From contig JBPOJN010000014.1 of the NCBI GenBank assembly GCA_052033505.1, positions 5,599 through 69,598 on the forward strand: DNA of 64,000 bases, in the 5' to 3' direction. The position numbers were made by a program, and so were the translations under genes. Shown piece after piece: positions 1-64,000 of the stretch. Source of the stretch: Myxococcota bacterium. GTDB lineage: Bacteria; UBA10199; JACPAL01; GCA-016699445. Position 1 is the stretch's first letter. Every line of letters starts with the position of its first letter. A model generated the notes under the pieces. That model had not been told where the DNA came from and did no database searches. It saw only the letters and a list, made by a program, of their open reading frames with translations.

Positions 1-44
1 CCGCTACGCCATGTCGTCGATGAACCACAAAATCATCAAGGGAT

Positions 45-1160
45 TCATTGCGGCAGGGCCGGATCTTCCATCATCGGATACGGATCGCTGTCTAACGCTT
101 TCATGAAGGCCACGAGATCCGCTTTTTCCTGATCGTTCAAATTCAAGGGCTCCATGCGCACGTCGAGGTTCGGATTTTTTATGCCGCCTTTATTGTAGAA
201 TTCCACGACCGCTTCCAGAGTCGTCTCCGATCCGTCGTGCATGTAGGGGCCGGTCTTCGTGATGTCGCGCACGGTCGGAGTCTTGAACGCGCCTTTGTCT
301 TCCTTGGCCTTCGTGACCGCAAAGCGGCCCATGTCAGGTTTCGGTTTCGATTGTCCCACGCCTAAGTTGTGAAACATGCTGTCGGAAAAATTCGGGCCCG
401 CGTGGCAGCGCGTGCAATTGGCCTTGCCGAAGAAAAGATCGCGGCCGCGGATTTCGGAGGCGTTCATGGCATCGGCCTCGCCGAACGTGTATCGGTCGTA
501 TTTGGAATTTCCACCCAGGACCGTTCGCTCAAAAGAGGCGATGGCCTTGGCGATCCTGTCTTTATCGATGCCGGGGCTGCCGAAGGCTTTTTCAAAATAA
601 GACGCATAACCCGCGATCGATCCGCAGGCTTTCACGACGTTGTCGTGGGAAGGGTTGCCCATTTCGAGCATGTTCACCAAAGGCCCGAGCGATTGTTCTT
701 CAAGCGTCGCCGCACGTCCGTCCCAAAACTGCAATCCCATGTAAGTCGCATTCACGACCGTCGGCGCGCTTAAGCCGCCTTTCTTGCCGTGGATGCCGGT
801 CGAAACGACAGCGTTGTCGGTCCATCCCATTTTGGGATTGTGGCAGCTTGCGCACGACACCGTCCCATCGGCCGAGAGGCGTTTGTCAAAATATAGCATG
901 CGTCCCAATTCGACTTTTTCCGGCGTCAGCGGATTATCCGCCGGTATGTTCAAGTTTTCGTAGTCGAGACCCAACGGCACTTTCACGAAAGGGGCCTCTT
1001 TGGCGGGATTAAAGGCCGGGATCGTTTTCGCCGTTTCCGCAGCAGCGGCAGGAGGATTAGTCGTTGCCGGATTGAGAGAAGTAGCAGGAGCCTTCTGCGA
1101 TTCGTTGCCGCAAGACGCGGCGACGAGAGCAAAAAAAATCAAAAGAACGAAATTTTTCAT
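45..1160 (-). CDS. di-heme cytochrome c peroxidase (CCP/MauG family), probable lipoprotein
   Basis: Two heme-binding CxxCH motifs (CASCH, CTRCH) spaced as in bacterial CCPs. N-terminus MKNFVLLIFFALVAASCGN has a lipobox-like LVAASC. Confidence 0.85.
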   Translation of the reverse strand: MKNFVLLIFFALVAASCGNESQKAPATSLNPATTNPPAAAAETAKTIPAFNPAKEAPFVKVPLGLDYENLNIPADNPLTPEKVELGRMLYFDKRLSADGTVSCASCHNPKMGWTDNAVVSTGIHGKKGGLSAPTVVNATYMGLQFWDGRAATLEEQSLGPLVNMLEMGNPSHDNVVKACGSIAGYASYFEKAFGSPGIDKDRIAKAIASFERTVLGGNSKYDRYTFGEADAMNASEIRGRDLFFGKANCTRCHAGPNFSDSMFHNLGVGQSKPKPDMGRFAVTKAKEDKGAFKTPTVRDITKTGPYMHDGSETTLEAVVEFYNKGGIKNPNLDVRMEPLNLNDQEKADLVAFMKALDSDPYPMMEDPALPQ

Positions 1161-1236
1161 GGTCTCCCCTTTGTGCGGTATCTTCCCGCCGAATTGTCAT
1201 TATTAGGGGACGAATGAAAACAAAAAATTTACGGGA

Positions 1237-2634
1237 TTAGGACTTGGCAGCACGAGGGTGGATGATCTCTTCCCATACCGCAAGATGCTCAGCCTTCGGA
1301 GGTAGTGGAATTCCCGCTTTTGCCATGACGTCTATGATCTCCTGCTGAGATTTTTTCCCGAAATTTCTTGGTTTTGGTGTTTCGTCCCAACGGTGGATAA
1401 GTTCCCCGACATACTTGATATTTGCATTCTGAATGGCATTTGCCACCCTTGTCGAAAAGGCGAAGCCACTGACTTCCAAAAACAACACTTCTTTTATGAG
1501 CCTGGAGTCCAGCAATCTTCGTACGCGCTGAGGACTATGAGTGTATCGATTTATTTCTTCCCTGAGACGGTTGCTGTTTGTGCGTATCGTTTTGTCGTTC
1601 TCTTCATAGCCATGTCCCTGCGGCAACATAGGTTTATAGGGCATGAGAGAGCAGCCGAATTTTTCGATCAGCAAGGCTATCTGTGTCAGGACCGTAGGGC
1701 TTAATTCTCTTTTCAGATCACAGGCCCAGCCATCCGATTGAAATCGGAGAGGGATATGAAATTCATGCTCGCGCTCATCTATTGTATTTTGCCGAATACA
1801 GATGGCTATACTTTCGGATGAAGCTGCCGCGATATCTTCTGGGATGAGATGAAGGTCTGCCGGCGAAACGGGCTGTTCGCCTTTAACGATTGCCAGATAT
1901 AACTGATCGTTGAGCTGCGGGTCTTGGCCATTTAGGGCCTGAGAGATGGCTTTTTGTAACCTCTCGGCATTGGATCGCTGTGGAATGGCGGCCGGGAGCT
2001 TCGGAGATACGGCAGAAAAGAAGGTGTTATTTAAAGCTTTAAGGAGAGGGGTGAGCAGCTCTCCTTCGATCCCGCTTCCTTGAAGAGTTTTCATATCAAT
2101 TGGGGTGAGCTTCAAGGATCGTAGCGTCCCCTCAGAAACAAAACAAAAAGCGGCTCCTAACGCCGAGGCTATATCCGCCAGTACGGTCATCAGTTCTGGA
2201 TCGTTGGCCGCAGTGGCGGGCGTTGAGACGAAGGGAGTCGGAGAGAAAGGCGATAAGCGGGGCGCGAAGCCCCTCAAAGGACCGGCGAAATTACCATCTA
2301 TGCCGCCGGTTATGAACTTGTGAATAAATAAACCGACTAAGCCTGGTGAGTATTCTCTAATCGGTGAAGCTTTTTCTGTCTCGAGCCAGGGGTGAATTGG
2401 TGTCGGCAATAGAGGTTTTCGTGTGTCTAAATATCCAGTGATGGTCGCATATTCCGTATCATTCGAGAGACGACCTGCCTCTGCCAGCCTGGGGATTTGG
2501 TATAGGGGAACGGCTTTATCTTGAACGGCGAAAATTCTACCTTCCGCTACGAACAATCCTGCGGCGTTTAGATCTCTCGCGAGATGGCTCAGTGAAAAGC
2601 CAAGCTGTGTGGCTCCTAATAATTGCTTTTGCAT
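1237..2634 (-). CDS. hypothetical protein with C-terminal RNA polymerase alpha-subunit CTD-like (HhH) domain
   Basis: The last ~65 aa (LFLEVSGFAFSTRVANAIQNANIKYVGELIHRWDETPKPRNFGKKSQQEIIDVMAKAGIPL) follow the alpha-CTD pattern (RSANCL...I.YIGDL......L...PNFGKKSL.EI...L...GL). The N-terminal 400 aa has no recognisable family. Confidence 0.5.
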   Translation of the reverse strand: MQKQLLGATQLGFSLSHLARDLNAAGLFVAEGRIFAVQDKAVPLYQIPRLAEAGRLSNDTEYATITGYLDTRKPLLPTPIHPWLETEKASPIREYSPGLVGLFIHKFITGGIDGNFAGPLRGFAPRLSPFSPTPFVSTPATAANDPELMTVLADIASALGAAFCFVSEGTLRSLKLTPIDMKTLQGSGIEGELLTPLLKALNNTFFSAVSPKLPAAIPQRSNAERLQKAISQALNGQDPQLNDQLYLAIVKGEQPVSPADLHLIPEDIAAASSESIAICIRQNTIDEREHEFHIPLRFQSDGWACDLKRELSPTVLTQIALLIEKFGCSLMPYKPMLPQGHGYEENDKTIRTNSNRLREEINRYTHSPQRVRRLLDSRLIKEVLFLEVSGFAFSTRVANAIQNANIKYVGELIHRWDETPKPRNFGKKSQQEIIDVMAKAGIPLPPKAEHLAVWEEIIHPRAAKS

Positions 2635-2762
2635 ATCGTCTCCTGGTGGATCTTTCGTCGTTAGCTCAAGAAAGTTGTTGGAAAACAGGTAATGACCAAA
2701 AGACCTCGAATCAAGGGTTTAAGGAGTCTTGATTTGTTACCGCGCTACAGTAGAGCTGAGTT

Positions 2763-3224
2763 ATGCCTCCTCAATACTGGCTCCTGAAATCCGAACCCGG
2801 ATCCTATTCGATCGACGATCTGAAAAAAGACTGCAAGACGGCCTGGACCGGAGTGCGCAATTACCAAGCGCGGAATTTCATGCGCGACCAAATGAAGGTC
2901 GGCGATCTCGTCCTGTTTTATCATTCGAACGCCGAACCGCCCGGAGTTGCCGGCATCGCGCGCGTCTGTTCCGGCGCTCATCCGGACGAGAGCGCGTGGG
3001 ACGAGAACGACACGCATTATGATCCTCGTTCGACGAAGGAAAAGCCCGTTTGGATGCTGGTCGACGTAGAATTCGTCGAGAAATTCAAACGTTTCGTTTC
3101 TTTGGAAGAGATTAAAAATGAACCGAAGCTTGCGGGAATGCTCGTCCTCAAAAAAGGCCAACGTTTATCGGTGCAGCCGGTCGAAAGAGGGCATTTCGAA
3201 GTTTTGCGGAAAATGGGTTCTTAA
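2763..3224 (+). CDS. EVE domain (PUA-like) protein
   Basis: MPPQYWLLKSEPGSYSIDDL...WTGVRNYQARNFMRDQMKVGDLVLFYHS is the typical EVE/DUF55 N-terminal signature. Size (153 aa) fits a standalone EVE protein. Confidence 0.75.
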   Translation: MPPQYWLLKSEPGSYSIDDLKKDCKTAWTGVRNYQARNFMRDQMKVGDLVLFYHSNAEPPGVAGIARVCSGAHPDESAWDENDTHYDPRSTKEKPVWMLVDVEFVEKFKRFVSLEEIKNEPKLAGMLVLKKGQRLSVQPVERGHFEVLRKMGS

Positions 3225-3229
3225 AGGTC

Positions 3230-4432
3230 CTACAGCGTGAAATCCACCGAGATCGCATCGTGATCCGAGGCGGGGACGCCGTTGTGACGTAAGTCGCCCC
3301 AAACGCGAGGACGGACGCTTGCGCCTTTGAGCGCGGATTTGGCTTCGCCGTCGTTCAAAACCTTCAAGCCTTTTTGAGCAAACCAATCGAGCTTGAATGA
3401 GCACCTTCCGCCATAATCTTTCAAATCCCATTCCACGAAACGGAAACACCAGAGCGGGATCCAGTCGCGCAGGGACTTGAACTGCTTGAGGTCCTCGATG
3501 CTGTAGTGGTTCGTGCAGACGCCGAGTTCGTTGCAGTCTTTATAAGTGAAACCGTTCTTTTCCAGCATTCGGAAAAGCGCTTTTTCGAAATACAGGTCGG
3601 GATTTGGGTAATGCCGTTTCATCATGCGGTGGATGCCGACGCCCACGCGGACCCAGAAGCCGATGATGGAAGAGGTCGCATTATGTGAGTCATAAGTCGA
3701 CGTGTTCCAGTCGCCGCCCATGAGCGCGGTGGTCACTTTTTCCTCGTTCATGGCTTTTACCACCGCTTCAATTTCGTTCTTACGCGTCTTCTGCGTCGAA
3801 CGCATGTTCACGTGCTGGCAGGCTACCCGCAATTCGTGTCCCGCGAAGTTGATGGTCGCGATCAAGACGCGCTGCGTGCCCAGGCGCTTTTCCTTCCCGC
3901 TCATTTTATCGTGCGGGTTCGGGACGGAAACGATGCGGGGTTTGAGGATCGGGTAGCGCGAGAGGATGGCGTTGCCGTGTAAGCCCAGTTCGTTCTCGCC
4001 TTCCATGTCGCGTTCGGGACCGTTGCCTTTTTCGAGGTTTAAGTAAGATGGTGCGAAGAAGTAATTCATTCCCAAGGCCTTCGCCAGATCGCGTGCGACG
4101 TTGCGGTTACGCGAGCGGGCCATACCTAGGTCGGTTTCGGTGAGCAGCAGTACGTCCGCACCTGACATGACGTCGTGATTTTTCAGGAAATGCAGGATTT
4201 CTTCGTAGCAGGTACCACGCTCGACGTTCCAAGCGACGGCGCGGTAGTAGTTTTCCGGGGCGGGCATCGCGTGGTCGGCCGTCATCTCGAAGCTGTGCAG
4301 GACCTTCAGGATGCGAGGCTTCAAATCTTGATACAGCCGCGATTGTTCGAGCGAATTCGTCGAATTAAAACCCAAAAGAGCGGGTAGCTCCGTATGCAGG
4401 TCGTGCAGGATTTGCGGGGTGTGCTCGAACAT
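3230..4432 (-). CDS. endonuclease/exonuclease/phosphatase (EEP) family protein
   Basis: EEP hallmarks are present: AWNVERG near the N-terminus, DVLLLTE (catalytic Glu context), and C-terminal SDHDAISVDF (SDH motif). The ORF track extends this ORF to 5137, but that extension is antisense to gltB. Start was chosen at Met236 (MFEHTPQ, 4432); Met at MTADHAMPAPENYY is an alternative. Confidence 0.65.
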   Translation of the reverse strand: MFEHTPQILHDLHTELPALLGFNSTNSLEQSRLYQDLKPRILKVLHSFEMTADHAMPAPENYYRAVAWNVERGTCYEEILHFLKNHDVMSGADVLLLTETDLGMARSRNRNVARDLAKALGMNYFFAPSYLNLEKGNGPERDMEGENELGLHGNAILSRYPILKPRIVSVPNPHDKMSGKEKRLGTQRVLIATINFAGHELRVACQHVNMRSTQKTRKNEIEAVVKAMNEEKVTTALMGGDWNTSTYDSHNATSSIIGFWVRVGVGIHRMMKRHYPNPDLYFEKALFRMLEKNGFTYKDCNELGVCTNHYSIEDLKQFKSLRDWIPLWCFRFVEWDLKDYGGRCSFKLDWFAQKGLKVLNDGEAKSALKGASVRPRVWGDLRHNGVPASDHDAISVDFTL

Positions 4433-4615
4433 TTTGGACGAGTTAAAGTCGGGTGCTAGAGGTGTCAACACAAGAAGCGCAACTTCGGCCGTCGAGGGAC
4501 GAGACCTAAACTGTTCTTTTTGAATGCAAAAAGGGCTGGACAGGAAGATTCCTATGGTTTTTACCTTAGGATTCCCCCATCCATGTCCATGGACTGGTTT
4601 TTTTAAGGAGTTCGT

Positions 4616-7600
4616 ATGTTTGTGCGCGGTTTGCCGAAGAAACAAGGTTTGTACGATCCCAGGTTCGAACACGACGCGTGCGGCGTAGGTTTCGTCGCGC
4701 ACATGAAGGGCCGCAAGTCCCATGACATCGTCAAAAACGGCCTGCAGATCCTGCTCAATCTCGACCACCGCGGCGCCTGCGGCGCGGAGACGAATACGGG
4801 CGACGGCGCCGGTATCCTGATCCAGGTCCCCCATAAATTCCTGATCAAGGCCTGCAAAAAAGAAGGCATCACGCTGCCGGAATTCGGCGCCTACGGCGTC
4901 GGCATGATTTTCCTGCCTCAAGACAAGAAGGTCCGCGAGGCTTGCGAGAAAAAATTCGAAGAAATCGTCAAGCAAGAAGGCCAGGTTTTCCTGGGATGGA
5001 GGACCGTCCCGACCGACGATTCGTCGTTGGGTAATACCGCCAAGGCCTCCGAGCCGGTCGTACGCCAGGCCTTCCTCCAGAGAAGCGCGTCGGTCGCCGC
5101 GGGACTGGACTGGGAGCGCAAACTCTACGTCATCCAAAAATGCGCCGAAAAGGCGATCCGTTACGGATTGAAGGACGCCGAAGGTTTTTACGTCGCGAGC
5201 CTGTCTTCACGCACCATCGTCTACAAAGGCATGCTGCTTTGCGCCCAGGTCGAGCATTTCTACCCGGACCTGGCCGACCCCGACATGGAGAGCGCGATTG
5301 CCCTGGTACATTCGCGCTTTTCGACGAACACGTTCCCCAGCTGGGAGCGTTCGCATCCGTACCGCTACATCGCGCATAACGGCGAGATCAACACGCTCCG
5401 CGGCAACGTGAACTGGATGCGCACGCGCGAGGCGATGCTGGGCGATAAAGTCTGGGGCCAGGACCTGAAGAAGATTTTCCCCGTCATCAACGAAGACGGA
5501 TCGGACTCGGCGATGTTCGACAATGCGCTCGAGCTCCTGCATCTCTCCGGCCGCTCGCTTCCGCACGCGGTCATGATGATGATTCCGGAGCCTTGGGCCA
5601 ATCACGAAAGCATGTCTGCCGAGAAAAAAGCATTCTACGAATATCACGGCTGCTTAATGGAACCTTGGGACGGACCGGCCTCGATCGCCTTCACCGACGG
5701 CACGCAGATCGGCGCGATCTTGGATCGTAACGGATTAAGGCCGTCGCGTTATTACGTCACGAAAGACGATCTCGTCATCATGGCCTCCGAAGTCGGCGTC
5801 TTGGAAGTGGCTCCCGAAAACGTGCTTCAAAAAGGCCGCCTGCAGCCGGGCCGCATGTTCTTGGTCGATACGAAAGAAGGCCGCATCATCGGCGACGATG
5901 AGATCAAGACCGAGATCGCGACCGAAAAACCTTACGCCGAGTGGCTTCAGAAGCATCTGATCGCTCTTGAAAAGCTGCCGGAGGCCCCCGAATTGCCGGA
6001 GCCCGATCACGAGACGGTTCTGCAGAGGCAACGCGCGTTCGGTTATACTTGGGAAGATCTGCGTTTCTTGATGCTGCCCATGGGCAAGAACGGTGTCGAG
6101 GCGACCGGGTCGATGGGTAACGACACGCCGCTGGCCGTATTGTCCGACAAGCCCCAGGTTCTTTACAATTATTTCAAACAGCTCTTCGCCCAGGTCACCA
6201 ATCCTCCGATCGATGCTTTACGGGAAGAAATTGTGACCGCGACCGATACGACGATCGGACCCGAAGGGGACTTGATCGATCCGAAGCCGGAAAATTGCCA
6301 TCAGATCAAATTGAAATCACCGATCTTGAGCAACGAAGAATTGGGCAAGCTCCGCCACGTGCAGCGCGAAGGTTTCCGCTCGACTACGCTGCCGATCCTC
6401 TATAGCCCCGCGGCCGACGGCACCGGTTTGGAAAAGGCCTTGGAAGATTTGTACGAAGCCGCCGACCGCGCGATCGCGGAAGGCTACACGATCATCATCC
6501 TTTCGGACCGCGGCGTGGATAAAGACCATGCGCCGATCCCGGCTTTGCTCGCGACGTCGGGCCTGCATCATCATCTGATTCGCGAAGGCAAGCGCACGCG
6601 CGTGGGGCTCATCTTGGAGACAGGAGAGCCGCGCGAGGTGCATCACTTCGCCCTGCTCGTGGGTTACGGCGTGGGCGCGGTGAATCCGTACCTGGCGTTC
6701 GAGACGTTGGATGACATGATCCGCCAGGGCATACTGACCGACACCACGCACGCGGATGCCGTGAAGAAATACCTGAAGGCCGCGACTAAAGGCGTCGTGA
6801 AAGTCCTGTCGAAGATGGGCATTTCCACGATCCAGAGCTATCGCGGCGCCCAGATTTTCGAAGCCGTGGGTTTGAGCTCATCTTTGATCGACCGCTATTT
6901 CACCGGCACGGCCTCACGCATCCAAGGCATCGGCATTAAAGAAATTTCCGAAGAAGTCCGCCAGCGCCATGCGGTTGCTTTTCCGGAACGCGCGAAAGAC
7001 CGCCCGACGCTCGACGTCGGAGGCCAATATCAGTGGCGCAAAGAAGGGGAGTATCACCTCTTCAACCCGCAGACGATCCACAAGCTCCAGCTCGCCACGC
7101 GCACGAATGACTATAAGGCGTTCAAAGACTATTCCCGTTCCGTTGACGATCAGTCGCAGAGACTCGCGACGCTGCGCGGGCTTTTGGATTTCAAATTTCC
7201 TGAAAAAGGCATTCCCATCGAGGAAGTCGAATCCGTCGACGCGATCTGTAAACGTTTCAAGACCGGAGCCATGTCCTACGGATCGATCAGCCGCGAGGCC
7301 CATGAGTCACTCGCCATCGCGATGAACCGCGTCGGTGGCAAGAGCAACACCGGTGAAGGCGGAGAAGATCCCGAACGCTTCAAGCCGATGCAAAACGGCG
7401 ACTCGAAAAACAGCGCGATCAAACAAGTAGCCTCCGGCCGTTTCGGCGTGACGAGTCATTATTTAGTCAACGCGAAGGAAATCCAGATCAAGATGGCCCA
7501 AGGCGCCAAGCCCGGCGAAGGCGGCCAGCTTCCGGGTACGAAGGTCTATCCTTGGATCGCCAAGGTCCGTCTGTCGACTCCGGGCGTGGGTCTGATTTCG

Positions 7601-9211
7601 CCGCCGCCTCATCATGATATTTACTCGATCGAAGACTTGGCCGAACTGATTCACGATTTGAAGAACGCGAATCGCGATGCGCGTATCAACGTCAAACTCG
7701 TCTCCGAAGTCGGCGTGGGCACGATCGCCGCCGGCGTCGCGAAGGCGCATGCCGACGTGGTGCTGATCAGCGGCCACGACGGCGGTACGGGCGCGTCGCC
7801 CCAGACTTCGATCAAGCACGCGGGGCTTCCGTGGGAATTAGGCCTGGCGGAGACTCATCAGACGTTAGTGCTGAATAATTTGCGTAGCCGCATCGTCGTC
7901 GAAGCGGACGGCCAGATGAAGACCGGCCGCGACGTGATCATCGCGGCGCTTCTGGGCGCCGAGGAATTCGGATTCGCGACCGCGCCCCTTGTCACATTGG
8001 GTTGCATCATGATGCGCGTCTGCCACTTGGACACCTGTCCGGTCGGCGTCGCGACGCAAAATCCCGTCCTACGCAAAAAATTCACCGGCGATCCCGCGCA
8101 TGCGGTCAACTTCATGAAATTCATCGCCCAGGAAATGCGCGAGTTGATGGCGCGTTTGGGTGTCCGCACGATCCTCGAGCTCGTCGGCCGCACGGATTTA
8201 TTGGAAGCGCGGAAAGCCGTCGCTCATTGGAAGGCGAAGGGTCTCGATCTCTCGCCTTTATTGTACCGTCCCGAAGTCGACGCGAGCGTCGGCATCTATG
8301 CGCAGGTCGTGCAGGACCACGGTATCGAACGCTCCCTGGACGTCACCAAGCTTCTGGACCTTTGTAAGCCCGCGCTCGAGCGCAAAGAAAAAGTCGAAGC
8401 GACGATTCCCATTCGGAACGTCAACCGCGTCGTCGGAACCATCCTAGGCAGCGAAGTCACCAAGAAATACGGGGCCGAAGGCCTGCCCGAGGACACGATC
8501 ACGCTTAAGTTCCAGGGTTCGGCCGGTCAAAGCTTCGGTGCGTTCGTGCCGAAGGGCGTGACCCTCGTCCTCGAAGGCGACGCGAACGACTACGTGGGCA
8601 AGGGGCTCTCGGGCGGCAAGATCATCGTGACGCCGCCGGAAGGTGCGACGTTCGTGCCCGAGGAAAACATGATCGTCGGAAACGTGGCCCTCTACGGCGC
8701 GACTTCCGGCGAAGTCTACATCCGCGGCATGGCGGGCGAGCGCTTCTGCGTGCGCAACAGCGGTGTGCACGCCGTCGTCGAGTCCATCGGCGACCACGGC
8801 TGCGAATACATGACGGGCGGCCGTGTCGTCGTCTTGGGGTCGGTCGGACGGAACTTCGCCGCCGGCATGTCGGGCGGCATCGCTTACGTACTCGACGAAG
8901 CCGGCGATCTGACGAAGAAATTGAACAAAGAATTGGTCGAGCCCGAGGCGCTTTCGGATTCTCACGAACTCGAAAACGTGAAGGCCATGATCAAGAAACA
9001 TTACGACTACACGCGCAGCCAGCGGGCCTGGAAGATCCTGTCGGCCTGGAAAGATTTTGCGCCTCGTTTCGTCAAAGTCATGCCGCGCGATTACAAGCGC
9101 GTCTTGGAAGCGATGGACCGCATCTTGGCCCAGGGCCTCTCCGGCGATGACGCCGTCATGGCGGCCTTCAAGGAAAACGCGCAAAGCTTGGTCCGCGTCG
9201 GGGGAAACTAG
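4616..9211 (+). CDS. gltB: glutamate synthase large subunit
   Basis: N-terminus [29 protein letters not shown] carries the Ntn-amidotransferase catalytic Cys. The 1531-aa length and FMN/Fe-S central and C-terminal GXGXG domain order match GltB. AAGGAG RBS lies 6 bp upstream. Confidence 0.95.
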
Positions 9212-9306
9212 TGAACGCAGGAGGGTTTCCCTCCGCAGTGAACGATTCAACAACGATTTAACAGATGGAGGGTTCGGGAGGAGAGCGGTATCTCCTCCTG
9301 ATTATT

Positions 9307-10788
<1,482 letters not shown>

Positions 10789-10867
10789 ATTTAAAAGGGA
10801 AAAACAGTTGCCAGCGAAAAACGTATGGAGTAGCTCCCAGCCCTCTATTTTAATTTAAGGATATATT

Positions 10868-11050
10868 ATGCCGGTTCCCCGTAGAAAAACGTCCCGTCAA
10901 AAAAGAGATACACGACGGTCCCATCAACATCTGCAAAGCCAGCAGGTCCAGCGTTGCAAGCGCTGCGGCAGCCCCCGCATGTCCCATCGCGTGTGCCCGT
11001 CCTGCGGTTTTCTGGGCGATAAAGAGATCTTCCGCATCGAAGAAAAGTAG
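10868..11050 (+). CDS. rpmF: 50S ribosomal protein L32
   Basis: MPVPRRKTSRQKRDTRRSHQHL...CKRCGSPRMSHRVCPSCGF matches the L32 consensus (MAVPKRRTSKSRKRKRRTH...C..CG..K.SHRVC..CG). AAGGA RBS upstream. Confidence 0.85.
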   Translation: MPVPRRKTSRQKRDTRRSHQHLQSQQVQRCKRCGSPRMSHRVCPSCGFLGDKEIFRIEEK

Positions 11051-11180
11051 GCGAGAAGTAGGCCTTTTTCGTTCCTCTATTCACCTGAATACGCATTTCC
11101 CGAAGCTCCCAGAACCTTCATTGACAGCACAGCGTCTTGTGGTGCCTAATTTATCCAGTAGACTTTAACCGGGAGAACTC

Positions 11181-12803
11181 ATGACTCACATAAAATCCTT
11201 TTTTTTCGCGCTAACTGTGGTGGCAACCGTTTCCTTCTGGTCTCTTGAGGCCAAAACCGCCGAAATCGGTAATAACGATTTTCGCATCAGTGAAATGGGT
11301 CCCGACGGAGATATAAACTATTTCGCGCAATTGCCCGCCGTCGCTTATAACGACACGGATAACGAATATTTCGTGGTGTGGGCCGGAAGTGACGACGCGG
11401 GGGGCCTGCTTGCCAACGAAATCGAATTGTACGGCCAAAGGATCAATGCTGCGACCGGAGCGGTCTTAGGTGATCGCGTGCGTTTGACCCAAGTCGGCAC
11501 CGACGGCACCACCACACGGAGTGTTGTTGTCGGGCAAGGTTTTCGCCCTTCTGTCGCTTACAATAGCACCGACAACGAGTATCTCGTCCTCTGGGTCGCG
11601 GATGACGACGCCGCGGGCCTGGCGGATAACGAATTCGAAATCTTCGGACAACGCGTAGACGCGTCCACGGGACAACCCGTCGGTACCGACGATTTCCAGA
11701 TCAGCTCCATGGGTACGAACGGTAATACTGCTTTTTACGCCTACTTGCAGGATGTCGCCTACAACAGCATCGACGACGAATATCTGGTGGTTTGGGTCGG
11801 TCATTCGCCCACGACGGCGGTGAACGTAAACAACGATCTTTATGGGCAACGCATCGCGGGTGCGACGGGTGCTCTTCTGGGATCCAATCTCGCCTTGCGC
11901 GCCCCCGATACGGTCAATGAAGTTCCCGGCCATTCTCTAGACGTGGGCTTTCCCGCGGTTGCTTACAATCCGGCGGCCGGTGAATATTTGGTGGCCTTCA
12001 TGGGGGACGTCTTCGTCAACGATGACTCGGATATCTTCGCGCAGCGTGTGGACGGGGTGACCGGTATGCCGGTCGGCGTGGAATTCCGTGTCAGCGAGAT
12101 GGGCACGCAAGCGACGCCGGGCAATCCTTTCAGTGTGAATCTGCCGCGCGTGGCTTATAACGGCGACGCTGACGAATATCTGGTCGTATGGACCGGCGAC
12201 GATAGCGTGGATGAAAAAATTGAAGTCTACGGTCAACGTTTGACCGCCGCGACAGGAGCCGCGGTGGGTACTGACGATTTTCAGATCAGCTTCTCGGGCG
12301 ACCCGTCCGATACGGATTTTGGACCCAACTTATTCGCAGACGTGACTTACAATCCCAGAAACCGGGAATACTTGGTCGTATGGCAAGGTGATGTCGATGA
12401 GGGCGGCGGCCTCTTCGACAATGAATTTGAAGTTTTCGGCCAAAAGCTCGAATCCTCCGACGCTACGGCTATCGGCGACAGGATCCGCGTCAGCGACATG
12501 CAGGGGACCGGAAATACGAATGTCGACATCTTAGGTATCGCGTCGGCGTACAATGCGACGGATCAAAATTACCTGGTCGTCTGGAGCGGTGACGACGACG
12601 TCGCACCGTTGGTCGATGACGAGTTCGAGATTTTCGGGCAACTCCTCTCCGATCCCGAATGCGGCAACGGCGTCGTCGAAGGCAGCGAAGGATGTGACGA
12701 CGGTAATTTAACCGACGGTGACGGTTGTTCGGCCGCTTGCGTGGATGAACCGGGAGGCCCGGGGAGTTCAGGCGCTTCCGGCGGCTGTTCTTTAATGAGA
12801 TAA
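11181..12803 (+). CDS. secreted repeat protein: seven ~65-aa tandem repeats plus a Myxococcus-type cysteine-rich repeat and a C-terminal GGCSLMR
   Basis: Signal peptide MTHIKSFFFALTVVATVSFWSLEA. Seven repeats of the pattern YN(xTD)xEYLVVW..DD....L.DxEFEIFGQR....TG...G.D.FQIS.MG. C-terminus CGNGVVEGSEGCDDGNLTDGDGCSAAC matches the myxo cysteine-rich repeat pattern (TIGR02232-like), followed by GGCSLMR-stop. Confidence 0.7.
   Translation: MTHIKSFFFALTVVATVSFWSLEAKTAEIGNNDFRISEMGPDGDINYFAQLPAVAYNDTDNEYFVVWAGSDDAGGLLANEIELYGQRINAATGAVLGDRVRLTQVGTDGTTTRSVVVGQGFRPSVAYNSTDNEYLVLWVADDDAAGLADNEFEIFGQRVDASTGQPVGTDDFQISSMGTNGNTAFYAYLQDVAYNSIDDEYLVVWVGHSPTTAVNVNNDLYGQRIAGATGALLGSNLALRAPDTVNEVPGHSLDVGFPAVAYNPAAGEYLVAFMGDVFVNDDSDIFAQRVDGVTGMPVGVEFRVSEMGTQATPGNPFSVNLPRVAYNGDADEYLVVWTGDDSVDEKIEVYGQRLTAATGAAVGTDDFQISFSGDPSDTDFGPNLFADVTYNPRNREYLVVWQGDVDEGGGLFDNEFEVFGQKLESSDATAIGDRIRVSDMQGTGNTNVDILGIASAYNATDQNYLVVWSGDDDVAPLVDDEFEIFGQLLSDPECGNGVVEGSEGCDDGNLTDGDGCSAACVDEPGGPGSSGASGGCSLMR
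11330..12650 (+). repeat. seven in-frame tandem coding repeats (~195 nt each) inside CDS 11181-12803
   Basis: Repeated protein blocks starting YNDTDNEY, YNSTDNEY, YNSIDDEY, YNPAAGEY, YNGDADEY, YNPRNREY and YNATDQNY, each followed by EF(E/D)IFGQR about 25 aa later. Confidence 0.6.
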
Positions 12804-12815
12804 TCGGGAAGACAC

Positions 12816-13277
12816 ATGGAAATCGCGATCGCCTCCGACCATGGCGGCTTGGATTTGAAGCAACGAGTTTTAGATTTTTTGAAATCCCGGGATGTCGCCT
12901 ATCGCGATCTCGGCACGAGCACGGCGGAGTCCGTGGATTATCCCGACTATGCGGCCAAGGTCGCGAAGCTGGTCTCCGAAGGCCAGGTGTCCGCTGGGAT
13001 ATTACTTTGCGGAACCGGCGTCGGCATGTGTATCGCCGCGAATAAGTTCAAGGGCGTGCGCGCGGCTGTCGTCAGCGAGTCGTATTCTGCCCGCATGGCA
13101 AAAGAACACAACAACGCCAATATCCTCTGCTTAGGCGCGCGCGTGTTGACGAAAGAAGGCGCGGAAAAAGTCGAAACGATTTTGGCGGCTTGGCTAGACG
13201 CTTCCTATGCGGGCGACCGCCACACGCGCCGGTTGGATAAGATCCACGAAATCGAAAATAAGAATTTCAAAGCCTAA
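12816..13277 (+). CDS. rpiB: ribose-5-phosphate isomerase B (RpiB/LacAB family)
   Basis: MEIAIASDHGGLDLKQ...LLCGTGVGMCIAANKFKGVRAA...NILCLGARV are conserved RpiB motifs. Length is 153 aa. Confidence 0.85.
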   Translation: MEIAIASDHGGLDLKQRVLDFLKSRDVAYRDLGTSTAESVDYPDYAAKVAKLVSEGQVSAGILLCGTGVGMCIAANKFKGVRAAVVSESYSARMAKEHNNANILCLGARVLTKEGAEKVETILAAWLDASYAGDRHTRRLDKIHEIENKNFKA

Positions 13278-13280
13278 AGC

Positions 13281-14267
13281 TCACAACCATTTTTTCCGGC
13301 GGAAATAATACAAAAGTCCGCCGCCGACCGCCGCCATCAATCCGTAAGCGAGATAGTGTCCGTAAGGCCAATTGATCTCGGGCATGTATTTGAAATTCAT
13401 TCCGTAAATCCCCGTGATCACCGTCATCGGCAGCATCACGCACGACAGCATCGTCAGTACCTTCATCACGTCGCCGGCCTTATTCGAGGACGTCAGCAAA
13501 TGCGCTTCGACCAGGCCCGAAACCGCATCGCGGTGCGACTCCACCCGGTCGGTGATGCGCAGCATGTGGTCGTGCACGTTGGCAAGATAGGGGAGCGAAA
13601 AAGGCAACATCTCGTCATAGCCCGACTTTACGAGCTGGATGACGATGGCGAGCTGCTGGGCGACCATGCCTTTCAGCCGGATCAGGTTCCGGCGCAGCCC
13701 GAAAACTTCGGTCAGAAACCGCTCGTCGTGTTCTTTCAAGACGTCGTCTTCCATCTCGATGATCTTGCGTTCGAACTGGTCCAAGACCGGCGTGTAGAGG
13801 TTCGCGGCTTCGTCCAGAATTTTAGCGAGCAAAAAATCCGCGCCTCGGAAATAGTTTTTGGGGCTGATTTTCGAGCGTTCTTTGACAGTCTCGATGCTGC
13901 GTAAATGGGGCTTGTGATAGGTCACTAGGTAATGAGGCCCCAGGAAGAGGTCCAATTCGGCGCCTTTGAATTCCTTTTCGGAACTCTGAGGGAGGATTTC
14001 GTGCGTGATCAAAAAAAGATATTCGCCGTAATCCTCGACCTTCGGGTGATGCCGGGGCGAAAGGCAGTCGTCGATCGTGAGCGGGTGAAAATTAAAAACC
14101 GTATCCAGAAGCTCCGTTTCGGGAGGGGTGGGCTTTTCGATGTCGACCCACGTCACGCGGGAGCGGTCGGCGATGAGAGCTCGGAGATCGACCGGATCTC
14201 TTCGTTCTTCCAGTCCGGTTCTCTCATTATAAGTGAAGATCGTCAGCACGGGCCGCTTTTCTACCAA
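13281..14267 (-). CDS. corA: magnesium/cobalt transporter CorA
   Basis: C-terminal YGMNFKYMPE (the GMN signature), two C-terminal TM helices and a basic tail RRKKWL. 328 aa. Confidence 0.9.
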   Translation of the reverse strand: MVEKRPVLTIFTYNERTGLEERRDPVDLRALIADRSRVTWVDIEKPTPPETELLDTVFNFHPLTIDDCLSPRHHPKVEDYGEYLFLITHEILPQSSEKEFKGAELDLFLGPHYLVTYHKPHLRSIETVKERSKISPKNYFRGADFLLAKILDEAANLYTPVLDQFERKIIEMEDDVLKEHDERFLTEVFGLRRNLIRLKGMVAQQLAIVIQLVKSGYDEMLPFSLPYLANVHDHMLRITDRVESHRDAVSGLVEAHLLTSSNKAGDVMKVLTMLSCVMLPMTVITGIYGMNFKYMPEINWPYGHYLAYGLMAAVGGGLLYYFRRKKWL

Positions 14268-14412
14268 AGGCCGCGTACAAGGGCCACGAAAGAGTGGGTA
14301 AGCTAAACTTTCCTCGTATTCGCGAGAATACTCTATGTTATTTTCTATTGAAAACGGTGTTGCATGCCCTTGCGGAGTGTGACACCAAGCATGTTAAGAT
14401 TAGGAGAGGCTC

Positions 14413-16518
14413 ATGGAAATTTCTAGTTCAAAATTTATTTACTCCACGGCTTTCGCTGCTTTGGTGTTGTTTTCAATCTCTGCCGATGCCGCAACCGTGA
14501 CGAGTAACGCCGGAGACTGTGCGGCGGGTACTCTCCGCCAACTCGTTCACGATGCCGTCGACGGAGATGTCATTACCATTCCTGCGGGGATGACCGTCAC
14601 ATTGTCCAATGACAATTGTGCCGGTAATGACGGGGATAAAGACATCGACGTCGCCGCCGATATTACGATTCAGGGAGAAGATCGTTTAACAAGCATCGTC
14701 GATGCAGACGGAGACACATCCGTTTCTCGAGCTTTTCATATCGCCATTAACACCGATGTCGAGATCTCCCATCTGACCATCAAAGATGGTGTTGTTCTCT
14801 CAGGTGGAGGTGGCGCCATTCTTTTGTCTACAGGCGCCTCGCTTTTGATCAACGATGCTCTCATTACCAACAATGAGGCTGCATCGGCATTCTTCGAACA
14901 ACTAGGAGGGGCCATATTCACCGTCAGAGACTCCACTCTCATCATTGAAAATAGCGACCTAACTCTAAACTCGGCATACCGAGGTGGGGCTATTTACAGC
15001 AGTGGAAATGTCCTCATCCGGAACAGCAACCTCGAACAAAATTTTGTCTCCTCGACAACCGCCTCCTCCGGGGGTGCCATTTACAACTTGGGTGAGCTCA
15101 ACCTTGTCGACACGGCTGTCGTCTCTAACGAGTCATCAGGATCAGGAGGAGCCATCCGCTGCTCATCAGATGCAATGACGACCATCACCGGCACTGTAGG
15201 AAGCTCTCTCTGTAGTGTCAGTGGCAATCAAGCGAATGGTGGAGCGGGTGGTGCCATCCATGTCTCGGGCTCGATCATAATCGAAAACTGTCTCTTGGAA
15301 AATAATACCACCACCAGCACATCCAATCCCTCGAATGGAGGAGCCATCCACACCAGCAGTTCATTATCGTCAGTTTTCATCCGAGAAAGCCTGATCCAAA
15401 ATAATAGCTCTACCTACCAGGGAGGCGGAATTTACAGCGCTGGAAGCCTGATAGTCTCCGATAGTACTTTATCCGGAAATACCTCCGATTCCGATAATAG
15501 CGGCAACGGACTCGGAGGAGGCATCTACAGCGAAGATCTCGTCCTCACGAACTCTCTTATCACCGGCAATACGAACAACAGCGGTCAAGGCGGCGGAATT
15601 TATTTAAACAATGGATTGATTATGTCGAACAGCATCGTCTCTGAAAATACAGCGAACGACGGCGATGCAGGAGGCATCTTGGCCAATGGCACTTCTAGCA
15701 TTCGCAATAGCACGATTTCGGGAAATCGGGCCCTGGGGGACACAGGCACTCGCGATCACGATGGAGGAGGCCTCTACATCGCCGGCGCCTTGACACTCAG
15801 CAACAGCACGATTTCCGGAAACTCCTCGTCAGGTCATGGTGGTGGTATCTATGCATATGACAGTGTACCTCTGTTCATCAACAATACGACCATCGCCAGT
15901 AACCAAGCGAATTCTGATAGCGGCGGCCTGACGGCAGGCCAGGGTGGAGGGCTCTATGTCGACGTCTCCCAAGTCGTGATCGGCAATAGTATTATCGCGG
16001 ACAATGCCGATTCTGGTGTAGCCCCCGATTGTTTCTTCGATGCGACTGGCAACGGACACTTGACCATCGCCGGACCGACTTTGATCGAAACAGTCAATGA
16101 CGCTTGCGATCTTGCCGGAACAACAGCCCTTGTTCTGACAAGCGACCCTCTTTTCGCAACTGCAGGACTCGCCGACAATAACGGCCCTAGCGTGGGATAC
16201 CCATCAGCCACAACGACTTTGCAGACGATCAGTCTCCAGGACGCAAGCCCTGCCCTCAATGCGGGAGATACTTCCACCTGCCAAACAACAGATGCTCGAG
16301 GAATCCTACGTCCTCAAGGTTCTGCTTGCGAACTAGGATCTCTCGAAATTTTGGTCGATGCTGATGGAGATGGCGTGGGGGATGTTCAAGATAATTGCCC
16401 GGACGTTTCCAATCCGGATCAGGCGGATGCGGATAGCGATGGAATCGGCGATGCATGCGAATCCGACTCCACAAACGGCGGTGGATCGGGCGGCGGTTGT
16501 AGCCTCATCGCAGGTTAA
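14413..16518 (+). CDS. secreted right-handed beta-helix protein with PMP-like repeats, a C-terminal TSP3 repeat and GGGCSLIAG terminus
   Basis: Signal peptide. GGAIY/GGGIY plus N-rich turns recur over 15 times (motifs like the chlamydial polymorphic membrane protein GGA[ILV] and FxxN). C-terminus DADGDGVGDVQDNCPDVSNPDQADADSDGIGDACE is a thrombospondin type-3 calcium-binding repeat, then GGGCSLIAG-stop. Confidence 0.7.
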   Translation: MEISSSKFIYSTAFAALVLFSISADAATVTSNAGDCAAGTLRQLVHDAVDGDVITIPAGMTVTLSNDNCAGNDGDKDIDVAADITIQGEDRLTSIVDADGDTSVSRAFHIAINTDVEISHLTIKDGVVLSGGGGAILLSTGASLLINDALITNNEAASAFFEQLGGAIFTVRDSTLIIENSDLTLNSAYRGGAIYSSGNVLIRNSNLEQNFVSSTTASSGGAIYNLGELNLVDTAVVSNESSGSGGAIRCSSDAMTTITGTVGSSLCSVSGNQANGGAGGAIHVSGSIIIENCLLENNTTTSTSNPSNGGAIHTSSSLSSVFIRESLIQNNSSTYQGGGIYSAGSLIVSDSTLSGNTSDSDNSGNGLGGGIYSEDLVLTNSLITGNTNNSGQGGGIYLNNGLIMSNSIVSENTANDGDAGGILANGTSSIRNSTISGNRALGDTGTRDHDGGGLYIAGALTLSNSTISGNSSSGHGGGIYAYDSVPLFINNTTIASNQANSDSGGLTAGQGGGLYVDVSQVVIGNSIIADNADSGVAPDCFFDATGNGHLTIAGPTLIETVNDACDLAGTTALVLTSDPLFATAGLADNNGPSVGYPSATTTLQTISLQDASPALNAGDTSTCQTTDARGILRPQGSACELGSLEILVDADGDGVGDVQDNCPDVSNPDQADADSDGIGDACESDSTNGGGSGGGCSLIAG

Positions 16519-16545
16519 TGAACTCTAAAAATTTAGGAGAACCCT

Positions 16546-18594
16546 ATGACATTTTTTAAACGACTCACACTCCTGGCCTTCTTCGCATCGATCTTGCCTC
16601 TCGCAACACAGGCCGCGACGATCACGGTCAATACGACCGAAGATGAGATCAATACCGACGGAGACTGTTCCCTCCGAGAGGCTATCGTCTCATCCAATAG
16701 CGATACAGCGACGGACGCCTGCACCGCAGGCAGTGGGGTAGATACGATTGTAATTCCAGCGGGAACTTATACCTTAAGCCTCACCGGATCCGGAGAAGAT
16801 CTCTCAGTCACAGGAGATTTAGATATCTTGCAAGACGTTACACTTTCTGGAGCAGGGGCCAGCGCCACCATCATCAATGGCAACGGGACCGTCACACAGG
16901 ATCGCGTGTTTCACATCGATCCTGCCTTAAGTACCATCGGCATCTCGGTCACCATCTCCGGACTCACCATTCGCGGCGGTAGAACCACATCAGCCGGCGG
17001 TGGAATTTTGATTTCCGGGGAAGGCTCTTTAAGACTCTCCCTATCTCACGTGGAAGATAATGTAGGGGGCGGAAGCGGAGGCGGAGGTATCGCACTCCCT
17101 GAGAGTAGCGGTGGCTCCCTCATCCTCTCCGGCTCTACGATCAGTGGCAATGAAAGTGATACTCACGGCGGTGGTATCTATACTTTCGAGGCATCCGTCT
17201 TAATCACCGATGGAAGTGTCATCTCAGGTAACACGGCCCTTCATGCTGGTGGTGGCATCAGCACCGGTGATAATTCCTCGATCCTAGAAATCATCGAAAG
17301 TCAGGTATCGGACAATACATCTTTTGCAGGCGGCGGCGTTTTTAGCTTGGGCATGACTCGCATCACCGACTCCACTGTCAGCGGCAACAGTGCTTCTGGC
17401 AACGGCGGCGGCCTGCATCTCTCCGATTCTGAGATCCTCGGCACGACGATTCAAGATAACGACGCTATCAACGAAAGTAACGGCGGCGGACTCTATACGG
17501 ATGGATCCTTCACCAAGATCTCCAACTCTTCTATCTCAAATAACCGCTCCGACGGAGCTGGCGGAGGACTCTATTTCGGGGCAGATATCGGCGTCATCGA
17601 AGATAGTCACATCACGGATAACCTCTCTAATTCGAACAATGATGACAACGCTGACGGTCCCGGAGGCGGTATTTACAGCCAAGCAAATTCTCTAACCATC
17701 CTTCGCAGTCACATCACCGGCAACACCTCAAATCGCTACTGGGCAGGTGGTATCGGCTTCGAATCAGGCAGTGGGTCATCGCTCCTCATAGAGGATTCGA
17801 CGATTTCAGATAATACCTCGACGGATAGTTATGGTGGCGGCCTTGTTCTAGACACCTATTCTTGCATCATTCGCTCCAGCACGATTTCGGGAAATAGCGC
17901 TCTGGGGGACACTCAGAATTCTGGCACTACCGACAGCGAAGGTGGTGGCATGTATATCAATGGTGGCTCACACTGCGTCATCGAAAATACAACGATCGCT
18001 AACAACATCGCTGATGGCGGTGGTGGCGGCATCGCTAACTTTGCTGAGCTACAACTCAATCATGTCACCATCACCGGAAACACTGCCGATCATGGTGTTG
18101 GCGGTGCCTCGAATGACACAGGTGGTGGAATCTATCACTCCGGAGTTAGCGGTTTGCTCGTACTCAATTCTATCATTAGTGGAAACAGTGATGCAGGATC
18201 GAGTGGTAACGAGTACGCCGATTGTTTCACCAACAGCTCTGCTTATCTCGTCTCTTCTGGCCCGAATATTATCCAAGATACGACAGGATGTACGATTCAT
18301 GGAGACACCCCCATCTCGGCAGATCCTCTGTTCGACACCGCTGGCCTTATCGACAATGGTGGTTTGACACTGACAATTTCTCTTCAGAGTGGAAGCCCTG
18401 CGATCGATGCAGGTGGCTCTACGACATGCTTACCCACCGATCAGCGCGGTGCTTCAAGGCCCGTCGATGGAAATAGCGATAGCACCGCCCAGTGCGATCT
18501 CGGCGCCGTTGAGCTTTCGTCTACAGTCCCGACGCTCGCGACCGAAACTCTTGGCCAGAATCAGGCCTCTGGTGGTTGTAGTTTAGTACGATAA
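16546..18594 (+). CDS. secreted beta-helix protein with PMP-like repeats (paralog of the upstream gene), terminus GGCSLVR
   Basis: Signal peptide MTFFKRLTLLAFFASILPLATQAA. Repeated GGGIY/GGGLY motifs throughout. Ends ...GQNQASGGCSLVR-stop. An AGGAGA RBS lies 28 bp after the stop of the upstream paralog. Confidence 0.7.
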   Translation: MTFFKRLTLLAFFASILPLATQAATITVNTTEDEINTDGDCSLREAIVSSNSDTATDACTAGSGVDTIVIPAGTYTLSLTGSGEDLSVTGDLDILQDVTLSGAGASATIINGNGTVTQDRVFHIDPALSTIGISVTISGLTIRGGRTTSAGGGILISGEGSLRLSLSHVEDNVGGGSGGGGIALPESSGGSLILSGSTISGNESDTHGGGIYTFEASVLITDGSVISGNTALHAGGGISTGDNSSILEIIESQVSDNTSFAGGGVFSLGMTRITDSTVSGNSASGNGGGLHLSDSEILGTTIQDNDAINESNGGGLYTDGSFTKISNSSISNNRSDGAGGGLYFGADIGVIEDSHITDNLSNSNNDDNADGPGGGIYSQANSLTILRSHITGNTSNRYWAGGIGFESGSGSSLLIEDSTISDNTSTDSYGGGLVLDTYSCIIRSSTISGNSALGDTQNSGTTDSEGGGMYINGGSHCVIENTTIANNIADGGGGGIANFAELQLNHVTITGNTADHGVGGASNDTGGGIYHSGVSGLLVLNSIISGNSDAGSSGNEYADCFTNSSAYLVSSGPNIIQDTTGCTIHGDTPISADPLFDTAGLIDNGGLTLTISLQSGSPAIDAGGSTTCLPTDQRGASRPVDGNSDSTAQCDLGAVELSSTVPTLATETLGQNQASGGCSLVR

Positions 18595-19391
18595 GCTTTT
18601 TGGAGAAGGCCGGTGACGATACGCGCGTTGCCGGCCTTTTTTCTTTCGATCCATCCTACCGGCATGATGTCTTTGAGCGAGCTCGTGATAAAAATTTCGT
18701 CGGCATGATTCAGGGCCGCAGCACACAAGCTTTTCTCTACCACCGGTATTTTCAAGCTTTTGGCAAGTTCCATCACGAAACGTCTTCGTGTCCCGGGAAG
18801 CAATCCATCGCTGATGGGAGGCGTGATCAACACACCTTTTGTCACGATGAAAAGATTACTCGAAGCGCCTTCGGTCACATACCCCGATTCATTCACCATC
18901 AAGGCTTCATCCATGTTGCGTCGAGCGGCTTCTCGTCGTGGGATCATTTTGCTTAAATAGCTCGTCGTTTTGATCCGAGAGAGGGTCTTCGAATCCGCCG
19001 AAAAACTTTTGGAGTACATCACTCGCGCACCCTGTGTGTAACACCGCTCCGGATAAGACTGAAAAGGGTTGGCCGTCATGACCAATCGCGATTTGCTCAC
19101 CTCAGCTTCGGAAAGCATCACACGAACTTGAGAGTCTCTAAGTCGATTTTTTCTTAAGAGAGCATGGATCCATTTTTTAAAATCATGAAGAGACACCGGA
19201 ACCTTCAGGCCTATGAGATTGGCATTATCCTGGAGCCTTCGAAAATGTCTCTGAAGAAGCAAAACACGACCCGCCATCACTCTCATGGTCTCAAAAAGGC
19301 CAATCCCATAAAGATAAGACGAGTCCGTCACTGGCAAAACGGCACGCGACTGCGGGACTATCTTTCCATCGATCCCTATGAAATGACCCAT
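18561..19391 (-). CDS. pabC: class IV aminotransferase, probably aminodeoxychorismate lyase
   Basis: Fold-type IV motifs: ...GIDGKIVP...AVLPVTDSSYLYGIGLFET and ESGYVTEGASSNLFIV. It lies downstream of pabB on the same strand. Start chosen at MGHFIG (19391); the ORF track extends to 19484. Confidence 0.65.
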   Translation of the reverse strand: MGHFIGIDGKIVPQSRAVLPVTDSSYLYGIGLFETMRVMAGRVLLLQRHFRRLQDNANLIGLKVPVSLHDFKKWIHALLRKNRLRDSQVRVMLSEAEVSKSRLVMTANPFQSYPERCYTQGARVMYSKSFSADSKTLSRIKTTSYLSKMIPRREAARRNMDEALMVNESGYVTEGASSNLFIVTKGVLITPPISDGLLPGTRRRFVMELAKSLKIPVVEKSLCAAALNHADEIFITSSLKDIMPVGWIERKKAGNARIVTGLLQKAYRTKLQPPEA

Positions 19392-19461
19392 GTTTTTGAT
19401 CCTGCCTGTTTTCCGAGCCAAAAACACGCATCTTTTGCGTCCCGCGGCCGATAACTCCCAC

Positions 19462-19791
19462 ATGATAGACATCATCATCCTCATGGTCGGCCTGGCCGCT
19501 TTAAGCCTCGGTATGGGCTATATCTTCAAGCCCCGTAAAGTCGGCAAGGCTGTTTCTTATATGCGCAAGAAACTGGAGCGCATGGAGCGCCGCCTGTCGC
19601 GTTCGCCGCGTTCGTACAAACGCACCGGATGGTCTTTTGCAGGCTTGGGTTTTATTTTGGTGTTCACCTATCTTCAGCCTATTTGGATCTACAACGCCAT
19701 CGTGCTCTTCCGCATGTCGATGGGCGTGATTTTTCCGCACATGTTTCAACAGGTCACGACCGTGCAGACCACGCCCGTCCTCTGTATTTGA
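19462..19791 (+). CDS. small two-TM membrane protein, hypothetical
   Basis: MIDIIILMVGLAALSLGMGYIF ... (basic loop) ... WSFAGLGFILVFTYLQPIWIYNAIVLF. GC-rich third codon positions. It occupies the 400-bp gap between pabB and pabC on the opposite strand. Confidence 0.35.
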   Translation: MIDIIILMVGLAALSLGMGYIFKPRKVGKAVSYMRKKLERMERRLSRSPRSYKRTGWSFAGLGFILVFTYLQPIWIYNAIVLFRMSMGVIFPHMFQQVTTVQTTPVLCI

Positions 19792-19798
19792 TTTTCGT

Positions 19799-21028
19799 TC
19801 AGTAACCCAACGCCCGCATCATCCCGCACGCTTTCACCAGCGTTTCTTCGTATTCTTTCTCCGGATCCGAATCCGCGACGATGCCGCCGCCGCTCCACAC
19901 GTGGGCCTGACCGTCCTTGATCACCATGGTGCGGATAGCGACATTGAATTGCGCACGCCCGTCGTCCCCGATGAAACCGATCGCCCCGCAATACACCTCA
20001 CGCGCGTGCGCCTCGAGCTCGCGGATGATCTGCAACGCGCGGATCTTCGGCGCTCCCGTGACGGAACCGCTGGGAAACGCCGCTTGTAGGAGATCCACAA
20101 TGTCTTTGTCCGGCGAGAGCCGGCCTTCGACGGTCGAAACGCGGTGGTGCACCTGCGCGTAGCTTTCGATCGAACCCAGATCCGTCACGCGTACGCTGCC
20201 CGGGACGCAGACGCGGCCTAAGTCGTTCCGCTCGAGATCCGTGATCATCAAAAGTTCGGCGTGGTCTTTCGGGCTCTTGGCCAATTCTTCTTTCAGTCTC
20301 CGATCTTCCTCCGGCGTTTTTCCGCGAGGCCGTGTGCCTTTGATGGGCCGCGTGACGACGCGGTCGCCGTCCACGGAGAGGAAGAGTTCGGGCGAGGCCG
20401 AAAGGATCTGGGCGTCGCCTAAATCCAAATAAGCGGAGTAGGGGGCGGGGGAGACGGATTGAAGTTTTTGAAAAATTGTTTCCGCGGGCTCGGTGACCGG
20501 AACGGTGAATTTCTGCGAAAGATTCACTTGATAACAATCACCGGCGGCGATGAGGTCTTTTACGCGCTCGACGTTTCGGATGTAGTCTTGCTTCGAAACG
20601 TTCGCATGGCCGGAAAAATCCTTCGGGAAAACGTTCTGACCTGAAGCGGACGGAAGGGAAACGGGTTCCAGCGAGATATCATCGAAATAACCGAACACGG
20701 CCTTGGGGATCAAAAGATCCGAACGCGGCGGAATTTTCGCGCCCGTTTGCATTTCATAACCTATGTAACCGATCCATCCCCTCTTGAGAGGGCTGGGGGA
20801 CGTGCCGGGCGCGCGCGTCTCCCGGACGGCATGACGCAAGTGGTCGAAGAAATTTGCGGAAGACGTTCCGTCCGCCGTTAAAATTTTTTTGGGACGGCTC
20901 GCCATCATTCGGAAGCCGTCGAAATAAAGTGAGGTTTGAACCAAGCGGGGAGACATTTTCATCCCTTTCGTAAGATCCACGAGGGAAAAATAACAACAAT
21001 ATTCCCCACATCGCCGATGAAAAGGCAT
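19799..21028 (-). CDS. pabB: aminodeoxychorismate synthase component I (chorismate-binding enzyme)
   Basis: The C-terminal chorismate-binding signature SGSVTGAPKIRALQIIRELEAHAREVYCGAIGFIGDDG is present. The size of 409 aa fits the short PabB/TrpE-like form. Confidence 0.8.
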   Translation of the reverse strand: MPFHRRCGEYCCYFSLVDLTKGMKMSPRLVQTSLYFDGFRMMASRPKKILTADGTSSANFFDHLRHAVRETRAPGTSPSPLKRGWIGYIGYEMQTGAKIPPRSDLLIPKAVFGYFDDISLEPVSLPSASGQNVFPKDFSGHANVSKQDYIRNVERVKDLIAAGDCYQVNLSQKFTVPVTEPAETIFQKLQSVSPAPYSAYLDLGDAQILSASPELFLSVDGDRVVTRPIKGTRPRGKTPEEDRRLKEELAKSPKDHAELLMITDLERNDLGRVCVPGSVRVTDLGSIESYAQVHHRVSTVEGRLSPDKDIVDLLQAAFPSGSVTGAPKIRALQIIRELEAHAREVYCGAIGFIGDDGRAQFNVAIRTMVIKDGQAHVWSGGGIVADSDPEKEYEETLVKACGMMRALGY

Positions 21029-21173
21029 GTCTTACACGGGTAGTATTTCTGCAGTCTCTGCCGTCATCGAAAGAAGCGTCACCGCGAGCGTCGATCCGAA
21101 TTCCGTCCTTCTTTTCAAGGCAAACAGCTCTCTTAAAGATTTCTCCGCGGTCTCGCCCGAAAGTTTTCATCGT

Positions 21174-21974
21174 ATGGCGTTTCACGTCCAGGGCCGCGAT
21201 CCTCGAAAAGGCGATCGCATTTGGATCCATGCCGGAGACGGCGACTGGAATAAGTACGGGATCCAAAGCCCCTCCGCAGACATCCAGCTCACGTCTCAGT
21301 TTCCTTTTTTTCACCCGAGCGATCTTGAGAAACAACCGGCCCGCTTCCCCGTGGTGACTCTCGAATACGACGGGAAAGCGTGGCACGTCGCGAAGGGTAG
21401 GGTTTGGGGACATGCGACTTTGGTCGACAAGATTTTGCAGATGCTCGAAAAATCGGACTGGCTTTCCTCCCCAGGAGCCGGAGCGAAAAATGAGAAGCAC
21501 TTCGAAATCATAAGGCCGGCACCTGCTCGAGTCGAAGCCCCCGTTGTGCCGCGATTGCACGCCGTACCGTCTCGACCCAGACGTGCGCGAAGTGTTGTCA
21601 CGGAAAAGCCAGTTTCTAAACCTTCCGCTCCGTCTGGAGAAAAAGTCTCTTATCAGGCGGTTTTAGAATCCGAGATGGTGCGCGTGTTGGGTCGAAAGCC
21701 TATGATCAATGACGTTGTCCATCTCGTTTGTGCGGCTAGGGCTCATTTTCCCCGAGGGTCCCGTGCCGCTTGGGAAATTGTGAAAAACGCTCAGGCTTTT
21801 CTCAAGGAAGATTGCCCTTGCGCCGTCGTCAAACTCGCGCGCCGTCAACTGAGTTGGGAAGCGACCCTCCTTGACCGTGGCTTCGAGCGGGACCGCAGCT
21901 TGCTCGCTCAACTCATTCAAGAGCCTTCGCTGAAGAGTTTCATTTTTACGAGGGTTCGCGTTTCCCGTCCTTGA
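21174..21974 (+). CDS. hypothetical protein
   Basis: Long ORF with GC3-rich codon usage and no recognisable motifs. The ORF-track start (21027) would overlap the divergent pabB start, so an internal Met (MAFHVQG) is preferred. Confidence 0.4.
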   Translation: MAFHVQGRDPRKGDRIWIHAGDGDWNKYGIQSPSADIQLTSQFPFFHPSDLEKQPARFPVVTLEYDGKAWHVAKGRVWGHATLVDKILQMLEKSDWLSSPGAGAKNEKHFEIIRPAPARVEAPVVPRLHAVPSRPRRARSVVTEKPVSKPSAPSGEKVSYQAVLESEMVRVLGRKPMINDVVHLVCAARAHFPRGSRAAWEIVKNAQAFLKEDCPCAVVKLARRQLSWEATLLDRGFERDRSLLAQLIQEPSLKSFIFTRVRVSRP

Positions 21975-21993
21975 GTTGCCAAAATCCGATCTT

Positions 21994-22389
21994 TTACGGA
22001 ATTCTTTTTATTCCTGGAAGCTGATCGAAGCCTTGGTCGAAGGAGAAAATGGTTTCGATCTTATATTTTTTCATTTGAGCCGCATGAAGCGCGTCCCGCG
22101 AGGAAAGCTTTTCGTAGCGGAGGACTAAGTCTTTTGCCGCCGACACGTCCGCTTCGGTGATGTCCCAAATTTTCTCGATGAAAGAATGCATTAAATCGAA
22201 GGCCGGCTGAATGAATTCTTTTCTATGGATGGCGGTGTAGCGATGGATGATTTCCTGCAGGACTTCGGCGTTGGTGACCAAGCTTTCCTTTTTTTGGATC
22301 AGTTCTTCCAGCGTCGCTTGCGTGATGCGTTTATTGGGATGGTCCGCTCCGATGAAATACATGACAATATTGGAATCCACGAAGATCAT
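21994..22389 (-). CDS. vapC: PIN-domain toxin (VapC-like)
   Basis: MIFVDSNIVMY...D (N-terminal acidic residue in the beta1 strand) and conserved downstream acidic residues. 131 aa. The 4-bp ATGA overlap with the upstream small gene is a classic TA arrangement. Confidence 0.75.
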   Translation of the reverse strand: MIFVDSNIVMYFIGADHPNKRITQATLEELIQKKESLVTNAEVLQEIIHRYTAIHRKEFIQPAFDLMHSFIEKIWDITEADVSAAKDLVLRYEKLSSRDALHAAQMKKYKIETIFSFDQGFDQLPGIKRIP

Positions 22390-22631
22390 GAGGCATAGCC
22401 TTTTTCGATCTCGGAGAGCATGTGATCGATGTCTCCCGTGGGGGCGTTGAGAGAACTGTACCGTCTAATCGCTTCCAGTTTCTCCCGAGGGCTTTTCCCG
22501 GCCTTCTCCGCGGCCAACCGGCGCAGCGCCTGCCGCACCCATTCCCCCAAACTCAGACCCGTCTCCCGGGCGATTTGCTGGAATGCTTTGTATTCTTTGG
22601 GTTCCAAGAGGACTTGGAGTCTTTTACTCAT
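22386..22631 (-). CDS. vapB: RHH/CopG-like antitoxin (VapB-like)
   Basis: 81 aa. N-terminal KRLQVLLEPKEYKAFQQIARETGLSLGEWVRQAL fits a ribbon-helix-helix beta-strand plus helix. Translationally coupled to the PIN gene. Confidence 0.65.
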   Translation of the reverse strand: MSKRLQVLLEPKEYKAFQQIARETGLSLGEWVRQALRRLAAEKAGKSPREKLEAIRRYSSLNAPTGDIDHMLSEIEKGYAS

Positions 22632-22731
22632 GTCATGAGTATATAGGACTCATGATGGTAGTCAATTAGGGTTTTCGGAGGAAGGTGGCGAAAAATGACA
22701 ACAATATCCTGCAAGCGTTCGATGAAACAGT

Positions 22732-23382
22732 ATGGGCAGCATCCGTCCCACTTCTATGTCCGCTGTGTCCCCTCTGTTGATCCCTTCTTCCGCGGTTCCG
22801 AGATCACTCGGTCTTGTGCCGCAATCGGCGTCTCCATCGATTGTGCGTGGATCGGAACGAGAGGACATTTTGTCTTTCTTGAGCGCCTGCACGGGCGTCC
22901 CAGCTGAGTTTAAAGATTCTTTCGTAGCGGCGAGAGACCAAATTCTTCAAAAAATCACCTCTTGGAGAGAAATCGAAACGCAGCGGGCGCTGGGTCTTTC
23001 ACCGCTAAAGCTCTTGGTCGACAAGGCTGTTTCCAATTGGGTGCAAGAGCAAGAAGTGAGCCGGGATTACGGGAGGTATGTGCGTTTCATGACGGGTCTC
23101 GGCAAGAGAATGTACCAGGATCGGGAAACCTTCATGAGAAGCGTCGCCGGCCCCCAAGGCGCCAGGAACACGCGCTCCCGGTTTTTGGACATCGAACGCA
23201 AAAAATTGAGAATCGGTTCCATCGTCTGTGATGCCCGTGGAAAACGGCAGGAGATCGTCGGGTTCAACGAAGACGGCCGTTTGATTTTTAAAGGGGGAAA
23301 AGGCACGTTTCTCCCCCATGATTTCAAGTTGGTCGAAGGCCCCAAACCGCAAAAGTCCGCAAAAAGTCTTAAGTCCCCGTAA
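22732..23382 (+). CDS. hypothetical protein
   Basis: ORF in a lower-GC segment with no recognisable domain. The start is uncertain. Confidence 0.3.
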   Translation: MGSIRPTSMSAVSPLLIPSSAVPRSLGLVPQSASPSIVRGSEREDILSFLSACTGVPAEFKDSFVAARDQILQKITSWREIETQRALGLSPLKLLVDKAVSNWVQEQEVSRDYGRYVRFMTGLGKRMYQDRETFMRSVAGPQGARNTRSRFLDIERKKLRIGSIVCDARGKRQEIVGFNEDGRLIFKGGKGTFLPHDFKLVEGPKPQKSAKSLKSP

Positions 23383-23482
23383 AAATTCGGTTTCCCCTAA
23401 AAAAAAGTTAGCAACCTTTACCCCTCCCTCTCGAGTCACGCTTCTAAGTCTTTGAAACGTTTCGATTCGAGGGGATGATTTC

Positions 23483-25168
23483 ATGCAAGTAAAACCGTTT
23501 TTTCCGGTGGTTCATCCGACGGGAGCCCAGCCTGTGCGGCTTTGGGTTTGTCCGGGGCAAGGATCTCAAAGTGTCGGCATGGGTCAGAAGTTGTACGACT
23601 CTTCCCGGACTTACCGCGAGACCTTCGATCGGGGACATGCGGCTCTTGTTTCAGAAGGCGTCGATTTACGGCGCTTGGCTTTCGAAGGACCCGCCGGTGA
23701 TTTGACCCGCACTCTCCACGCGCAACCTGCTTTGCTTGTTTCGAACGTAGCATTGGCGGAACACCTGCGTATCGAAGAAGGTATCGCACCGAGTCCCGGC
23801 GATCTTCTGGCGGGCCACAGTTTAGGTGAGTGGACGGCCTATACGATTTCAGGCGCATTGACGGTGGAGCAGGGAGCTTTGGCGGTTTATTGGCGTGGCC
23901 GGCTCATGGAAGAAGCTTTTCCCTTCGATCCCGCCACGCGTCCGATGACGGCTATTTTAGGATTGTCCGATCAAACTGTGATCTCGGCTTGCGCGGGAAT
24001 CAGCCGCGAAGGCCATATCGTGGTCGCCGCGAATTTCAACGCTCCGGGCCAGGTCGTCATCTCGGGCCATCCCGCCGCGGTCGCCGAAGCCTCGGATCTC
24101 TTGAAGTCCCGCGGCGCGGGCGTCAGCAACGCCTTTCCCGTCGCCGGTCCTTTCCATACGCCCATCCTCAGCGAAGCCCGCGAAAAACTAGCGGCTAAAA
24201 TCGCCGAACTCGGCATCGAATTCAGTATCCCGGAATTCCAAATCATTTCCAATTTTACGGGCCGTGAGATCGAGCCCGTGGGAGACCATCTCGGTTCTCT
24301 GTTGAACCAATTGACCGGATCCGTCCGTTGGACTGCGTCGATGGTTCGCGCTTGGGAGTTGGGAGCGGTGGAAATGGTGTCCTTGGACGTGTCGGGAAAC
24401 GTGCTGCAGGGATTCGCGAAGAAGATTTTTTCCCGTGAGAGACCGGTGCAGATCGTGGATCCGACAATATCGATGCATCAGCATGCCCTGAGGCAAGCAC
24501 CGGGTTCGATCAGTACGACCCGGTTTGCGGAAGATCCCGTACAGAAGAGAAACAACTGCTTGGAATTTTCCTACAATGCGGGCGCTATCGTTAAAATTGT
24601 CAGGAAACTTTTAAAAGAAGGCGACGTCCAAACCGCGTTGCTGGCCCTGAAAAACACTTACAATAGCGCGCGCGAAGCCGCCATGCGTGAGCTGAAATCG
24701 CATGCGGATTCCTTGGAAGTGATTCAAGCGATGAGGGAAGGCGGTTTCGTCGATGAGGCAGGCGATCTCATATGGCCCGATCCGGTCGTGCGGGATCTTG
24801 TGACTCATACGCTTCCTCCAGATAGTTTAACTGCCCTTACCCTCGGGAAAGATTCCATTTTCAGTAAGTTGGAGGCCTTGAGTCTAGCTCCTATCGACCA
24901 AGAAGACCTTATCTATTATGTCGCAAGCCGGTGGAATGGAGACGCGCAACGTCTTGAAAAAATCCTGAGTGCCCTTCGTTACCTTTTGGTCAAGGGCGAT
25001 CCTAAGAAGCACAAAAAATCCTTACTCCCGTTGATACAGTACAAAGACCAAAACGGCGAATCCCAGAAAGGCATTGATAGCTGGGAGGCCGTCATTCTGT
25101 ACGTGGATGGGGAAAAAGACGTCCAATTCCCCCATCCTGGAGCCATGAAGCAGGGAGATATTTTATGA
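23483..25168 (+). CDS. FabD-like malonyl-CoA:ACP transacylase domain protein with a 250-aa C-terminal extension
   Basis: CPGQGSQSVGMG (GQGSQ) and AGHSLGEWTA (GHSxG active-site Ser) motifs, then ...ANFNAPGQVVISG...GPFHTPIL as in FabD. A ~250-aa unknown tail follows and contains KSHADSLEVIQAM, which resembles ACP helix II (GADSLDTVEL). GAGGGGA RBS. Confidence 0.8.
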   Translation: MQVKPFFPVVHPTGAQPVRLWVCPGQGSQSVGMGQKLYDSSRTYRETFDRGHAALVSEGVDLRRLAFEGPAGDLTRTLHAQPALLVSNVALAEHLRIEEGIAPSPGDLLAGHSLGEWTAYTISGALTVEQGALAVYWRGRLMEEAFPFDPATRPMTAILGLSDQTVISACAGISREGHIVVAANFNAPGQVVISGHPAAVAEASDLLKSRGAGVSNAFPVAGPFHTPILSEAREKLAAKIAELGIEFSIPEFQIISNFTGREIEPVGDHLGSLLNQLTGSVRWTASMVRAWELGAVEMVSLDVSGNVLQGFAKKIFSRERPVQIVDPTISMHQHALRQAPGSISTTRFAEDPVQKRNNCLEFSYNAGAIVKIVRKLLKEGDVQTALLALKNTYNSAREAAMRELKSHADSLEVIQAMREGGFVDEAGDLIWPDPVVRDLVTHTLPPDSLTALTLGKDSIFSKLEALSLAPIDQEDLIYYVASRWNGDAQRLEKILSALRYLLVKGDPKKHKKSLLPLIQYKDQNGESQKGIDSWEAVILYVDGEKDVQFPHPGAMKQGDIL

Positions 25169-26844
25169 TCATGCAAGCCGGTTCGAAGTCTCCGACTCCA
25201 GGGCGCATCGCGATTGTGGGTTATGGATCTTGTAATTCCCTGGGAACCGCGGAAACGTCTTACTTAACGCGGACCGGTCGGTTCCAGGAAGCGTTGCCCG
25301 AATATGCCAGGCTCACGGGTATTACCGACAGGGATGTCATCGATCGCCGCATCGGCATTCGGGTTCCTCGCCTGGGGGATTTAGAGCAGCCGATCGATAT
25401 TCAGCGTTTTCAAGGACATCGACTGGAACGCCTTAAAGAAGATGGAACGATCAATGGCCGTACTTTACGAAAAGGCGCTGAACCTCTACTCGAACACACT
25501 TGGAAATTGCCCGTAGTCCATGCGGGTGCTTTGCCTTCCGGATGGGATTTGCTGAAAGAGGCCGGTTTTTCGGGGAAACCTTATGATCAGTTCAGTAGGG
25601 CGCATTTGATTTTGATGCGGTCTCTCGCGGAAGCCATGATCTCCATGGGCGTTCCTTGGTCCGAGATCGAGCGAAAAGTGCCCGAAAAGCAAAGAGCCGT
25701 CGCGGCTGCGTTCGGCATGGGGCCTGGAGAAGACTTATATGAAGGCATGGCTTTTCCCGCTCTCAAACGATCGGTCAGAAAAGATATAGTCGCCCGTTTT
25801 TTGCCCGATAATCCCGCTTATTGGCTCCAAAAAATATTAAAAGCCCGCCATGCCTCTTCGCGGGTCGCGGCCTGTAATACGGGTATCGCCAATCTTGAAT
25901 TCGCGTTTCTGGCCATGAAAGCGGGAATGGCCCGCTTCTACGCGGTCGCCTCCGCGGATTCCCTGCTTAATGAGATAGCGATCGTGGATTTCAACGCGCA
26001 AAAAGCTTTAGCCACGGATTTGTCCGTATCCAATCTCATGGATCATCCCAGCTTGGTTTCTCGACCCGGTACCACGGATCGTTCGGGTTTCGTCTTGGCC
26101 GAAGGCGGGGGCGTTCTTCTCTTGATGGAGGAAACTTTGGCTTTCGAGACCGGGGCCATTATTTACGCCTATCTGGACGGCGTTGCCACGGCTACCGGCC
26201 AGTCCAAGTCTCAAGATCCGGCAGCGCCTACCGACGGCGGCATTCTTTCTATGACGAACGGCCTTGAAATGGCCGCGGCTTCCTGCGGGATGACTGAAGA
26301 AGAATACGTCCAATTTTTGACCGTGATCAATGCCCACGGCACTTCCACACCCGCGGGAGATGAGAACGGAATGGCGGGTTACGATAGAGTTTTAAGGGAA
26401 AAAAGACGTGATCCCAGATCTCCCGTGTTTGTCGTTTACGGTAAGGGAGGCCCTCGTTTGGATGGTATTCCTAGCGCGAGACGGGTGGGTAACGGAGGCA
26501 CGGGACATTCATTGGGAGGAGCGTCCTTGGTCGCAGCGGTCGAGACGATCCAAATGCACCGTTACGGAATCATTCCTCCTTCCGTTGGAAGTTTAGATAG
26601 CGTCGATCCTAGAATCTTGGAATCCGCTCATCTTTTGTATCCAACTCAACCATTGAGTGAGAACGTCGTGAAGGCTCAAACTAGCGCCCAAGGATTCGGT
26701 GACAGCAACGGAGATATGTTCACCAGCCAAAATCCGGATCATGGAACCCAAAATCCCGAAGCGGTCGCCAGACGTGACCGATGGACGGAAGAAGTGAAGT
26801 CAGGGCAAAAGAAGCCGGCGGAGTTCGTGCCGGTGATTGAGTAA
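25165..26844 (+). CDS. beta-ketoacyl synthase (KS) family protein, divergent
   Basis: KS motifs: RIAIVGYGSCNSLG at the N-terminus, active-site Cys237 in VAACNTG (TGT at 25873-25875), DRSGFVLAEGGGVLLL, His in INAHGTSTPAGD, and GHSLGGAS. About 70 extra residues lie N-terminal to the Cys compared with FabF. The start overlaps the upstream stop (ATGA). Confidence 0.75.
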   Translation: MIMQAGSKSPTPGRIAIVGYGSCNSLGTAETSYLTRTGRFQEALPEYARLTGITDRDVIDRRIGIRVPRLGDLEQPIDIQRFQGHRLERLKEDGTINGRTLRKGAEPLLEHTWKLPVVHAGALPSGWDLLKEAGFSGKPYDQFSRAHLILMRSLAEAMISMGVPWSEIERKVPEKQRAVAAAFGMGPGEDLYEGMAFPALKRSVRKDIVARFLPDNPAYWLQKILKARHASSRVAACNTGIANLEFAFLAMKAGMARFYAVASADSLLNEIAIVDFNAQKALATDLSVSNLMDHPSLVSRPGTTDRSGFVLAEGGGVLLLMEETLAFETGAIIYAYLDGVATATGQSKSQDPAAPTDGGILSMTNGLEMAAASCGMTEEEYVQFLTVINAHGTSTPAGDENGMAGYDRVLREKRRDPRSPVFVVYGKGGPRLDGIPSARRVGNGGTGHSLGGASLVAAVETIQMHRYGIIPPSVGSLDSVDPRILESAHLLYPTQPLSENVVKAQTSAQGFGDSNGDMFTSQNPDHGTQNPEAVARRDRWTEEVKSGQKKPAEFVPVIE

Positions 26845-26872
26845 GAAAATAATTTTCATCGAAAGGTCGATT

Positions 26873-28753
26873 ATGAAATTAGCGAATATCCCCGCGAGTC
26901 AAGTTTTGGTGACGGTTGGAAGCGGTTGCATGATCTCGGCCGCCGGCACCACGGAGTCCCATCGCGCCGCCAGTATCGGACATCCTGCGATGATCGGTTT
27001 CGCGGCTTTCGACGCGCGTTTGGTCGACATCGATCCTGCGAGCAAAGTGGAAGCGCCTATTTTTTTACGAAGAGGTGGAGACGACGCGGGCCAGCCGATT
27101 TCGCTCGATGAAATCAATGCGCGGTGGGGAACGCGCCTCCGTGAGGACATGGGCAGTCGTTTCCTGTCCAAAAATTTCGTGGCCGCCCACGTGCCCACGG
27201 ACATAGGCGCTCCGCTCGCGCACCGCTTGGAGCGCGGTTCGGAAGAGGGTGGTTTAAGGGAAAGAGCCGGACTGACGTTCAAGGATCTCCGCGCCTCGCC
27301 TCTGTCCGATATGGGATTGTTATTCGAAGACGATCCGCGTTTGGGCCCAAGCCTCCAGGCCCAGATGTTTTTGTACGCGGGCCTCGGCGCCCTGTCCGCA
27401 CTGCCGCTGCCTCTTTCGCGGATTTTACCGGATGCTTACCGCTTCCGCGTCTCGGCCTCCACGTGTTTTCCGGGCAATGATTCTTGGGAAAGTTTATCGC
27501 AGAGCCTGCAAACCGGATCCGTGCGCGACAAGGCGGCCTATCGTTTGGCGTCGGCTTTGAATACGCATGGACCGGCGCTTTTGAATACTATGCTGTCCCC
27601 GTCTTTTCCGCTGTCCTCGACCAAAAGGGCCATGGAGCGGGATCCCGAATATTTGACAAAAATTTTGGTGAATGACTCGTCTCAGTCGCTTTTAAGGAAC
27701 GTCCCTCAAGCTCCATTGGTCTCCAGCGCCGCGTGTTCCAGCGCCCTCGTTAATTTCTGCGATATCGCCCCGCATCTACAACTAGCTGCGACGGGCAGAC
27801 GTGGATCGCCTCAAGTGGTGTTGTGGACTTCGGCCGACGCTTCTTTAGGGCCCGACGCTAGAATTTTAGAAGGATTCGGTCCCGCCGCCATGATGACGGG
27901 TCAGAAATTGAAAGCGGACCGTAGCATTTCGCAAGCGCTCGCGCCTTTCGACGTCGATGCGAGCGGCACGATCGTCGGTCACGCGGGGTACGGCATTTTG
28001 ATCACGACCCTCGAATTCGCACTGAGGAATTTTTTGGACATCACTTCCATCATCGTCGGCTGGGGACAAAGCGGAGAGACCGGAGGCAAAGGTCATTTCG
28101 CGGGCGTGGGTTACGGCGGCGAAAATGCGATCATCCTTTCGCTCATGATGGCTTTTGAGGAGCATGGCTACGGCGTCAACGATTTCGATCATCTCATCGC
28201 TCATGCCACGGGCACGAAGACGAATTCCAAAACCGATCTTGGCACTGTCCATGACGCACGGAGAGCCGTCGCACAAATGCAGGGCTACACGGAGGCGTTA
28301 CGGCGCATGACCGTCGGGGCTCCCAAAGCGGCGAATCCAGGCCCCGTCCATCCCATGGGCCCTGCGGGCCACTTGGCGACCGATCAAGGAAACCAATATT
28401 TGATGGGCCGCCCCACGGTCGGGATCCCGAACTTGCGTCAAATCGACCCGGAATTGGCCGCAGAAGCGCAGCATTTCGAGCTATCGAGCGCTGCAATAGC
28501 GGGTAAGGAAGACGGTGGAGAGATTTCTCCCGTACAAGGCTTCGGTGGTTACGTGGCGGCCATGGCGCGTCGCTCCGCCCATGCTGACGCTTTCCGGCGT
28601 TATCCTATCAGCGACTCGAAATTGATCGATGCTTATTTGGAACGCCAAACCGACATTCGCCAGGCGCGTGAACGATCGGAAGCCGATTATGATCGGACCA
28701 TGGGATCCACTTTAGCCCAAGCCGTGCAACATCGCTGGTCCGGTGCGAAATAA
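26873..28753 (+). CDS. second KS-family protein (KS/CLF-like partner)
   Basis: SSAACSSALVNF (TGT at 27734-27736) matches the canonical KS DTACSSSL context. DASGTIVGHAGYGILITTLE and IAHATGTKTNSKTD resemble EAHGTGT. The third His motif is degenerate. Start chosen at ATG 26873 after a GAAAGG RBS; the ORF track uses TTG 26837, overlapping the upstream stop. Confidence 0.65.
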   Translation: MKLANIPASQVLVTVGSGCMISAAGTTESHRAASIGHPAMIGFAAFDARLVDIDPASKVEAPIFLRRGGDDAGQPISLDEINARWGTRLREDMGSRFLSKNFVAAHVPTDIGAPLAHRLERGSEEGGLRERAGLTFKDLRASPLSDMGLLFEDDPRLGPSLQAQMFLYAGLGALSALPLPLSRILPDAYRFRVSASTCFPGNDSWESLSQSLQTGSVRDKAAYRLASALNTHGPALLNTMLSPSFPLSSTKRAMERDPEYLTKILVNDSSQSLLRNVPQAPLVSSAACSSALVNFCDIAPHLQLAATGRRGSPQVVLWTSADASLGPDARILEGFGPAAMMTGQKLKADRSISQALAPFDVDASGTIVGHAGYGILITTLEFALRNFLDITSIIVGWGQSGETGGKGHFAGVGYGGENAIILSLMMAFEEHGYGVNDFDHLIAHATGTKTNSKTDLGTVHDARRAVAQMQGYTEALRRMTVGAPKAANPGPVHPMGPAGHLATDQGNQYLMGRPTVGIPNLRQIDPELAAEAQHFELSSAAIAGKEDGGEISPVQGFGGYVAAMARRSAHADAFRRYPISDSKLIDAYLERQTDIRQARERSEADYDRTMGSTLAQAVQHRWSGAK

Positions 28754-28772
28754 AATTTAAGGAAACTTCATT

Positions 28773-30917
28773 ATGCCCATCACCCTCGAAAAACCCGTTG
28801 GAAAAGGTGCCCTGATTTTTGGAGCGCATCCTTTAGGCATGAAAGCGGTCGCGGATCGTTCGATTTGGAGCGCGCAACGAGAACTGCCGCATCCCATCGC
28901 GGGAGCCCAGGGCAAGACGGCCTTGATCATCGGCAGTACATCGCCGGGTTATGGAAGCGCCACGGCGCTTGCGTTGCGCGCGGCGGGTTTCGGGAAGATC
29001 ATCGGGATCGGTTATGAACGTCCACCGACCCTTGATAAGAACTTCCGTGCATCGCCGGGCTGGTATCTCACGCGACACCTGCATGAAGCCGGCATCATCG
29101 ATCGTACGTATTTCGCCGATGCCTTCGCCGACGACACGCGCCGACGCGTGATGCGGGATATGGTCGCGAACGACGAGCGCATTGACCTCATGGTTTACAG
29201 CCTGGCCGCGGGCACGCGTTCGTATGGCACACAGAAATGGAATTCTTCGCTGAAAGTCATCGGGGAATCTTTGGACGTGACGGCGCTCGATTACAATATG
29301 TTGGACTACAAAGGCGTCAAATTGAAACCGGCGCGCATCGAAGCCGCGACGGAGGAGCAGATTGCCCACACTGTGAAAGTCATGGGGGGAGAGGATTTAA
29401 GTTTTTGGGTGGGCGCTTTGTTCATGAGCGGCCGCCTCAATCCTGGCGCGTTCATAACGTCGCGCAGTTATATCGGTCCTGAGGGGTTACTCGATTTAAG
29501 GCGCATTTATCGGGACGGTAGCATCGGTGCGTCCAAGAAAGATAATGAACGCGTGACGCGTGAATGGGACGCACGCCTTCGCGACATCGACGTCCGCGCG
29601 TTGGCGGAAGTCGACCCGGCCGTCGTGACGATAGCCTCCGCCCAGATTCCCGCGATCGCGAAATACCTCGCGGCCTACCTCGGCGTCGCCGATGGCGGAG
29701 CGAAGATTTATCGCGATCCCATCGGAGTTTCCGTGGATCTCGTGCGCGCTTTGTATGGTCAGGGCGAGCCCTGGAAGAATCTTTTGGATGACGAAGGCCG
29801 GCTGCGTCTCGATGGTCACGAAATGCAGGAAGCCCTACAAGCCTCCATCTTGGAGCAGTGGAATGCCAACAACCAACCTGGTGAGCCTACGGAAACTTTG
29901 AAAGAAGGGTTGGATCGTTACCGCGAGAACTATTTAGGACTTTTCGGTTTCGGTTTGCCGGAAGTGGACTACTCGAAACCTTTTGAGCTGGATACGACGC
30001 TCGCCGGCGGTATCGTGGATTTGCTTTCAGAACCCATGCCGACTCCGATCGTGATTCCCGCGGCGCGCGAACCCCAACCGGAAATTACGTCCGCGCCCGA
30101 AGTAAAAGTCACCGCCGTTGGGGCCTTCTTCGATGCCTTACTGTCTCGAGACAACGAACCCGGGGTTATGGCCCAATCGGAAGGCGATAAAAAAGTTTTC
30201 GTCTCACAATATTCTCTGAATCCCAGTACGATTCGCCGTTATGTGGCGGCAACGCAGCAGCCGCAGGATGGAAACGTGCCGTCGGCCTTTACGTTCGTCA
30301 TGGCGTTCCCGAATATTTTGGACGCAATCAAAGACGTTTTGAGAACGGCCGCCATTAAGTCCGTCGTGCATGCGGCGGAAGAAGTGACGATGTTGGCGCC
30401 GATTCCGGCCGACGGGTCGGTGACGGTGCGTGCGTGGCTCGCCAAAAAAGTCGGAAAAGGCCCCGTAGTTACGATCGTACAGCGTGAGCTCGTGGGATCG
30501 GACGGAACGCTGTTGGCGACGGGAAAGACCACTTTGGCGGTCGGCGGCGATCTTTCCGCCCTTCCGGCCGTACTGGCGAAACCCGAAGATTCTGCGGGGG
30601 AACTCCTTAGTCGCATTCACGTCGACCAAAGCTTGATCGATATTTACAGCAAGGCGAGCGAGGATACCAATCCCATCCATATTTCGGAAGAAGCGGCGAA
30701 AGCCTTGGGTCTTTCTTCGACGATCGCCCATGGCATGCTGACTTTGGGACTCGCGAACCGCGATAATCCTTCTAACTATACCGCCAAATGGAAGACCCCG
30801 GTTCAAGCCGGAGACACAGTGGAATTCCGACGCATGGACGACAATAAAATCGTCGGCGTCATCGCGCGCGGTGGACAAATGTTCCTCGCGATCGAATTGA
30901 CCAAAAAATCTTCTTAG
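28773..30917 (+). CDS. fusion protein: FabV/Ter-type trans-2-enoyl reductase (N) + MaoC-like hot-dog dehydratase (C)
   Basis: Residues 1-400 align motif-by-motif with FabV: HPLGMKAV, LIIGSTSPGYGSATALA, VYSLAAGTRSYGT, TVKVMGGEDLSFWVGALFMSGRL, YIGPEGLLDLRRIYRDGSIGASKKD, EGRLRLD and YLGLFGFGLPEVDYSKP. The C-terminal 230 aa carry the MaoC/hot-dog signature DTNPIHISEEAAKALGLSSTIAHGM. Confidence 0.8.
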   Translation: MPITLEKPVGKGALIFGAHPLGMKAVADRSIWSAQRELPHPIAGAQGKTALIIGSTSPGYGSATALALRAAGFGKIIGIGYERPPTLDKNFRASPGWYLTRHLHEAGIIDRTYFADAFADDTRRRVMRDMVANDERIDLMVYSLAAGTRSYGTQKWNSSLKVIGESLDVTALDYNMLDYKGVKLKPARIEAATEEQIAHTVKVMGGEDLSFWVGALFMSGRLNPGAFITSRSYIGPEGLLDLRRIYRDGSIGASKKDNERVTREWDARLRDIDVRALAEVDPAVVTIASAQIPAIAKYLAAYLGVADGGAKIYRDPIGVSVDLVRALYGQGEPWKNLLDDEGRLRLDGHEMQEALQASILEQWNANNQPGEPTETLKEGLDRYRENYLGLFGFGLPEVDYSKPFELDTTLAGGIVDLLSEPMPTPIVIPAAREPQPEITSAPEVKVTAVGAFFDALLSRDNEPGVMAQSEGDKKVFVSQYSLNPSTIRRYVAATQQPQDGNVPSAFTFVMAFPNILDAIKDVLRTAAIKSVVHAAEEVTMLAPIPADGSVTVRAWLAKKVGKGPVVTIVQRELVGSDGTLLATGKTTLAVGGDLSALPAVLAKPEDSAGELLSRIHVDQSLIDIYSKASEDTNPIHISEEAAKALGLSSTIAHGMLTLGLANRDNPSNYTAKWKTPVQAGDTVEFRRMDDNKIVGVIARGGQMFLAIELTKKSS

Positions 30918-30966
30918 TTTTTGCGCAACTCTTTCTCCATTCAAGCGACACATTGCGACACTTTTT

Positions 30967-32397
30967 ATGGCGATTGATCTTCCTCGGGTGCGGCTTAGCG
31001 ATTTAGTTCATGCGGCGAGTCAGTATGTTGTTCCCGCCGTGTCCCGGCGCGCGGTTTCCTTGCGTCACAACCTGGTTTCCGGTGCGGATAGCCTGGCGCA
31101 ATCCATTGACCGCCGTTTTCGGGATCGCTTGGAGGGGCGGGCGCGGACTTTCGCAGAAAGAGCGCTTGGATTCGATTTCCGCGATTCCGTTCCGTTCGTT
31201 CCGCGTACGGTCGAAAAACTCTTGGGCTCCGAACATACGGCCTACAACGTCTTAGGGCTCGCGCAAACGATGGTCGATATCGCGGCGTCGCTCATGCACT
31301 ATGCTTCGATCGTGGGCGTGCGGGAATTCATGCAAGCCTACAAGACGGTCGGCAGTTCCCTCGACCGTTTATCCGTCCATCCGGAATTCGCGCCATACGC
31401 GCAGTTGCATTACCAGCATTGGATCGAGGATTACGCGAAGATCCACGGTCTTTCCGTACGCTTCGAAAACACAGAGCTCGTCCCTCAGGAAGGACCCGCG
31501 GTTTATGCGGTTTTTTGCCATTCCAGTATCTTTCCCGATTTCTTCCTGCCCTATCTCGACCCGCGCGGAGCCTTCGTGGCGGACGCGTACAATTTCCGCG
31601 ACAATCCCGTCAGCCGCCGTTTCGGGTTCAGTTTGATGGGCGACTTGTTCGGGCAGCCCTTGGTCGACCGCAAGGATCCGGCGCGAAACGAGAAATTGTT
31701 CGATCACATCATCGACGTCTCCGCACGTCACGGCATACGGCCGATTTGGTTCCCCAACGGCACGCGCGTCCCGCGTGCGTGGAAAGACGATGGGACGCTG
31801 GACCGCGCCGGTTTTTACTCCAGCGCGCCGAACGCGAAAAATGCGAAACATTACCTGCAAGCCGGGGGCGTGGCGGTAAACGCCGTGCGTTTGGCTAAAA
31901 AAGTGGGACGGACGGTAAAGGTGGTCGTGGTCACCATTCAAGGTCCGGAATACGTCATGCCGAAGAGCGCCGGGAAGCCGCCTTTCATTCAGCCCACGCG
32001 TCTTCGCGGGGACATCGTGCACCGTTTCGTCCAGGTCATCGAAGTCTCCCCGGACAGCAAAGAGAGACAGGTCATTACGGATTTGGGCCGCAATCTGCAT
32101 CTGCAGGCCAAGGCGGATCTAGGAATCGATGAGTACCTCGTCGAATGCGTCGGTCGCTGGAGCGGCAGCGAGCAAAAAGCAAAAGCCTTCGCTGAAAAAG
32201 CCAAGAATGGAAAAGGCGAGATTTGGTTCATCCTCGCCGACCGTATTCGCGCCATCCATCCATCACTCCCGGAGCGGGCGCAGTTCATCCAGCGACTTCT
32301 GGAAGCGGTCGATATTTTGAACCCCAACGGAGCCTTGGATACGCTTCTCGAAGAAGTCACCGCCTTCATGATGAAACACCAATTCGACGCGCATTGA
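30967..32397 (+). CDS. putative PlsC/LPLAT-superfamily acyltransferase (divergent)
   Basis: FPNGTRV resembles acyltransferase motif III (FPEGTR), followed by a hydrophobic KVVVVTIQGP block (motif IV-like). The candidate motif I is CHSSIFPD, which is HX5D rather than the canonical HX4D. It sits 49 bp downstream of the ER-DH gene. Confidence 0.45.
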   Translation: MAIDLPRVRLSDLVHAASQYVVPAVSRRAVSLRHNLVSGADSLAQSIDRRFRDRLEGRARTFAERALGFDFRDSVPFVPRTVEKLLGSEHTAYNVLGLAQTMVDIAASLMHYASIVGVREFMQAYKTVGSSLDRLSVHPEFAPYAQLHYQHWIEDYAKIHGLSVRFENTELVPQEGPAVYAVFCHSSIFPDFFLPYLDPRGAFVADAYNFRDNPVSRRFGFSLMGDLFGQPLVDRKDPARNEKLFDHIIDVSARHGIRPIWFPNGTRVPRAWKDDGTLDRAGFYSSAPNAKNAKHYLQAGGVAVNAVRLAKKVGRTVKVVVVTIQGPEYVMPKSAGKPPFIQPTRLRGDIVHRFVQVIEVSPDSKERQVITDLGRNLHLQAKADLGIDEYLVECVGRWSGSEQKAKAFAEKAKNGKGEIWFILADRIRAIHPSLPERAQFIQRLLEAVDILNPNGALDTLLEEVTAFMMKHQFDAH

Positions 32398-32517
32398 TCT
32401 CCCACTCCCTTTTAAATTTCTTAATTTTTCCGCTGACTTCCGCAACCCGTCCGTCGTTTTGCCGATAATGATCTTATAAAAGTGCGTTTGTATTATTCTC
32501 AAAAATAGGCTAAGTGC

Positions 32518-33255
32518 TTGATTTTATTCATTATGCCCATTGAGCCCATCCAGAGTGGTCTTCAGTCCAGCATCTCTTTGCCGCCGTCCCGCGTGATTTG
32601 GACGGGGACGGACGCCGCCTCGCGCGTGTCTTCGAAGCATTTCGGGGAAGCGATTCCGGATGTGGCGGACATTCGGGCGAATCCCGCGCTCTTGGAGATG
32701 TTCGGACGTTTGGGCGTACTCGAGAGGCTCCGCCGGAAATTGAATACGTTATCGCGGAAGCGGGCGCGCCTCGTGCCGGGCAAGAAGACCGTCGCGTGCG
32801 CGTTGCGCGCCTGTGAGGAGACGGATTTCGAGGACGTGATTTTCGCGGGCGTGGAGTTCGCGGAGGAATACCGCGGCGAAGAAGATACGATGGCGGGCGT
32901 CCTCGCGCACGAGTACGGCCACCTGCTCTCGGACTGGACGAAGGGTTTGAATCCCGACGCCATGACCTGGGAGGAAATTTTCGAGAGGCGTAAGGAAGAA
33001 GAGGCCGCGGCCGACGGTTACGCTGGGAAAATGCTCTTCCAGATGGGTTATTCGCCCGAGGGCATGGTGAAATTCTTGAAGAAGATCCAGAAGAAGGAAT
33101 GCCTCAAATACCACTCGCCGTCCACGCGCGAGGCCATCATCCGCCGTGCGTTCTCCGAAGCGCACCGCAAACAAAATCAAATGGTCAATCTCCGTTCGAT
33201 GTTCTCCGGCATCGCCTCCAATCCCTTCACGGCCAAACTCATCGCAGTGGCGTAA
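32518..33255 (+). CDS. putative zinc metalloprotease (HEXXH)
   Basis: VLAHEYGHLLSDW contains HEYGH (32908-32922) in a small 245-aa protein. No other family features were resolved. Confidence 0.4.
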   Translation: MILFIMPIEPIQSGLQSSISLPPSRVIWTGTDAASRVSSKHFGEAIPDVADIRANPALLEMFGRLGVLERLRRKLNTLSRKRARLVPGKKTVACALRACEETDFEDVIFAGVEFAEEYRGEEDTMAGVLAHEYGHLLSDWTKGLNPDAMTWEEIFERRKEEEAAADGYAGKMLFQMGYSPEGMVKFLKKIQKKECLKYHSPSTREAIIRRAFSEAHRKQNQMVNLRSMFSGIASNPFTAKLIAVA

Positions 33256-33282
33256 CGGTTCGTTTTTAGGTAAGCCGCGGCC

Positions 33283-34014
33283 ATGCGGCTTTTTTCAAAA
33301 ATTCCCATTTTATTTTTATTGGTTTTCTGGGGCGCTTGCGGCGCTTCGGACCCCGTTCCTGCGCCTGTGCCCACGCAGGTCATCGATGCGACCACGGTAG
33401 GTGGAATCCAGGGCGTCGTTTCGTTCGCGGGGACGCCTCCATCCGCGGCGAAAATCCCGGTCGCGAGTTTTTCGGAATGCGGCAATCCGTCCGGTATCGA
33501 TACCGATATCTTGATTCAAAATGGCAAAGTCAAAAACGCCTTCGTGGCGATCACGAAAGGTTTGGAAAATTACCGGTTCGAGAAGACTTCGGAAGAAGTC
33601 ATGATCGATCAGCGTCATTGCCTCTATGAACCGCGCGTGATCGGGCTCCAAGTCGGTCAGACCTTGGTCGTGAAAAACAGCGATCCGGCCCTGCATAATA
33701 TCCACGCGCAGCCGCTACAGTCGCGGGGTTTTAATGTCGGCATGCCCCGGCAAGCCTCCGATATCCGCAAGACTTTCGAAGTACCTGAGGTGATGATTCC
33801 CCTGCGCTGCGACGTGCACCCCTGGATGCGGGCTTATGCGGGCATCCTGCCTCATCCTTATTTTTCGGTGACCGGTGACGACGGAAGCTTCCGCCTGAAG
33901 AACGTCCCGCCCGGGGATTATATCGTGACCGTGTGGCACGAAAAATTGGGCAAAAAAGAATTCCCGATATCGGTGGGCGCCCGCGAAGAGAAGACGCTGG
34001 AAGTTTCGTTTTGA
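33283..34014 (+). CDS. cupredoxin-like (type-1 copper) lipoprotein
   Basis: Lipoprotein signal MRLFSKIPILFLLVFWGACGAS. The C-terminal RCDVHPWM (33808-33828) matches the Cys-x2-His-x2-Met ligand loop of amicyanin/pseudoazurin-type blue copper proteins (CTPHPFM). A candidate upstream His is in ALHNIHAQP. Confidence 0.5.
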   Translation: MRLFSKIPILFLLVFWGACGASDPVPAPVPTQVIDATTVGGIQGVVSFAGTPPSAAKIPVASFSECGNPSGIDTDILIQNGKVKNAFVAITKGLENYRFEKTSEEVMIDQRHCLYEPRVIGLQVGQTLVVKNSDPALHNIHAQPLQSRGFNVGMPRQASDIRKTFEVPEVMIPLRCDVHPWMRAYAGILPHPYFSVTGDDGSFRLKNVPPGDYIVTVWHEKLGKKEFPISVGAREEKTLEVSF

Positions 34015-34034
34015 CCGCCTTCCAAAATAAAAAA

Positions 34035-34070
34035 CCCCTGAGCCTCTTTCGAGAGACCCAGGGGTTTTGA
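34035..34070. terminator. intrinsic terminator between convergent genes
   Basis: CCCCTGAGCCTCTTTCGAGAGACCCAGGGG hairpin followed by TTTTGA. An A-tract on the 5' side suggests it works bidirectionally. Confidence 0.5.
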
Positions 34071-34091
34071 ATTCAAGACGGTCTAAAACGG

Positions 34092-34853
34092 CTAGAAGCC
34101 CTTCACCTTCCCCGCACGCTTGTAAAACATCAGGACATGGAACCAGCCCACGACGACGATCAAGGGCAGAATCCACCAGTAGCTGGCGGCCCAGGTCGTA
34201 TGTCCGTTGATCATCGTCCACACCAGCGGCACGGACAGGTAAGTATTATGCCGCGAGCGGAGACCCGCCATCGCGACGATTGCGGCGTCCGCCGGAGTAC
34301 CGGTTTTGACGCCCGTAATGATCTTCTGCTGCGCGGGCCAGATGCGAAACCAGACGTTGAACGCCATGATCGTGCCGAAGACGCCGCCTAAGTGGATATT
34401 GTAGGCGCGATAACTCATACCGGCCCACATTTTCATGACCAAGGTGAGCACAACGACCGCAATCACGCCGAAAGCCGCGACGGCTTTCGGGTTCTTGCCC
34501 AAGGGGCTCTTCATGATGGCGTCGTAGAGGAAAGGCGAGATTAGTACCAACGCGAGGATCGCGAAGACGGGACCACGGAGGCCGTCGCTCGGACTTTCGA
34601 GCACGAGACCGCCGTGATAGAACACCAACGCCAAAAGCAGGATACCGGAAGCCCACGTGAAAGCCGCGCCCCAACGGAACCAGAACAAGGCCCGGGGCAT
34701 CAGCTCCGGGACAACTTTTTTCTTCGTGTCGCCGTCCATGGTGGCGACGAAGGGGCCGTTCACGAAGTTGAAGAAATACAGCATGCCGATCCACAGGATG
34801 CCGGCGACGACGTGGATCCAGCGGAAAAACGATTCTAAAATTTGAGGCGCCAT
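34092..34853 (-). CDS. integral membrane protein (6-7 TM), function unknown
   Basis: Very hydrophobic: HVVAGILWIGMLYFFNF..., WGAAFTWASGILLLALVF..., multiple TM helices. Start placed at MAPQILESF after a GGGAGG RBS; the ORF track starts 81 nt earlier without an RBS. Confidence 0.5.
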   Translation of the reverse strand: MAPQILESFFRWIHVVAGILWIGMLYFFNFVNGPFVATMDGDTKKKVVPELMPRALFWFRWGAAFTWASGILLLALVFYHGGLVLESPSDGLRGPVFAILALVLISPFLYDAIMKSPLGKNPKAVAAFGVIAVVVLTLVMKMWAGMSYRAYNIHLGGVFGTIMAFNVWFRIWPAQQKIITGVKTGTPADAAIVAMAGLRSRHNTYLSVPLVWTMINGHTTWAASYWWILPLIVVVGWFHVLMFYKRAGKVKGF

Positions 34854-34979
34854 TTTGAAACCTCCCGATAAAGTTGACGAAAAGAAAGCCGCCGCATCTT
34901 TAAGAAACGATGAAGTTTTTTCAAGGTAAATCAAGGAGAGGCTTGCAATTGATGGGCGGCGATTCTAAAGACCGACCCC

Positions 34980-36812
34980 GTGCCGACAACCCAAAATCTA
35001 CAAGATATCGCGAAACGCATTCGCCATGACATCCTGACGTCCACGACCGAAGCGGGATCGGGCCATCCGACCTCTTCGATGTCCGCGACCGATCTCATGG
35101 CGGCGCTGTATTTCAAATATCTGAAATTCGACCTGCAAGACCCTCAGCACCCAAACAACGACCGCATTATTTTTTCCAAAGGCCACGCCTCGCCGCTATT
35201 TTATGCACTGTACGCGGCGGCCGGAGTGGTCAGCGATGCCGAGCTGAAATCTCTGCGCCGTCTCGGAAGTATTTTTCAAGGCCACCCGACGCCGGATTTC
35301 AAATACGCCGAAGCGGCGACGGGAAGTTTAGGTCAGGGGCTCTCGATCGGCGTCGGCATGGCGTTGAACGCGAAGTCGATCGATCATCTCCCGTACCGTA
35401 CGTATGTTCTCTTGGGCGACGGCGAGATGGCGGAAGGATCCGTCTGGGAAGCGATCCAGATCGCGGCGTATTATAAATTGGATAATCTGGTCGCGATTGT
35501 CGACGTGAACCGCTTGGGTCAAAGCCAAGAGACGATGTACGGCCACGACGCTGAGGCTTATTCGCAACGCATCACGGCCTTCGGCTGGGACGTCGTCACG
35601 ATCGACGGACATTCGTATGCAGAAATCGAAAAGGCGTACGAAAGCTGCTTGAACGCTAATGGCCGCCCGAAGGCCATCGTCGCGCGCACGCTGAAGGGCA
35701 AAGGCGTTTCGTTCCTCGAAGACAAATCGAATTGGCACGGCAAGGCTTTGTCGGCGGCGGATTTGGAGAAGGCTCTGAAGGAATTGGGGCCGGTGGATTT
35801 GAAACTCGTCACCGGCATCCAAAAACCAGAAAATCTGAAACCGAAAACCGTGACCACTACCGACGTCCCGCCGCCGTCCTATAAAAAAGGCGACGCGGTC
35901 GCCACGCGCAAGGCCTTCGGCAACGCGCTTGGTCGCTTGGTCGCGAAGTATCCCGACCTCATCTCGATCGACGCGGAGACGAAGAATTCGACCTTCGCCG
36001 AAGCGATGCTGGAAAAGAAAAAAGAGAATTACTTCGAAATGTTCATCGCCGAACAGAACATGATCGGCGTGGGCGTGGGTCTCACGCGCCGCGGGAAGAT
36101 TTGTTTCGCGTCGACGTTCGCGGCGTTCCTGACGCGCGCATTCGACCAGATCCGCATGGCGGCGGTCAGCCAGTCTTCGATCAAATGCGTGGGCTCGCAC
36201 GTCGGCGTTTCGATCGGTGAAGACGGTCCGTCGCAGATGGGTTTGGAAGACATCGCGATGTTCCGCGCGATCCACGGCAGCACGGTCCTGTATCCGTCGG
36301 ACGCCGTGTCGGCTGAGTATTTAGTGGAAGAATTAATCAAAACGCCCGGCATCGGCTACTTGCGCACCAGCCGTCCGGCGAATCCCGTGCTCTATGACGT
36401 CGGCGAAAAATTCCCGATCGGCGGATCGAAGACGTTGCGTTCGTCGGCCCAGGATCAAGTGACGCTCGTCGCCGCCGGCGTGACCTTGATCGAGTCTTTG
36501 CAGGCCGCCGACGCCCTCGCGAAAGATGGCGTTCATATTCGCGTGATCGATTGTTATTCCGTCAAACCCATCGACGCGGCGACACTTAAAAAAGCCGCTT
36601 CCGAAACCAAAGCCTTGATCGTCGTCGAAGATCACTGGTCTGAGGGCGGCATCGGCGACGCCGTGCTCGACGCCTTGGCGACGTCCCGCTCCGTTCCCGT
36701 CCATAAAATGGCTGTTCACGGAATGCCTGGCTCCGCCAAGCCCCAGGAAATGGTTGTCTGGGCTGGCATCGACGCCGCGTCGATTGCCAAAAAAGTCCGC
36801 AGCCTTCTCTGA
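34980..36812 (+). CDS. tkt: transketolase
   Basis: N-terminal TPP-binding region ...EAGSGHPTSSMSATDLMAALYF...GHASPLFYALYAAAG and GDGEMAEGSVWEA (the GDG motif). 610 aa. The ORF track gives a GTG start. Confidence 0.9.
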   Translation: MPTTQNLQDIAKRIRHDILTSTTEAGSGHPTSSMSATDLMAALYFKYLKFDLQDPQHPNNDRIIFSKGHASPLFYALYAAAGVVSDAELKSLRRLGSIFQGHPTPDFKYAEAATGSLGQGLSIGVGMALNAKSIDHLPYRTYVLLGDGEMAEGSVWEAIQIAAYYKLDNLVAIVDVNRLGQSQETMYGHDAEAYSQRITAFGWDVVTIDGHSYAEIEKAYESCLNANGRPKAIVARTLKGKGVSFLEDKSNWHGKALSAADLEKALKELGPVDLKLVTGIQKPENLKPKTVTTTDVPPPSYKKGDAVATRKAFGNALGRLVAKYPDLISIDAETKNSTFAEAMLEKKKENYFEMFIAEQNMIGVGVGLTRRGKICFASTFAAFLTRAFDQIRMAAVSQSSIKCVGSHVGVSIGEDGPSQMGLEDIAMFRAIHGSTVLYPSDAVSAEYLVEELIKTPGIGYLRTSRPANPVLYDVGEKFPIGGSKTLRSSAQDQVTLVAAGVTLIESLQAADALAKDGVHIRVIDCYSVKPIDAATLKKAASETKALIVVEDHWSEGGIGDAVLDALATSRSVPVHKMAVHGMPGSAKPQEMVVWAGIDAASIAKKVRSLL

Positions 36813-36949
36813 TATCTAACGCACCGCACAAAATTTAGGCAGCAGTGACTATCATTTAAGCATTTGATTTTATTAGAGAAAATTGAATTTTACAATTGAC
36901 GTTTTTTTAGAATTACTCCAATTCTGCAGGAGGGGTTGGAGAATTCTGA

Positions 36950-39900
36950 ATGATCGGATTTCCCTCCGTCGGTACTCACCTCTCAAACTCCCTAGGGACT
37001 TCTTCCTCGGGATCGATTCCGTTTTCTCCCGAAGCCACATCCCTGATGACAGGGCCGACGCCCGCCGAAAGTTTATACGGCGTCATGAACGGGATGACGC
37101 TGGTCGCCGCAGTTTCCGGATCTCCGGCGCTCGCGAGGGTTTGTTCCCATCCCGCGTTCGCCGCGGCGTCATTGGGGTTGGGCGCTTATTTCCAATACCA
37201 AGCCGCCGGACAAACGCAGAGCCTGATCGCGGGTGGATTGCTCGCTCTGTCGGCCGCTGGAACGGCCGTGAATGCGTATTCTTTTTATCGCGGCCTGAAA
37301 GCCGGCTGGCAGAGCCTCCACTTTTCCACGCAGCTCGCAGTTTATGATCGCGTCCGTGACGTGAATTTACCGCCCGAGGTCCGCGCCGCGATCGTGGAAG
37401 CGCGGAATCACTGGGCGGATTTAAAAGACGAACGTCCTGAGCGCATCGCGGCAGCCGTGCAAAGCAGTTTCAGAGGTGCGGCCCCTGAACAAGCCGCTTC
37501 TACACCTCATCTCTTCGTGCGCGAGCGCCGCCTGGAGGCGGAAGACATGGCTTCCGGTGCGGCCCGTCATGCGACCGATGCCGCTTGGAAGACGTCGCCG
37601 GACGCCGAGAAAATGCTGCGCGCGTGCGCGCCGGAAGGATCGGCTTGGGATCGTTTGATCGTGCTACGCGATGCTCCCGGGCATTTGGAGTATGTGCGGC
37701 GTTCGGTCCTACACGCCGAGGAGGCGCAAAGGGTCGCTTCCGCGAGTCCTCGCAATTGGGTCAGCGAAGCGCGCGGCGATGCCTCGTACGCGCCGTGGCA
37801 AAAGACGGTGGGGGAGTGGCTGGGGCGCAACGTCCAAGGGGCCTTGCTCTACGGCATCCCGGCCTTCGTGACACTCCAGGTCCTGGCCGGAGGTTTGGAT
37901 TACGCCCAAGGACAATTGGCCGGTGAAGGATTTTTCAAACAAATCGTCCATTCGTTGCTCGGCTTGGCTCCCGCCGCGGCGACTTATCTTTATAACGCGC
38001 GCCAAGGCAGCCGCCGCTTCAACGTCTCCCCGGCCGCGCATCAGGAAATCGTCGTCGAACGTTTTCTGGATCCCGAGTTGCAAAAACGCACCGTGGAGCG
38101 TCTCGCATCTGCGGTACCTCCTCTAGAGCCGGGAGAAAGCGCGCGTTACGCGGAACAGTGCCGCGTGAATCTCGATCGCGTCGAAAGCCAAATCGCCGTG
38201 CTGGAAAGCCTCGAGATTCCCATCATCGCGGACCGAGCCGAAGTTTCCAGCGGAGCGCCGGCATTTTTAAAGGAAAACGATCGCGTGCGGAAATTCACGC
38301 CCATTCGCGTGCCTGACCCGAAAAGACCTTACCGCTACGACCATCGTCCGAACGTGCCCGATACCGAAGAGAGAAAACGGATACGGACCGAGATCAAGGC
38401 CATGCCGATCGTTTCACTCGAGGAAGCGATCCGTGCGGGCCGGGTCACTCACGTCGATATCTACAACATGATTCGTGACCACTCGGTCTCGAAAGACGGA
38501 GCGGTCATCACGCGTCCTCTCGAAGGGAAATTGGGCCGCAAGCTCTTACGGCTCGCGCAAGAAGCGGATCGCAAAGGCGAGATCCGGCATTTTACGCTGG
38601 TCAAAGACTTGTTCGAAGGCATCGACGGCGTCGTGACGGCCGGCTCAAAGACAATGCATCTAACCGATTTCGGGAAAAGCCCGCTCGTCCAACGTCTCGT
38701 CGATCAGGGATTCGTTCCCATCCCTTGCGGACTGACGGCGGGCGCCAACGGGCCCGACGGTCTCTATAACGGTCACGGGGCTGTGGGGAATTCCAAGAAA
38801 GCGGGTTATGACACCGCGGGATCCTCCTCGGCGGAGGCCTATGCGTTGGGATTGAAGGATTTCCCGATCCGTCTCGCGATCGGCACCGACACCGGAGGCT
38901 CGATCACTGCGCCTTGCGGGGCTATGGAGCTCTTCGGTTGGATTCCCGAGCCCGGCACGGTCTCGCGCGCGAACATGATCCCGTATGCGACGCATCTAGA
39001 CACTCCGGGTGTCATGGGTGTGGACAAGGGTGAAGTCCTGAACCTCGCGCGCCTGCTCACGCTTTCGCCGTACCAGAGCCGTTTCGATGAAAGCCCGCGA
39101 AGCCCGGCTCTTTATTATTTTGAATCGAACCTGCAGCTCGCATCCGAAAAAAACCGCGAACGGTTTGATCGCGAGGTCAAAAAATTCCGTCTTCAAGGCT
39201 TATCCGCGACGGCTCTCGACGAACGCTTTTCCGCCTACCGCACGATTCCCTTAGATCTCTACGCCGACTCTTACGCCGCGGCCGCGATGGCGCTCATGAA
39301 TCCGCTGCAAGAGAACGCCCGGGGAGAGCCTCAGCGCTACATCCTCGACAGGCGCCTGCAAATGCGCATGGGCCGTGCCCATGCTCTGCTCATGACGCCG
39401 GATGAGAAGCATGGGAACCTCTTCAACCGCTACCTGCACCTGCACGTCCGTTTCCGAGAGCTCTTCCAGAAAAAGTTCCCCGCCGGCTTCACCCTGATCA
39501 CGCCCGCGCCCGAAGCCGTGGCTCTGGAAGACTTCATCCCGAACGGTCCCGCCGGCGCCTTGCTCGACCGCCACGATCAACAAGGCGGCATGCTGAAAAA
39601 TCGCGTCTATCATGCAGCCTTCGTCGATGCGGAGCGGGGGATGGTGATCGAAGGGAAGATGGAAGACGTGCTGGCGGTGAGTCTGACCGAAGGCACTGCG
39701 GCGTTTCAGGAAACGTTGAAGCAAAAGATCGGGGATAAGATCAAAAATATTTATCCGAAATTCGCGGAGCGTCGATTCGGTGAGTTCATCGACGTTCTCA
39801 TCGCCGAGGTTCGGAAGCGGACGGACGCCCGTGGAATCTCATTTGATCCTTCGGACGTTTTTGAAGAGGCCAAGCTGGATCAGTGCGTGGGTGATGTCGT

Positions 39901-39976
39901 TAAGATGGCCGTCACCGCGATACAAAAGCAGGCGCCGCATCTCCTTGAAGACAACGCCTCCGGCCAGGCGGCTTGA
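36950..39976 (+). CDS. large (1008 aa) protein with hydrophobic N-terminus and internal amidase-signature (AS) domain
   Basis: Residues ~620-690 read GYDTAGSSSAEAYALGL...LAIGTDTGGSITAPCGAMELFGWIPEPGTVSRANMIPYATHLDTPGVMG. This matches the AS-family core (GGSSGG...GTDxGGSIRxPA..CG..G.KPT.G.VSR.G.......D..G.M) including the Ser nucleophile and cis-Ser. An Ala/Gly-rich hydrophobic segment near the N-terminus suggests membrane anchoring. An AT-rich 140-bp promoter-like region lies upstream. Confidence 0.6.
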   Translation: MIGFPSVGTHLSNSLGTSSSGSIPFSPEATSLMTGPTPAESLYGVMNGMTLVAAVSGSPALARVCSHPAFAAASLGLGAYFQYQAAGQTQSLIAGGLLALSAAGTAVNAYSFYRGLKAGWQSLHFSTQLAVYDRVRDVNLPPEVRAAIVEARNHWADLKDERPERIAAAVQSSFRGAAPEQAASTPHLFVRERRLEAEDMASGAARHATDAAWKTSPDAEKMLRACAPEGSAWDRLIVLRDAPGHLEYVRRSVLHAEEAQRVASASPRNWVSEARGDASYAPWQKTVGEWLGRNVQGALLYGIPAFVTLQVLAGGLDYAQGQLAGEGFFKQIVHSLLGLAPAAATYLYNARQGSRRFNVSPAAHQEIVVERFLDPELQKRTVERLASAVPPLEPGESARYAEQCRVNLDRVESQIAVLESLEIPIIADRAEVSSGAPAFLKENDRVRKFTPIRVPDPKRPYRYDHRPNVPDTEERKRIRTEIKAMPIVSLEEAIRAGRVTHVDIYNMIRDHSVSKDGAVITRPLEGKLGRKLLRLAQEADRKGEIRHFTLVKDLFEGIDGVVTAGSKTMHLTDFGKSPLVQRLVDQGFVPIPCGLTAGANGPDGLYNGHGAVGNSKKAGYDTAGSSSAEAYALGLKDFPIRLAIGTDTGGSITAPCGAMELFGWIPEPGTVSRANMIPYATHLDTPGVMGVDKGEVLNLARLLTLSPYQSRFDESPRSPALYYFESNLQLASEKNRERFDREVKKFRLQGLSATALDERFSAYRTIPLDLYADSYAAAAMALMNPLQENARGEPQRYILDRRLQMRMGRAHALLMTPDEKHGNLFNRYLHLHVRFRELFQKKFPAGFTLITPAPEAVALEDFIPNGPAGALLDRHDQQGGMLKNRVYHAAFVDAERGMVIEGKMEDVLAVSLTEGTAAFQETLKQKIGDKIKNIYPKFAERRFGEFIDVLIAEVRKRTDARGISFDPSDVFEEAKLDQCVGDVVKMAVTAIQKQAPHLLEDNASGQAA

Positions 39977-40030
39977 TAGAATCGAGACTCCATAAATATA
40001 TGTAATATGGAATCATGTATTCCATATTGC

Positions 40031-40174
40031 TTAATCGAGCCCATCGAAAGGTACTAGCGCACTGACAGGTTCTCCATCTTTCAAGATGACGAAGGATTCC
40101 CCAAGGTCTTTATTACGCCGGGAAAGGTCAAGTAGGCATTGCTTGGCTTTCGTAATGGTGATCAGTTGAGACAT
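40031..40174 (-). CDS. Phd/YefM-family antitoxin, orphan (47 aa; not in ORF track)
   Basis: Translating the minus strand by hand gives MSQLITITKAKQCLLDLSRRNKDLGESFVILKDGEPVSALVPFDGLD-stop. This matches the Phd/YefM N-terminal pattern (..I.ITEAR..L..L......GEPV.ITR.GKPVAVLV). GGAGATAACC-ATG RBS. No cognate toxin gene follows. Confidence 0.5.
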   Translation of the reverse strand: MSQLITITKAKQCLLDLSRRNKDLGESFVILKDGEPVSALVPFDGLD

Positions 40175-40329
40175 GGTTATCTCCTAAATCGTTCATAAAC
40201 TTCTTTACGGTGTTGAATACGCAGAACTTCGACGATCACCTCCTGTCGGCGGATCGTATAAATAGCCCTAATGAGTCAAATGAGAAACTCAGCCGTTTTT
40301 GCATGGTCGGCATCAGGTACATACGGGCC

Positions 40330-40455
40330 TACGTCCCCATCTACAAAATGGCCGTCCACGGAATGCCCGGTTCGGGCAAACCTCAAGAAATGGTCGCCTG
40401 GGCGGGCATCGATGCCGGTGCGATCGTTAAAAAAGTTCGTGGGATTTTGTCCTGA
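40330..40455 (+). pseudogene. remnant or duplicate of the transketolase 3' end
   Basis: Encodes ...YKMAVHGMPGSGKPQEMVAWAGIDAGAIVKKVRGILS-stop. This parallels the true tkt C-terminus HKMAVHGMPGSAKPQEMVVWAGIDAASIAKKVRSLL-stop at 36700-36812, at roughly 75-80% nucleotide identity. No upstream tkt sequence accompanies it. Confidence 0.55.
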
Positions 40456-40511
40456 CCGGTCGTCTCCATTCTTTCTTGCTTCTTGATAACAAATATTATA
40501 AAAATGTTATC

Positions 40512-40736
40512 ATGCTTCGCACCCAAATCAGTCTTTCAGAAACCGAGTATCAATGGGCTAAGAACGCTTCTAAGAAACTCGGCATTTCGTTGGCCGAGCT
40601 TCTGAGGCGTTCTCTCAGGACCGTGTTACCCGTTTCCACGGAAAAGCCTTGGATGCGGTTCGCCGGATCCGTGGAGTCTGGGCGTAGTGACTCCAGTCAG
40701 ACCGTTGACGACCTTATTTATGGCCAAAAAGACTAG
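40512..40736 (+). CDS. RHH-type antitoxin
   Basis: MLRTQISLSETEYQWAKNASKKLGISLAELLRRSL fits a ribbon-helix-helix fold (beta-strand then two helices). It overlaps the downstream PIN gene by 17 nt. Confidence 0.55.
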   Translation: MLRTQISLSETEYQWAKNASKKLGISLAELLRRSLRTVLPVSTEKPWMRFAGSVESGRSDSSQTVDDLIYGQKD

Positions 40737-41181
40737 CTTCCTCCACGAGCGTCGGCGAGAGCTGTGTCGCGGGAAGCGACCTAAGGCTTATGTCGACACG
40801 GGAGCCCTCATCGCCTTCCTGGATCGTTCCGATACTTATCACCCTTTATTCGTGCGCCTCTTCGCGGATCCAGCGTCTTTGATCACTACGCCTCTCGTGA
40901 TCGCGGAAGGACATGGTTGGTTTCTGAAACGCTTCGATGTGACGCGCGCGCTGCAGTTTCTGAATTTCGTCGAAGAGATCTCCCCCTTGGAAATCGTGTC
41001 CGTCGGTGAAAAAGAAATGGCGGGAGCCGGAGACATTCTCCGAAAATTTTCCGATCAAGATTTAACTTTGGCCGACGCCTGCGGTTTATGGCTCATGAAA
41101 AAACTCAAAATCCAAACCTGCTGGTCCACCGACCGCCACCTCTCGTTGACCGGGGTGCCGTTGGTGATTCATGAAATGTGA
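40720..41181 (+). CDS. PIN-domain toxin (VapC-like)
   Basis: AYVDTGALIAFLDRSD (N-terminal PIN Asp), ...VIAEGHGW... and ...LTLADACGLWLM...CWSTDRH (C-terminal Asp). About 150 aa. Confidence 0.7.
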   Translation: MAKKTSFLHERRRELCRGKRPKAYVDTGALIAFLDRSDTYHPLFVRLFADPASLITTPLVIAEGHGWFLKRFDVTRALQFLNFVEEISPLEIVSVGEKEMAGAGDILRKFSDQDLTLADACGLWLMKKLKIQTCWSTDRHLSLTGVPLVIHEM

Positions 41182-41390
41182 GAAAAATTCAGAAGAAACT
41201 TTTATTTTTCGACGGGTTCGGCGCGTACCGGGTACACGTGTGCCGTCGCATGCGGGCGGGATCGACGTCCTGCCGATGGCCAATGCCCTCTCGGCATTGC
41301 CGGAAATACTCTGAGGTTATCCACAGATTTTTTAGGAATTTAATTTATTTTCAATGGTTTGACTGGGTGCCTGGCCTGGGTTCAAGGAGC

Positions 41391-42425
41391 AAGTGCAACA
41401 CTGGAAATAAGAGCTAGCCGTTATGCTAGTCCCAGTGCGCATGAAAAAAGCATACCTTCATTTAAATCAACAAGAGCGGACATTTTTAGAGGGATCTCTT
41501 CTTCAGGGCTTAAGTTTAAGGGCCATTGCCAAGGTTCTGAGTCGAAGCCCGTCGAGCTTAAGCCGAGAAATTAAGCGCAACGGAAAGAGAGTCGGCCGAT
41601 CTCGCAAAGCCGTTTACGAGAGCAGGAAGGCTCAAGAGAAGGCCGGAAAAAGATTTAAAGAAACCCACCGTAAGATACGCCTTAAAAATCTGTGGATCCG
41701 GGAGTATGTGATCTCGAAGCTTTTGAATCGATGGTCTCCCGAACTTATTGCCGGCCGTCTTTCCTTGGACCACCCGGATCTGCGCATCAGCCATGAGACG
41801 ATCTATCAATGGATCTATGAAGAGGCGCCTGAGTACGTCCGATATCTTGCCAAGAAAAGACGGCTGCGCCGATCCAGAACTTATTCTTTAAAAACAGGGC
41901 AAGTGAACTTCATCCCCGGACGTGTCTTAATCGATGAACGTCCTTATCTCATCAATGCCCGTCAGGATGCGGGCCACTGGGAAGTCGATTTAGTCGAATC
42001 CTATCTTAAAAGAGGCGGCTTGCAGGTCGTTTGCGAGAGGAAGACGCGCTACACGCTTGTGAACAAGATGCGAAGTTTAAGAGGGATGGAAGCAAGGGCG
42101 CATCTTGTCAAACGCATGAAACATCTGCCGTCATGGATGTGCCAAAGCTTAACCTACGACAACGGAGCGGAGAATGCGTGTCATCTGTTCGTGAATCGGC
42201 ACTTAGGCACCCGCTCGTACTTCTGTCATCCGTATCATGGTTGGGAGAAGGGAACGGTTGAGAATACGATCGGGATCGTCAGGCGATTTTATCCCAAGGG
42301 AACCGACTTCAGAGAAGTCTCGGAAGACGAAGTTAAAGATCTGGAGACTTGGTTAAACAACAGGCCTCGCAAGTGCCTTGCCTTCAAGACTCCTGCCGAG
42401 GCATTTAAACAGGAGTGTTGCACTT
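41391..42425 (+). mobile_element. IS30-family insertion sequence (~1.03 kb)
   Basis: 12-bp perfect terminal inverted repeats: AAGTGCAACACT (41391-41402) and AGTGTTGCACTT (42414-42425). A single transposase ORF lies inside, with the right IR overlapping its stop as is typical for IS30. Confidence 0.7.
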
Positions 42426-42427
42426 AG
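41423..42427 (+). CDS. IS30-family transposase
   Basis: N-terminal HTH (LSLRAIAKVLSRSPSSLSREIKRN). DDE region with GHWEVDLVES...YDNGAENA, as in the IS30 signature (HWEGDLI...DNGxEF). 334 aa. A start at Met7 (41441) is also possible. Confidence 0.8.
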   Translation: MLVPVRMKKAYLHLNQQERTFLEGSLLQGLSLRAIAKVLSRSPSSLSREIKRNGKRVGRSRKAVYESRKAQEKAGKRFKETHRKIRLKNLWIREYVISKLLNRWSPELIAGRLSLDHPDLRISHETIYQWIYEEAPEYVRYLAKKRRLRRSRTYSLKTGQVNFIPGRVLIDERPYLINARQDAGHWEVDLVESYLKRGGLQVVCERKTRYTLVNKMRSLRGMEARAHLVKRMKHLPSWMCQSLTYDNGAENACHLFVNRHLGTRSYFCHPYHGWEKGTVENTIGIVRRFYPKGTDFREVSEDEVKDLETWLNNRPRKCLAFKTPAEAFKQECCT

Positions 42428-42563
42428 TCTTTGAATCCACAGGCACCGTTGGTTCTGGCACCGTTGGTTCCTCGTGTTCTAATCCTCTCGACGAGACGGA
42501 GGGAGTTGAGCTCCAGGGATTTGTGGTGGTTTGTTTCCAGCCGGGTCGATGGAACCGTGCCCT

Positions 42564-45500
42564 TCATCTGAAGGGCGAAATCCTCGGGGAACTACATGAC
42601 CGCTGGTGACTAGAGGGGTGAGTGCTCTCCCCCCCCCCAAAAGGTGGTGGGAGCTTTGCTCGCGGACGCGCTGAGGTAGTCCCGCTGGGTAGGAGATTGG
42701 GGAGTTGATTGAGAAGTGTGCTTAAGGGTTCGAGAAAAGTATGATGTGTCTGATTTTGTCCATCTTCGGCCAGGATATTCAGAAGTATGTCCAAAAAAGA
42801 CTCTTTGTATAAAGTGAGGTTGTTGATTTCCGACATGGCTTGAGTGTTCTCTGGAGTAATGTCGCCTGTTTGATCGGGATATTTTGAGAGAGAGGCTCTG
42901 TTGCGAAACTCTGCTTTGAAGGCCTCGACTAAAATATTAGTTTTTTCCACTAGTGATCTTCTTGCACGCGCGAGGGCCGCATCATTCTGAGATTCCAGTT
43001 TCTGTTTCTGTTCTGTAGATTGTTCGTTGATGGACTTAGCTAATCGAGCTAGTTCTTTTTGTGCCGCAGCGATGGCAACGACTTTTTCGAAAAGAATGTT
43101 TCTCCAAACATCGAGCCATTCTTGACCTGGTTTAGCTGACGATATTCTAGTCACCGGACCCGTATCGATACCCAGGCCGGGCATAGGTTCAGGCAATGGA
43201 GTGGGTTCGTCCGGGGTGGCAGAAGGTTTCCTACCCGGAGGAGGTGGTGGTGATTTCTTTTGAGTTAAAATTGCTGCTCTGTAGGCTTCCGTGTCGGCGT
43301 CGGACATTTGTGTGAGTTGAAGGCTGTGATCACTTGTTATGACGACCTGAATGCCGACTTCTCCCAGTAGGATACGATCCTGCTTCTCAGTTAAGGGTTG
43401 CAGACCTTTTCCGAGTTTCACTTCTCTCCAGTAGACTTGTTCGCTGTCGCCGTTTCTTCTGAAAGACCATTGGCGCTTCGTCATATCGTAGGTAAAGATG
43501 ACGTGATTTGGGACGATGGAACGATGATCGATTTGTTCGCGACCAAAAATGATGGCCATGTCCTCCGTAGAGTAGGACCACGACGTCGGCACTTCGGTTT
43601 GTAGTTCGATGTCGTCGATCTCGAGGACATCACCTGAGAGTGCTACGGCAGGAGCTGCCACCTGACCGCTTATGTGAATGACCCCAACGGATGTGTCGTC
43701 GCCAACGGCTAAATGGGCAAGAGAGTCTAAGATGCCACTGACTAAAACTGTTTCAGAGAGACTAAAGCTGCGCAATACATCTGCCAGGCCTGACAAGCCC
43801 CGTGCTCCGGTGTCTACGATATTTTGTGTTTCTCTAAATTGTGCCACGATCCGATCCAATGCCTCTACATTTGACTCTGCTGCCGTCGCCATAGCGGTTA
43901 TTTGATCTTCATGGGTTTTTGCCAAGTCATCCAGCATCGTTCGATGCGCATCGGACATTTCTCGGATCTTAGCATTCAGTCGTTCCTCATCTTTCATGTC
44001 GTTTGCTGCGAGGGCTGCTTGATGTTCGGCGGCGAGGCCCTGAATGGCGGCTTCATGCTCTGCTCCAAGCCGCGCACGTTCCGCGCTCAACTGTGCTTCC
44101 GCTTCGGCTTTGAGTGCATCGACGGCCTGACGGTGAAGTGCTGCTTGTTCAGCAATGGATCGCTCTTTCACGGTCGCTAAATTTTCCTTTTCAGATGCAA
44201 AACGTGTTTGGTCTTCGGCTCTCTTTGCTTTGGTCTCTTCGAGAAGCTCCGCTGTTTTTGTCAGAGCGGATTGCGCCGCATGAAGTTGGCCTTCGAGAAT
44301 TCTTATTTTTTCCTCAACAGCTTGTTTGTCGGTGATTGCTGCTGCCGCTAATGTCTTTTGCCGATCAAGCTCAGCTCTGAGAGCCTCGATCCCTTCTTTT
44401 TTGAAGTGCAAGGTACGCGCACGAATCCCACAGAGGAGAGGAATGCGGTCCATGAGAGCGGGGGGCGGATTTTCGGTGGTGAAGTATTCCCGTATGGCTG
44501 CGGCGATGTCATCGCCATCTTTCATCGAGAACCCTTCTATCACTTGAGCAAGATTTTCTTCGGATACTGTTTGAGAGACCGCTTGTGACAAATCCCAGAA
44601 ACGGGTTTGGGAGTCCTCACCAAAAAAATGGCTTCCGTATACCTGGAATTCATTTTCAAAAACCAAACTGAGAAGTTTGAGGCAGGTCGTTGGGTCTTCG
44701 GGATAATTTAAGAAAGCATCCTGACTAAGTAAGTAACCATCAATTTGGTCAGCAAGAGATTGGAATCCATGCTCCCTGATTAAGTCTGAAAACTCTCGGA
44801 GGGATCTCGTTTTTAACAAATCTTCCGTTGCGGGAGAAGGAGCTATGAACTTTGATTTGGTCATGAGATCCTGTGCAGAAGGCAATCCAAGGATGGACTC
44901 ACCTCCTGAAAGGACTTTGTTTTGGCGGTCTACGTGAGTTGCTAGTGCCTCCAAAAAATTGGGTCCAAGACGCGTGTGATGCCGTCTGGATTGATAAAGA
45001 GGGCGTAATCTTTGGATGGAAGGGTTATTCCACTTTTCCATCCTCTGAATCATATCGTCGATTTGTTTGTGAATTGCCGTATCCCAGTCAGGGAACGTGA
45101 TTATTTGATCACCTTGGATCTCATAGCGAACAGGAGAGGCATGCTTCTCCCAGCTCTCCGCCAAGCCTGAAAGTTCATCATTTTTTTGAACAGCTGCGTT
45201 CGCCATACTCGGGTAAAGAGCAACCAATCGGTCTGTGATAGCCTCCTGTGGGTTCTTAACCGTCCAATAAAGTTTGCGACTCAGCGGGTTTTGGAGCTGG
45301 GCCAAGAGCTGTTCGATGCCGGCGCTGAGTGTTTTGTAAAATTCTGCTTTTTTATATTTTGAGACTTCGTCTGTACCAAAAGTGCGTAGCGCGTGATCGA
45401 TGAGGGACTCGGGGATGAGTCCATTTTCTACAGGGAATCCCTGTTTTGCCCAAATGTCGTAGATTTTTGAAATCAGGACTTTGCCGAAATCGCCAAATGG

Positions 45501-45791
45501 GGTGCCGAGAAGAGGGCATTTCAGAGAAACTTCAGTTTGGATGAGTTGTCTGTACTTGGCCTCCTCGGTGGGGGCGAGACGAGTCCATAAACCAAACAGA
45601 CCAGAGGATACTCTTGGATTTGCGAGCGGCGCAGGCCTCGCCATTTCAAACAGCCGACGTCCCGCGTGAGCGTCTCCTAGCTGAGCTCCCAGTCCACCCG
45701 AGGTCGCGTGCGGGAGTGTTGCTTGGGTCAGGGTGGTGTTGGTGAATAGGGTGGGCAGTCGCATATCCCTATCTTCGGCGGAAAAGGACAA
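42564..45791 (-). CDS. large hypothetical protein (1075 aa) with central coiled coil; low-GC
   Basis: No known enzymatic motifs. A long heptad-rich Ala/Glu/Gln/Leu stretch of ~200 aa (ALRAELDRQKTLAAAAITDKQAVEEKIRILEGQL...) indicates coiled coil. A PPPP linker is present. GC is visibly lower than the flanking chromosome. Last gene of a four-gene minus-strand operon. Confidence 0.55.
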   Translation of the reverse strand: MSFSAEDRDMRLPTLFTNTTLTQATLPHATSGGLGAQLGDAHAGRRLFEMARPAPLANPRVSSGLFGLWTRLAPTEEAKYRQLIQTEVSLKCPLLGTPFGDFGKVLISKIYDIWAKQGFPVENGLIPESLIDHALRTFGTDEVSKYKKAEFYKTLSAGIEQLLAQLQNPLSRKLYWTVKNPQEAITDRLVALYPSMANAAVQKNDELSGLAESWEKHASPVRYEIQGDQIITFPDWDTAIHKQIDDMIQRMEKWNNPSIQRLRPLYQSRRHHTRLGPNFLEALATHVDRQNKVLSGGESILGLPSAQDLMTKSKFIAPSPATEDLLKTRSLREFSDLIREHGFQSLADQIDGYLLSQDAFLNYPEDPTTCLKLLSLVFENEFQVYGSHFFGEDSQTRFWDLSQAVSQTVSEENLAQVIEGFSMKDGDDIAAAIREYFTTENPPPALMDRIPLLCGIRARTLHFKKEGIEALRAELDRQKTLAAAAITDKQAVEEKIRILEGQLHAAQSALTKTAELLEETKAKRAEDQTRFASEKENLATVKERSIAEQAALHRQAVDALKAEAEAQLSAERARLGAEHEAAIQGLAAEHQAALAANDMKDEERLNAKIREMSDAHRTMLDDLAKTHEDQITAMATAAESNVEALDRIVAQFRETQNIVDTGARGLSGLADVLRSFSLSETVLVSGILDSLAHLAVGDDTSVGVIHISGQVAAPAVALSGDVLEIDDIELQTEVPTSWSYSTEDMAIIFGREQIDHRSIVPNHVIFTYDMTKRQWSFRRNGDSEQVYWREVKLGKGLQPLTEKQDRILLGEVGIQVVITSDHSLQLTQMSDADTEAYRAAILTQKKSPPPPPGRKPSATPDEPTPLPEPMPGLGIDTGPVTRISSAKPGQEWLDVWRNILFEKVVAIAAAQKELARLAKSINEQSTEQKQKLESQNDAALARARRSLVEKTNILVEAFKAEFRNRASLSKYPDQTGDITPENTQAMSEINNLTLYKESFLDILLNILAEDGQNQTHHTFLEPLSTLLNQLPNLLPSGTTSARPRAKLPPPFGGGESTHPSSHQRSCSSPRISPFR
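42629..42638. repeat. C10/G10 homopolymer tract inside the 3' end of CDS 42564-45791
   Basis: Ten consecutive C on the plus strand, so G10 on the coding strand, encoding ...PPPFGGGE... 25 codons before the stop. Confidence 0.9.
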
Positions 45792-45818
45792 AAGTTGCCA
45801 CGAATGTGAGTGTAGGGG

Positions 45819-56246: not shown

Positions 56247-58316
56247 ATGAAGACAAAAATGATGATTTTCGCGGTGATGGCAGCAGCCTTCTTGGGCATT
56301 GGTTCCAAGGCTCATGCCGCTTGGGGACCGGATTATTGCGATTTGGTCGCAGGCACTCCGGATCAATTGGCCACGGGACTGAAAGAAGCCTTTCGGTTGT
56401 ACAGTCTTCCCGATGAAGACCGCCAATGTCGATTCGGCGTTCGCGTCAAGCTTGCGAGCAAGATCAATCTCCCGAGCGGTTTCACCTTGAATCGTTTACC
56501 TCTCCCGGGTCAGACCGAGAGATTTACCCTGAGAAAGTGCCTGACTCCGGAATCCGGTTGTCCCGAGTTATCCAATACCGATGTCGTTCTCGATTTATCG
56601 GAAGCCTCCGACATTTGCCCGATTCAAATTTCCCACTTCACCGCCGCTAAAATTGAAAACTTAAAAGTGATCGCGAAAAATCCTGCACGCGCCATTTGCG
56701 ATGACGCCGGCGTGACGATTCCTAAAGAACAAGCCAATCATCCTGCGGCTTACCTTCATAACGTAACCATTTGCTCTGTGGCGAATCCAAATTGCGAAGG
56801 CAATACGGTAGATACCGACGGCGACGGTGTGGCTGACGGCGACGACAATTGTCCTACCGTTTCCAATCCGAGCCAGACCGACACCGATGGTGACGGCCAA
56901 GGCGACGCTTGCGATACCGATGATGACGGTGACGGCATCCCGGACGGCGAAGACCAATGTCCTCTGCAGCCCGGCACGGCCGAAAATCACGGCTGTCCTC
57001 CGAACGGCGGCGATCAGGACGGCGACGGTATTCCGGATACGGCCGACCTTTGCGATCGCGATTCGACGGGCAATGCTTGCGACTCCACGAACCTCTCGGC
57101 GTGTTTCCCGAACGCCGTAGACAATCTCTGCAGCGCGATGTCCCCCGGCAGCTCTTGCAGCGAGACCGAAGACATGGATCACGACGGACGCGGTAATGCT
57201 TGCGACGTCGATGTCGATGGTGACGGTTTGTCCAACGCCTCCGATCCCGACGCGTTCGATGCCGATGCCGATAACGACGGTCTCTGCGACGGCCCGGTCA
57301 TCGTGACGGCCGTCTGTACCGAAGCTTCCGATCCTTGCCCTCTTTTGAATGGTGTGATCCGCAATACCTTAGGCCAGTGCGCTCCCGAGCCCACGAACCC
57401 GACGGACGCGGATCCGGACGGAGACGGTCTGACGAACGCGCTTGAAGACATGATCGGTACGAACCGCAACCAGGCCGATACCGACAACGACGGCGCGAAG
57501 GACGGCGTGGATTGCTACCCTCTGGACGCGACCAAGTACCTCTGCGGTGGCGGCTCGACCGTGACCGATCCCGACTTTGACAACGACGGTATCTGCGACA
57601 CGGCGCAGAGCGCGACGGATCCCATCACGGGACGCGCCTGTACACCGAACGCTCAAGGCCTCGGTGATAACTGCCCGGCCACGGCGAATCCGAATCAGGC
57701 CGACGCGAACAATAACAACGTCGGTGACGCGTGTGAAATCAGCTCCAGCATCGACGGTGACGGCGATACTTTGCCGGACGATCTCGAAGAAGGCGTGTTT
57801 CATACGGATCCGACTCTTCCGGACACGGATCATGACGGCCTGAGAGATGATGTCGAAGTCAACGGCCCGACTTACATGGGCGGCGACGGTCCTCTGAATC
57901 CGGACATCGACGGCGACGGTATCTGCGACGGTCCCGCGACGGTCACCGACATCTGCACCGCGGGCCCCAACGGCACGGGTGACAACTGCCCGATCGTCTC
58001 GAACGCCGACCAGGCGGATGAAGACGGCGACGGACGCGGTGACAAGTGTGAAGGCGACATGGACGGCGATGGCGTGGCGGACGAGGTCGACAACTGCATC
58101 TTCGTGGCGAACACGAACCAGTTGAACTCGAACGACACCGGCCCGGGCGACGCCTGCGAACCGAACATGAGCACCAGCGGCATCGACGGCGGTTGCCAAC
58201 TGAACGCCTTCGGCGAAGGGAAAGTGAACTTAGGCTCCGTCTTCCTGATGACGGCGTCCTTCGCGATCCTGCTGGGTTTCAGCGCGGTGGCACGCCGTAA
58301 AAAGGCGGACCTTTAA
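56247..58316 (+). CDS. secreted TSP3-repeat protein, paralog of 51939-55313, with a MYXO-CTERM-like tail
   Basis: GGGAGA RBS and signal peptide. The N-terminal 190 aa are ~65-70% identical to the paralog ([15 protein letters not shown]...[18 protein letters not shown]...[15 protein letters not shown]). Fewer and more irregular TSP3 repeats follow. C-terminus [11 protein letters not shown]...TM helix...RRKKADL. Confidence 0.75.
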
Positions 58317-58351
58317 AACAAGACTCCCCCTCCCTTATAAAAAAGGGAAAA

Positions 58352-58392
58352 GCCCCTGTACCGGCGACGGTGCAGGGGCTTTTTATATTTTT
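58352..58392. terminator. bidirectional intrinsic terminator
   Basis: GCCCCTGTACCGGCGACGGTGCAGGGGC hairpin (perfect 8-bp stem), then TTTTTATATTTTT, preceded by AAAAAAGGGAAAA. It sits between two convergent genes. Confidence 0.6.
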
Positions 58393-58413
58393 GGGAATTT
58401 TTTCGAGCCGGAA

Positions 58414-59814
58414 TCAGGCGGACTTCGTCGTACGCCCGTAAATGTCGTCGAATCTCTGGATGTCGTCTTCTCCCACGTAGCCTCCGGTTTGCACTTCGAT
58501 GATGACCAGGGGCGTTTCGGAGGGGTTTTCCAAGCGATGTTTTTGGCCTTTCGGGATGAACGTGGATTCCGATTCTTTTAAGATGATTTCCGAAGACCCG
58601 TTCGTAACCTTGGCCGAACCTTGGATTACGACCCAATGCTCGGCGCGATGTTCGTGACGTTGAAGGCTGAGTTTATGGCCGGGAGCCACGACGATCCTTT
58701 TGATCTTATAACCCGCGCCTTCCTCCAAGACGGTGAACTGTCCCCAAGGCCTGAGCGTTGTGGTGCCAGTTTCCGATTTTTTCATCTGCGAAAACCCTTC
58801 GGAGATTTTTTTTACGTCCTGCGATTTCTCTAGAGGACATACTAAGACCCGATTCCCCGACTGTACGACGACCGTGTCTTTCAATCCCAGGACCCCGACC
58901 GAACCGTTTTCGGAAAACACCCAGGAATTCTGACAGTCTTCGGCGATGACGCCCTCCGAAAAAAAATTATGACGATCGTCTTGAGGAGCGTTTTGGTGGA
59001 CGGACTTCCAGGTGCCCAGGTCGTTCCAATGAAAATCGCCGGGTACGAGCGAAATGCGGTCCGATTTTTCCATAAGGCCATAATCAATGGAAAGAGAGGG
59101 CAGCGATGCGTACAGATCGGGATCGAGGAGGTTTTGAGAGGAAATTTTTTCTAAATTTTTCAACAGCTCAGGCTGATGCCTCTGCATTTCCTCCAGGAAC
59201 ACCGACGCTTTGAAAACGAACATTCCGGAGTTCCAATAACAATTCCCTTCGGCGATCAGTTTCTGCGCCGCTTCCAAGCTCGGTTTCTCGATGAAATTCT
59301 CCACGTCGTAGCCCGAAGCCGCGGTTTTTTTTGCGCGGATATAGCCGTAGCCCGTTTCCGGAGAGGTTGGTGAGATTCCGAAAGTGACGAGCTTGTCCCG
59401 GGACGCTTCCTGGAATGCGTTTTGCCAAGCCTCTGAAAAAGGACCCGAGATCAGATGGTCGGAAGGAAACACCGAGATGACCGCGTCCGGATTTTTGCGG
59501 CCGATGAGAAGCACGCCGAGCGCTATCGCCGGTAGCGTATTGCGCGCTGAAGGTTCCGCGATGACGTGGGCCCCGAGTCCCGTATGGATCTCCTCGAGTT
59601 GCCGCTTGGTTTCTTCGTAAAAGTCCGCATGGGTGACGGTGTAAATACGTTCCGCGGGAACCAGCGTCAAAGTCCGTTTCGCCGTTTTTTGAACCAGGCT
59701 TTCGGCGTCGAACAAAGAAAGCAAATGTTTCGGCTGGGATTTGCGGGACAAAGGCCAAAGCCGTGTGCCCGATCCGCCCGCGAGAATGAGACCAAAATGG
59801 AAGGGAGAAGGCAT
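58414..59814 (-). CDS. manC: mannose-1-phosphate guanylyltransferase / mannose-6-phosphate isomerase (type II)
   Basis: N-terminal LILAGGSGTRLWPLSR nucleotidyltransferase motif and a C-terminal cupin domain (...GHKLSLQRHEHRAEHWVV..G). 466 aa. Confidence 0.85.
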   Translation of the reverse strand: MPSPFHFGLILAGGSGTRLWPLSRKSQPKHLLSLFDAESLVQKTAKRTLTLVPAERIYTVTHADFYEETKRQLEEIHTGLGAHVIAEPSARNTLPAIALGVLLIGRKNPDAVISVFPSDHLISGPFSEAWQNAFQEASRDKLVTFGISPTSPETGYGYIRAKKTAASGYDVENFIEKPSLEAAQKLIAEGNCYWNSGMFVFKASVFLEEMQRHQPELLKNLEKISSQNLLDPDLYASLPSLSIDYGLMEKSDRISLVPGDFHWNDLGTWKSVHQNAPQDDRHNFFSEGVIAEDCQNSWVFSENGSVGVLGLKDTVVVQSGNRVLVCPLEKSQDVKKISEGFSQMKKSETGTTTLRPWGQFTVLEEGAGYKIKRIVVAPGHKLSLQRHEHRAEHWVVIQGSAKVTNGSSEIILKESESTFIPKGQKHRLENPSETPLVIIEVQTGGYVGEDDIQRFDDIYGRTTKSA

Positions 59815-59837
59815 AGGAGGTTGAATCGGTTTTCCGT

Positions 59838-61658
59838 TTAAGCGCTGGGACGGAGTGGAAGCACGTTTTTATTTACGGGAATATCTTTCAGGGACGAATG
59901 GATGAATTCCGGTACCAAATTTTTAATCATGCGCAGGAGGCCTTCTTTATTCGAGGCTTGAGCGAGCTTCAGGAGCTGATCGATTTGTAGGTTCAGTTGA
60001 TGCCAATCGACATGAGTGGCCCGCCCGATCGTGATGTTTTCGTATTGGGTCTTTTTCTCCGCCTCGTCGATGAGGAGCTCTTCATAGAGCTTTTCACCGG
60101 GACGCAGCCCCGTAAATTCGATGCGGATGTCCCGATAGGGTTCGCGCCCGGACAGAAAAATCAAATCTTCGGCCATTTCGGAGATACGTACGGGTTTGCC
60201 CATGTTGAGGATGAAGATCTCGCTGCCGTTCCCTAAACTTGCGGCCTGCAGAACGAGTTGGACGGCTTCGCTGATGAGCATGAAATAACGCGTCACTTCC
60301 GGATGCGTGACCGTGACCGGTCCGCCTTTATTGATTTGGTCAATAAATTTGGGGATTACGCTCCCCGAGCTGCCCAGGACATTCCCGAAACGGACGGCGA
60401 CGAATTCTGTTTTGCTCTTAGAGTTCAGGTTTTGGATGTAGATCTCGGCGATTCTTTTGCTGGCGCCCATGACGTTCGTCGGCCGCACGGCCTTATCGGT
60501 GGAGATCAAAATGAATTTTTCGACCCCATATTTCTGCGCGGCTTGAGCCACGTTGATCGTGCCCTGAACGTTATTGGTGATGCCCTCGAAGGGATTCTCT
60601 TCGACGATGGGTACGTGTTTGTAGGCCGCCGCGTGAAAGACGATAGAAGGTTTTTCTTCGGCCAGGAGTTTTTCCAATTGTTCCCTGTCCAGCACATTCA
60701 CCAGGCAGAATCTCATCGATACTTGGCGTGAAGCGAGCTCTTCTTGCAGAGAGTAGAGATTGAACTCGGAGTGATCGATCAAAATGAGCTTCGAGATTCC
60801 GTACTCGATGCATTGCCTGGAAAGCTCGGATCCGATGGATCCGCCCGCTCCCGTGATCAGGATCGTTTTGTTTTGGAGGAAGCGGTGGATCCGGGGTTTG
60901 TCGAGGTCTTTGGGTTCCCGGCGGAGCAGGTCGGAGATGTCGATATTCTTGATATTGACGTCCGTTTTGATCAATCCCGGCAGCGTCGGGACGATGCGGC
61001 AAAAGACTCCATTGCGGCGGCATTCATGCGTGATTTCCCGGGCTTTTTCGCCGGGCAGGGAGGCGATGGCGATGATCAGCTCCGAGATCCTATTTTTGGC
61101 CAAGATGGCGCTTAATCGGGAGATACCCCCAAAAACGGGCAGGTTATGGATTCTCTTGCCGATCTTTGCACGGTCATCGTCGACAAAGCCGATCAGCTTA
61201 TAAACGTTGTTTGCAGAGAGAAATTGCCGTGCGACATTTTCTCCTAACTCTCCGGCCCCATAGATAATGAGGCGTTTGGTACCATGGGCTTTTCGTGATT
61301 CGACGATGTAACGCGGGAAAAACCGTATCATGCCCGCGGCGAAGGTAGTGATGAGGTAATCAGTAACAAAGAAACCAGAAGATAATCCACGCTGTGTCGT
61401 GGTGGCGACAAAAGCAAAACAAAAAAGCGCTGAGAAAGCGGTGGCTTTAATAACAGTTGTAGCTAACGGGAAGCTCGAAAACCGGAGGACGGCATTGTAA
61501 AGTCTTAGTCTTATGAAAAAAAACAATTTGACCAATACAAAAAGTGAACAAAAAAGCCACAGAGAGGTTGGGTTCCATCCGTACCAGTGCGAACAGAGGA
61601 AAAAAGACAGCCCAAAGCACAATGTGTCTGTCGCCAAAAGCAGTCCGCGCATCTTCAC
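59838..61658 (-). CDS. membrane-anchored nucleotide-sugar 4,6-dehydratase (CapD/WbpM/PglF family)
   Basis: Four N-terminal TM helices, two Rossmann regions (LIIYGAGELG and ILITGAGGSIGSEL) and an SDR catalytic region. 606 aa. Confidence 0.85.
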   Translation of the reverse strand: MKMRGLLLATDTLCFGLSFFLCSHWYGWNPTSLWLFCSLFVLVKLFFFIRLRLYNAVLRFSSFPLATTVIKATAFSALFCFAFVATTTQRGLSSGFFVTDYLITTFAAGMIRFFPRYIVESRKAHGTKRLIIYGAGELGENVARQFLSANNVYKLIGFVDDDRAKIGKRIHNLPVFGGISRLSAILAKNRISELIIAIASLPGEKAREITHECRRNGVFCRIVPTLPGLIKTDVNIKNIDISDLLRREPKDLDKPRIHRFLQNKTILITGAGGSIGSELSRQCIEYGISKLILIDHSEFNLYSLQEELASRQVSMRFCLVNVLDREQLEKLLAEEKPSIVFHAAAYKHVPIVEENPFEGITNNVQGTINVAQAAQKYGVEKFILISTDKAVRPTNVMGASKRIAEIYIQNLNSKSKTEFVAVRFGNVLGSSGSVIPKFIDQINKGGPVTVTHPEVTRYFMLISEAVQLVLQAASLGNGSEIFILNMGKPVRISEMAEDLIFLSGREPYRDIRIEFTGLRPGEKLYEELLIDEAEKKTQYENITIGRATHVDWHQLNLQIDQLLKLAQASNKEGLLRMIKNLVPEFIHSSLKDIPVNKNVLPLRPSA

Positions 61659-62758
61659 AAGACTAAACCTCTCTTCGATTTCCTCTCAAAAAGCGATATC
61701 ACGGTGGCGAGTGACACATAAATGAGGGCCCACGACAAGAGTAAAACGAGTTTTCCTAAGGAGCTGAGTTTGGAATAAATGAGGGCGCTCGATCCACATG
61801 TAATCATCAAGACGTATTCCGCCATTACTGTTTTACGGTGTCCCCACCCATATAAAACCAATCTTTGATAGTAATGCTCCCGGTGCGCCGTCCAAAATTT
61901 TTGTCCCCTTAGGAGACGTTTCATCAGAGTCACCGTCGCGTCCACGATGAAAGGAGAAAAAATGAGAATAGGGCTCCAAAGATCAAACTTATGCTGGTTC
62001 GAAACCCCCATGACGGTCATGCCCCCGATCAAAAATCCGAGGGACGCACTGCCTACATCTCCCATGAAAATTTTTGCGGGAGGAAAATTGGAAACAAGAA
62101 ATCCTCCTGCCGCGGCCGCGATAAGGATCGAAAAGCCACATAAAATCATTGCTCCGTGATCCCACGCCAGAAGAGATAAGGAACAGCAACCCAAGACCGT
62201 CATGCCCCCAGCGAACCCGTCCATGCCATCCATGAAGTTATAAAGGTTGGTCATCCAGACCAAGAACAGAAGGGTAAAGAGGCCGGAGGCTTTTCCGAGA
62301 GGAAAGGTACCTAGGAGAGGAATCTTCAAGACATCGATTGTTGAGGATGTCACCGACATAAAAAGTGATGCAAGCAGGAATTGAATGATGAGTCGTAAAG
62401 TCGGCGTGAGACGGTGCCGGTCGTCCCAAAAAGAAAGCCCCGCCAGAAGACCCGTAAACAAGAGCAGCCAGAAAAGCGGTTTTAGTTCACGGGCCATTAG
62501 AGGAAAAAAAAACGATGGTTCGCCTTTGGTGAATAAGAACCCCGCCAAGACTGATAGCAGGACGCATGAAACGGATCCTGCTAAAATACCACCCAATATC
62601 CCAAGACCTCCCGTACGCGGGGTAGGCCTGGAGTGCAAAGAGCGTTCATTCGGATGGTCTAAGAACCCGAGGAGTGTTGTGGGGGAGCAAAAATATTTCG
62701 TCAGTAAAAAAGAGGTCAGGAAAGTAGAGAGGAGACTGAAAAAAAAGATCAGAGTCAT
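61655..62758 (-). CDS. UDP-HexNAc:undecaprenyl-phosphate HexNAc-1-phosphate transferase (WecA/WbpL, MraY-like)
   Basis: Polytopic membrane protein with SFWDDRHRL (the DD motif) and NLYNFMDGMDGFAGG (NxxNxxDGxDGL). It overlaps the neighbouring genes by 4 nt on each side. Confidence 0.8.
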   Translation of the reverse strand: MTLIFFFSLLSTFLTSFLLTKYFCSPTTLLGFLDHPNERSLHSRPTPRTGGLGILGGILAGSVSCVLLSVLAGFLFTKGEPSFFFPLMARELKPLFWLLLFTGLLAGLSFWDDRHRLTPTLRLIIQFLLASLFMSVTSSTIDVLKIPLLGTFPLGKASGLFTLLFLVWMTNLYNFMDGMDGFAGGMTVLGCCSLSLLAWDHGAMILCGFSILIAAAAGGFLVSNFPPAKIFMGDVGSASLGFLIGGMTVMGVSNQHKFDLWSPILIFSPFIVDATVTLMKRLLRGQKFWTAHREHYYQRLVLYGWGHRKTVMAEYVLMITCGSSALIYSKLSSLGKLVLLLSWALIYVSLATVISLFERKSKRGLVL

Positions 62759-63723
62759 TTTTTAAACCATCGATCAGCGAGAAATTTAGCAGCCGTTTTT
62801 TTGAGGGCTTCGTCGACCCTTACGGATGGTCTCCATGCTAATAATTTTTCTGTTTTGCTTATATCTATCTGTAACGAATCGCACAAACGTCTCGCGAAAT
62901 TCGCTCTTCCCGTCAAGCGTGCCGCCATTCGCACGGCTGAAATGGGTACTGGAATTAAGCGAGCCGTCCTGCCCAGCGCTGCCGCTGTACGGCGCAACAA
63001 GTCCGTGGTTGAGAGGTCCTCTCCGTCGCTGACTAAAAAAACTTGGTTGGCCGCTCTGGGATGATCTAAGCATGTCATAATCAAATCTACTAAGTTGTCT
63101 AGGGCCACCAGGCTGCGCCGATTAGGAATGGCTCCCAAAGGGAGGGGGAGGCCTAGCGACAGCCAGTTCATCATAGAATAGAAATTAGCCTTTACCCCGG
63201 GGCCATAAACCAGAGGGGGGCGGATGATTGTGATTTGCATTCCTGTTTCCGAACCGATTCTTTTTAAACCCATTTCTGCTTCAAGTTTACTCAAGCCGTA
63301 TGCATCGATGGGAGCTTCGAGGCTCTCAGCGGTGAAAGGATGGGCCGGAATCGTTGCTTCGCCGTTGACTTTGATTGAGCTTAAAAAAATAAAGCGCTTT
63401 ATCCCGGCTCCAGCCGCCTGTCTTGCCAAGCGCAACGTTCCATCGACGTTGACCCGGCGGAATTCTGAGAGTGGGTTTTTTGAAGCATCTTTCATGACGT
63501 GAACCCGTGCAGCGAGATGTACTACAACGTCCATGTCCTTTAAGGCTTCTGTCCAATCCATTTCAGGAGACAAGTCTCCCACCGCGGTTTGTTCCACAAT
63601 GGAGAGTGTATCCGAGAGAGGAGATCTGACCGCGCAGCGCACGCGCCATGTACTTTTCATGGAAGTTTTTTTCAAAACCTCTCTGCCTATAAAGCCTGAG
63701 GCGCCTGTGATCAATAAACGCAT
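62755..63723 (-). CDS. NAD-dependent sugar epimerase/dehydratase (SDR)
   Basis: MRLLITGASGFIGREV (GxxGxxG) and YGLSKLEAE (YxxxK). 322 aa. Confidence 0.8.
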   Translation of the reverse strand: MRLLITGASGFIGREVLKKTSMKSTWRVRCAVRSPLSDTLSIVEQTAVGDLSPEMDWTEALKDMDVVVHLAARVHVMKDASKNPLSEFRRVNVDGTLRLARQAAGAGIKRFIFLSSIKVNGEATIPAHPFTAESLEAPIDAYGLSKLEAEMGLKRIGSETGMQITIIRPPLVYGPGVKANFYSMMNWLSLGLPLPLGAIPNRRSLVALDNLVDLIMTCLDHPRAANQVFLVSDGEDLSTTDLLRRTAAALGRTARLIPVPISAVRMAARLTGRANFARRLCDSLQIDISKTEKLLAWRPSVRVDEALKKTAAKFLADRWFKK

Positions 63724-63730
63724 GGAATCC

Positions 63731-64000
63731 TCATATAGGAGAACTTTTTGAAAGCAGGATGCGATAGAAACCGGTAAAAGCTTGAGTCACCCGAGTTTCC
63801 GAAAAACGCTCGCTCGCTCTCACCTGGGCAGCTTGACCCATGCGATCGCGGAGAGTTTGGTCGGAGGCAAGACGCAGCATGGAGTCAGTGATTTCCTGAT
63901 AGGATCCGGGAGCGTGAAGAATGCCGGTAACGTTTTCCTCTACTGCGTCGGTAATCCCATAAATGCGGGACGCGACCGCCGGCAAGCCTGCTGCCGCAGC
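63731..64000 (-). CDS. glycosyltransferase (GT-B, group 1) C-terminal part; 5' end beyond window
   Basis: MPAVASRIYGITDAVEENVTGILHAPGSY... resembles the C-terminal nucleotide-sugar binding region of GT4-type enzymes. The gene continues past position 64000. Confidence 0.45.
   Translation of the reverse strand, partial: AAAAGLPAVASRIYGITDAVEENVTGILHAPGSYQEITDSMLRLASDQTLRDRMGQAAQVRASERFSETRVTQAFTGFYRILLSKSSPI

Follow-up and report, generated by a model that had tools for sequence, protein, structure and literature searches.

To our knowledge, the C-terminal sorting signals described in prokaryotes all use a transmembrane (TM) helix together with a basic cluster to hold the precursor at the membrane. 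The MYXO-CTERM signal is cleaved in a Cys-dependent manner by the CPBP protease MrtX, and in the model proposed for this system lipidation occurs first, with Lgt as the leading candidate for this step; the lipid itself has never been demonstrated (PMC11980579). Proteases of the Rce1 family, in turn, process C-terminal tails that have no TM helix once the Cys is lipidated (10.1101/2023.06.07.544157). CaaaX tails of five residues can also be substrates for farnesylation by FTase (PMC8584866, PMC11121372).

The 64-kb stretch of DNA analyzed here (the window) encodes three secreted proteins that end in a short, Cys-containing tail without a TM helix. This short form is covered by no NCBIfam or Pfam model, it gives no score against the MYXO-CTERM HMM, and we found no description of a short TM-less form in the literature. 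We consider it very probable that selection maintains the tail as a genuine C-terminal signal. Our preferred reading, to which we assign a probability of about 45% as a whole, is that it represents a lineage-restricted, TM-less variant of the MYXO-CTERM/JDVT-CTERM class of signals, with a lipidated Cys and cleavage of the CPBP type.

Three secreted proteins with a short Cys tail

The short-tail genes and their tails are as follows.

11181..12803, + strand: secreted 540-aa protein, 7-bladed beta-propeller (ORF, profile matches, AF2)
12780..12803, + strand: short tail G-G-C-S-L-M-R plus TAA stop
14413..16518, + strand: secreted 701-aa PMP-repeat beta-helix protein (ORF, profile matches)
16492..16518, + strand: short tail G-G-C-S-L-I-A-G plus TAA stop, a variant ending
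16546..18594, + strand: secreted 682-aa CSLREA/beta-helix protein (ORF, profile matches)
18571..18594, + strand: short tail G-G-C-S-L-V-R plus TAA stop

The three ORFs terminate in SGGCSLMR, GGGCSLIAG and SGGCSLVR, respectively, and each opens with a segment that reads as a typical Sec signal peptide, comprising an h-region followed by an AxA-like site. The preliminary description of the carriers as secreted and otherwise unrelated is supported. In the first protein, the signal peptide is followed by the propeller (aa 27-490), one Cys-rich acidic repeat that matches TIGR02232/DUF4215 (aa 492-525), a G/S-rich linker and the tail. Its AF2 model (pTM 0.80) matches propeller folds, and the last 49 residues are predicted to be disordered (pLDDT<50 for aa 492-540). 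The second protein carries a choice-of-anchor Q domain (aa 602-645), a TSP3 repeat (aa 649-670) and a G-rich linker ahead of its tail, and a full-length homologue at a syntenic locus (L023) ends in GGCSLIR. The third consists of a CSLREA N-terminal domain (aa 26-51), a right-handed beta-helix, a choice-of-anchor Q domain (aa 600-657), a linker and the tail. The choice-of-anchor Q domain lies shortly ahead of the tail in both beta-helix proteins of the window.

These endings might in principle have arisen by chance, from low-complexity sequence or through an assembly or gene-calling artefact, as the linkers ahead of the tails are G-rich and of low complexity and the contig was assembled from a metagenome. 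However, GGCxL occurs exactly five times in the six reading frames of the 64 kb, always at the C-termini of the three short-tail proteins and of two TSP3 proteins described below, and the preliminary proposal that all five share a GGC[SQ]L core holds. From the amino acid composition of the window itself, 7e-5 genes are expected to have GGCSL starting 7-9 residues from the end, which gives P(≥3) of ~7e-14 for the observed GGCSLMR, GGCSLIAG and GGCSLVR ends. The genomic context of the stops is equally tight: the rpiB ATG lies at 12816, 12 nt past the first stop; the gene at 16546..18594 begins 27 nt past the second, with an AGGAG ribosome-binding site ahead of it; and the third is overlapped by the 3′ end of a convergent gene (18561-19484). 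Because genes adjoin the stops and no hydrophobic tail is encoded downstream of any of the three in any frame, no space is left for an overlooked TM segment.

An independent Logan assembly of the same sample has identical ends for the first two genes, the agreement being restricted to these two since its contig ends inside the third, and the same endings recur in at least 15 other assemblies. In a collection-wide scan with a DNA pattern, chance matches fell in short ORFs (≤ ~100 codons) without such a linker, but matches that end long ORFs mostly have a G/T/S linker or an adhesin-type context. An origin by chance or artefact is refuted by these observations, and we regard its residual probability as negligible.

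Conservation of the tail and its relation to long Cys tails

Tails with the consensus [GS]-G-G-C-S-L-[IVLM]-R-stop are found on 41 distinct proteins, which represent at least 15 independent assemblies, and the carriers beyond the window come from related uncultured bacteria. As the members of this set were collected by homology and with a motif pattern that forced G-1, C0 and L+2, the frequencies at these three positions are uninformative. At the unforced positions, S is found at +1 in 38/41 tails, one of I, V, L or M (φ) at +3 in all 41, and R at +4 in 32/41. The stop follows directly after +4 in 26/41, and 34/41 have four or five residues after the Cys; one to four further residues extend past the R in 15/41 (IRS, VRR, IRK, VRNP, IPTKY and others). 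The Cys accordingly lies 4 (26/41) to 8 residues before the end, not 2-7 as had been estimated, and the conserved element first taken for a tripeptide is instead the pentapeptide G-G-C-S/Q-L, to which the short form adds [IVLM]-R. Codons vary between copies of the tail (TCN and AGY for Ser, CTN and TTR for Leu, CGN and AGR for Arg), and the preceding G/T/S-rich linkers are hypervariable. Proteins bearing the tail are often arranged in tandem arrays. Several occur per genome, with three in the window, seven in CBDCFN01 (L057 and L066), five in DASUFF01 (L014 and L023), and three each in DATIGE01 and L090.

The tail is attached to propellers, beta-helices, TSP3 proteins, DUF7948+SBBP proteins and DUF5122 proteins, which carry N-terminal signal peptides, and it is exchanged with known signals among homologues of its carriers. 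Two homologues in the propeller family (P0009 and P0022) have a JDVT-CTERM tail instead (HMM 42-46 bits vs a cut-off of 27), two homologues that share the TSP3 N-terminal domain (P0248 and P0250) have tails above the TIGR03901.2 cut-off for MYXO-CTERM, and other carrier homologues have PEP-CTERM-like and further tails in its place. Of the eight attributes by which Haft characterizes C-terminal sorting signals of prokaryotes, the short tail shows six. The points in its favor are the C-terminal location, several copies per genome, at least three invariant residues, N-terminal signal peptides, otherwise unrelated carriers, homologues with other signals, and the choice-of-anchor Q domain ahead of the tail in both beta-helix proteins.

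Two further proteins in the window carry a long form of the Cys tail.

51939..55313, + strand: TSP3-repeat protein, ~23 repeats, long tripartite Cys tail
55194..55313, + strand: long tail of GGCSLM, spacer, TM helix (Kyte-Doolittle 2.13 over 15 aa), RFFRK and stop
56232..58316, + strand: TSP3-repeat protein with long Cys tail and the same N-terminal domain as the 51939..55313 protein
58188..58316, + strand: long tail of GGCQL, spacer, TM helix (Kyte-Doolittle 2.15), RRKKADL and stop

The first of these genes lies in ORF 51861-55313, whose probable start at 51939 corresponds to M27, where the signal peptide begins; the ORF ends in GGCSLMTATAGASASMPTAAAVLGLLMSLPMMAVRFFRK. The long tails had been likened to MYXO-CTERM, and this likeness stands in part: in profile searches both window tails fall below every NCBIfam model, TIGR03901.2 included, but nearly all homologues of the N-terminal domain of the 56232..58316 protein have long Cys tails, and two of those tails reach TIGR03901.2.

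Short and long forms are found together in three genomes and are closely related in sequence. The short tail at 12780 and the long tail at 55194 share an identical hexamer, GGCSLM, and a short-tail protein (L138, ending in FIKGGADGMGGCSLVR) aligns through the motif with the long-tail TSP3 protein of the window, in which FIKGGAGGCSLMTATAG leads into the TM helix. A homologue of the TSP3 N-terminal domain (P0263) ends in FGCQLIK, where its relatives have GGCQL and then a TM helix. Such pairs invite the suggestion that short tails are decaying, functionless remnants of long MYXO-CTERM-type tails, produced by nonsense mutation or deletion, and that their proteins are simply secreted. Homologous carriers do bear both forms, and one long tail (P0262, GGGCSLVKDAP...) contains SLVK, such that a stop codon there would create a short form. 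Random truncation, however, predicts a spread of lengths and rapid drift, yet 34/41 short tails stop four or five residues past the Cys and almost none stop at 9-30. The tails instead fall into two classes, with 4-8 residues after the Cys (n=41) vs 31-41 residues that include a TM helix and basic cluster (n=16), and only three cases lie between them. Moreover, S, L, φ and R are kept with different codons in proteins that are 31-56% identical elsewhere, and the φ-R pair is rare at the matching position of long tails. Judged from this length distribution and conservation, functionless decay is largely refuted, and we consider it very improbable. The bimodal lengths, the occurrence in 41 proteins from many assemblies and the mostly short-form-specific φ-R-stop uphold the earlier view that the short form is distinct and not a product of assembly truncation.

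Possible functions of the short tail

We slightly favor a functional grouping of the short tail with Cys sorting signals, a reading close to the truncated sorting signal envisaged in the preliminary description. The tail Cys is probably an attachment site, most likely for a lipid. In the mechanism that we propose, the precursor would be exported by Sec through its N-terminal signal peptide, and the long, disordered G/T/S/D-rich linker on the folded domain would allow the extreme C-terminus to reach the membrane surface. GGCSL, which also opens the long tails of the same genomes, would be read there by a Cys-modifying enzyme, either the one that would act on the long tails or a paralogue of it, and this enzyme most likely adds a lipid to the thiol. 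The S-L-φ-R segment after the Cys may be the counterpart of the 'aaX' of a CaaX box, i.e. a recognition element, and would probably be cut off by an Rce1/CPBP-type glutamic intramembrane protease after the lipid has recruited the tail to the membrane. The end product would be a surface or outer-membrane protein held by its lipidated C-terminal Cys, for which a TM helix in the precursor would be unneeded. The combination of lipidation with CPBP cleavage is the more tentative part of this proposal. We know of no precedent for a soluble periplasmic substrate in such sorting and of no soluble periplasmic lipid transferase. Scans of selected and precomputed proteins from the window, from its 10-kb flanks and from the other tail-bearing contigs examined revealed no candidate enzyme, whether a CPBP protease, an Lgt paralogue, a rhomboid or one of another type.

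The absence of a TM helix would also fit a lipid-free role, in which membrane retention is not needed. The tail could act as a tethering or oligomerization tag. Following release of the protein to the periplasm or medium, for example via a type II secretion system, its unpaired Cys would be linked covalently, through an intermolecular disulfide or otherwise, to a partner such as a surface protein, a matrix component or a second copy of the same protein. GG and S-L-φ-R would then provide the recognition context for an oxidoreductase or partner. The carriers resemble adhesins and binding proteins (propellers, beta-helices, TSP3), and the Cys is predicted to sit at the tip of a flexible linker. 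Cys counts are odd in 26/41 short-tail proteins and even in 15/41, a weak signal obtained with a crude signal-peptide cut, and in the propeller family the tail Cys is the fifth beside four in the Cys-rich repeat; both points, like the disordered end of the AF2 model, speak for our preferred reading as well. A tether nevertheless leaves two observations unexplained: TM-containing sorting tails in the same genomes begin with the identical motif, and homologues carry membrane-anchoring signals in place of the tail. Nor is it obvious why a disulfide partner would require five to seven invariant residues at a fixed distance from the C-terminus. We therefore consider this role unlikely.

Alternatively, the C-terminal heptapeptide might be bound noncovalently by a reader of free C-termini, such as a PDZ-like domain, a secretin or pilotin, or a tail-specific protease, in secretion, quality control or surface retention, with the Cys kept for binding only. 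The near-fixed spacing to the carboxylate (stop after +4 in 26/41), the conserved hydrophobic-then-basic ending and the exposure of the tail on a disordered linker are consistent with such a tag. The 15/41 tails that tolerate one to four residues past the R argue against strict reading of the carboxylate, however, and all four known CPBP-linked signals likewise have a Cys as their invariant residue. A purely noncovalent tag is thus quite unlikely.

Legionella CaaX effectors provide a precedent for modification of a bacterial protein by the host cell. The short tails could similarly mimic a eukaryotic prenylation box (CaaaX) and be modified by a host or prey cell after delivery, as C-S-L-[IVLM]-R is as long as the five-residue CaaaX motifs that FTase can accept (PMC8584866, PMC11121372). 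However, the carriers are large, disulfide-containing, extracellular-type proteins with Sec signal peptides rather than injected effectors, residues past the R break the box in 15/41 tails, and bacterial sorting tails with a TM helix have the motif as well. Prenylation mimicry is therefore extremely improbable.

Comparison with known C-terminal and lipid signals

Like the lipobox ([LVI][ASTVI][GAS]C; Lgt/LspA), the short tail has a Cys beside small residues with a hydrophobic and basic element beyond it, and the lipobox Cys is a lipid attachment site, as we propose for the tail. Read in reverse, R-φ-L-S-C looks much like a lipoprotein signal peptide mirrored and reduced to a minimum. The lipobox is N-terminal, however, and needs a membrane-embedded signal peptide, and S/G-G-G before the tail Cys does not fit it. 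GlyGly-CTERM, the rhombosortase signal, shares a Gly-Gly signature at the C-terminus and is found on type II secretion-dependent surface proteins of Gram-negative bacteria, which receive a lipid-type anchor after cleavage, as proposed for the short tail. Unlike the short tail, GlyGly-CTERM has no Cys, includes a TM helix and basic cluster, and is cut by a serine protease of the rhomboid family.

CaaX and CaaaX boxes, handled by a prenyltransferase and by Rce1 (CPBP family) or Ste24, are likewise very short, TM-less signals in which small or aliphatic residues come after an obligatory Cys; C-S-L-φ-R has the CaaaX length, and the protease superfamily is the one that handles long bacterial Cys signals. 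CaaX clients are cytosolic, whereas short-tail proteins are exported by Sec, the invariant GG has no CaaX counterpart, and no prenyltransferase is implied for the short tail. The Cys of the short tail lies at -5 to -9 and not at the CaaX position -4, which counts against our preferred reading.

JDVT-CTERM (NF033191), processed by the CPBP protease MrtJ (NF033192), opens with GGGC[AS]L, the same core, and occurs on the propeller's own carrier family. It differs in its DP motif nine residues past the Cys, Leu-rich TM helix and Arg cluster, and normally has one client per genome, encoded beside MrtJ, whereas short tails occur on many clients in a genome, lack a TM helix and have no protease gene next to them at the loci examined. 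MYXO-CTERM (TIGR03901; myxosortase MrtX/MrtC/MrtP of the CPBP family) has a TM helix, whereas the short tail has none, carries a single Arg (sometimes RR or RK) and has its own φ-R-stop ending. Both, however, place an invariant Cys in a Gly-rich C-terminal signature after a disordered linker, on many unrelated Sec-exported proteins per genome that include TSP3 and Cys-rich-repeat proteins. The complete tripartite layout is seen in both long tails of the window, and the opening five or six positions of such long tails are the same as the short tail.

Short GGCSL endings in the window

Translation of the open reading frames (ORFs) confirms that three secreted proteins encoded in the window carry the GGCSL ends proposed in the preliminary description:

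11181-12803, + strand: protein 1, 540 aa, C-terminus ...SGGCSLMR-stop
14413-16518, + strand: protein 2, 701 aa, C-terminus ...GGGCSLIAG-stop
16546-18594, + strand: protein 3, 682 aa, C-terminus ...SGGCSLVR-stop

We refer to this ending, which has the general form [GS]-G-G-C-S-L-[IVLM]-R-stop and no transmembrane (TM) segment, as the short tail. Each of the three proteins starts with a Sec-type signal peptide, as judged by eye. In protein 1, a 7-bladed beta-propeller precedes a single Cys-rich acidic repeat (TIGR02232/DUF4215) and a G/S linker. Its AF2 model (pTM 0.80) is structured from aa 27 to 490 and disordered from aa 492 to 540; among PDB entries, the propellers of PL24 lyase and sialidase resemble it most. 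Protein 2, a PMP-repeat beta-helix, also contains a choice-of-anchor Q domain (aa 602-645) and a TSP3 repeat, and protein 3 combines a beta-helix with CSLREA at the N-terminus and a choice-of-anchor Q domain at aa 600-657. Choice-of-anchor Q is defined in NCBIfam as the domain immediately preceding interchangeable C-terminal anchors.

These endings are not background occurrences of the motif, a concern raised at the outset: the composition of the window predicts 7e-5 genes with GGCSL at such a distance from the end, and three are observed. Indeed, GGCxL occurs only five times in the six-frame translation of the window, each time at the C-terminus of a short-tail protein or of one of the two long-tail proteins described below. 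The possibility of an artefact, wherein assembly errors had truncated longer tails, is refuted because neighboring genes abut the stops and no TM segment is encoded downstream of the three short-tail genes in any frame. Specifically, 12 nt separate the stop of protein 1 from the start of rpiB, 27 nt separate that of protein 2 from the next tail gene, and the stop of protein 3 is overlapped by a convergent gene. Proteins 1 and 2 also have identical ends in an independent assembly of the source sample, whose contig (L001) stops inside the protein 3 gene. Stop-codon readthrough, frameshifting, and recoding were considered and rejected, as all three stops are TAA with other genes directly following. 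A consensus scan for a terminator 3′ of the third short-tail gene gave nothing convincing.

Two other regions of the window were recorded. A cluster on the + strand at 23483-32397 resembles fatty-acid or polyketide synthase genes, and encodes an acyltransferase (561 aa), a ketosynthase-like protein (559 aa), an unknown protein (638 aa), an enoyl reductase-MaoC dehydratase fusion (714 aa), and a second unknown protein (476 aa). On the - strand, 42564-51607 is occupied by four consecutive large ORFs (1075, 899, 335, and 661 aa) that lack Pfam matches, and GC content there is lower (~0.50), with strong GC and AT skew. The adjoining ORF at 41423-42427 is transposase-like by guess only. This block may be mobile or horizontally acquired.

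Recurrence and conservation of the short tail

Homologues of protein 1 from other metagenomes (40-56% identity) share the short ending, as ...GGCSLIR, ...GGCSLVR, ...GGCSLMR, or ...GGCALLR, and it is also present on some homologues of protein 3. Among loci and contigs fetched from other assemblies (L-numbers), CBDCFN01 has seven short-tail genes, six of them within 17 kb of L057 and one in L066, and DASUFF01 has five, of which three are consecutive in L023 and two reside in L014. Three more are present in DATIGE01/GCA_035454885.1 (L081), three in L090, two in L176, and one in JAJFLM01 (L020), and additional contigs hold others. In the loci from GTDB genomes, these genes form arrays whose members are mutually unrelated.

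The closest relative observed is DASUFF01, where the L023 locus shows synteny with the window: gltB and gltD precede the tail genes, GltD is 80% identical, and the short-tail PMP beta-helix protein is a full-length homologue of protein 2. Relatives are labeled 'bacterium' or 'Deltaproteobacteria bacterium'. Two ORFs located beside tail genes in two genomes (L057 18302-19165 and L079 8990-9826, the latter annotated as DUF4423) have closely similar N-termini, a weak hint that the lineage may be Bdellovibrio-like or 'delta-proteobacterial'.

In total, 41 distinct short-tail proteins were collected, a census that over-represents homologues of two carrier families and matches to one DNA pattern. 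That pattern, used to scan metagenome contigs, fixed 14 bases with Ser as TCN and the stop as TAA; most of its 91 matches are chance ones in short ORFs, and real tail genes were matched at about eight loci (including L090, L138, L140, L149, L171, and L174, with L130 doubtful). At L130 (364-1647), a Peripla_BP_6 periplasmic binding protein ends in ..RKGGGCSLIR-stop with no G/S/T linker, which may reflect coincidence or genuine acquisition of the tail by a solute-binding protein. A 12-column tail profile (A2) gives true tails only 16-19.5 bits, corresponding to E values of 240-3800 for a collection of 5.8 billion proteins.

At the positions of the 41 tails left free by the search pattern, Ser follows the Cys in 38, a residue from the set I/V/L/M is present at +3 (counted from the Cys) in all, and Arg occupies +4 in 32, with the stop directly after +4 in 26. 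The Cys always lies 4-8 residues from the C-terminal end. Beyond the motif there are just one or two hydrophobic residues, and the basic end is mostly a single Arg (RR, RK, or KR in about 5/41). Both codon families of Ser, Leu, and Arg are in use, and the 25 residues N-terminal of the motif are rich in G, T, S, and D and are not conserved. By a crude rule, a hydrophobic N-terminal segment is present in 36 of the 38 carriers with an intact N-terminus. The carrier architectures include PF22847-like and DUF5122 propellers, CSLREA/beta-helix proteins, PMP repeats, TSP3, DUF7948+SBBP, and proteins with no Pfam domain. We conclude that the conservation of the short tail reflects selection on a peptide signal, rather than a DNA repeat or drift.

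Homologues of the carriers also bear two other recurrent endings without a TM segment. One, x-[YFW]-[LIM]-P-[LIV]-[IVL]-x-[KR] followed by 0-3 residues and a stop (for example ..LYLPLVVR, ..IYLPIIQK, and ..FLPLVIR), is very common on propeller and CSLREA/beta-helix homologues. Among the homologous proteins from database searches (P-numbers), its carriers are P0003-P0007, P0013, P0122-P0124, P0135, P0137, P0145, P0160, P0177, and others, and the few with a named source are mostly labeled Chloroflexota or Anaerolineae. We know of no description of this YLPLVxR-type tail, which looks like a second minimal signal composed of a motif plus a basic residue. The other, ..F[AE]DGFESGDTSAWSxTVP-stop, recurs on propeller homologues (P0028, P0029, P0034, P0035, P0048, P0070, P0085, and P0087; loci L029 and L065).

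Relation to long tails and known signal classes

The same Cys motif opens the tails of two TSP3 proteins in the window:

51861/51939-55313: TSP3 protein ending in GGCSLM..., a spacer, a hydrophobic helix, and RFFRK
56232-58316: TSP3 protein ending in GGCQLN..., a spacer, a hydrophobic helix, and RRKKADL

The tripartite layout of Cys motif, uncharged TM helix, and Arg-rich end is present in these long tails (55194-55313 and 58188-58316) and absent from the short ones. A gene for a Bax1-I/YccA-family membrane protein (55345-56136, + strand) lies between the two. When the N-domain of the TSP3 protein was used as query, one search returned no matches, and an exhaustive HMMER search of representatives returned 25 relatives, nearly all of which carry long Cys tails.

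The short tail corresponds to the opening of the long ones, and protein 1 shares the hexamer GGCSLM with the long tail at 55194. Similarly, the ending at locus L138, ...FIKGGADGMGGCSLVR-stop, aligns through the motif with ...FIKGGAGGCSLMTATAG.. and its following TM segment, and P0263, from the TSP3 N-domain family, terminates in FGCQLIK at the point where its relatives run on into a TM helix. Both forms occur in the same genome in three cases. This correspondence might suggest that short tails are decaying remnants of long ones, a reading that is largely refuted. Tail length beyond the Cys has a bimodal distribution, with 4-8 residues in one group (n = 41) and 31-41, including a TM helix and basic cluster, in the other (n = 16), and only three cases are intermediate. 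Furthermore, the pairing of a hydrophobic residue (phi) with Arg after GGCSL is rare among long tails. Thus, the short form constitutes a class of its own rather than a random cut.

As a benchmark we used the eight attributes of prokaryotic C-terminal sorting signals set out in section 5 of Haft's preprint (10.1101/2023.06.07.544157). The short tail exhibits six: it sits at the C-terminus, recurs several times within a genome, keeps motif residues invariant, is borne by proteins that have signal peptides and are otherwise unrelated, and is replaced by another signal or none in carrier homologues. The two it lacks are a strongly hydrophobic mid TM segment and a terminal cluster of 2-5 basic residues. 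Alternative tails on carrier homologues include JDVT-CTERM, PEP-CTERM-like, TM plus basic, YLPLVxR, and others.

The preliminary description had called the long tails MYXO-CTERM-like. None of the five window tails, three short and two long, matches any NCBIfam model at E≤10, MYXO-CTERM (TIGR03901.2) included. As a positive control, the tails of two TSP3 N-domain homologues with a GCGC motif (P0248 and P0250) exceed the TIGR03901.2 cut-off. This model appears not to cover the GGC[SQ]L variant found in the tripartite tails of the window lineage. Several propeller homologues carry GGGGC[AS]L..DP..LL..RRR tails, with scores of 42-46 bits against the JDVT-CTERM model NF033191 (cut-off 27) for P0009 and P0022. 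A propeller protein at L007 1094-3286 (contig JABDRC010000361.1), whose tail is almost identical to that of P0009, lies beside bacterial-type genes in a MAG labeled 'Halobacteria archaeon', and this contig probably represents contamination of the bin.

No NCBIfam or Pfam model for the short form was found, nor was a paper covering it (as GGCSL, GCSLIR, or GCSLVR in this sense) in the literature searched. The Cys signals described in the consulted portions of the Haft preprint (10.1101/2023.06.07.544157) and of Guo et al. are tripartite, and the terms 'truncated' and 'short form' do not occur in the preprint.

A possible processing route

In the current MYXO-CTERM model (PMC11980579), proteins are exported by Sec, the TM helix keeps them in the inner membrane, the Cys is then lipidated by a possibly Lgt-like enzyme, the CPBP-family protease MrtX cuts after the Cys, and the type II secretion system leads to surface display. 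The CPBP family includes Rce1. According to the Haft preprint (10.1101/2023.06.07.544157), Rce1-type proteases process TM-less tails bearing a lipidated Cys in eukaryotes, as does archaeal MmRce1 in vitro. Because of this activity on TM-less tails, the short tail would most likely enter the same Cys-modifying step as the long tails, via the common GGCSL motif. The long flexible linker could let the C-terminus reach the membrane face, and S-L-phi-R would take the role of 'aaX'. Such a pathway would be a periplasmic counterpart of the CaaX pathway, wherein a seven-residue TM-less GGCSL-phi-R box on Sec-exported proteins is lipidated at its Cys and trimmed by a CPBP/Rce1-type enzyme, anchoring adhesin-like proteins at the surface. 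We regard this proposal as tentative, with a probability of roughly 30%.

The Cys content of the propeller family, with four in the repeat and one in the tail (totals are odd in 26 of 41 short-tail proteins), weakly suggests that the tail Cys is the unpaired one, which would fit a modification site. We know of no precedent for lipidation of a soluble periplasmic substrate. Moreover, no CPBP protease is present among scanned proteins and precomputed Pfam annotation in ~84 kb of the genome (window plus flanks). Likewise, no CPBP, rhomboid, Lgt-like, or sortase-like gene was found in Pfam/NCBIfam searches of selected window genes and tail-array neighbors, or in ten further contigs with precomputed Pfam annotation. 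The lack of precedent and of a candidate enzyme in the window, its flanks, and the other tail-bearing DNA examined weakens the lipidation proposal. The weightiest rival is a disulfide or other covalent tether with no lipid, followed by a non-covalent C-terminal recognition tag. Mimicry of substrates for host prenylation is unlikely, as the carriers are Sec-exported.

To our knowledge, all prokaryotic C-terminal sorting signals described so far are tripartite (motif, TM helix, and basic cluster). If the periplasmic CaaX-like proposal is true, the short tail would be the first to need no membrane-spanning segment. A conserved, multi-client signal reduced to its motif questions the need for membrane retention by a TM helix. 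The presence of long and short forms of one motif in the same genomes, and even in the same protein families, constitutes a natural experiment that could reveal which steps depend on the helix: Cys modification, CPBP cleavage, or surface export. A seven-residue substrate would also be a handy probe in the search for the enzyme acting on the Cys in MYXO-CTERM proteins. Because annotation pipelines currently overlook short tails, adhesin-like proteins that carry them would be annotated as soluble.

The short tail differs from each known system it resembles. MYXO-CTERM joins its Cys motif to a TM helix and an Arg-rich end, whereas the short tail has neither helix nor basic cluster. JDVT-CTERM has a DP motif about nine residues after the Cys in a Leu-rich TM helix, and the short tail ends before that point. 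In addition, JDVT-CTERM has one client per genome, located beside its CPBP-family protease MrtJ, whereas the short tail has many clients with no adjacent protease found; the neighbors of JDVT-type propeller homologues at L007, L178, and L179 are likewise not MrtJ. Lacking a TM helix and a basic cluster, the short tail falls outside MYXO-CTERM and JDVT-CTERM as defined. In a CaaX box, the Cys is exactly four residues from the end of a cytosolic protein, whereas the short-tail Cys lies at -5 (26/41) to -9 in Sec-exported carriers. Thus, the short tail is not a CaaX box, although, if the periplasmic proposal is true, the GGCSL-phi-R box would be a missing link between that box in eukaryotes and the long MYXO-CTERM-type signals.

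Follow-up and report, generated by a model that had tools for sequence, protein, structure and literature searches.

Bacterial fatty-acid synthesis is usually seen as the work of a near-invariant set of Fab enzymes and is an antibiotic target; FabY, FabV and FabK are among the few known exceptions to this set. The genes of canonical type II synthesis (FAS II) are arranged as plsX-fabH-fabD-fabG-acpP-fabF, complemented by fabZ and by fabI or fabV, and plsX is a regular member of such clusters. Mycobacterial FAS-II has a fabD-acpM-kasA-kasB cluster and the dehydratases HadAB/HtdX, and the type I FAS of fungi and CMN bacteria consists of one or two giant polypeptides with integrated ACP and PPTase and an enoyl reductase (ER) of the FMN TIM-barrel type. 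Dedicated secondary-lipid pathways normally encode their own ACP, and the hallmarks of PUFA synthases and of aryl-polyene, type II PKS and olefin (Ole) pathways are dedicated ACPs, a KS-CLF pair with a Cys-less CLF, a PfaD-type ER, or OleA-D. FabY of Pseudomonas aeruginosa (4cw4), encoded by a lone gene, is a ketosynthase (KS) about 630 aa long; large insertions interrupt its KAS I/II-type fold, and its catalytic triad is Cys-His-His. It is an established initiator that uses acetyl-CoA and malonyl-ACP (PMC4549310, citing Yuan et al. 2012).

Here we describe an operon of five genes within a 64-kb stretch of DNA (the window) that encodes a FabD-like transacylase (AT), two extended ketosynthases (KS1 and KS2), a fused enoyl reductase-dehydratase (ER-DH) and a PlsC-like acyltransferase. 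Like canonical FAS II, it comprises a discrete MCAT, candidate initiating and elongating KSs, a dehydratase (DH) and a FabV-type ER, with a ketoreductase (KR) in relatives, and a putative glycerolipid acyl-transfer gene lies within the cluster. Unlike canonical FAS II, it has no acpP, its KSs are extended forms of 560-630 aa rather than FabH and FabF, its DH is a MaoC/HtdX double hotdog fused to the ER rather than FabZ or FabA, its MCAT carries an extra domain of 230 aa, a PlsC-fold enzyme stands in place of PlsX, and no score reaches the respective equivalog or subfamily cut-off of NCBIfam. An AT followed by two tandem Cys-His-His KSs recalls mycobacterial FAS-II, as does the MaoC-type (3R)-hydroxyacyl dehydratase, but no AcpM is encoded between AT and the KSs, neither KS resembles KasA/KasB (KS1 reaches 61 bits against a cut-off of 560, KS2 23.4 bits), and a FabV fused to the DH takes the place of InhA. 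Type I FAS provides the best solved sequence relatives of KS1 and the best structural matches of KS2, and the DH domain matches PF13452 (FAS1_DH_region). At the same time, the operon proteins are free-standing, without integrated ACP or PPTase and without a megasynthase, the ER is of the SDR type (FabV) rather than an FMN TIM barrel, and AT, whose best solved relatives are FabD enzymes (about 2e-45), is nearer to FabD than to fungal MPT. Membership of the type I FAS family was rejected, since the operon encodes five separate proteins (476-714 aa) and no ACP rather than one or two giant polypeptides.

Results

The five plus-strand ORFs reported in an earlier note on this DNA are all present and intact at the positions it gave (Table 1), and Pfam and NCBIfam profile searches together with fold matches bear out the gene content that it assigned, while its overall interpretation is upheld only in part. 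Matches were obtained for PF00698, PF00109/PF02801, PF12242 and PF01575, and PF01553 was matched only below threshold. With the FabD, FabF and FabV models of NCBIfam, all of the enzymes score far under the equivalog or subfamily thresholds.

Table 1. Features of the window discussed in the text (positions from the first nucleotide of the window).
Feature	Position	Strand	Basis
rpmF	10868-11047	+	motif
DUF4215 protein gene	11181-12803	+	Pfam
rpiB	12816-13277	+	Pfam
Replacement segment (whole)	21027-23382		Pfam, synteny
Orphan ORF in replacement segment	21027-21974	+	Pfam, synteny
PIN/RHH toxin-antitoxin in replacement segment	21994-22631	-	Pfam, synteny
Orphan ORF in replacement segment	22732-23382	+	Pfam, synteny
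AT: FabD-like malonyl-CoA:ACP transacylase (aa 1-~326) and C-terminal domain (aa ~330-561)	23483-25168	+	PF00698
KS1: extended ketosynthase, 559 aa	25165-26844	+	PF00109 + PF02801
KS2: FabY/fFAS-class ketosynthase, 626 aa	26873-28753	+	fold match, invariant triad
ER-DH: FabV enoyl reductase (aa 1-~412), Pro-rich linker, HtdX/MaoC double-hotdog dehydratase (aa ~472-714)	28773-30917	+	Pfam
Soluble acyltransferase of the PlsC/GPAT fold (LPLAT superfamily), 476 aa, with additional helices at both termini	30967-32397	+	fold
Two co-conserved genes: 245-aa HExxH protein and 243-aa CarboxypepD_reg lipoprotein-like protein	32518-34014	+	Pfam, synteny

The genes are closely packed. The 4-bp overlap of AT and KS1 (ATGA) and the 49-bp gap between ER-DH and the acyltransferase gene stand, and 19 bp separate KS2 from ER-DH. 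For KS2, ATG 26873 is the most likely start codon, in preference to TTG 26837: alignments with homologues begin at this ATG, and it has a ribosome-binding site (GAAAGG) in front of it. KS1 and KS2 are then 28 bp apart. The AT/KS1 overlap is kept in all related loci that have both genes, and this, together with the family-specific tail of AT, suggests that the two proteins may form a complex. GC and GC3 of the operon are close to the values of neighbouring genes, and the operon is therefore not a recent import. In the sequences searched, the five-gene set is confined to a small number of uncultured bacteria from few lineages. Among related loci the gene order AT-KS1-(KS2 or FabH) is kept at 40-50% protein identity while the flanks differ.

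AT matches PF00698 with E=3e-34 and scores 211.7 bits with TIGR00128 (fabD), below the equivalog cut-off of 260.9. Its active-site motifs are conserved, comprising GHSLGE with the nucleophile (the GHSxG of type II FAS transacylases), the malonyl-binding Arg in YWRGRLM, and GPFH. The extra tail noticed before is real, with a length of about 230 aa; it is family-specific, conserved in seven loci and ends in an invariant QGD, and it has no match in the PDB (tail profile) or in Pfam. A helix with the letters DSL within this tail had been taken as ACP-like, but six homologues carry R, H, N, L or Q in place of the Ser of ADSLE, and AT has no Pfam match to PF00550 (PP-binding). With the attachment Ser not conserved and neither a PP-binding nor a PDB match, we rejected the tail as an ACP.

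In KS1, the residues C237, H391 and H448 are invariant among 14 homologues. Along almost its entire length, the KS1 family profile matches the KS of yeast FAS alpha (7e-35) and that of M. tuberculosis FAS-I (1.7e-34), with profile positions 7-523 aligned to residues 2436-2988 of the mycobacterial protein and positions 10-362 to residues 1017-1425 of yeast FAS2; against FabF the match (2e-28) is confined to the C-terminal half, and against FabY (4cw4) it is 1e-26. KS1 thus has an fFAS-type N-terminal extension, whereas FabF has no counterpart of its N-terminal 230 residues. The family is very rare, with about 17 clusters among 5.8 billion, and a pattern-limited scan of 185,579 GTDB species genomes yielded none. 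KS1 is probably the elongating ketosynthase.

KS2 has no Pfam match and only weak similarity to FabF in Pfam and NCBIfam profile searches, and neither database holds a model for its family. The His motifs of this protein had been called degenerate; on the contrary, both His residues and the Lys are present, and 25 homologues share C288, H444, K485 and H493 without exception, so that KS1 and KS2 alike have the Cys-His-His triad of type II FAS. In Foldseek, an AF2 model of KS2 (pLDDT 82.5) matches best the KSs of mycobacterial FAS-I and yeast FAS as well as FabY (TM 0.61-0.68), with TMq 0.63 and TMt 0.62 for 4cw4 compared with 0.51 for FabF. KS2 nevertheless belongs to a family separate from FabY and is an operon member rather than a lone gene: against 4cw4 there is no sequence match at E<=1, and identity in the structural alignment is 14%, for which reasons it was rejected as a sequence-level orthologue of PA5174. 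Both KSs are in the structural class of FabY and the fungal and mycobacterial type I FAS KSs.

Genomic context suggests that KS2, like FabY, replaces FabH. In a variant of the operon (L012/L013) a canonical FabH (Cys-His-Asn) takes the position of KS2, and in a Polyangiales locus (L035) a KS2 homologue heads a fab cluster, yceD-rpmF-KS2 homologue-lipoprotein-fabD-fabG-acpP-fabF-rpiB, in which Pfam matched neither FabH nor PlsX among the cluster genes; a search over 10 kb around it likewise gave no FabH match. This arrangement, seen in L034 and L035, counts as one lineage. Because of these two contexts, KS2 is probably the initiating condensing enzyme, standing in for FabH. The KS2 family as a whole is highly conserved and widespread (Polyangiales, Thermoanaerobaculia, Methylomirabilota, Steroidobacteraceae, Luteibacter), and its members are solitary in most genomes, including those of cultured Steroidobacter and Luteibacter. 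As these two presumably have an ordinary FAS II, the family is not always a replacement for FabH.

The fusion of FabV and MaoC described earlier is real, with FabV domains and PF01575 in one ORF (PF12241, 1.6e-43; PF07055; PF12242; PF01575, 9.5e-13; PF13452), and very rare, occurring in only seven clusters. The reductase part has the Pfam domains and motifs of a FabV-type enoyl-ACP reductase, and scores 242 bits against the FabV subfamily cut-off of 403 in NCBIfam. Conserved motifs of the fusion are Y-X8-K, GSTSxGYGSA and the hydratase-2 motif D-x-N-P-I-H. Its solved relatives are FabV (5e-45) and, as the closest solved DH, HtdX (1e-11), and the TER enzymes of T. denticola and Clostridium, which are enoyl-CoA reductases, are among its PDB matches.

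For the last gene, PF01553 gives E=0.006 and 16.8 bits, below the gathering cut-off of 23, and 3 of the 38 members of its family match this model at E<=0.01 (best 1e-14). Structure confirms a PlsC-type alpha/beta fold, and the description of the protein as a distant LPLAT therefore holds. It differs from PlsC and the soluble plant GPATs in its length, its long helical extensions and the spacing H-S-S-I-F-P-D, that is H-X5-D instead of HX4D. H185 is at least 90% conserved, D191 is invariant only in the five closest homologues, and the FPEGTR motif of LPLATs reads FPNGTR here and FINGGR in relatives. No membrane segment was predicted.

The earlier statement that the operon has no KR is true of the window but not of its relatives, where an SDR ketoreductase is encoded directly upstream of the AT gene both in full operons (L003, L007 and L008) and in the FabH-containing variant; the sequence of L005 begins within the AT gene, and L010 has no SDR and only AT-KS1-KS2. 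In L003, L007 and L008 the genes for a Lactamase_B protein, a PALP enzyme and the SDR ketoreductase occupy the place of the replacement segment. No homologue of these three was found anywhere in the 64-kb window, which is thus without the 3-ketoacyl-ACP reductase of a type II FAS, and the two orphan ORFs have no homologue in related loci. By this comparison, the KR and its two neighbours were lost from the window to the toxin-antitoxin insertion. Since the operon here has no KR, one from another locus must exist, possibly the FabG of a canonical FAS II. As first noted for the operon, there is no free-standing ACP and no thioesterase, and this holds for the whole window (Pfam; ACP motif); neither these nor a PPTase, a recognisable tailoring enzyme or a transporter were found in the window or in six related loci. 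Also in line with the earlier account, rpmF lies elsewhere in the window, with neither plsX nor fabH behind it: where the Polyangiales locus has its fab cluster, a single unrelated gene (DUF4215) stands between rpmF and rpiB. Synteny with the closest relatives is not limited to the five genes but spans the stretch between pabB and Urate_ox_N. The neighbours of the operon are housekeeping genes, for example pabB and pabC.

Discussion

No described pathway matches the operon. The earlier note had come to the same view for aryl-polyene, PUFA, type II PKS and olefin systems, and we rejected these given the lack of an ACP, the Cys in both KSs and the FabV-type ER; moreover, AT scores 72.7 bits against the PfaA subfamily cut-off of 1010. 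The operon looks like a divergent FAS that borrows the cell's carrier protein rather than like a natural-product pathway. We give an even chance to the proposal that it is a non-canonical module of type II FAS that draws on the housekeeping ACP, in which KS2 would initiate chains, KS1 would elongate them and the product of the last gene would load the glycerolipid; the module may be the main FAS of its lineage. With the substrates that we infer for each step, the FabD-like enzyme would transfer malonate to ACP, KS2, as an extended ketosynthase of the FabY class, would initiate chains in place of FabH, and KS1, closest to the fungal and mycobacterial type I FAS KSs, would elongate them. The 3-ketoacyl-ACP would be reduced by an SDR ketoreductase (encoded upstream in relatives, from another locus in this genome), the double hotdog of ER-DH would dehydrate the product and its FabV domain would then reduce the enoyl intermediate, and the last protein would move the finished acyl group from its thioester to a lipid acceptor of the glycerol-phosphate type.

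This proposal is favoured because all activities of the cycle except the KR are encoded with intact catalytic motifs and relatives supply the KR, because FabH replaces KS2 in the variant operon and a KS2 homologue sits inside the Polyangiales fab cluster, and because both KSs are of the FabY/fFAS-KS class, to which an established initiator belongs. The canonical fab genes missing between rpmF and rpiB and the native origin indicated by GC and GC3 point the same way, as does the PlsC fold of the last protein, since a glycerolipid acyltransferase next to fab-like genes echoes plsX; the loci, having no genes for ACP, PPTase, thioesterase, tailoring or transport, argue for use of the housekeeping ACP. 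On the other hand, the KR is absent from the window's copy, KS2 homologues are mostly solitary, the Polyangiales arrangement is a single lineage and L010 has only AT-KS1-KS2, and the PlsC-like protein has H-X5-D instead of HX4D and no predicted membrane anchor. A complete canonical fab set may be present elsewhere in the genome, which would make the module an accessory system.

The earlier reading as a dedicated specialised-lipid system, distinct from housekeeping fab, is doubtful in that a divergent FAS II on the housekeeping ACP fits at least equally well. It retains an appreciable though minor probability: the organism would have an ordinary FAS II and, as an accessory, this FAS-like system for a specialised acyl chain, perhaps a very long one as in mycobacterial FAS-II (fabD-(acpM)-kasA-kasB with MaoC-type dehydratases), which the PlsC-like enzyme would attach to a particular lipid. 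The mycobacterial resemblance of the AT, the two tandem KSs and the HtdX-like dehydratase, the scores far below the FabD, FabF and FabV cut-offs, the restriction to few lineages and a closing, dedicated acyltransferase would all suit such a system, as would a KR dispensable in cis in the window and KS2 homologues found alongside canonical FabF in Polyangiales. However, related loci hold no ACP or PPTase of its own, no thioesterase and no recognisable tailoring, regulatory or export gene, the variant operon has FabH, which is a de novo initiator, the canonical fab cluster is missing from the rpmF-rpiB position, and the surroundings (pabB, pabC) are housekeeping.

The lack of a nearby ACP gene would also suit elongation on CoA instead of ACP, where the KSs would join CoA thioesters, MaoC would be an R-specific enoyl-CoA hydratase and FabV a trans-2-enoyl-CoA reductase, giving an acyl-CoA for the PlsC-like enzyme. 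FabV relatives do include true enoyl-CoA reductases (TER of T. denticola and of Clostridium), CoA esters are common substrates of MaoC/PhaJ enzymes, and PlsC-type enzymes can use acyl-CoA; HtdX/HadAB relatives take ACP or CoA substrates and so do not separate the two cases. We nonetheless regard CoA-based elongation as quite improbable, as the operon opens with a FabD-type transacylase with an intact active site and a 4-bp overlap with KS1, which would have no role without a carrier protein, and Cys-His-His KSs of this class (FabY, fungal FAS KS) use malonyl-ACP. It is very improbable that the genes form no functional unit at all, being neighbours through kinship of their carriers or an operon decaying after loss of the KR. 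The extended synteny with the closest relatives (pabB to Urate_ox_N) and the loss of the KR and two further upstream genes in the window would fit this, but the five ORFs are intact with every catalytic motif kept, the order AT-KS1-(KS2 or FabH) persists among loci whose proteins share 40-50% identity and whose flanks differ, the 4-bp overlap is conserved and ER and DH are physically fused.

A non-orthologous replacement of the whole set, if real, would join FabY, FabV and FabK as an exception and would define at least three uncharacterised protein families: those of KS1, of the tail domain of AT and of the PlsC-like acyltransferase. Free-standing KSs that resemble the fungal and mycobacterial FAS I KS over their full length bear on the origin of megasynthases (Bukhari, Jakob and Maier, Structure 2014, as cited in 10.1101/336578). 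More speculatively, and in our view unlikely, a small uncultured lineage might have dropped the near-universal canonical FAS II enzymes and make all of its fatty acids with this set; among stand-alone bacterial proteins, the KSs would then be the nearest kin of the KS of fungal and mycobacterial FAS I, and a non-covalent complex of them with the tailed AT and ER-DH would be a living intermediate between FAS II and fungal-type FAS I. The two genes that follow the acyltransferase in the window do so in L003, L005, L007 and L008 as well, at 54-60% identity, and may lie outside the system.

Layout and domain content of the operon

Pfam and NCBIfam searches bore out the domain content of the five plus-strand ORFs, all present as described in the earlier note: a FabD-like acyltransferase with a tail (AT), two ketosynthases (KS1 and KS2), an enoyl reductase-dehydratase fusion (ER-DH) and a last gene encoding a PlsC-like acyltransferase. 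The KS2 start is most plausibly ATG 26873, which has a GAAAGG ribosome-binding site upstream and from whose Met the homologues align and the database protein P0001 begins; the KS1-KS2 junction is therefore a 28-bp gap and not an overlap. KS2 and ER-DH are separated by 19 bp, and ER-DH and the last gene by 49 bp. The 4-bp overlap between AT and KS1 is retained in all related loci having both genes. A promoter and terminator scan gave a result at chance level, and no Rfam families or tRNAs were found in the 64-kb window.

Positions of features in the window (nt) and of the domains of ER-DH (aa)
Feature	Position	Strand	Remarks
rpmF	10868-11047		found in window
rpiB	12816-13277		found in window
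Secreted repeat proteins	11181-12803, 14413-18594, 51861-58316		
Toxin-antitoxin pair and two orphan ORFs	21027-23382		
AT	23483-25168	+	overlaps KS1 by ATGA (junction read directly)
KS1	25165-26844	+	starts inside 3' end of AT, ATGA overlap
ER-DH, FabV domain	aa 1-412		5e-45 to solved FabV
ER-DH, Pro-rich linker			between FabV domain and double hotdog
ER-DH, HtdX-like double hotdog	aa 472-714		1e-11
Two genes 3' of the acyltransferase	32518-34014		
1008-aa ORF	36950-39976		
PIN-domain gene	40687-41181		
HTH_38/HTH_32 protein	41423-42427		
Four large ORFs	42564-51607	-	1075, 899, 335 and 661 aa, consecutive

The AT matched PF00698, and its FabD-like score of 211.7 bits fell below the TIGR00128 cut-off of 260.9; its nearest solved structures are FabD enzymes (~2e-45), and it keeps GHSLGE, the malonyl-binding Arg and GPFH. 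The tail, ~230 aa long and conserved in seven loci, ends in an invariant QGD. An ACP within it, suggested before on the basis of a 'DSL' serine, was ruled out, as homologues have R, H, N, L or Q in its place and the tail matches no profile in Pfam and no structure in the PDB; the tail is no carrier domain. Nothing credible came out of a regex search for ACP motifs that covered the window together with five related loci.

In Pfam searches ER-DH showed FabV domains together with PF01575 and PF13452, and it conserves Y-X8-K, the nucleotide-binding motif and the hydratase-2 motif D-x-N-P-I-H. Among 5.8 billion, the fusion is confined to 7 clusters; behind them rank ~35 clusters of unfused FabV-like proteins, 44-50% identical to the ER domain, and then ordinary FabV at ~35%. 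Members of the unfused clade (locus L009; P0132-P0164) are ~418 aa long; one cluster, whose source is a Myxococcota MAG, carries the name 'hypothetical protein', and in the one locus looked at the gene is solitary and adjoins an alpha/beta hydrolase.

The last gene matched PF01553 with E=0.006, below threshold, and 3 of the 38 members of its family match this model. The family profile aligned to PlsC at 3.7e-5, placing H185..D191 on HX4D (the spacing in the last gene is H-X5-D) and FPNGTR on FPEGTR. Its structural model is very confident (pLDDT 92), no transmembrane segment was predicted, and the family comprises 49 representatives among 1.84 billion. In L012, a variant locus, the gene that follows FabV was considered as a further member and proved unrelated. 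The two genes 3' of the acyltransferase, conserved along with the operon in four relatives, might belong to the operon unit; the 245-aa product has a HEYGH (HExxH) motif, and one homologue of it gives a weak M48 peptidase signal, while the 243-aa product has CarboxypepD_reg and a signal-peptide-like N-terminus.

Two ketosynthases with a FAS-I- and FabY-like architecture

KS1 gave weak matches to PF00109 and PF02801, and its C237, H391 and H448 are invariant. Among solved structures it comes closest to the KS domains of yeast FAS alpha (profile E 7e-35) and M. tuberculosis FAS-I (1.7e-34, nearly full length), in alignments covering the N-terminal 230 residues that are absent from FabF. The match to FabF (2e-28) was restricted to the C-terminal half; the value for the non-canonical FabY (4cw4) was 1e-26. 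With KS2 there is only remote kinship (19% identity). The KS1 family amounts to ~17 clusters, after which the matches fall sharply to generic FabF. No relatives appeared in a pattern-limited scan of 185,579 GTDB species genomes, and a metagenome scan, in which one pattern was generic, yielded no new operon copies and was dominated by ordinary FabF.

KS2 has no Pfam match and belongs to a family of ketosynthase-like proteins of ~620 aa, with an invariant Cys-His-His-Lys, for which neither Pfam nor NCBIfam holds a model. Its His motifs, thought earlier to be degenerate, are not so: H444 and H493, like C288 and K485, show no variation among 25 homologues. The structural model of KS2 is confident (pLDDT 82.5, pTM 0.89) and gave TM scores of 0.61-0.68 against mycobacterial FAS-I KS, yeast FAS KS and FabY, compared with ~0.51 against FabF. 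Homologues in this family run into the hundreds, at 46-55% identity (mean column identity 69%), and none of the relatives detected by scanning GTDB genomes exceeded 55% identity. These come, almost always as solitary genes and in part from cultured strains, from Polyangiaceae, Kofleriaceae, Thermoanaerobaculia, Methylomirabilota, Steroidobacteraceae and Luteibacter (GTDB loci L014-L093, for example L056 of Steroidobacter agaridevorans and L077 of Luteibacter anthropi). A membrane protein of 259 aa, which is conserved, has no Pfam match and is missing from operon-type loci, is encoded ~19 bp (median) 3' of the KS2 homologue in 37 gammaproteobacterial loci. In the related operon L008 the KS2 slot (7692-9962 of that locus) holds a far more divergent 756-aa paralogue with an N-terminal extension of ~130 aa, which retains the Cys, His, Lys and His residues.

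In a Polyangiales MAG (L035; the near-identical L034 makes the pair one observation) the gene order is yceD-rpmF-KS2 homologue-(Cys-rich lipoprotein)-fabD-fabG-acpP-fabF-rpiB, and FabH and PlsX were not found in this cluster. KS2 thus stands where FabH belongs in a canonical fab cluster, and FabH, with its Cys-His-Asn triad present, occupies the KS2 position in a more distant operon variant, L012/L013 (KS1 46%; SDR-AT-KS1-FabH-unfused FabV). This positional exchange, taken together with the FabY-class fold, marks KS2 as the probable chain initiator. FabY is treated as an established FabH-independent initiator in P. aeruginosa in the statements of PMC4549310 and PMC8666670 that cite Yuan et al. 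2012.

Related operons and the loss of a ketoreductase

The AT-KS1-KS2-ER/DH-PlsC-like order, with the same two downstream genes, recurs in four metagenomic lineages (L003/L004, L005, L007 and L008), whose operon proteins are 38-66% identical to those of the window; another variant, L010/L011 (KS1 40%), consists of AT-KS1-KS2 alone. No ACP, PPTase, thioesterase, recognisable tailoring enzyme or exporter was found in the related loci. L005 begins inside the AT gene, so that the upstream region is visible only in L003, L007 and L008, where it holds pabB(-)/Lactamase_B/PALP enzyme/SDR (330-338 aa). This SDR is plausibly a ketoreductase. No counterpart of these Lactamase_B, PALP and SDR genes occurs anywhere in the window's 64 kb, and the slot that in relatives holds Lactamase_B, the 655-aa PALP enzyme and SDR is filled by a PIN/RHH toxin-antitoxin pair together with orphan ORFs of 315 and 216 aa, neither of which has a Pfam match or a homologue in related loci. 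Since relatives keep the SDR and these genes occupy its place, the missing ketoreductase is a secondary loss in this genome.

A proposed divergent type II fatty-acid synthase

The operon would work like type II FAS, with components that are for the most part non-orthologous or strongly divergent. In the succession of an AT and two KSs, and in the MaoC-type dehydratase, it resembles mycobacterial FAS-II; its ketosynthase architecture resembles that of FabY and fungal/CMN FAS-I KS. It belongs to none of the PUFA synthase, aryl-polyene, type II PKS and olefin cluster types, having no ACP, no CLF and no PfaD-type ER. A KS-CLF heterodimer of the kind known from type II PKS or aryl-polyene systems was ruled out because both KSs retain the full triad, and a PUFA synthase because PfaD-type ER and ACP are missing and the PfaA score is far under the cut-off. 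We found no description of the operon, the FabV-MaoC fusion or the KS2 family in the literature.

In the window, rpmF and rpiB are parted by one DUF4215 gene only, and the canonical fab genes are absent from this slot, the place that they hold in L035; in Geobacter, too, the order is rpmF-plsX-fabH-fabD-fabG-acpP-fabF-rpiB. The Cys-rich gene after KS2 in L035 was considered as a counterpart of the window's DUF4215 gene and is not homologous to it. The rpmF-rpiB synteny, the absence of any ACP of its own and the full enzyme set in relatives support the reading of the operon as a divergent FAS II that uses the housekeeping ACP, and that is possibly the main FAS of the lineage. Against this, the evidence is confined to a 64-kb window of the genome, the window relies on a ketoreductase encoded elsewhere, and in other phyla KS2 homologues occur alongside ordinary FabF. 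The cluster fits best as a variant of type II fatty-acid synthesis that includes several uncharacterised families; the earlier note's observation of the operon was borne out with three corrections, and its interpretation is partly supported.

Other features of the window

Secreted repeat proteins, of DUF4215 Cys-rich, Chlam_PMP and beta-helix types, are abundant in the window, and DUF4215 also adjoins the operon in L007. Another, of 1150 aa, carries 21 thrombospondin type 3 repeats and is followed by a second TSP_3 protein. Such a repertoire hints at a lineage resembling Myxococcota or Bdellovibrionota. In the 1008-aa ORF, Pfam recognises part of an amidase-signature domain (aa 550-690) and nothing else. 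The four large minus-strand ORFs lack any Pfam match, and their block has lower GC (0.49-0.52), strongly negative AT skew and positive GC skew; it may be an inserted island. It is adjoined by the PIN-domain gene and by the HTH_38/HTH_32 protein, possibly an IS30-like transposase.

Follow-up and report, generated by a model that had tools for sequence, protein, structure and literature searches.

A single polypeptide with predicted FabV-like enoyl reductase and double hot-dog dehydratase domains in a conserved orphan gene cluster of uncultivated bacteria

The ER-DH gene and its reductase domain

The window, i.e., the whole 64,000-nt stretch of contig JBPOJN010000014.1 that was analysed, contains a single ORF of 714 amino acids (28773..30917, stop codon included), which starts with ATG in the ORF listing and is referred to here as ER-DH, for an enoyl reductase (ER) followed by a dehydratase (DH); this gene and all other features of the window given below with coordinates lie on the plus strand. 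Direct reading of the sequence indicates a Shine–Dalgarno motif AAGGAA (28759..28764) located 8 nt ahead of the ATG, and the stop codon of the preceding gene, KS2, occupies positions 28751–28753, leaving 19 nt between this stop and the ER-DH start. The reading frame is unbroken throughout the ORF, and a Pfam search with the 714-aa protein found four domains, each exceeding the gathering score; the ORF and these domains confirm the original prediction of a FabV-type reductase joined to a MaoC-type dehydratase on one polypeptide. AlphaFold2 (AF2) modelling of the protein gave a mean pLDDT of 90.7, with an uncertain relative orientation of the ER and DH parts (pTM 0.64).

The N-terminal part (residues 7–412, 28791..30008) was assigned as a FabV/TER-like enoyl-thioester reductase domain using Pfam, phmmer searches against the PDB and Foldseek. 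It contains the Pfam regions Eno-Rase_NADH_b (PF12242; residues 7–86, 30.4 bits at a cut-off of 23.4), Enoyl_reductase (PF12241; residues 93–305, E-value 1.6e-43, 149.2 bits at a cut-off of 22.1) and Eno-Rase_FAD_bd (PF07055; residues 338–402, 50.3 bits at a cut-off of 25). The phmmer search matched the domain to the FabV of P. aeruginosa with an E-value of 4.6e-45; the AF2 model, in which the pLDDT across this domain is about 90 or more, showed a Foldseek target TM-score of 0.90 to the FabV of Y. pestis and of 0.86–0.91 across 21 FabV/TER chains. The nucleotide-binding loop G54-S-T-S-P-G-Y-G-S62 (28932..28958) aligns with the GSSTGYG loop of FabV, and its residues G54, G59, Y60 and G61 do not vary among the ten fused proteins, ER-DH included. 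In the phmmer alignment with P. aeruginosa FabV, the catalytic pair Tyr246-X8-Lys255 (29508..29537), the second active-site tyrosine Y233 (29469–29471) and K256 correspond to Y235/K244, Y225 and K245, respectively; Y233, Y246 and K255 are conserved in 10/10 fused proteins, and nine or more of them share K256, so the catalytic Tyr/Lys, whose absence had been named as a possible objection, is present and invariant.

The naming of this domain requires some caution. The regions, the fold and the catalytic residues of FabV/TER are all there, in agreement with the label given in the original prediction, but the NCBIfam models for the FabV equivalog (NF043048) and subfamily (NF010177) gave only 196.8 and 242 bits, below the respective cut-offs of 400 and 403, and the domain is therefore called FabV-like rather than FabV. 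Identity to canonical FabV is 33–36%; in the tree of ER domains, canonical FabV was split from the ER-DH clade in 100/100 bootstraps, and the ER domains of the fused proteins clustered with unfused proteins of the Myxococcota type, away from canonical FabV. As judged from these comparisons, the domain belongs to a separate, FabV-like subfamily and is not callable as a FabV orthologue; since the score is so far under the FabV cut-off, its substrate specificity may differ from that of FabV.

The linker and the dehydratase domain

A linker of ~90 aa had been supposed to follow the reductase. In the AF2 model it is much shorter; the sole segment of ER-DH with a pLDDT below 50 is a Pro-rich, disordered stretch of ~24 aa (residues 422–445, 30036..30107), variable in both length and sequence across the homologues, and residues 446 to ~600 fold as the first hot-dog unit. 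The hot-dog fold with a MaoC signature predicted behind the reductase is thus present, but as a double hot dog of ~270 aa and not as a single one. AF2 secondary structure and alignment with HtdX indicate a first, putatively non-catalytic unit (residues 446 to about 600, 30108..30572), and a Pfam match and Foldseek indicate a second, putatively catalytic unit (residues about 601–714, 30573..30914). The match to MaoC_dehydratas (PF01575) covers residues 614–671 (E-value 9.5e-13, 48.3 bits at a cut-off of 27), and the DH region also matches PF13452. The phmmer search against the PDB aligned residues 472–660 to the double hot-dog dehydratase HtdX, and Foldseek found a target TM-score of 0.80 to its structure (PDB code 3wew).

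The hydratase-2 motif D631-T-N-P-I-H636 ... H653-G654 (30663..30737), defined by conservation in fused and stand-alone proteins, lies in the second unit. It corresponds to the MaoC signature DTNPIHISEEAAKALGLSSTIAHGM (residues 631–655, nt 30663–30737), which the original prediction had located to within 3 nt. D631, N633, H636, H653 and G654 are found in 10/10 fused proteins and in about 40 of the 41 stand-alone double hot dogs; P634 is kept in seven of the ten fused proteins. The nearest stand-alone relatives of this domain share 26–40% identity with it (E-values from 1e-7 to 1e-19). In the first hot dog, H533 and E536 were considered as a second active site, and this assignment was rejected, H533 being a family-wide residue that occurs in 39/41 stand-alone double hot-dog proteins; position 536 is Glu in the fused family and Gln or Asn in the stand-alone proteins. 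Taken together, the model and the sequence comparisons indicate that residues 446–714 form a complete double hot dog of the HtdX/hydratase-2 type, of which only the C-terminal unit is predicted to be catalytic.

Conservation of the fusion and of the gene cluster

Nine other fused ER-DH proteins, 716–784 aa long, were found; the assemblies that contain them, from JGI, Logan, ENA and NCBI, are independent of one another. The identity of their ER domains to that of ER-DH is 52–63% for P0002–P0007 and 35–48% for P0127, P0128 and P0137; over the full length, P0002–P0006 are 55–61% identical to ER-DH. The architecture is very rare, with about ten fused proteins among some 15 billion, and a literature search found no description of a fusion of the FabV–MaoC type; to our knowledge, FabV-class enoyl reductases and hydratase-2 dehydratases of bacteria are always separate proteins. 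The original statement that FabV/TER enzymes are normally stand-alone proteins of about 400 aa holds for 113 of the 120 best matches, which are 392–482 aa long and contain FabV domains only. Scans of GTDB genomes with single-protein patterns gave no match, and alignment-based patterns retrieved only unfused genes of Myxococcota; a metagenome scan added one further fused locus, L015, which matches L011 in type. No stop codon or split was seen in the related genomes: separate ER and DH genes occurred in 0/25 loci, and neither a DH gene nor a relic of one was seen downstream of the unfused relatives at the loci examined. The ER-DH fusion is a real gene product architecture and not an artefact; its parts are known, but their combination in one domain architecture is new.

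ER-DH lies in a tightly packed group of genes. The first of them (23483..25168) encodes a FabD-like malonyl-CoA:ACP transacylase (AT; residues 21–328), assigned using Pfam (Acyl_transf_1), the PDB (FabD matches with an E-value of 1e-45) and NCBIfam (fabD, 211.7 bits), with a C-terminal extension of ~230 aa. It is followed by a ketosynthase (KS) of the FAS-I/FabY type (25165..26844) with an invariant triad Cys237-His391-His448; its PDB matches are headed by the KS domains of fungal FAS alpha and of mycobacterial FAS-I, with FabY (4cw4) next. The next gene, KS2 (26837..28753), encodes a highly divergent ketosynthase-like protein without a Pfam match and with only weak similarity to FabF; its triad Cys300-His456-His505 is invariant in seven homologues, and no other protein of the cluster is as well conserved, its identity to the copy in the related locus L001 being 78%. 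The true start of KS2 is probably the ATG at 26873.

Directly downstream of ER-DH, in the window as well as in relatives, a gene (30967..32397) encodes a 476-aa protein designated X, which adjoins the 3′ side of ER-DH in the window and in L001, L004, L005 and L013, and is cut by the contig end in L006. The invariant residues of X include H185-x5-D191, N209-F-R211 and W-F-x-N-G-x-R267, and from its sequence X is possibly a divergent acyltransferase of the GPAT/PlsC type; treating it as a proven acyltransferase was not upheld, the match to the Pfam Acyltransferase model (E-value 0.0063) being below the cut-off and a profile search against the PDB giving no match. A single-sequence AF2 model of X has a pLDDT of 37.7, too low to be of use for this assignment. 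Further downstream (32518..34014), synteny and Pfam define genes for a 245-aa protein with an HExxH motif (AHEYGH) and a 243-aa protein with a CarboxypepD_reg domain, both conserved in L001, L004 and L005. The packing from AT to X is operon-like, with overlaps of 4 and 8 nt (ORFs as listed) followed by gaps of 19 and 49 nt; no convincing internal terminators were seen in the cluster, scans for promoters and terminators stayed at chance level, and the 64-kb window contains no tRNA. A comparison of GltB gave best named matches at 78% that are annotated simply as 'bacterium', and matches at 72–74% from a mixture of phyla.

Most of the fused genes, including that of the window, belong to a conserved cluster comprising the FabD-like AT, the FAS-I/FabY-type KS, KS2, ER-DH and X, which is syntenic in L001, L004 and L005/L006 (the AT gene in L001, L004 and L005) and rearranged in L013 and L014. 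A homologous SDR of ~340 aa is encoded beside or near ER-DH in all fused lineages but that of the window, and accessory genes encode an IlvA-like PALP and an AHL-lactonase-like MBL, with a BioF/Spt-type enzyme in L014. The SDR, PALP and MBL genes have been lost from the window copy of the cluster; no remnants of MBL, PALP or KR were found within the window. ER-DH is hence a hallmark of a conserved orphan cluster rather than an isolated curiosity, and the cluster itself, which is rare and previously undescribed, is predicted to build a lipid in uncultivated bacteria. The loci L011, L012 and L015, which make up a third of the fused lineages, have a different layout: ER-DH is flanked by two SDR genes, a thiolase gene lies about 9 kb upstream, and KS, AT and ACP are absent from the vicinity. 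Since KS and AT are missing there, the ER-DH module does not seem to be bound to one pathway.

Proposed function and comparison with known systems

The domain composition and the gene neighbourhood suggest that ER-DH is likely to be a bifunctional (3R)-hydroxyacyl dehydratase and NADH-dependent enoyl reductase that finishes elongation rounds in a dedicated semi-dissociated synthase of fatty acids or reduced polyketides, encoded by the surrounding genes. The FabD-like transacylase would load malonyl units, the FAS-I/FabY-type KS and the second, orphan KS would carry out condensation, and the ~340-aa SDR, which the relatives possess and the window lacks, would reduce the 3-keto group. ER-DH would then complete every round: its C-terminal double hot dog (Asp631, His636) would remove water from the (3R)-hydroxyacyl thioester, giving the trans-2-enoyl thioester, and the N-terminal FabV-like domain (Tyr246, Lys255 and the NADH loop), joined to it by the flexible linker of ~24 aa, would reduce the latter to the saturated acyl thioester; the finished chain would probably be handed on by protein X. 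The benefit that we infer for the fusion is a 1:1 stoichiometry of the two activities and a near-irreversible reduction placed beside a reversible, unfavourable dehydration, which would pull the cycle forward. Heath and Rock (J Biol Chem, 1995) reportedly found that the dehydratase step of type II FAS is reversible and that the enoyl reductase drives each elongation cycle to completion. The idea of an elongation cycle, put forward in the original prediction, fits the neighbourhood, which comprises the AT and two KS, with a KR gene added in the relatives and an ACP gene in one of them.

The nature of the carrier is the point at which this proposal meets its main alternative. Next to X, L013 contains a probable ACP gene (Pfam PP-binding match; 63.5 bits, compared with NCBIfam ACP cut-offs of 66–71). 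Searches by tblastn with this ACP and the ACP of E. coli revealed none in the window, L001, L004 or L005, for which a housekeeping ACP, or CoA, must consequently be assumed. An ACP hidden in the AT extension ('LGKDSI') was also considered and rejected, as the Ser is replaced by Gln or Pro in L004 and L005. The same bifunctional chemistry could in principle act on CoA thioesters, in a CoA-dependent, reverse beta-oxidation-like elongation or in hydroxy-acid salvage rather than in an ACP-based synthase. The reductase family includes the trans-2-enoyl-CoA reductases (TER), enzymes of the HtdX and hydratase-2 types take CoA substrates, and the absence of an ACP gene from four loci and the thiolase-associated layout of L011, L012 and L015 would agree with such a role, as would the CoA-dependent FAS of Sulfolobus, with its MaoC-type (R)-dehydratase and separate enoyl-CoA reductase (10.1101/2024.07.05.601840). 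Against this stand the FabD-like malonyl-CoA:ACP transacylase and the pair of ketosynthases with Cys-His-His triads, all normally dependent on a carrier protein, and the probable ACP beside X in L013; the CoA-based pathway is accordingly considered rather unlikely, and ACP is favoured as the carrier on the grounds of the FabD-like AT and the L013 gene.

It is far less probable that just one half of ER-DH is catalytic in vivo, with the hot-dog part used mainly to bind a substrate or carrier or to form dimers, or with the ER reducing another double bond of a specialised metabolite. Such a role might be read into the divergence of the reductase subfamily from canonical FabV, the E536 specific to the fused family and the unusual accessory genes (the IlvA-like PALP, the AHL-lactonase-like MBL and the BioF/Spt-type enzyme of L014), but all catalytic residues of both halves are invariant at an ER-domain identity of only 35–63%, which is unexpected for a degenerate domain, and the clusters contain no second DH or ER gene to fill the missing step. 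A missed stop codon or frameshift that merged two neighbouring genes, suggested by nothing other than the rarity of the architecture, can practically be dismissed, given the continuous frame, the nine independently assembled fused proteins, the lack of loci with the two genes apart or with a DH trace behind unfused relatives, and a first hot dog that starts only about 24 residues past the end of the ER.

Returning to the bifunctional enzyme in an elongation cycle, the cluster permits a broader, tentative proposal, which we regard as possible: ER-DH might mark an undescribed self-contained acyl-chain synthase that makes a new lipid or acyl signal and whose organisation lies between that of the dissociated type II FAS and that of the microbial type I FAS, and the fusion might be ancestral to the FabV-like subfamily, the unfused Myxococcota enzymes having later lost the DH. 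The parts of such a synthase would be KS, KS2, the AT with its 230-aa extension, the ~340-aa KR, ER-DH and X. ER-DH is of wider interest as a conserved natural fusion in which a reversible dehydration would be coupled to a pulling reduction outside the megasynthases, and as a possible compact part covering two steps at once in engineered pathways (reverse beta-oxidation or FAS), where TER and PhaJ-type enzymes are already in use as separate parts. The orphan cluster combines a FAS-I-like KS with a strongly conserved KS-like protein barely recognised by current domain libraries; it may inform the origin of type I FAS architectures and points to a lipid of uncultivated lineages.

Among known systems, FabV and TER (Y. 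pestis FabV, 3zu3; T. denticola TER, 4fbg) share with ER-DH the three Pfam regions, the fold, the Tyr-X8-Lys pair with the second Tyr and the glycine-rich NADH loop, but they are stand-alone proteins of ~400 aa, whereas ER-DH has 290 additional C-terminal residues, comprising the linker and the double hot dog. HtdX (Rv0241c), a double hot-dog enzyme of the hydratase-2/MaoC type, has the same plan, in which the N-terminal half is non-catalytic and catalysis is left to the C-terminal half with its D-x-N-P-x-H...HG motif; identity in the structural alignment is 17–20%, and the DH of ER-DH differs in being covalently joined to a reductase. The CoA-dependent FAS of Sulfolobus acidocaldarius is a non-canonical FAS in which an enoyl-thioester reductase likewise acts after a MaoC-type dehydratase with (R)-specificity, but these are separate proteins, the reductase is of the MDR type, and condensation is performed by a thiolase/DUF35 complex with no KS, AT or ACP (10.1101/2024.07.05.601840).

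The peroxisomal multifunctional enzyme type 2 (MFE-2, D-bifunctional protein) and the MFE-2-like bacterial SDR–SCP2–hydratase-2 proteins P0181 and P0212 combine an N-terminal Rossmann-type oxidoreductase with a double hot-dog hydratase 2 and follow the same logic, in which one protein carries out two successive reactions of a 3R-hydroxyacyl/enoyl thioester. Of the top 40 Foldseek matches, MFE-2 (3oml) alone is a two-domain protein solved at full length, albeit with an rmsd of 27.8, and P0181 and P0212, both carrying adh_short and SCP2, surfaced in the search with the DH. The oxidoreductase of MFE-2 is, however, a classical SDR 3-hydroxyacyl-CoA dehydrogenase of ~250 aa, unlike the FabV-type enoyl reductase of ER-DH; MFE-2 carries out hydration and oxidation in degradation, whereas dehydration and enoyl reduction are predicted for ER-DH, which gave no Pfam match to adh_short or SCP2 and does not contain the SCP2 domain.

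The ER of FAS-I is an FMN-dependent TIM barrel and does not have the FabV/SDR fold. The DH of FAS-I is a triple hot dog, in contrast to the double one of ER-DH, and in the window the AT, KS, KS2 and X are encoded by separate ORFs with no megasynthase scaffold in the cluster. Despite these differences, the microbial type I FAS (fungal beta subunit, AT-ER-DH-MPT; mycobacterial and corynebacterial FAS-I) resemble ER-DH in placing an ER ahead of a DH in one chain and in the hydratase-2/FAS1_DH type of the DH (PF13452, PF01575, and Foldseek matches to M. tuberculosis FAS-I), and the KS of the cluster is most similar to the KS domains of FAS-I.

Domain architecture of the fused protein

The ER-DH gene, a 714-aa ORF on the forward strand at positions 28773–30917 as originally delimited, carries a ribosome-binding site (AAGGAA) 8 nt ahead of its ATG, which lies 19 nt from the stop codon of the preceding gene. 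Pfam searches clearly indicate that a FabV-type reductase (ER) and a MaoC-type dehydratase (DH) are really joined in a single polypeptide, far beyond chance. All the domains score above the gathering thresholds, including the three FabV/TER-defining regions, PF12242 (residues 7–86), PF12241 (residues 93–305, E-value 1.6e-43) and PF07055 (residues 338–402), and the MaoC dehydratase domain (residues 614–671, E-value 9.5e-13). The motif DTNPIH...AHGM occupies residues 631–655 (nt 30663–30737, forward strand).

The original prediction placed a linker of about 90 aa and one hot-dog domain after the reductase, and this part had to be corrected. A phmmer search against PDB sequences aligned the double hot-dog dehydratase HtdX (Rv0241c) to residues 472–660, and the AlphaFold 2 model, built from 37 input sequences, has a mean pLDDT of 90.7, with values below 50 only at residues 422–445; the first hot-dog unit comprises residues 446–~600 and the second one, bearing the catalytic motif, residues ~601–714. 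Foldseek searches showed the similarity of the N-terminal domain to 21 FabV/TER chains (target TM-score 0.86–0.91) and of the C-terminal part to HtdX (0.80), with MFE-2 hydratase-2 domains and the mycobacterial FAS-I DH ranking next. Taken together, the phmmer, AlphaFold 2 and Foldseek results lead to a predicted layout of a reductase of ~412 aa, a Pro-rich linker of ~24 aa and a double hot-dog dehydratase of ~270 aa; the pTM score of the model is 0.64 and the domain-to-domain geometry is not fixed by it.

Residues Y233, Y246, K255 and K256 align with Y225, Y235, K244 and K245 of Pseudomonas aeruginosa FabV (PDB code 8rcz), Y246 and K255 corresponding to the Tyr-X8-Lys active site. Y233, Y246 and K255, as well as the glycine-rich loop G54–S62, are invariant or nearly so across all ten fused proteins, so the condition that would have refuted the original prediction, a lack of the catalytic Tyr/Lys pair, does not hold. 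In the dehydratase, no fused protein departs from D631, N633, H636, H653 and G654, and about 40 of the 41 stand-alone double hot dogs keep these residues.

Distribution and relationships of the fused proteins

A search of 5.8 billion clusters revealed six more fused proteins (P0002–P0007, 716–784 aa) with ER domains 52–63% identical to that of the query. When 1.84 billion representatives were searched exhaustively by HMMER with the DH half alone, three further divergent ones were found (P0127, P0128 and P0137; ER domain identity 35–48%), and Pfam confirmed both FabV and MaoC regions in them. The fused proteins come from JGI, Logan, ENA and NCBI assemblies. In 25 fetched loci, the DH-like matches are all located immediately after the ER part, within one called fused gene (recognised in L015 solely by tblastn and the ORF listing), and the unfused loci of this set contain neither a related DH gene nor its relic in the available sequence, up to 10 kb downstream. 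A frameshift artefact joining two genes is excluded: no split version occurs in the 25 loci and nine other homologues are fused. The FabV-MaoC architecture is very rare, about ten proteins among some 15 billion, a figure that covers the related DH type, since a DH-based search would give no high rank to FabV joined with a hot-dog domain of unrelated type. Full-text literature searching found no description of such a fusion.

The reductase agrees with the FabV/TER family in the fold, the defining regions and the active site, but ER-DH reaches only 242 and 197 bits with the NCBIfam FabV models (cut-offs 403 and 400), and its ER domain is 33–36% identical to canonical FabV. Judging from these comparisons, the reductase is FabV-like, FabV in a loose sense and no FabV equivalog. 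Neighbour-joining analysis of the ER domain (390 columns, 100 bootstraps) groups the fused proteins with unfused ones of ~418 aa from Myxococcota-type MAGs and separates them all from canonical FabV in 100/100 replicates. The unfused set forms a clade in 100/100 replicates; the fused proteins do so in just 3/100, since the unfused clade falls inside their group, and the internal nodes are weakly supported (43–51). Perhaps the fusion is older than the unfused clade, which would have lost DH later, or else it occurred more than once.

The gene cluster in the window and in relatives

ER-DH is a member of a conserved orphan cluster, a tightly packed row of forward-strand genes in the order AT, KS, KS2, ER-DH, X. 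The FabD-like acyltransferase AT (23483–25168, +; E-value 1e-45 to PDB FabD, 212 bits to NCBIfam fabD) is followed by the ketosynthase KS (25165–26844, +), whose closest counterparts of solved structure are KS domains from fungal FAS alpha and from mycobacterial FAS-I; FabF-type KS II rank next, FabY (4cw4) was also matched, and residues C237, H391 and H448 are invariant. The second ketosynthase-like protein KS2 (26837–28753, +) has no Pfam match and shows a weak similarity to FabF (E-value at the 1e-7 level). KS2 retains the Cys-His-His triad (C300, H456, H505) and is the best-conserved cluster protein, with 78% identity to its L001 counterpart versus 55–65% for its neighbours; its N-terminal region (~260 aa) has no detectable relatives. 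The 476-aa protein X (30967–32397, +) has no PDB match and a sub-threshold match to Pfam acyltransferase; its invariant motifs H-x5-D, N-F-R and W-F-x-N-G-x-R are reminiscent of GPAT/PlsC motifs I–III. Residues ~330–561 of AT form a conserved C-terminal extension (~230 aa) without detectable homology, which the L014 AT (348 aa) lacks; the ACP-like motif LGKDSI within the extension is not conserved and was ruled out as a sign of an ACP.

The same gene order surrounds P0002 (L001), P0003 (L005/L006) and P0005 (L004), where an AttM/AiiA-like metallo-beta-lactamase-fold gene, a 655-aa PLP enzyme with a threonine/serine ammonia-lyase core and an SDR of ~337 aa, the presumed ketoreductase, lie upstream of AT. 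The window contains none of these three genes, nor their remnants; their position (21027–23382) is occupied by two ORFs of 315 and 216 aa, with no Pfam match and no homologue in the other fetched loci, and by a PIN/RHH toxin-antitoxin pair (21994–22631, −). Since the SDR gene is absent from the window, the organism must draw its ketoreductase from elsewhere, or else the cluster is incomplete. Locus L013 contains KS, KS2, ER-DH, X, a probable ACP (63.5 bits, slightly under the NCBIfam cut-offs of 66–71) and SDR; L014 contains AT, a BioF/serine-palmitoyltransferase-family enzyme, KS, ER-DH and SDR, interspersed with toxin-antitoxin and nucleotidyltransferase genes. In L011, L012 and L015, ER-DH lies between two SDR copies, with nothing else of the cluster. 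The paralogous SDR genes (~355 aa) on both sides and the lack of KS and AT nearby in the high-GC lineage (L011, 8902–13279; L015, 4425–8802) suggest the reuse of the module in another, possibly CoA-dependent, pathway. The ~340-aa SDRs are mutually homologous across all the fused loci outside the window; the unfused relatives reside in housekeeping neighbourhoods unrelated to the cluster.

Divergently upstream of the cluster are PabB-like chorismate-binding and PabC-like class IV aminotransferase genes (18561–21028, −), the former holding the same place in L001, L004 and L005; this chorismate-binding gene may be a pathway member, e.g., supplying an aromatic starter, or represent mere conserved synteny. 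Downstream of X, a conserved 245-aa protein (32518–33255, +) with an HExxH motif (AHEYGH) and a sub-threshold Peptidase_M48 match is syntenic in L001, L004 and L005. The GltB of the organism is most similar to that of MAGs labelled simply 'bacterium'. Elsewhere, four consecutive large ORFs without Pfam matches (1075, 899, 335 and 661 aa; 42564–51607, −), preceded by an HTH_38/HTH_32 protein gene (41423–42427) and a second PIN-domain gene (40687–41181), may be an acquired island; GC content there is ~0.50 versus 0.55–0.59, GC skew +0.09 to +0.10 and AT skew −0.12 to −0.15. Several large repeat-protein genes (51861–55313, 56232–58316, 14413–18594 and 11181–12803, all +) suggest an elaborate cell surface; one product (1150 aa) contains 22 thrombospondin type-3 repeats, and the others include a TSP_3 protein of 694 aa, two Chlam_PMP/beta-helix proteins and a DUF4215 protein.

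Proposed function and comparison with known systems

The most economical reading is that the cluster encodes a dedicated acyl-chain synthase. AT would load malonyl units, the two Cys-His-His ketosynthases would initiate and lengthen the chain, and the SDR would yield a (3R)-hydroxyacyl intermediate, which the double hot dog would dehydrate; the FabV-like domain would reduce the enoyl product with NADH, and X may pass on the finished chain. For ER-DH, ACP-bound substrates are the favoured option, given a FabD-like AT, the KS chemistry and, in L013, a probable ACP gene; CoA substrates are possible, above all in the SDR-flanked loci. In FAS II, dehydration is reversible and unfavourable, and the enoyl reductase pulls the reaction forward. 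From this established enzymology we infer a kinetic rationale for the fusion, where covalent 1:1 pairing would make the pull of the reductase on dehydration local. ER-DH would gain in importance should the surrounding cluster turn out to be a fatty-acid or polyketide synthase of a new kind.

The central idea of the original prediction, a reductase-dehydratase fusion, is upheld, and ER-DH is a new domain architecture assembled from known catalytic modules. In the reduction step it resembles FabV/TER, not being a FabV equivalog, and in the dehydration step HtdX and hydratase 2. The closest analogue in overall design is MFE-2, bacterial versions of which (P0181 and P0212) were among the DH-search matches; it joins an SDR to a double hot-dog hydratase 2, and the two catalyse successive steps, but these are hydration and alcohol oxidation, and its SDR is classical, unlike the FabV-like reductase of ER-DH. 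Microbial type I FAS likewise places ER ahead of DH in a single chain, its DH is of the hydratase-2 type and its KS is similar to that of the cluster, but its ER is an FMN TIM barrel; in the archaeal CoA-dependent FAS, the MaoC dehydratase and the enoyl reductase are separate proteins, whereas in ER-DH they are fused.
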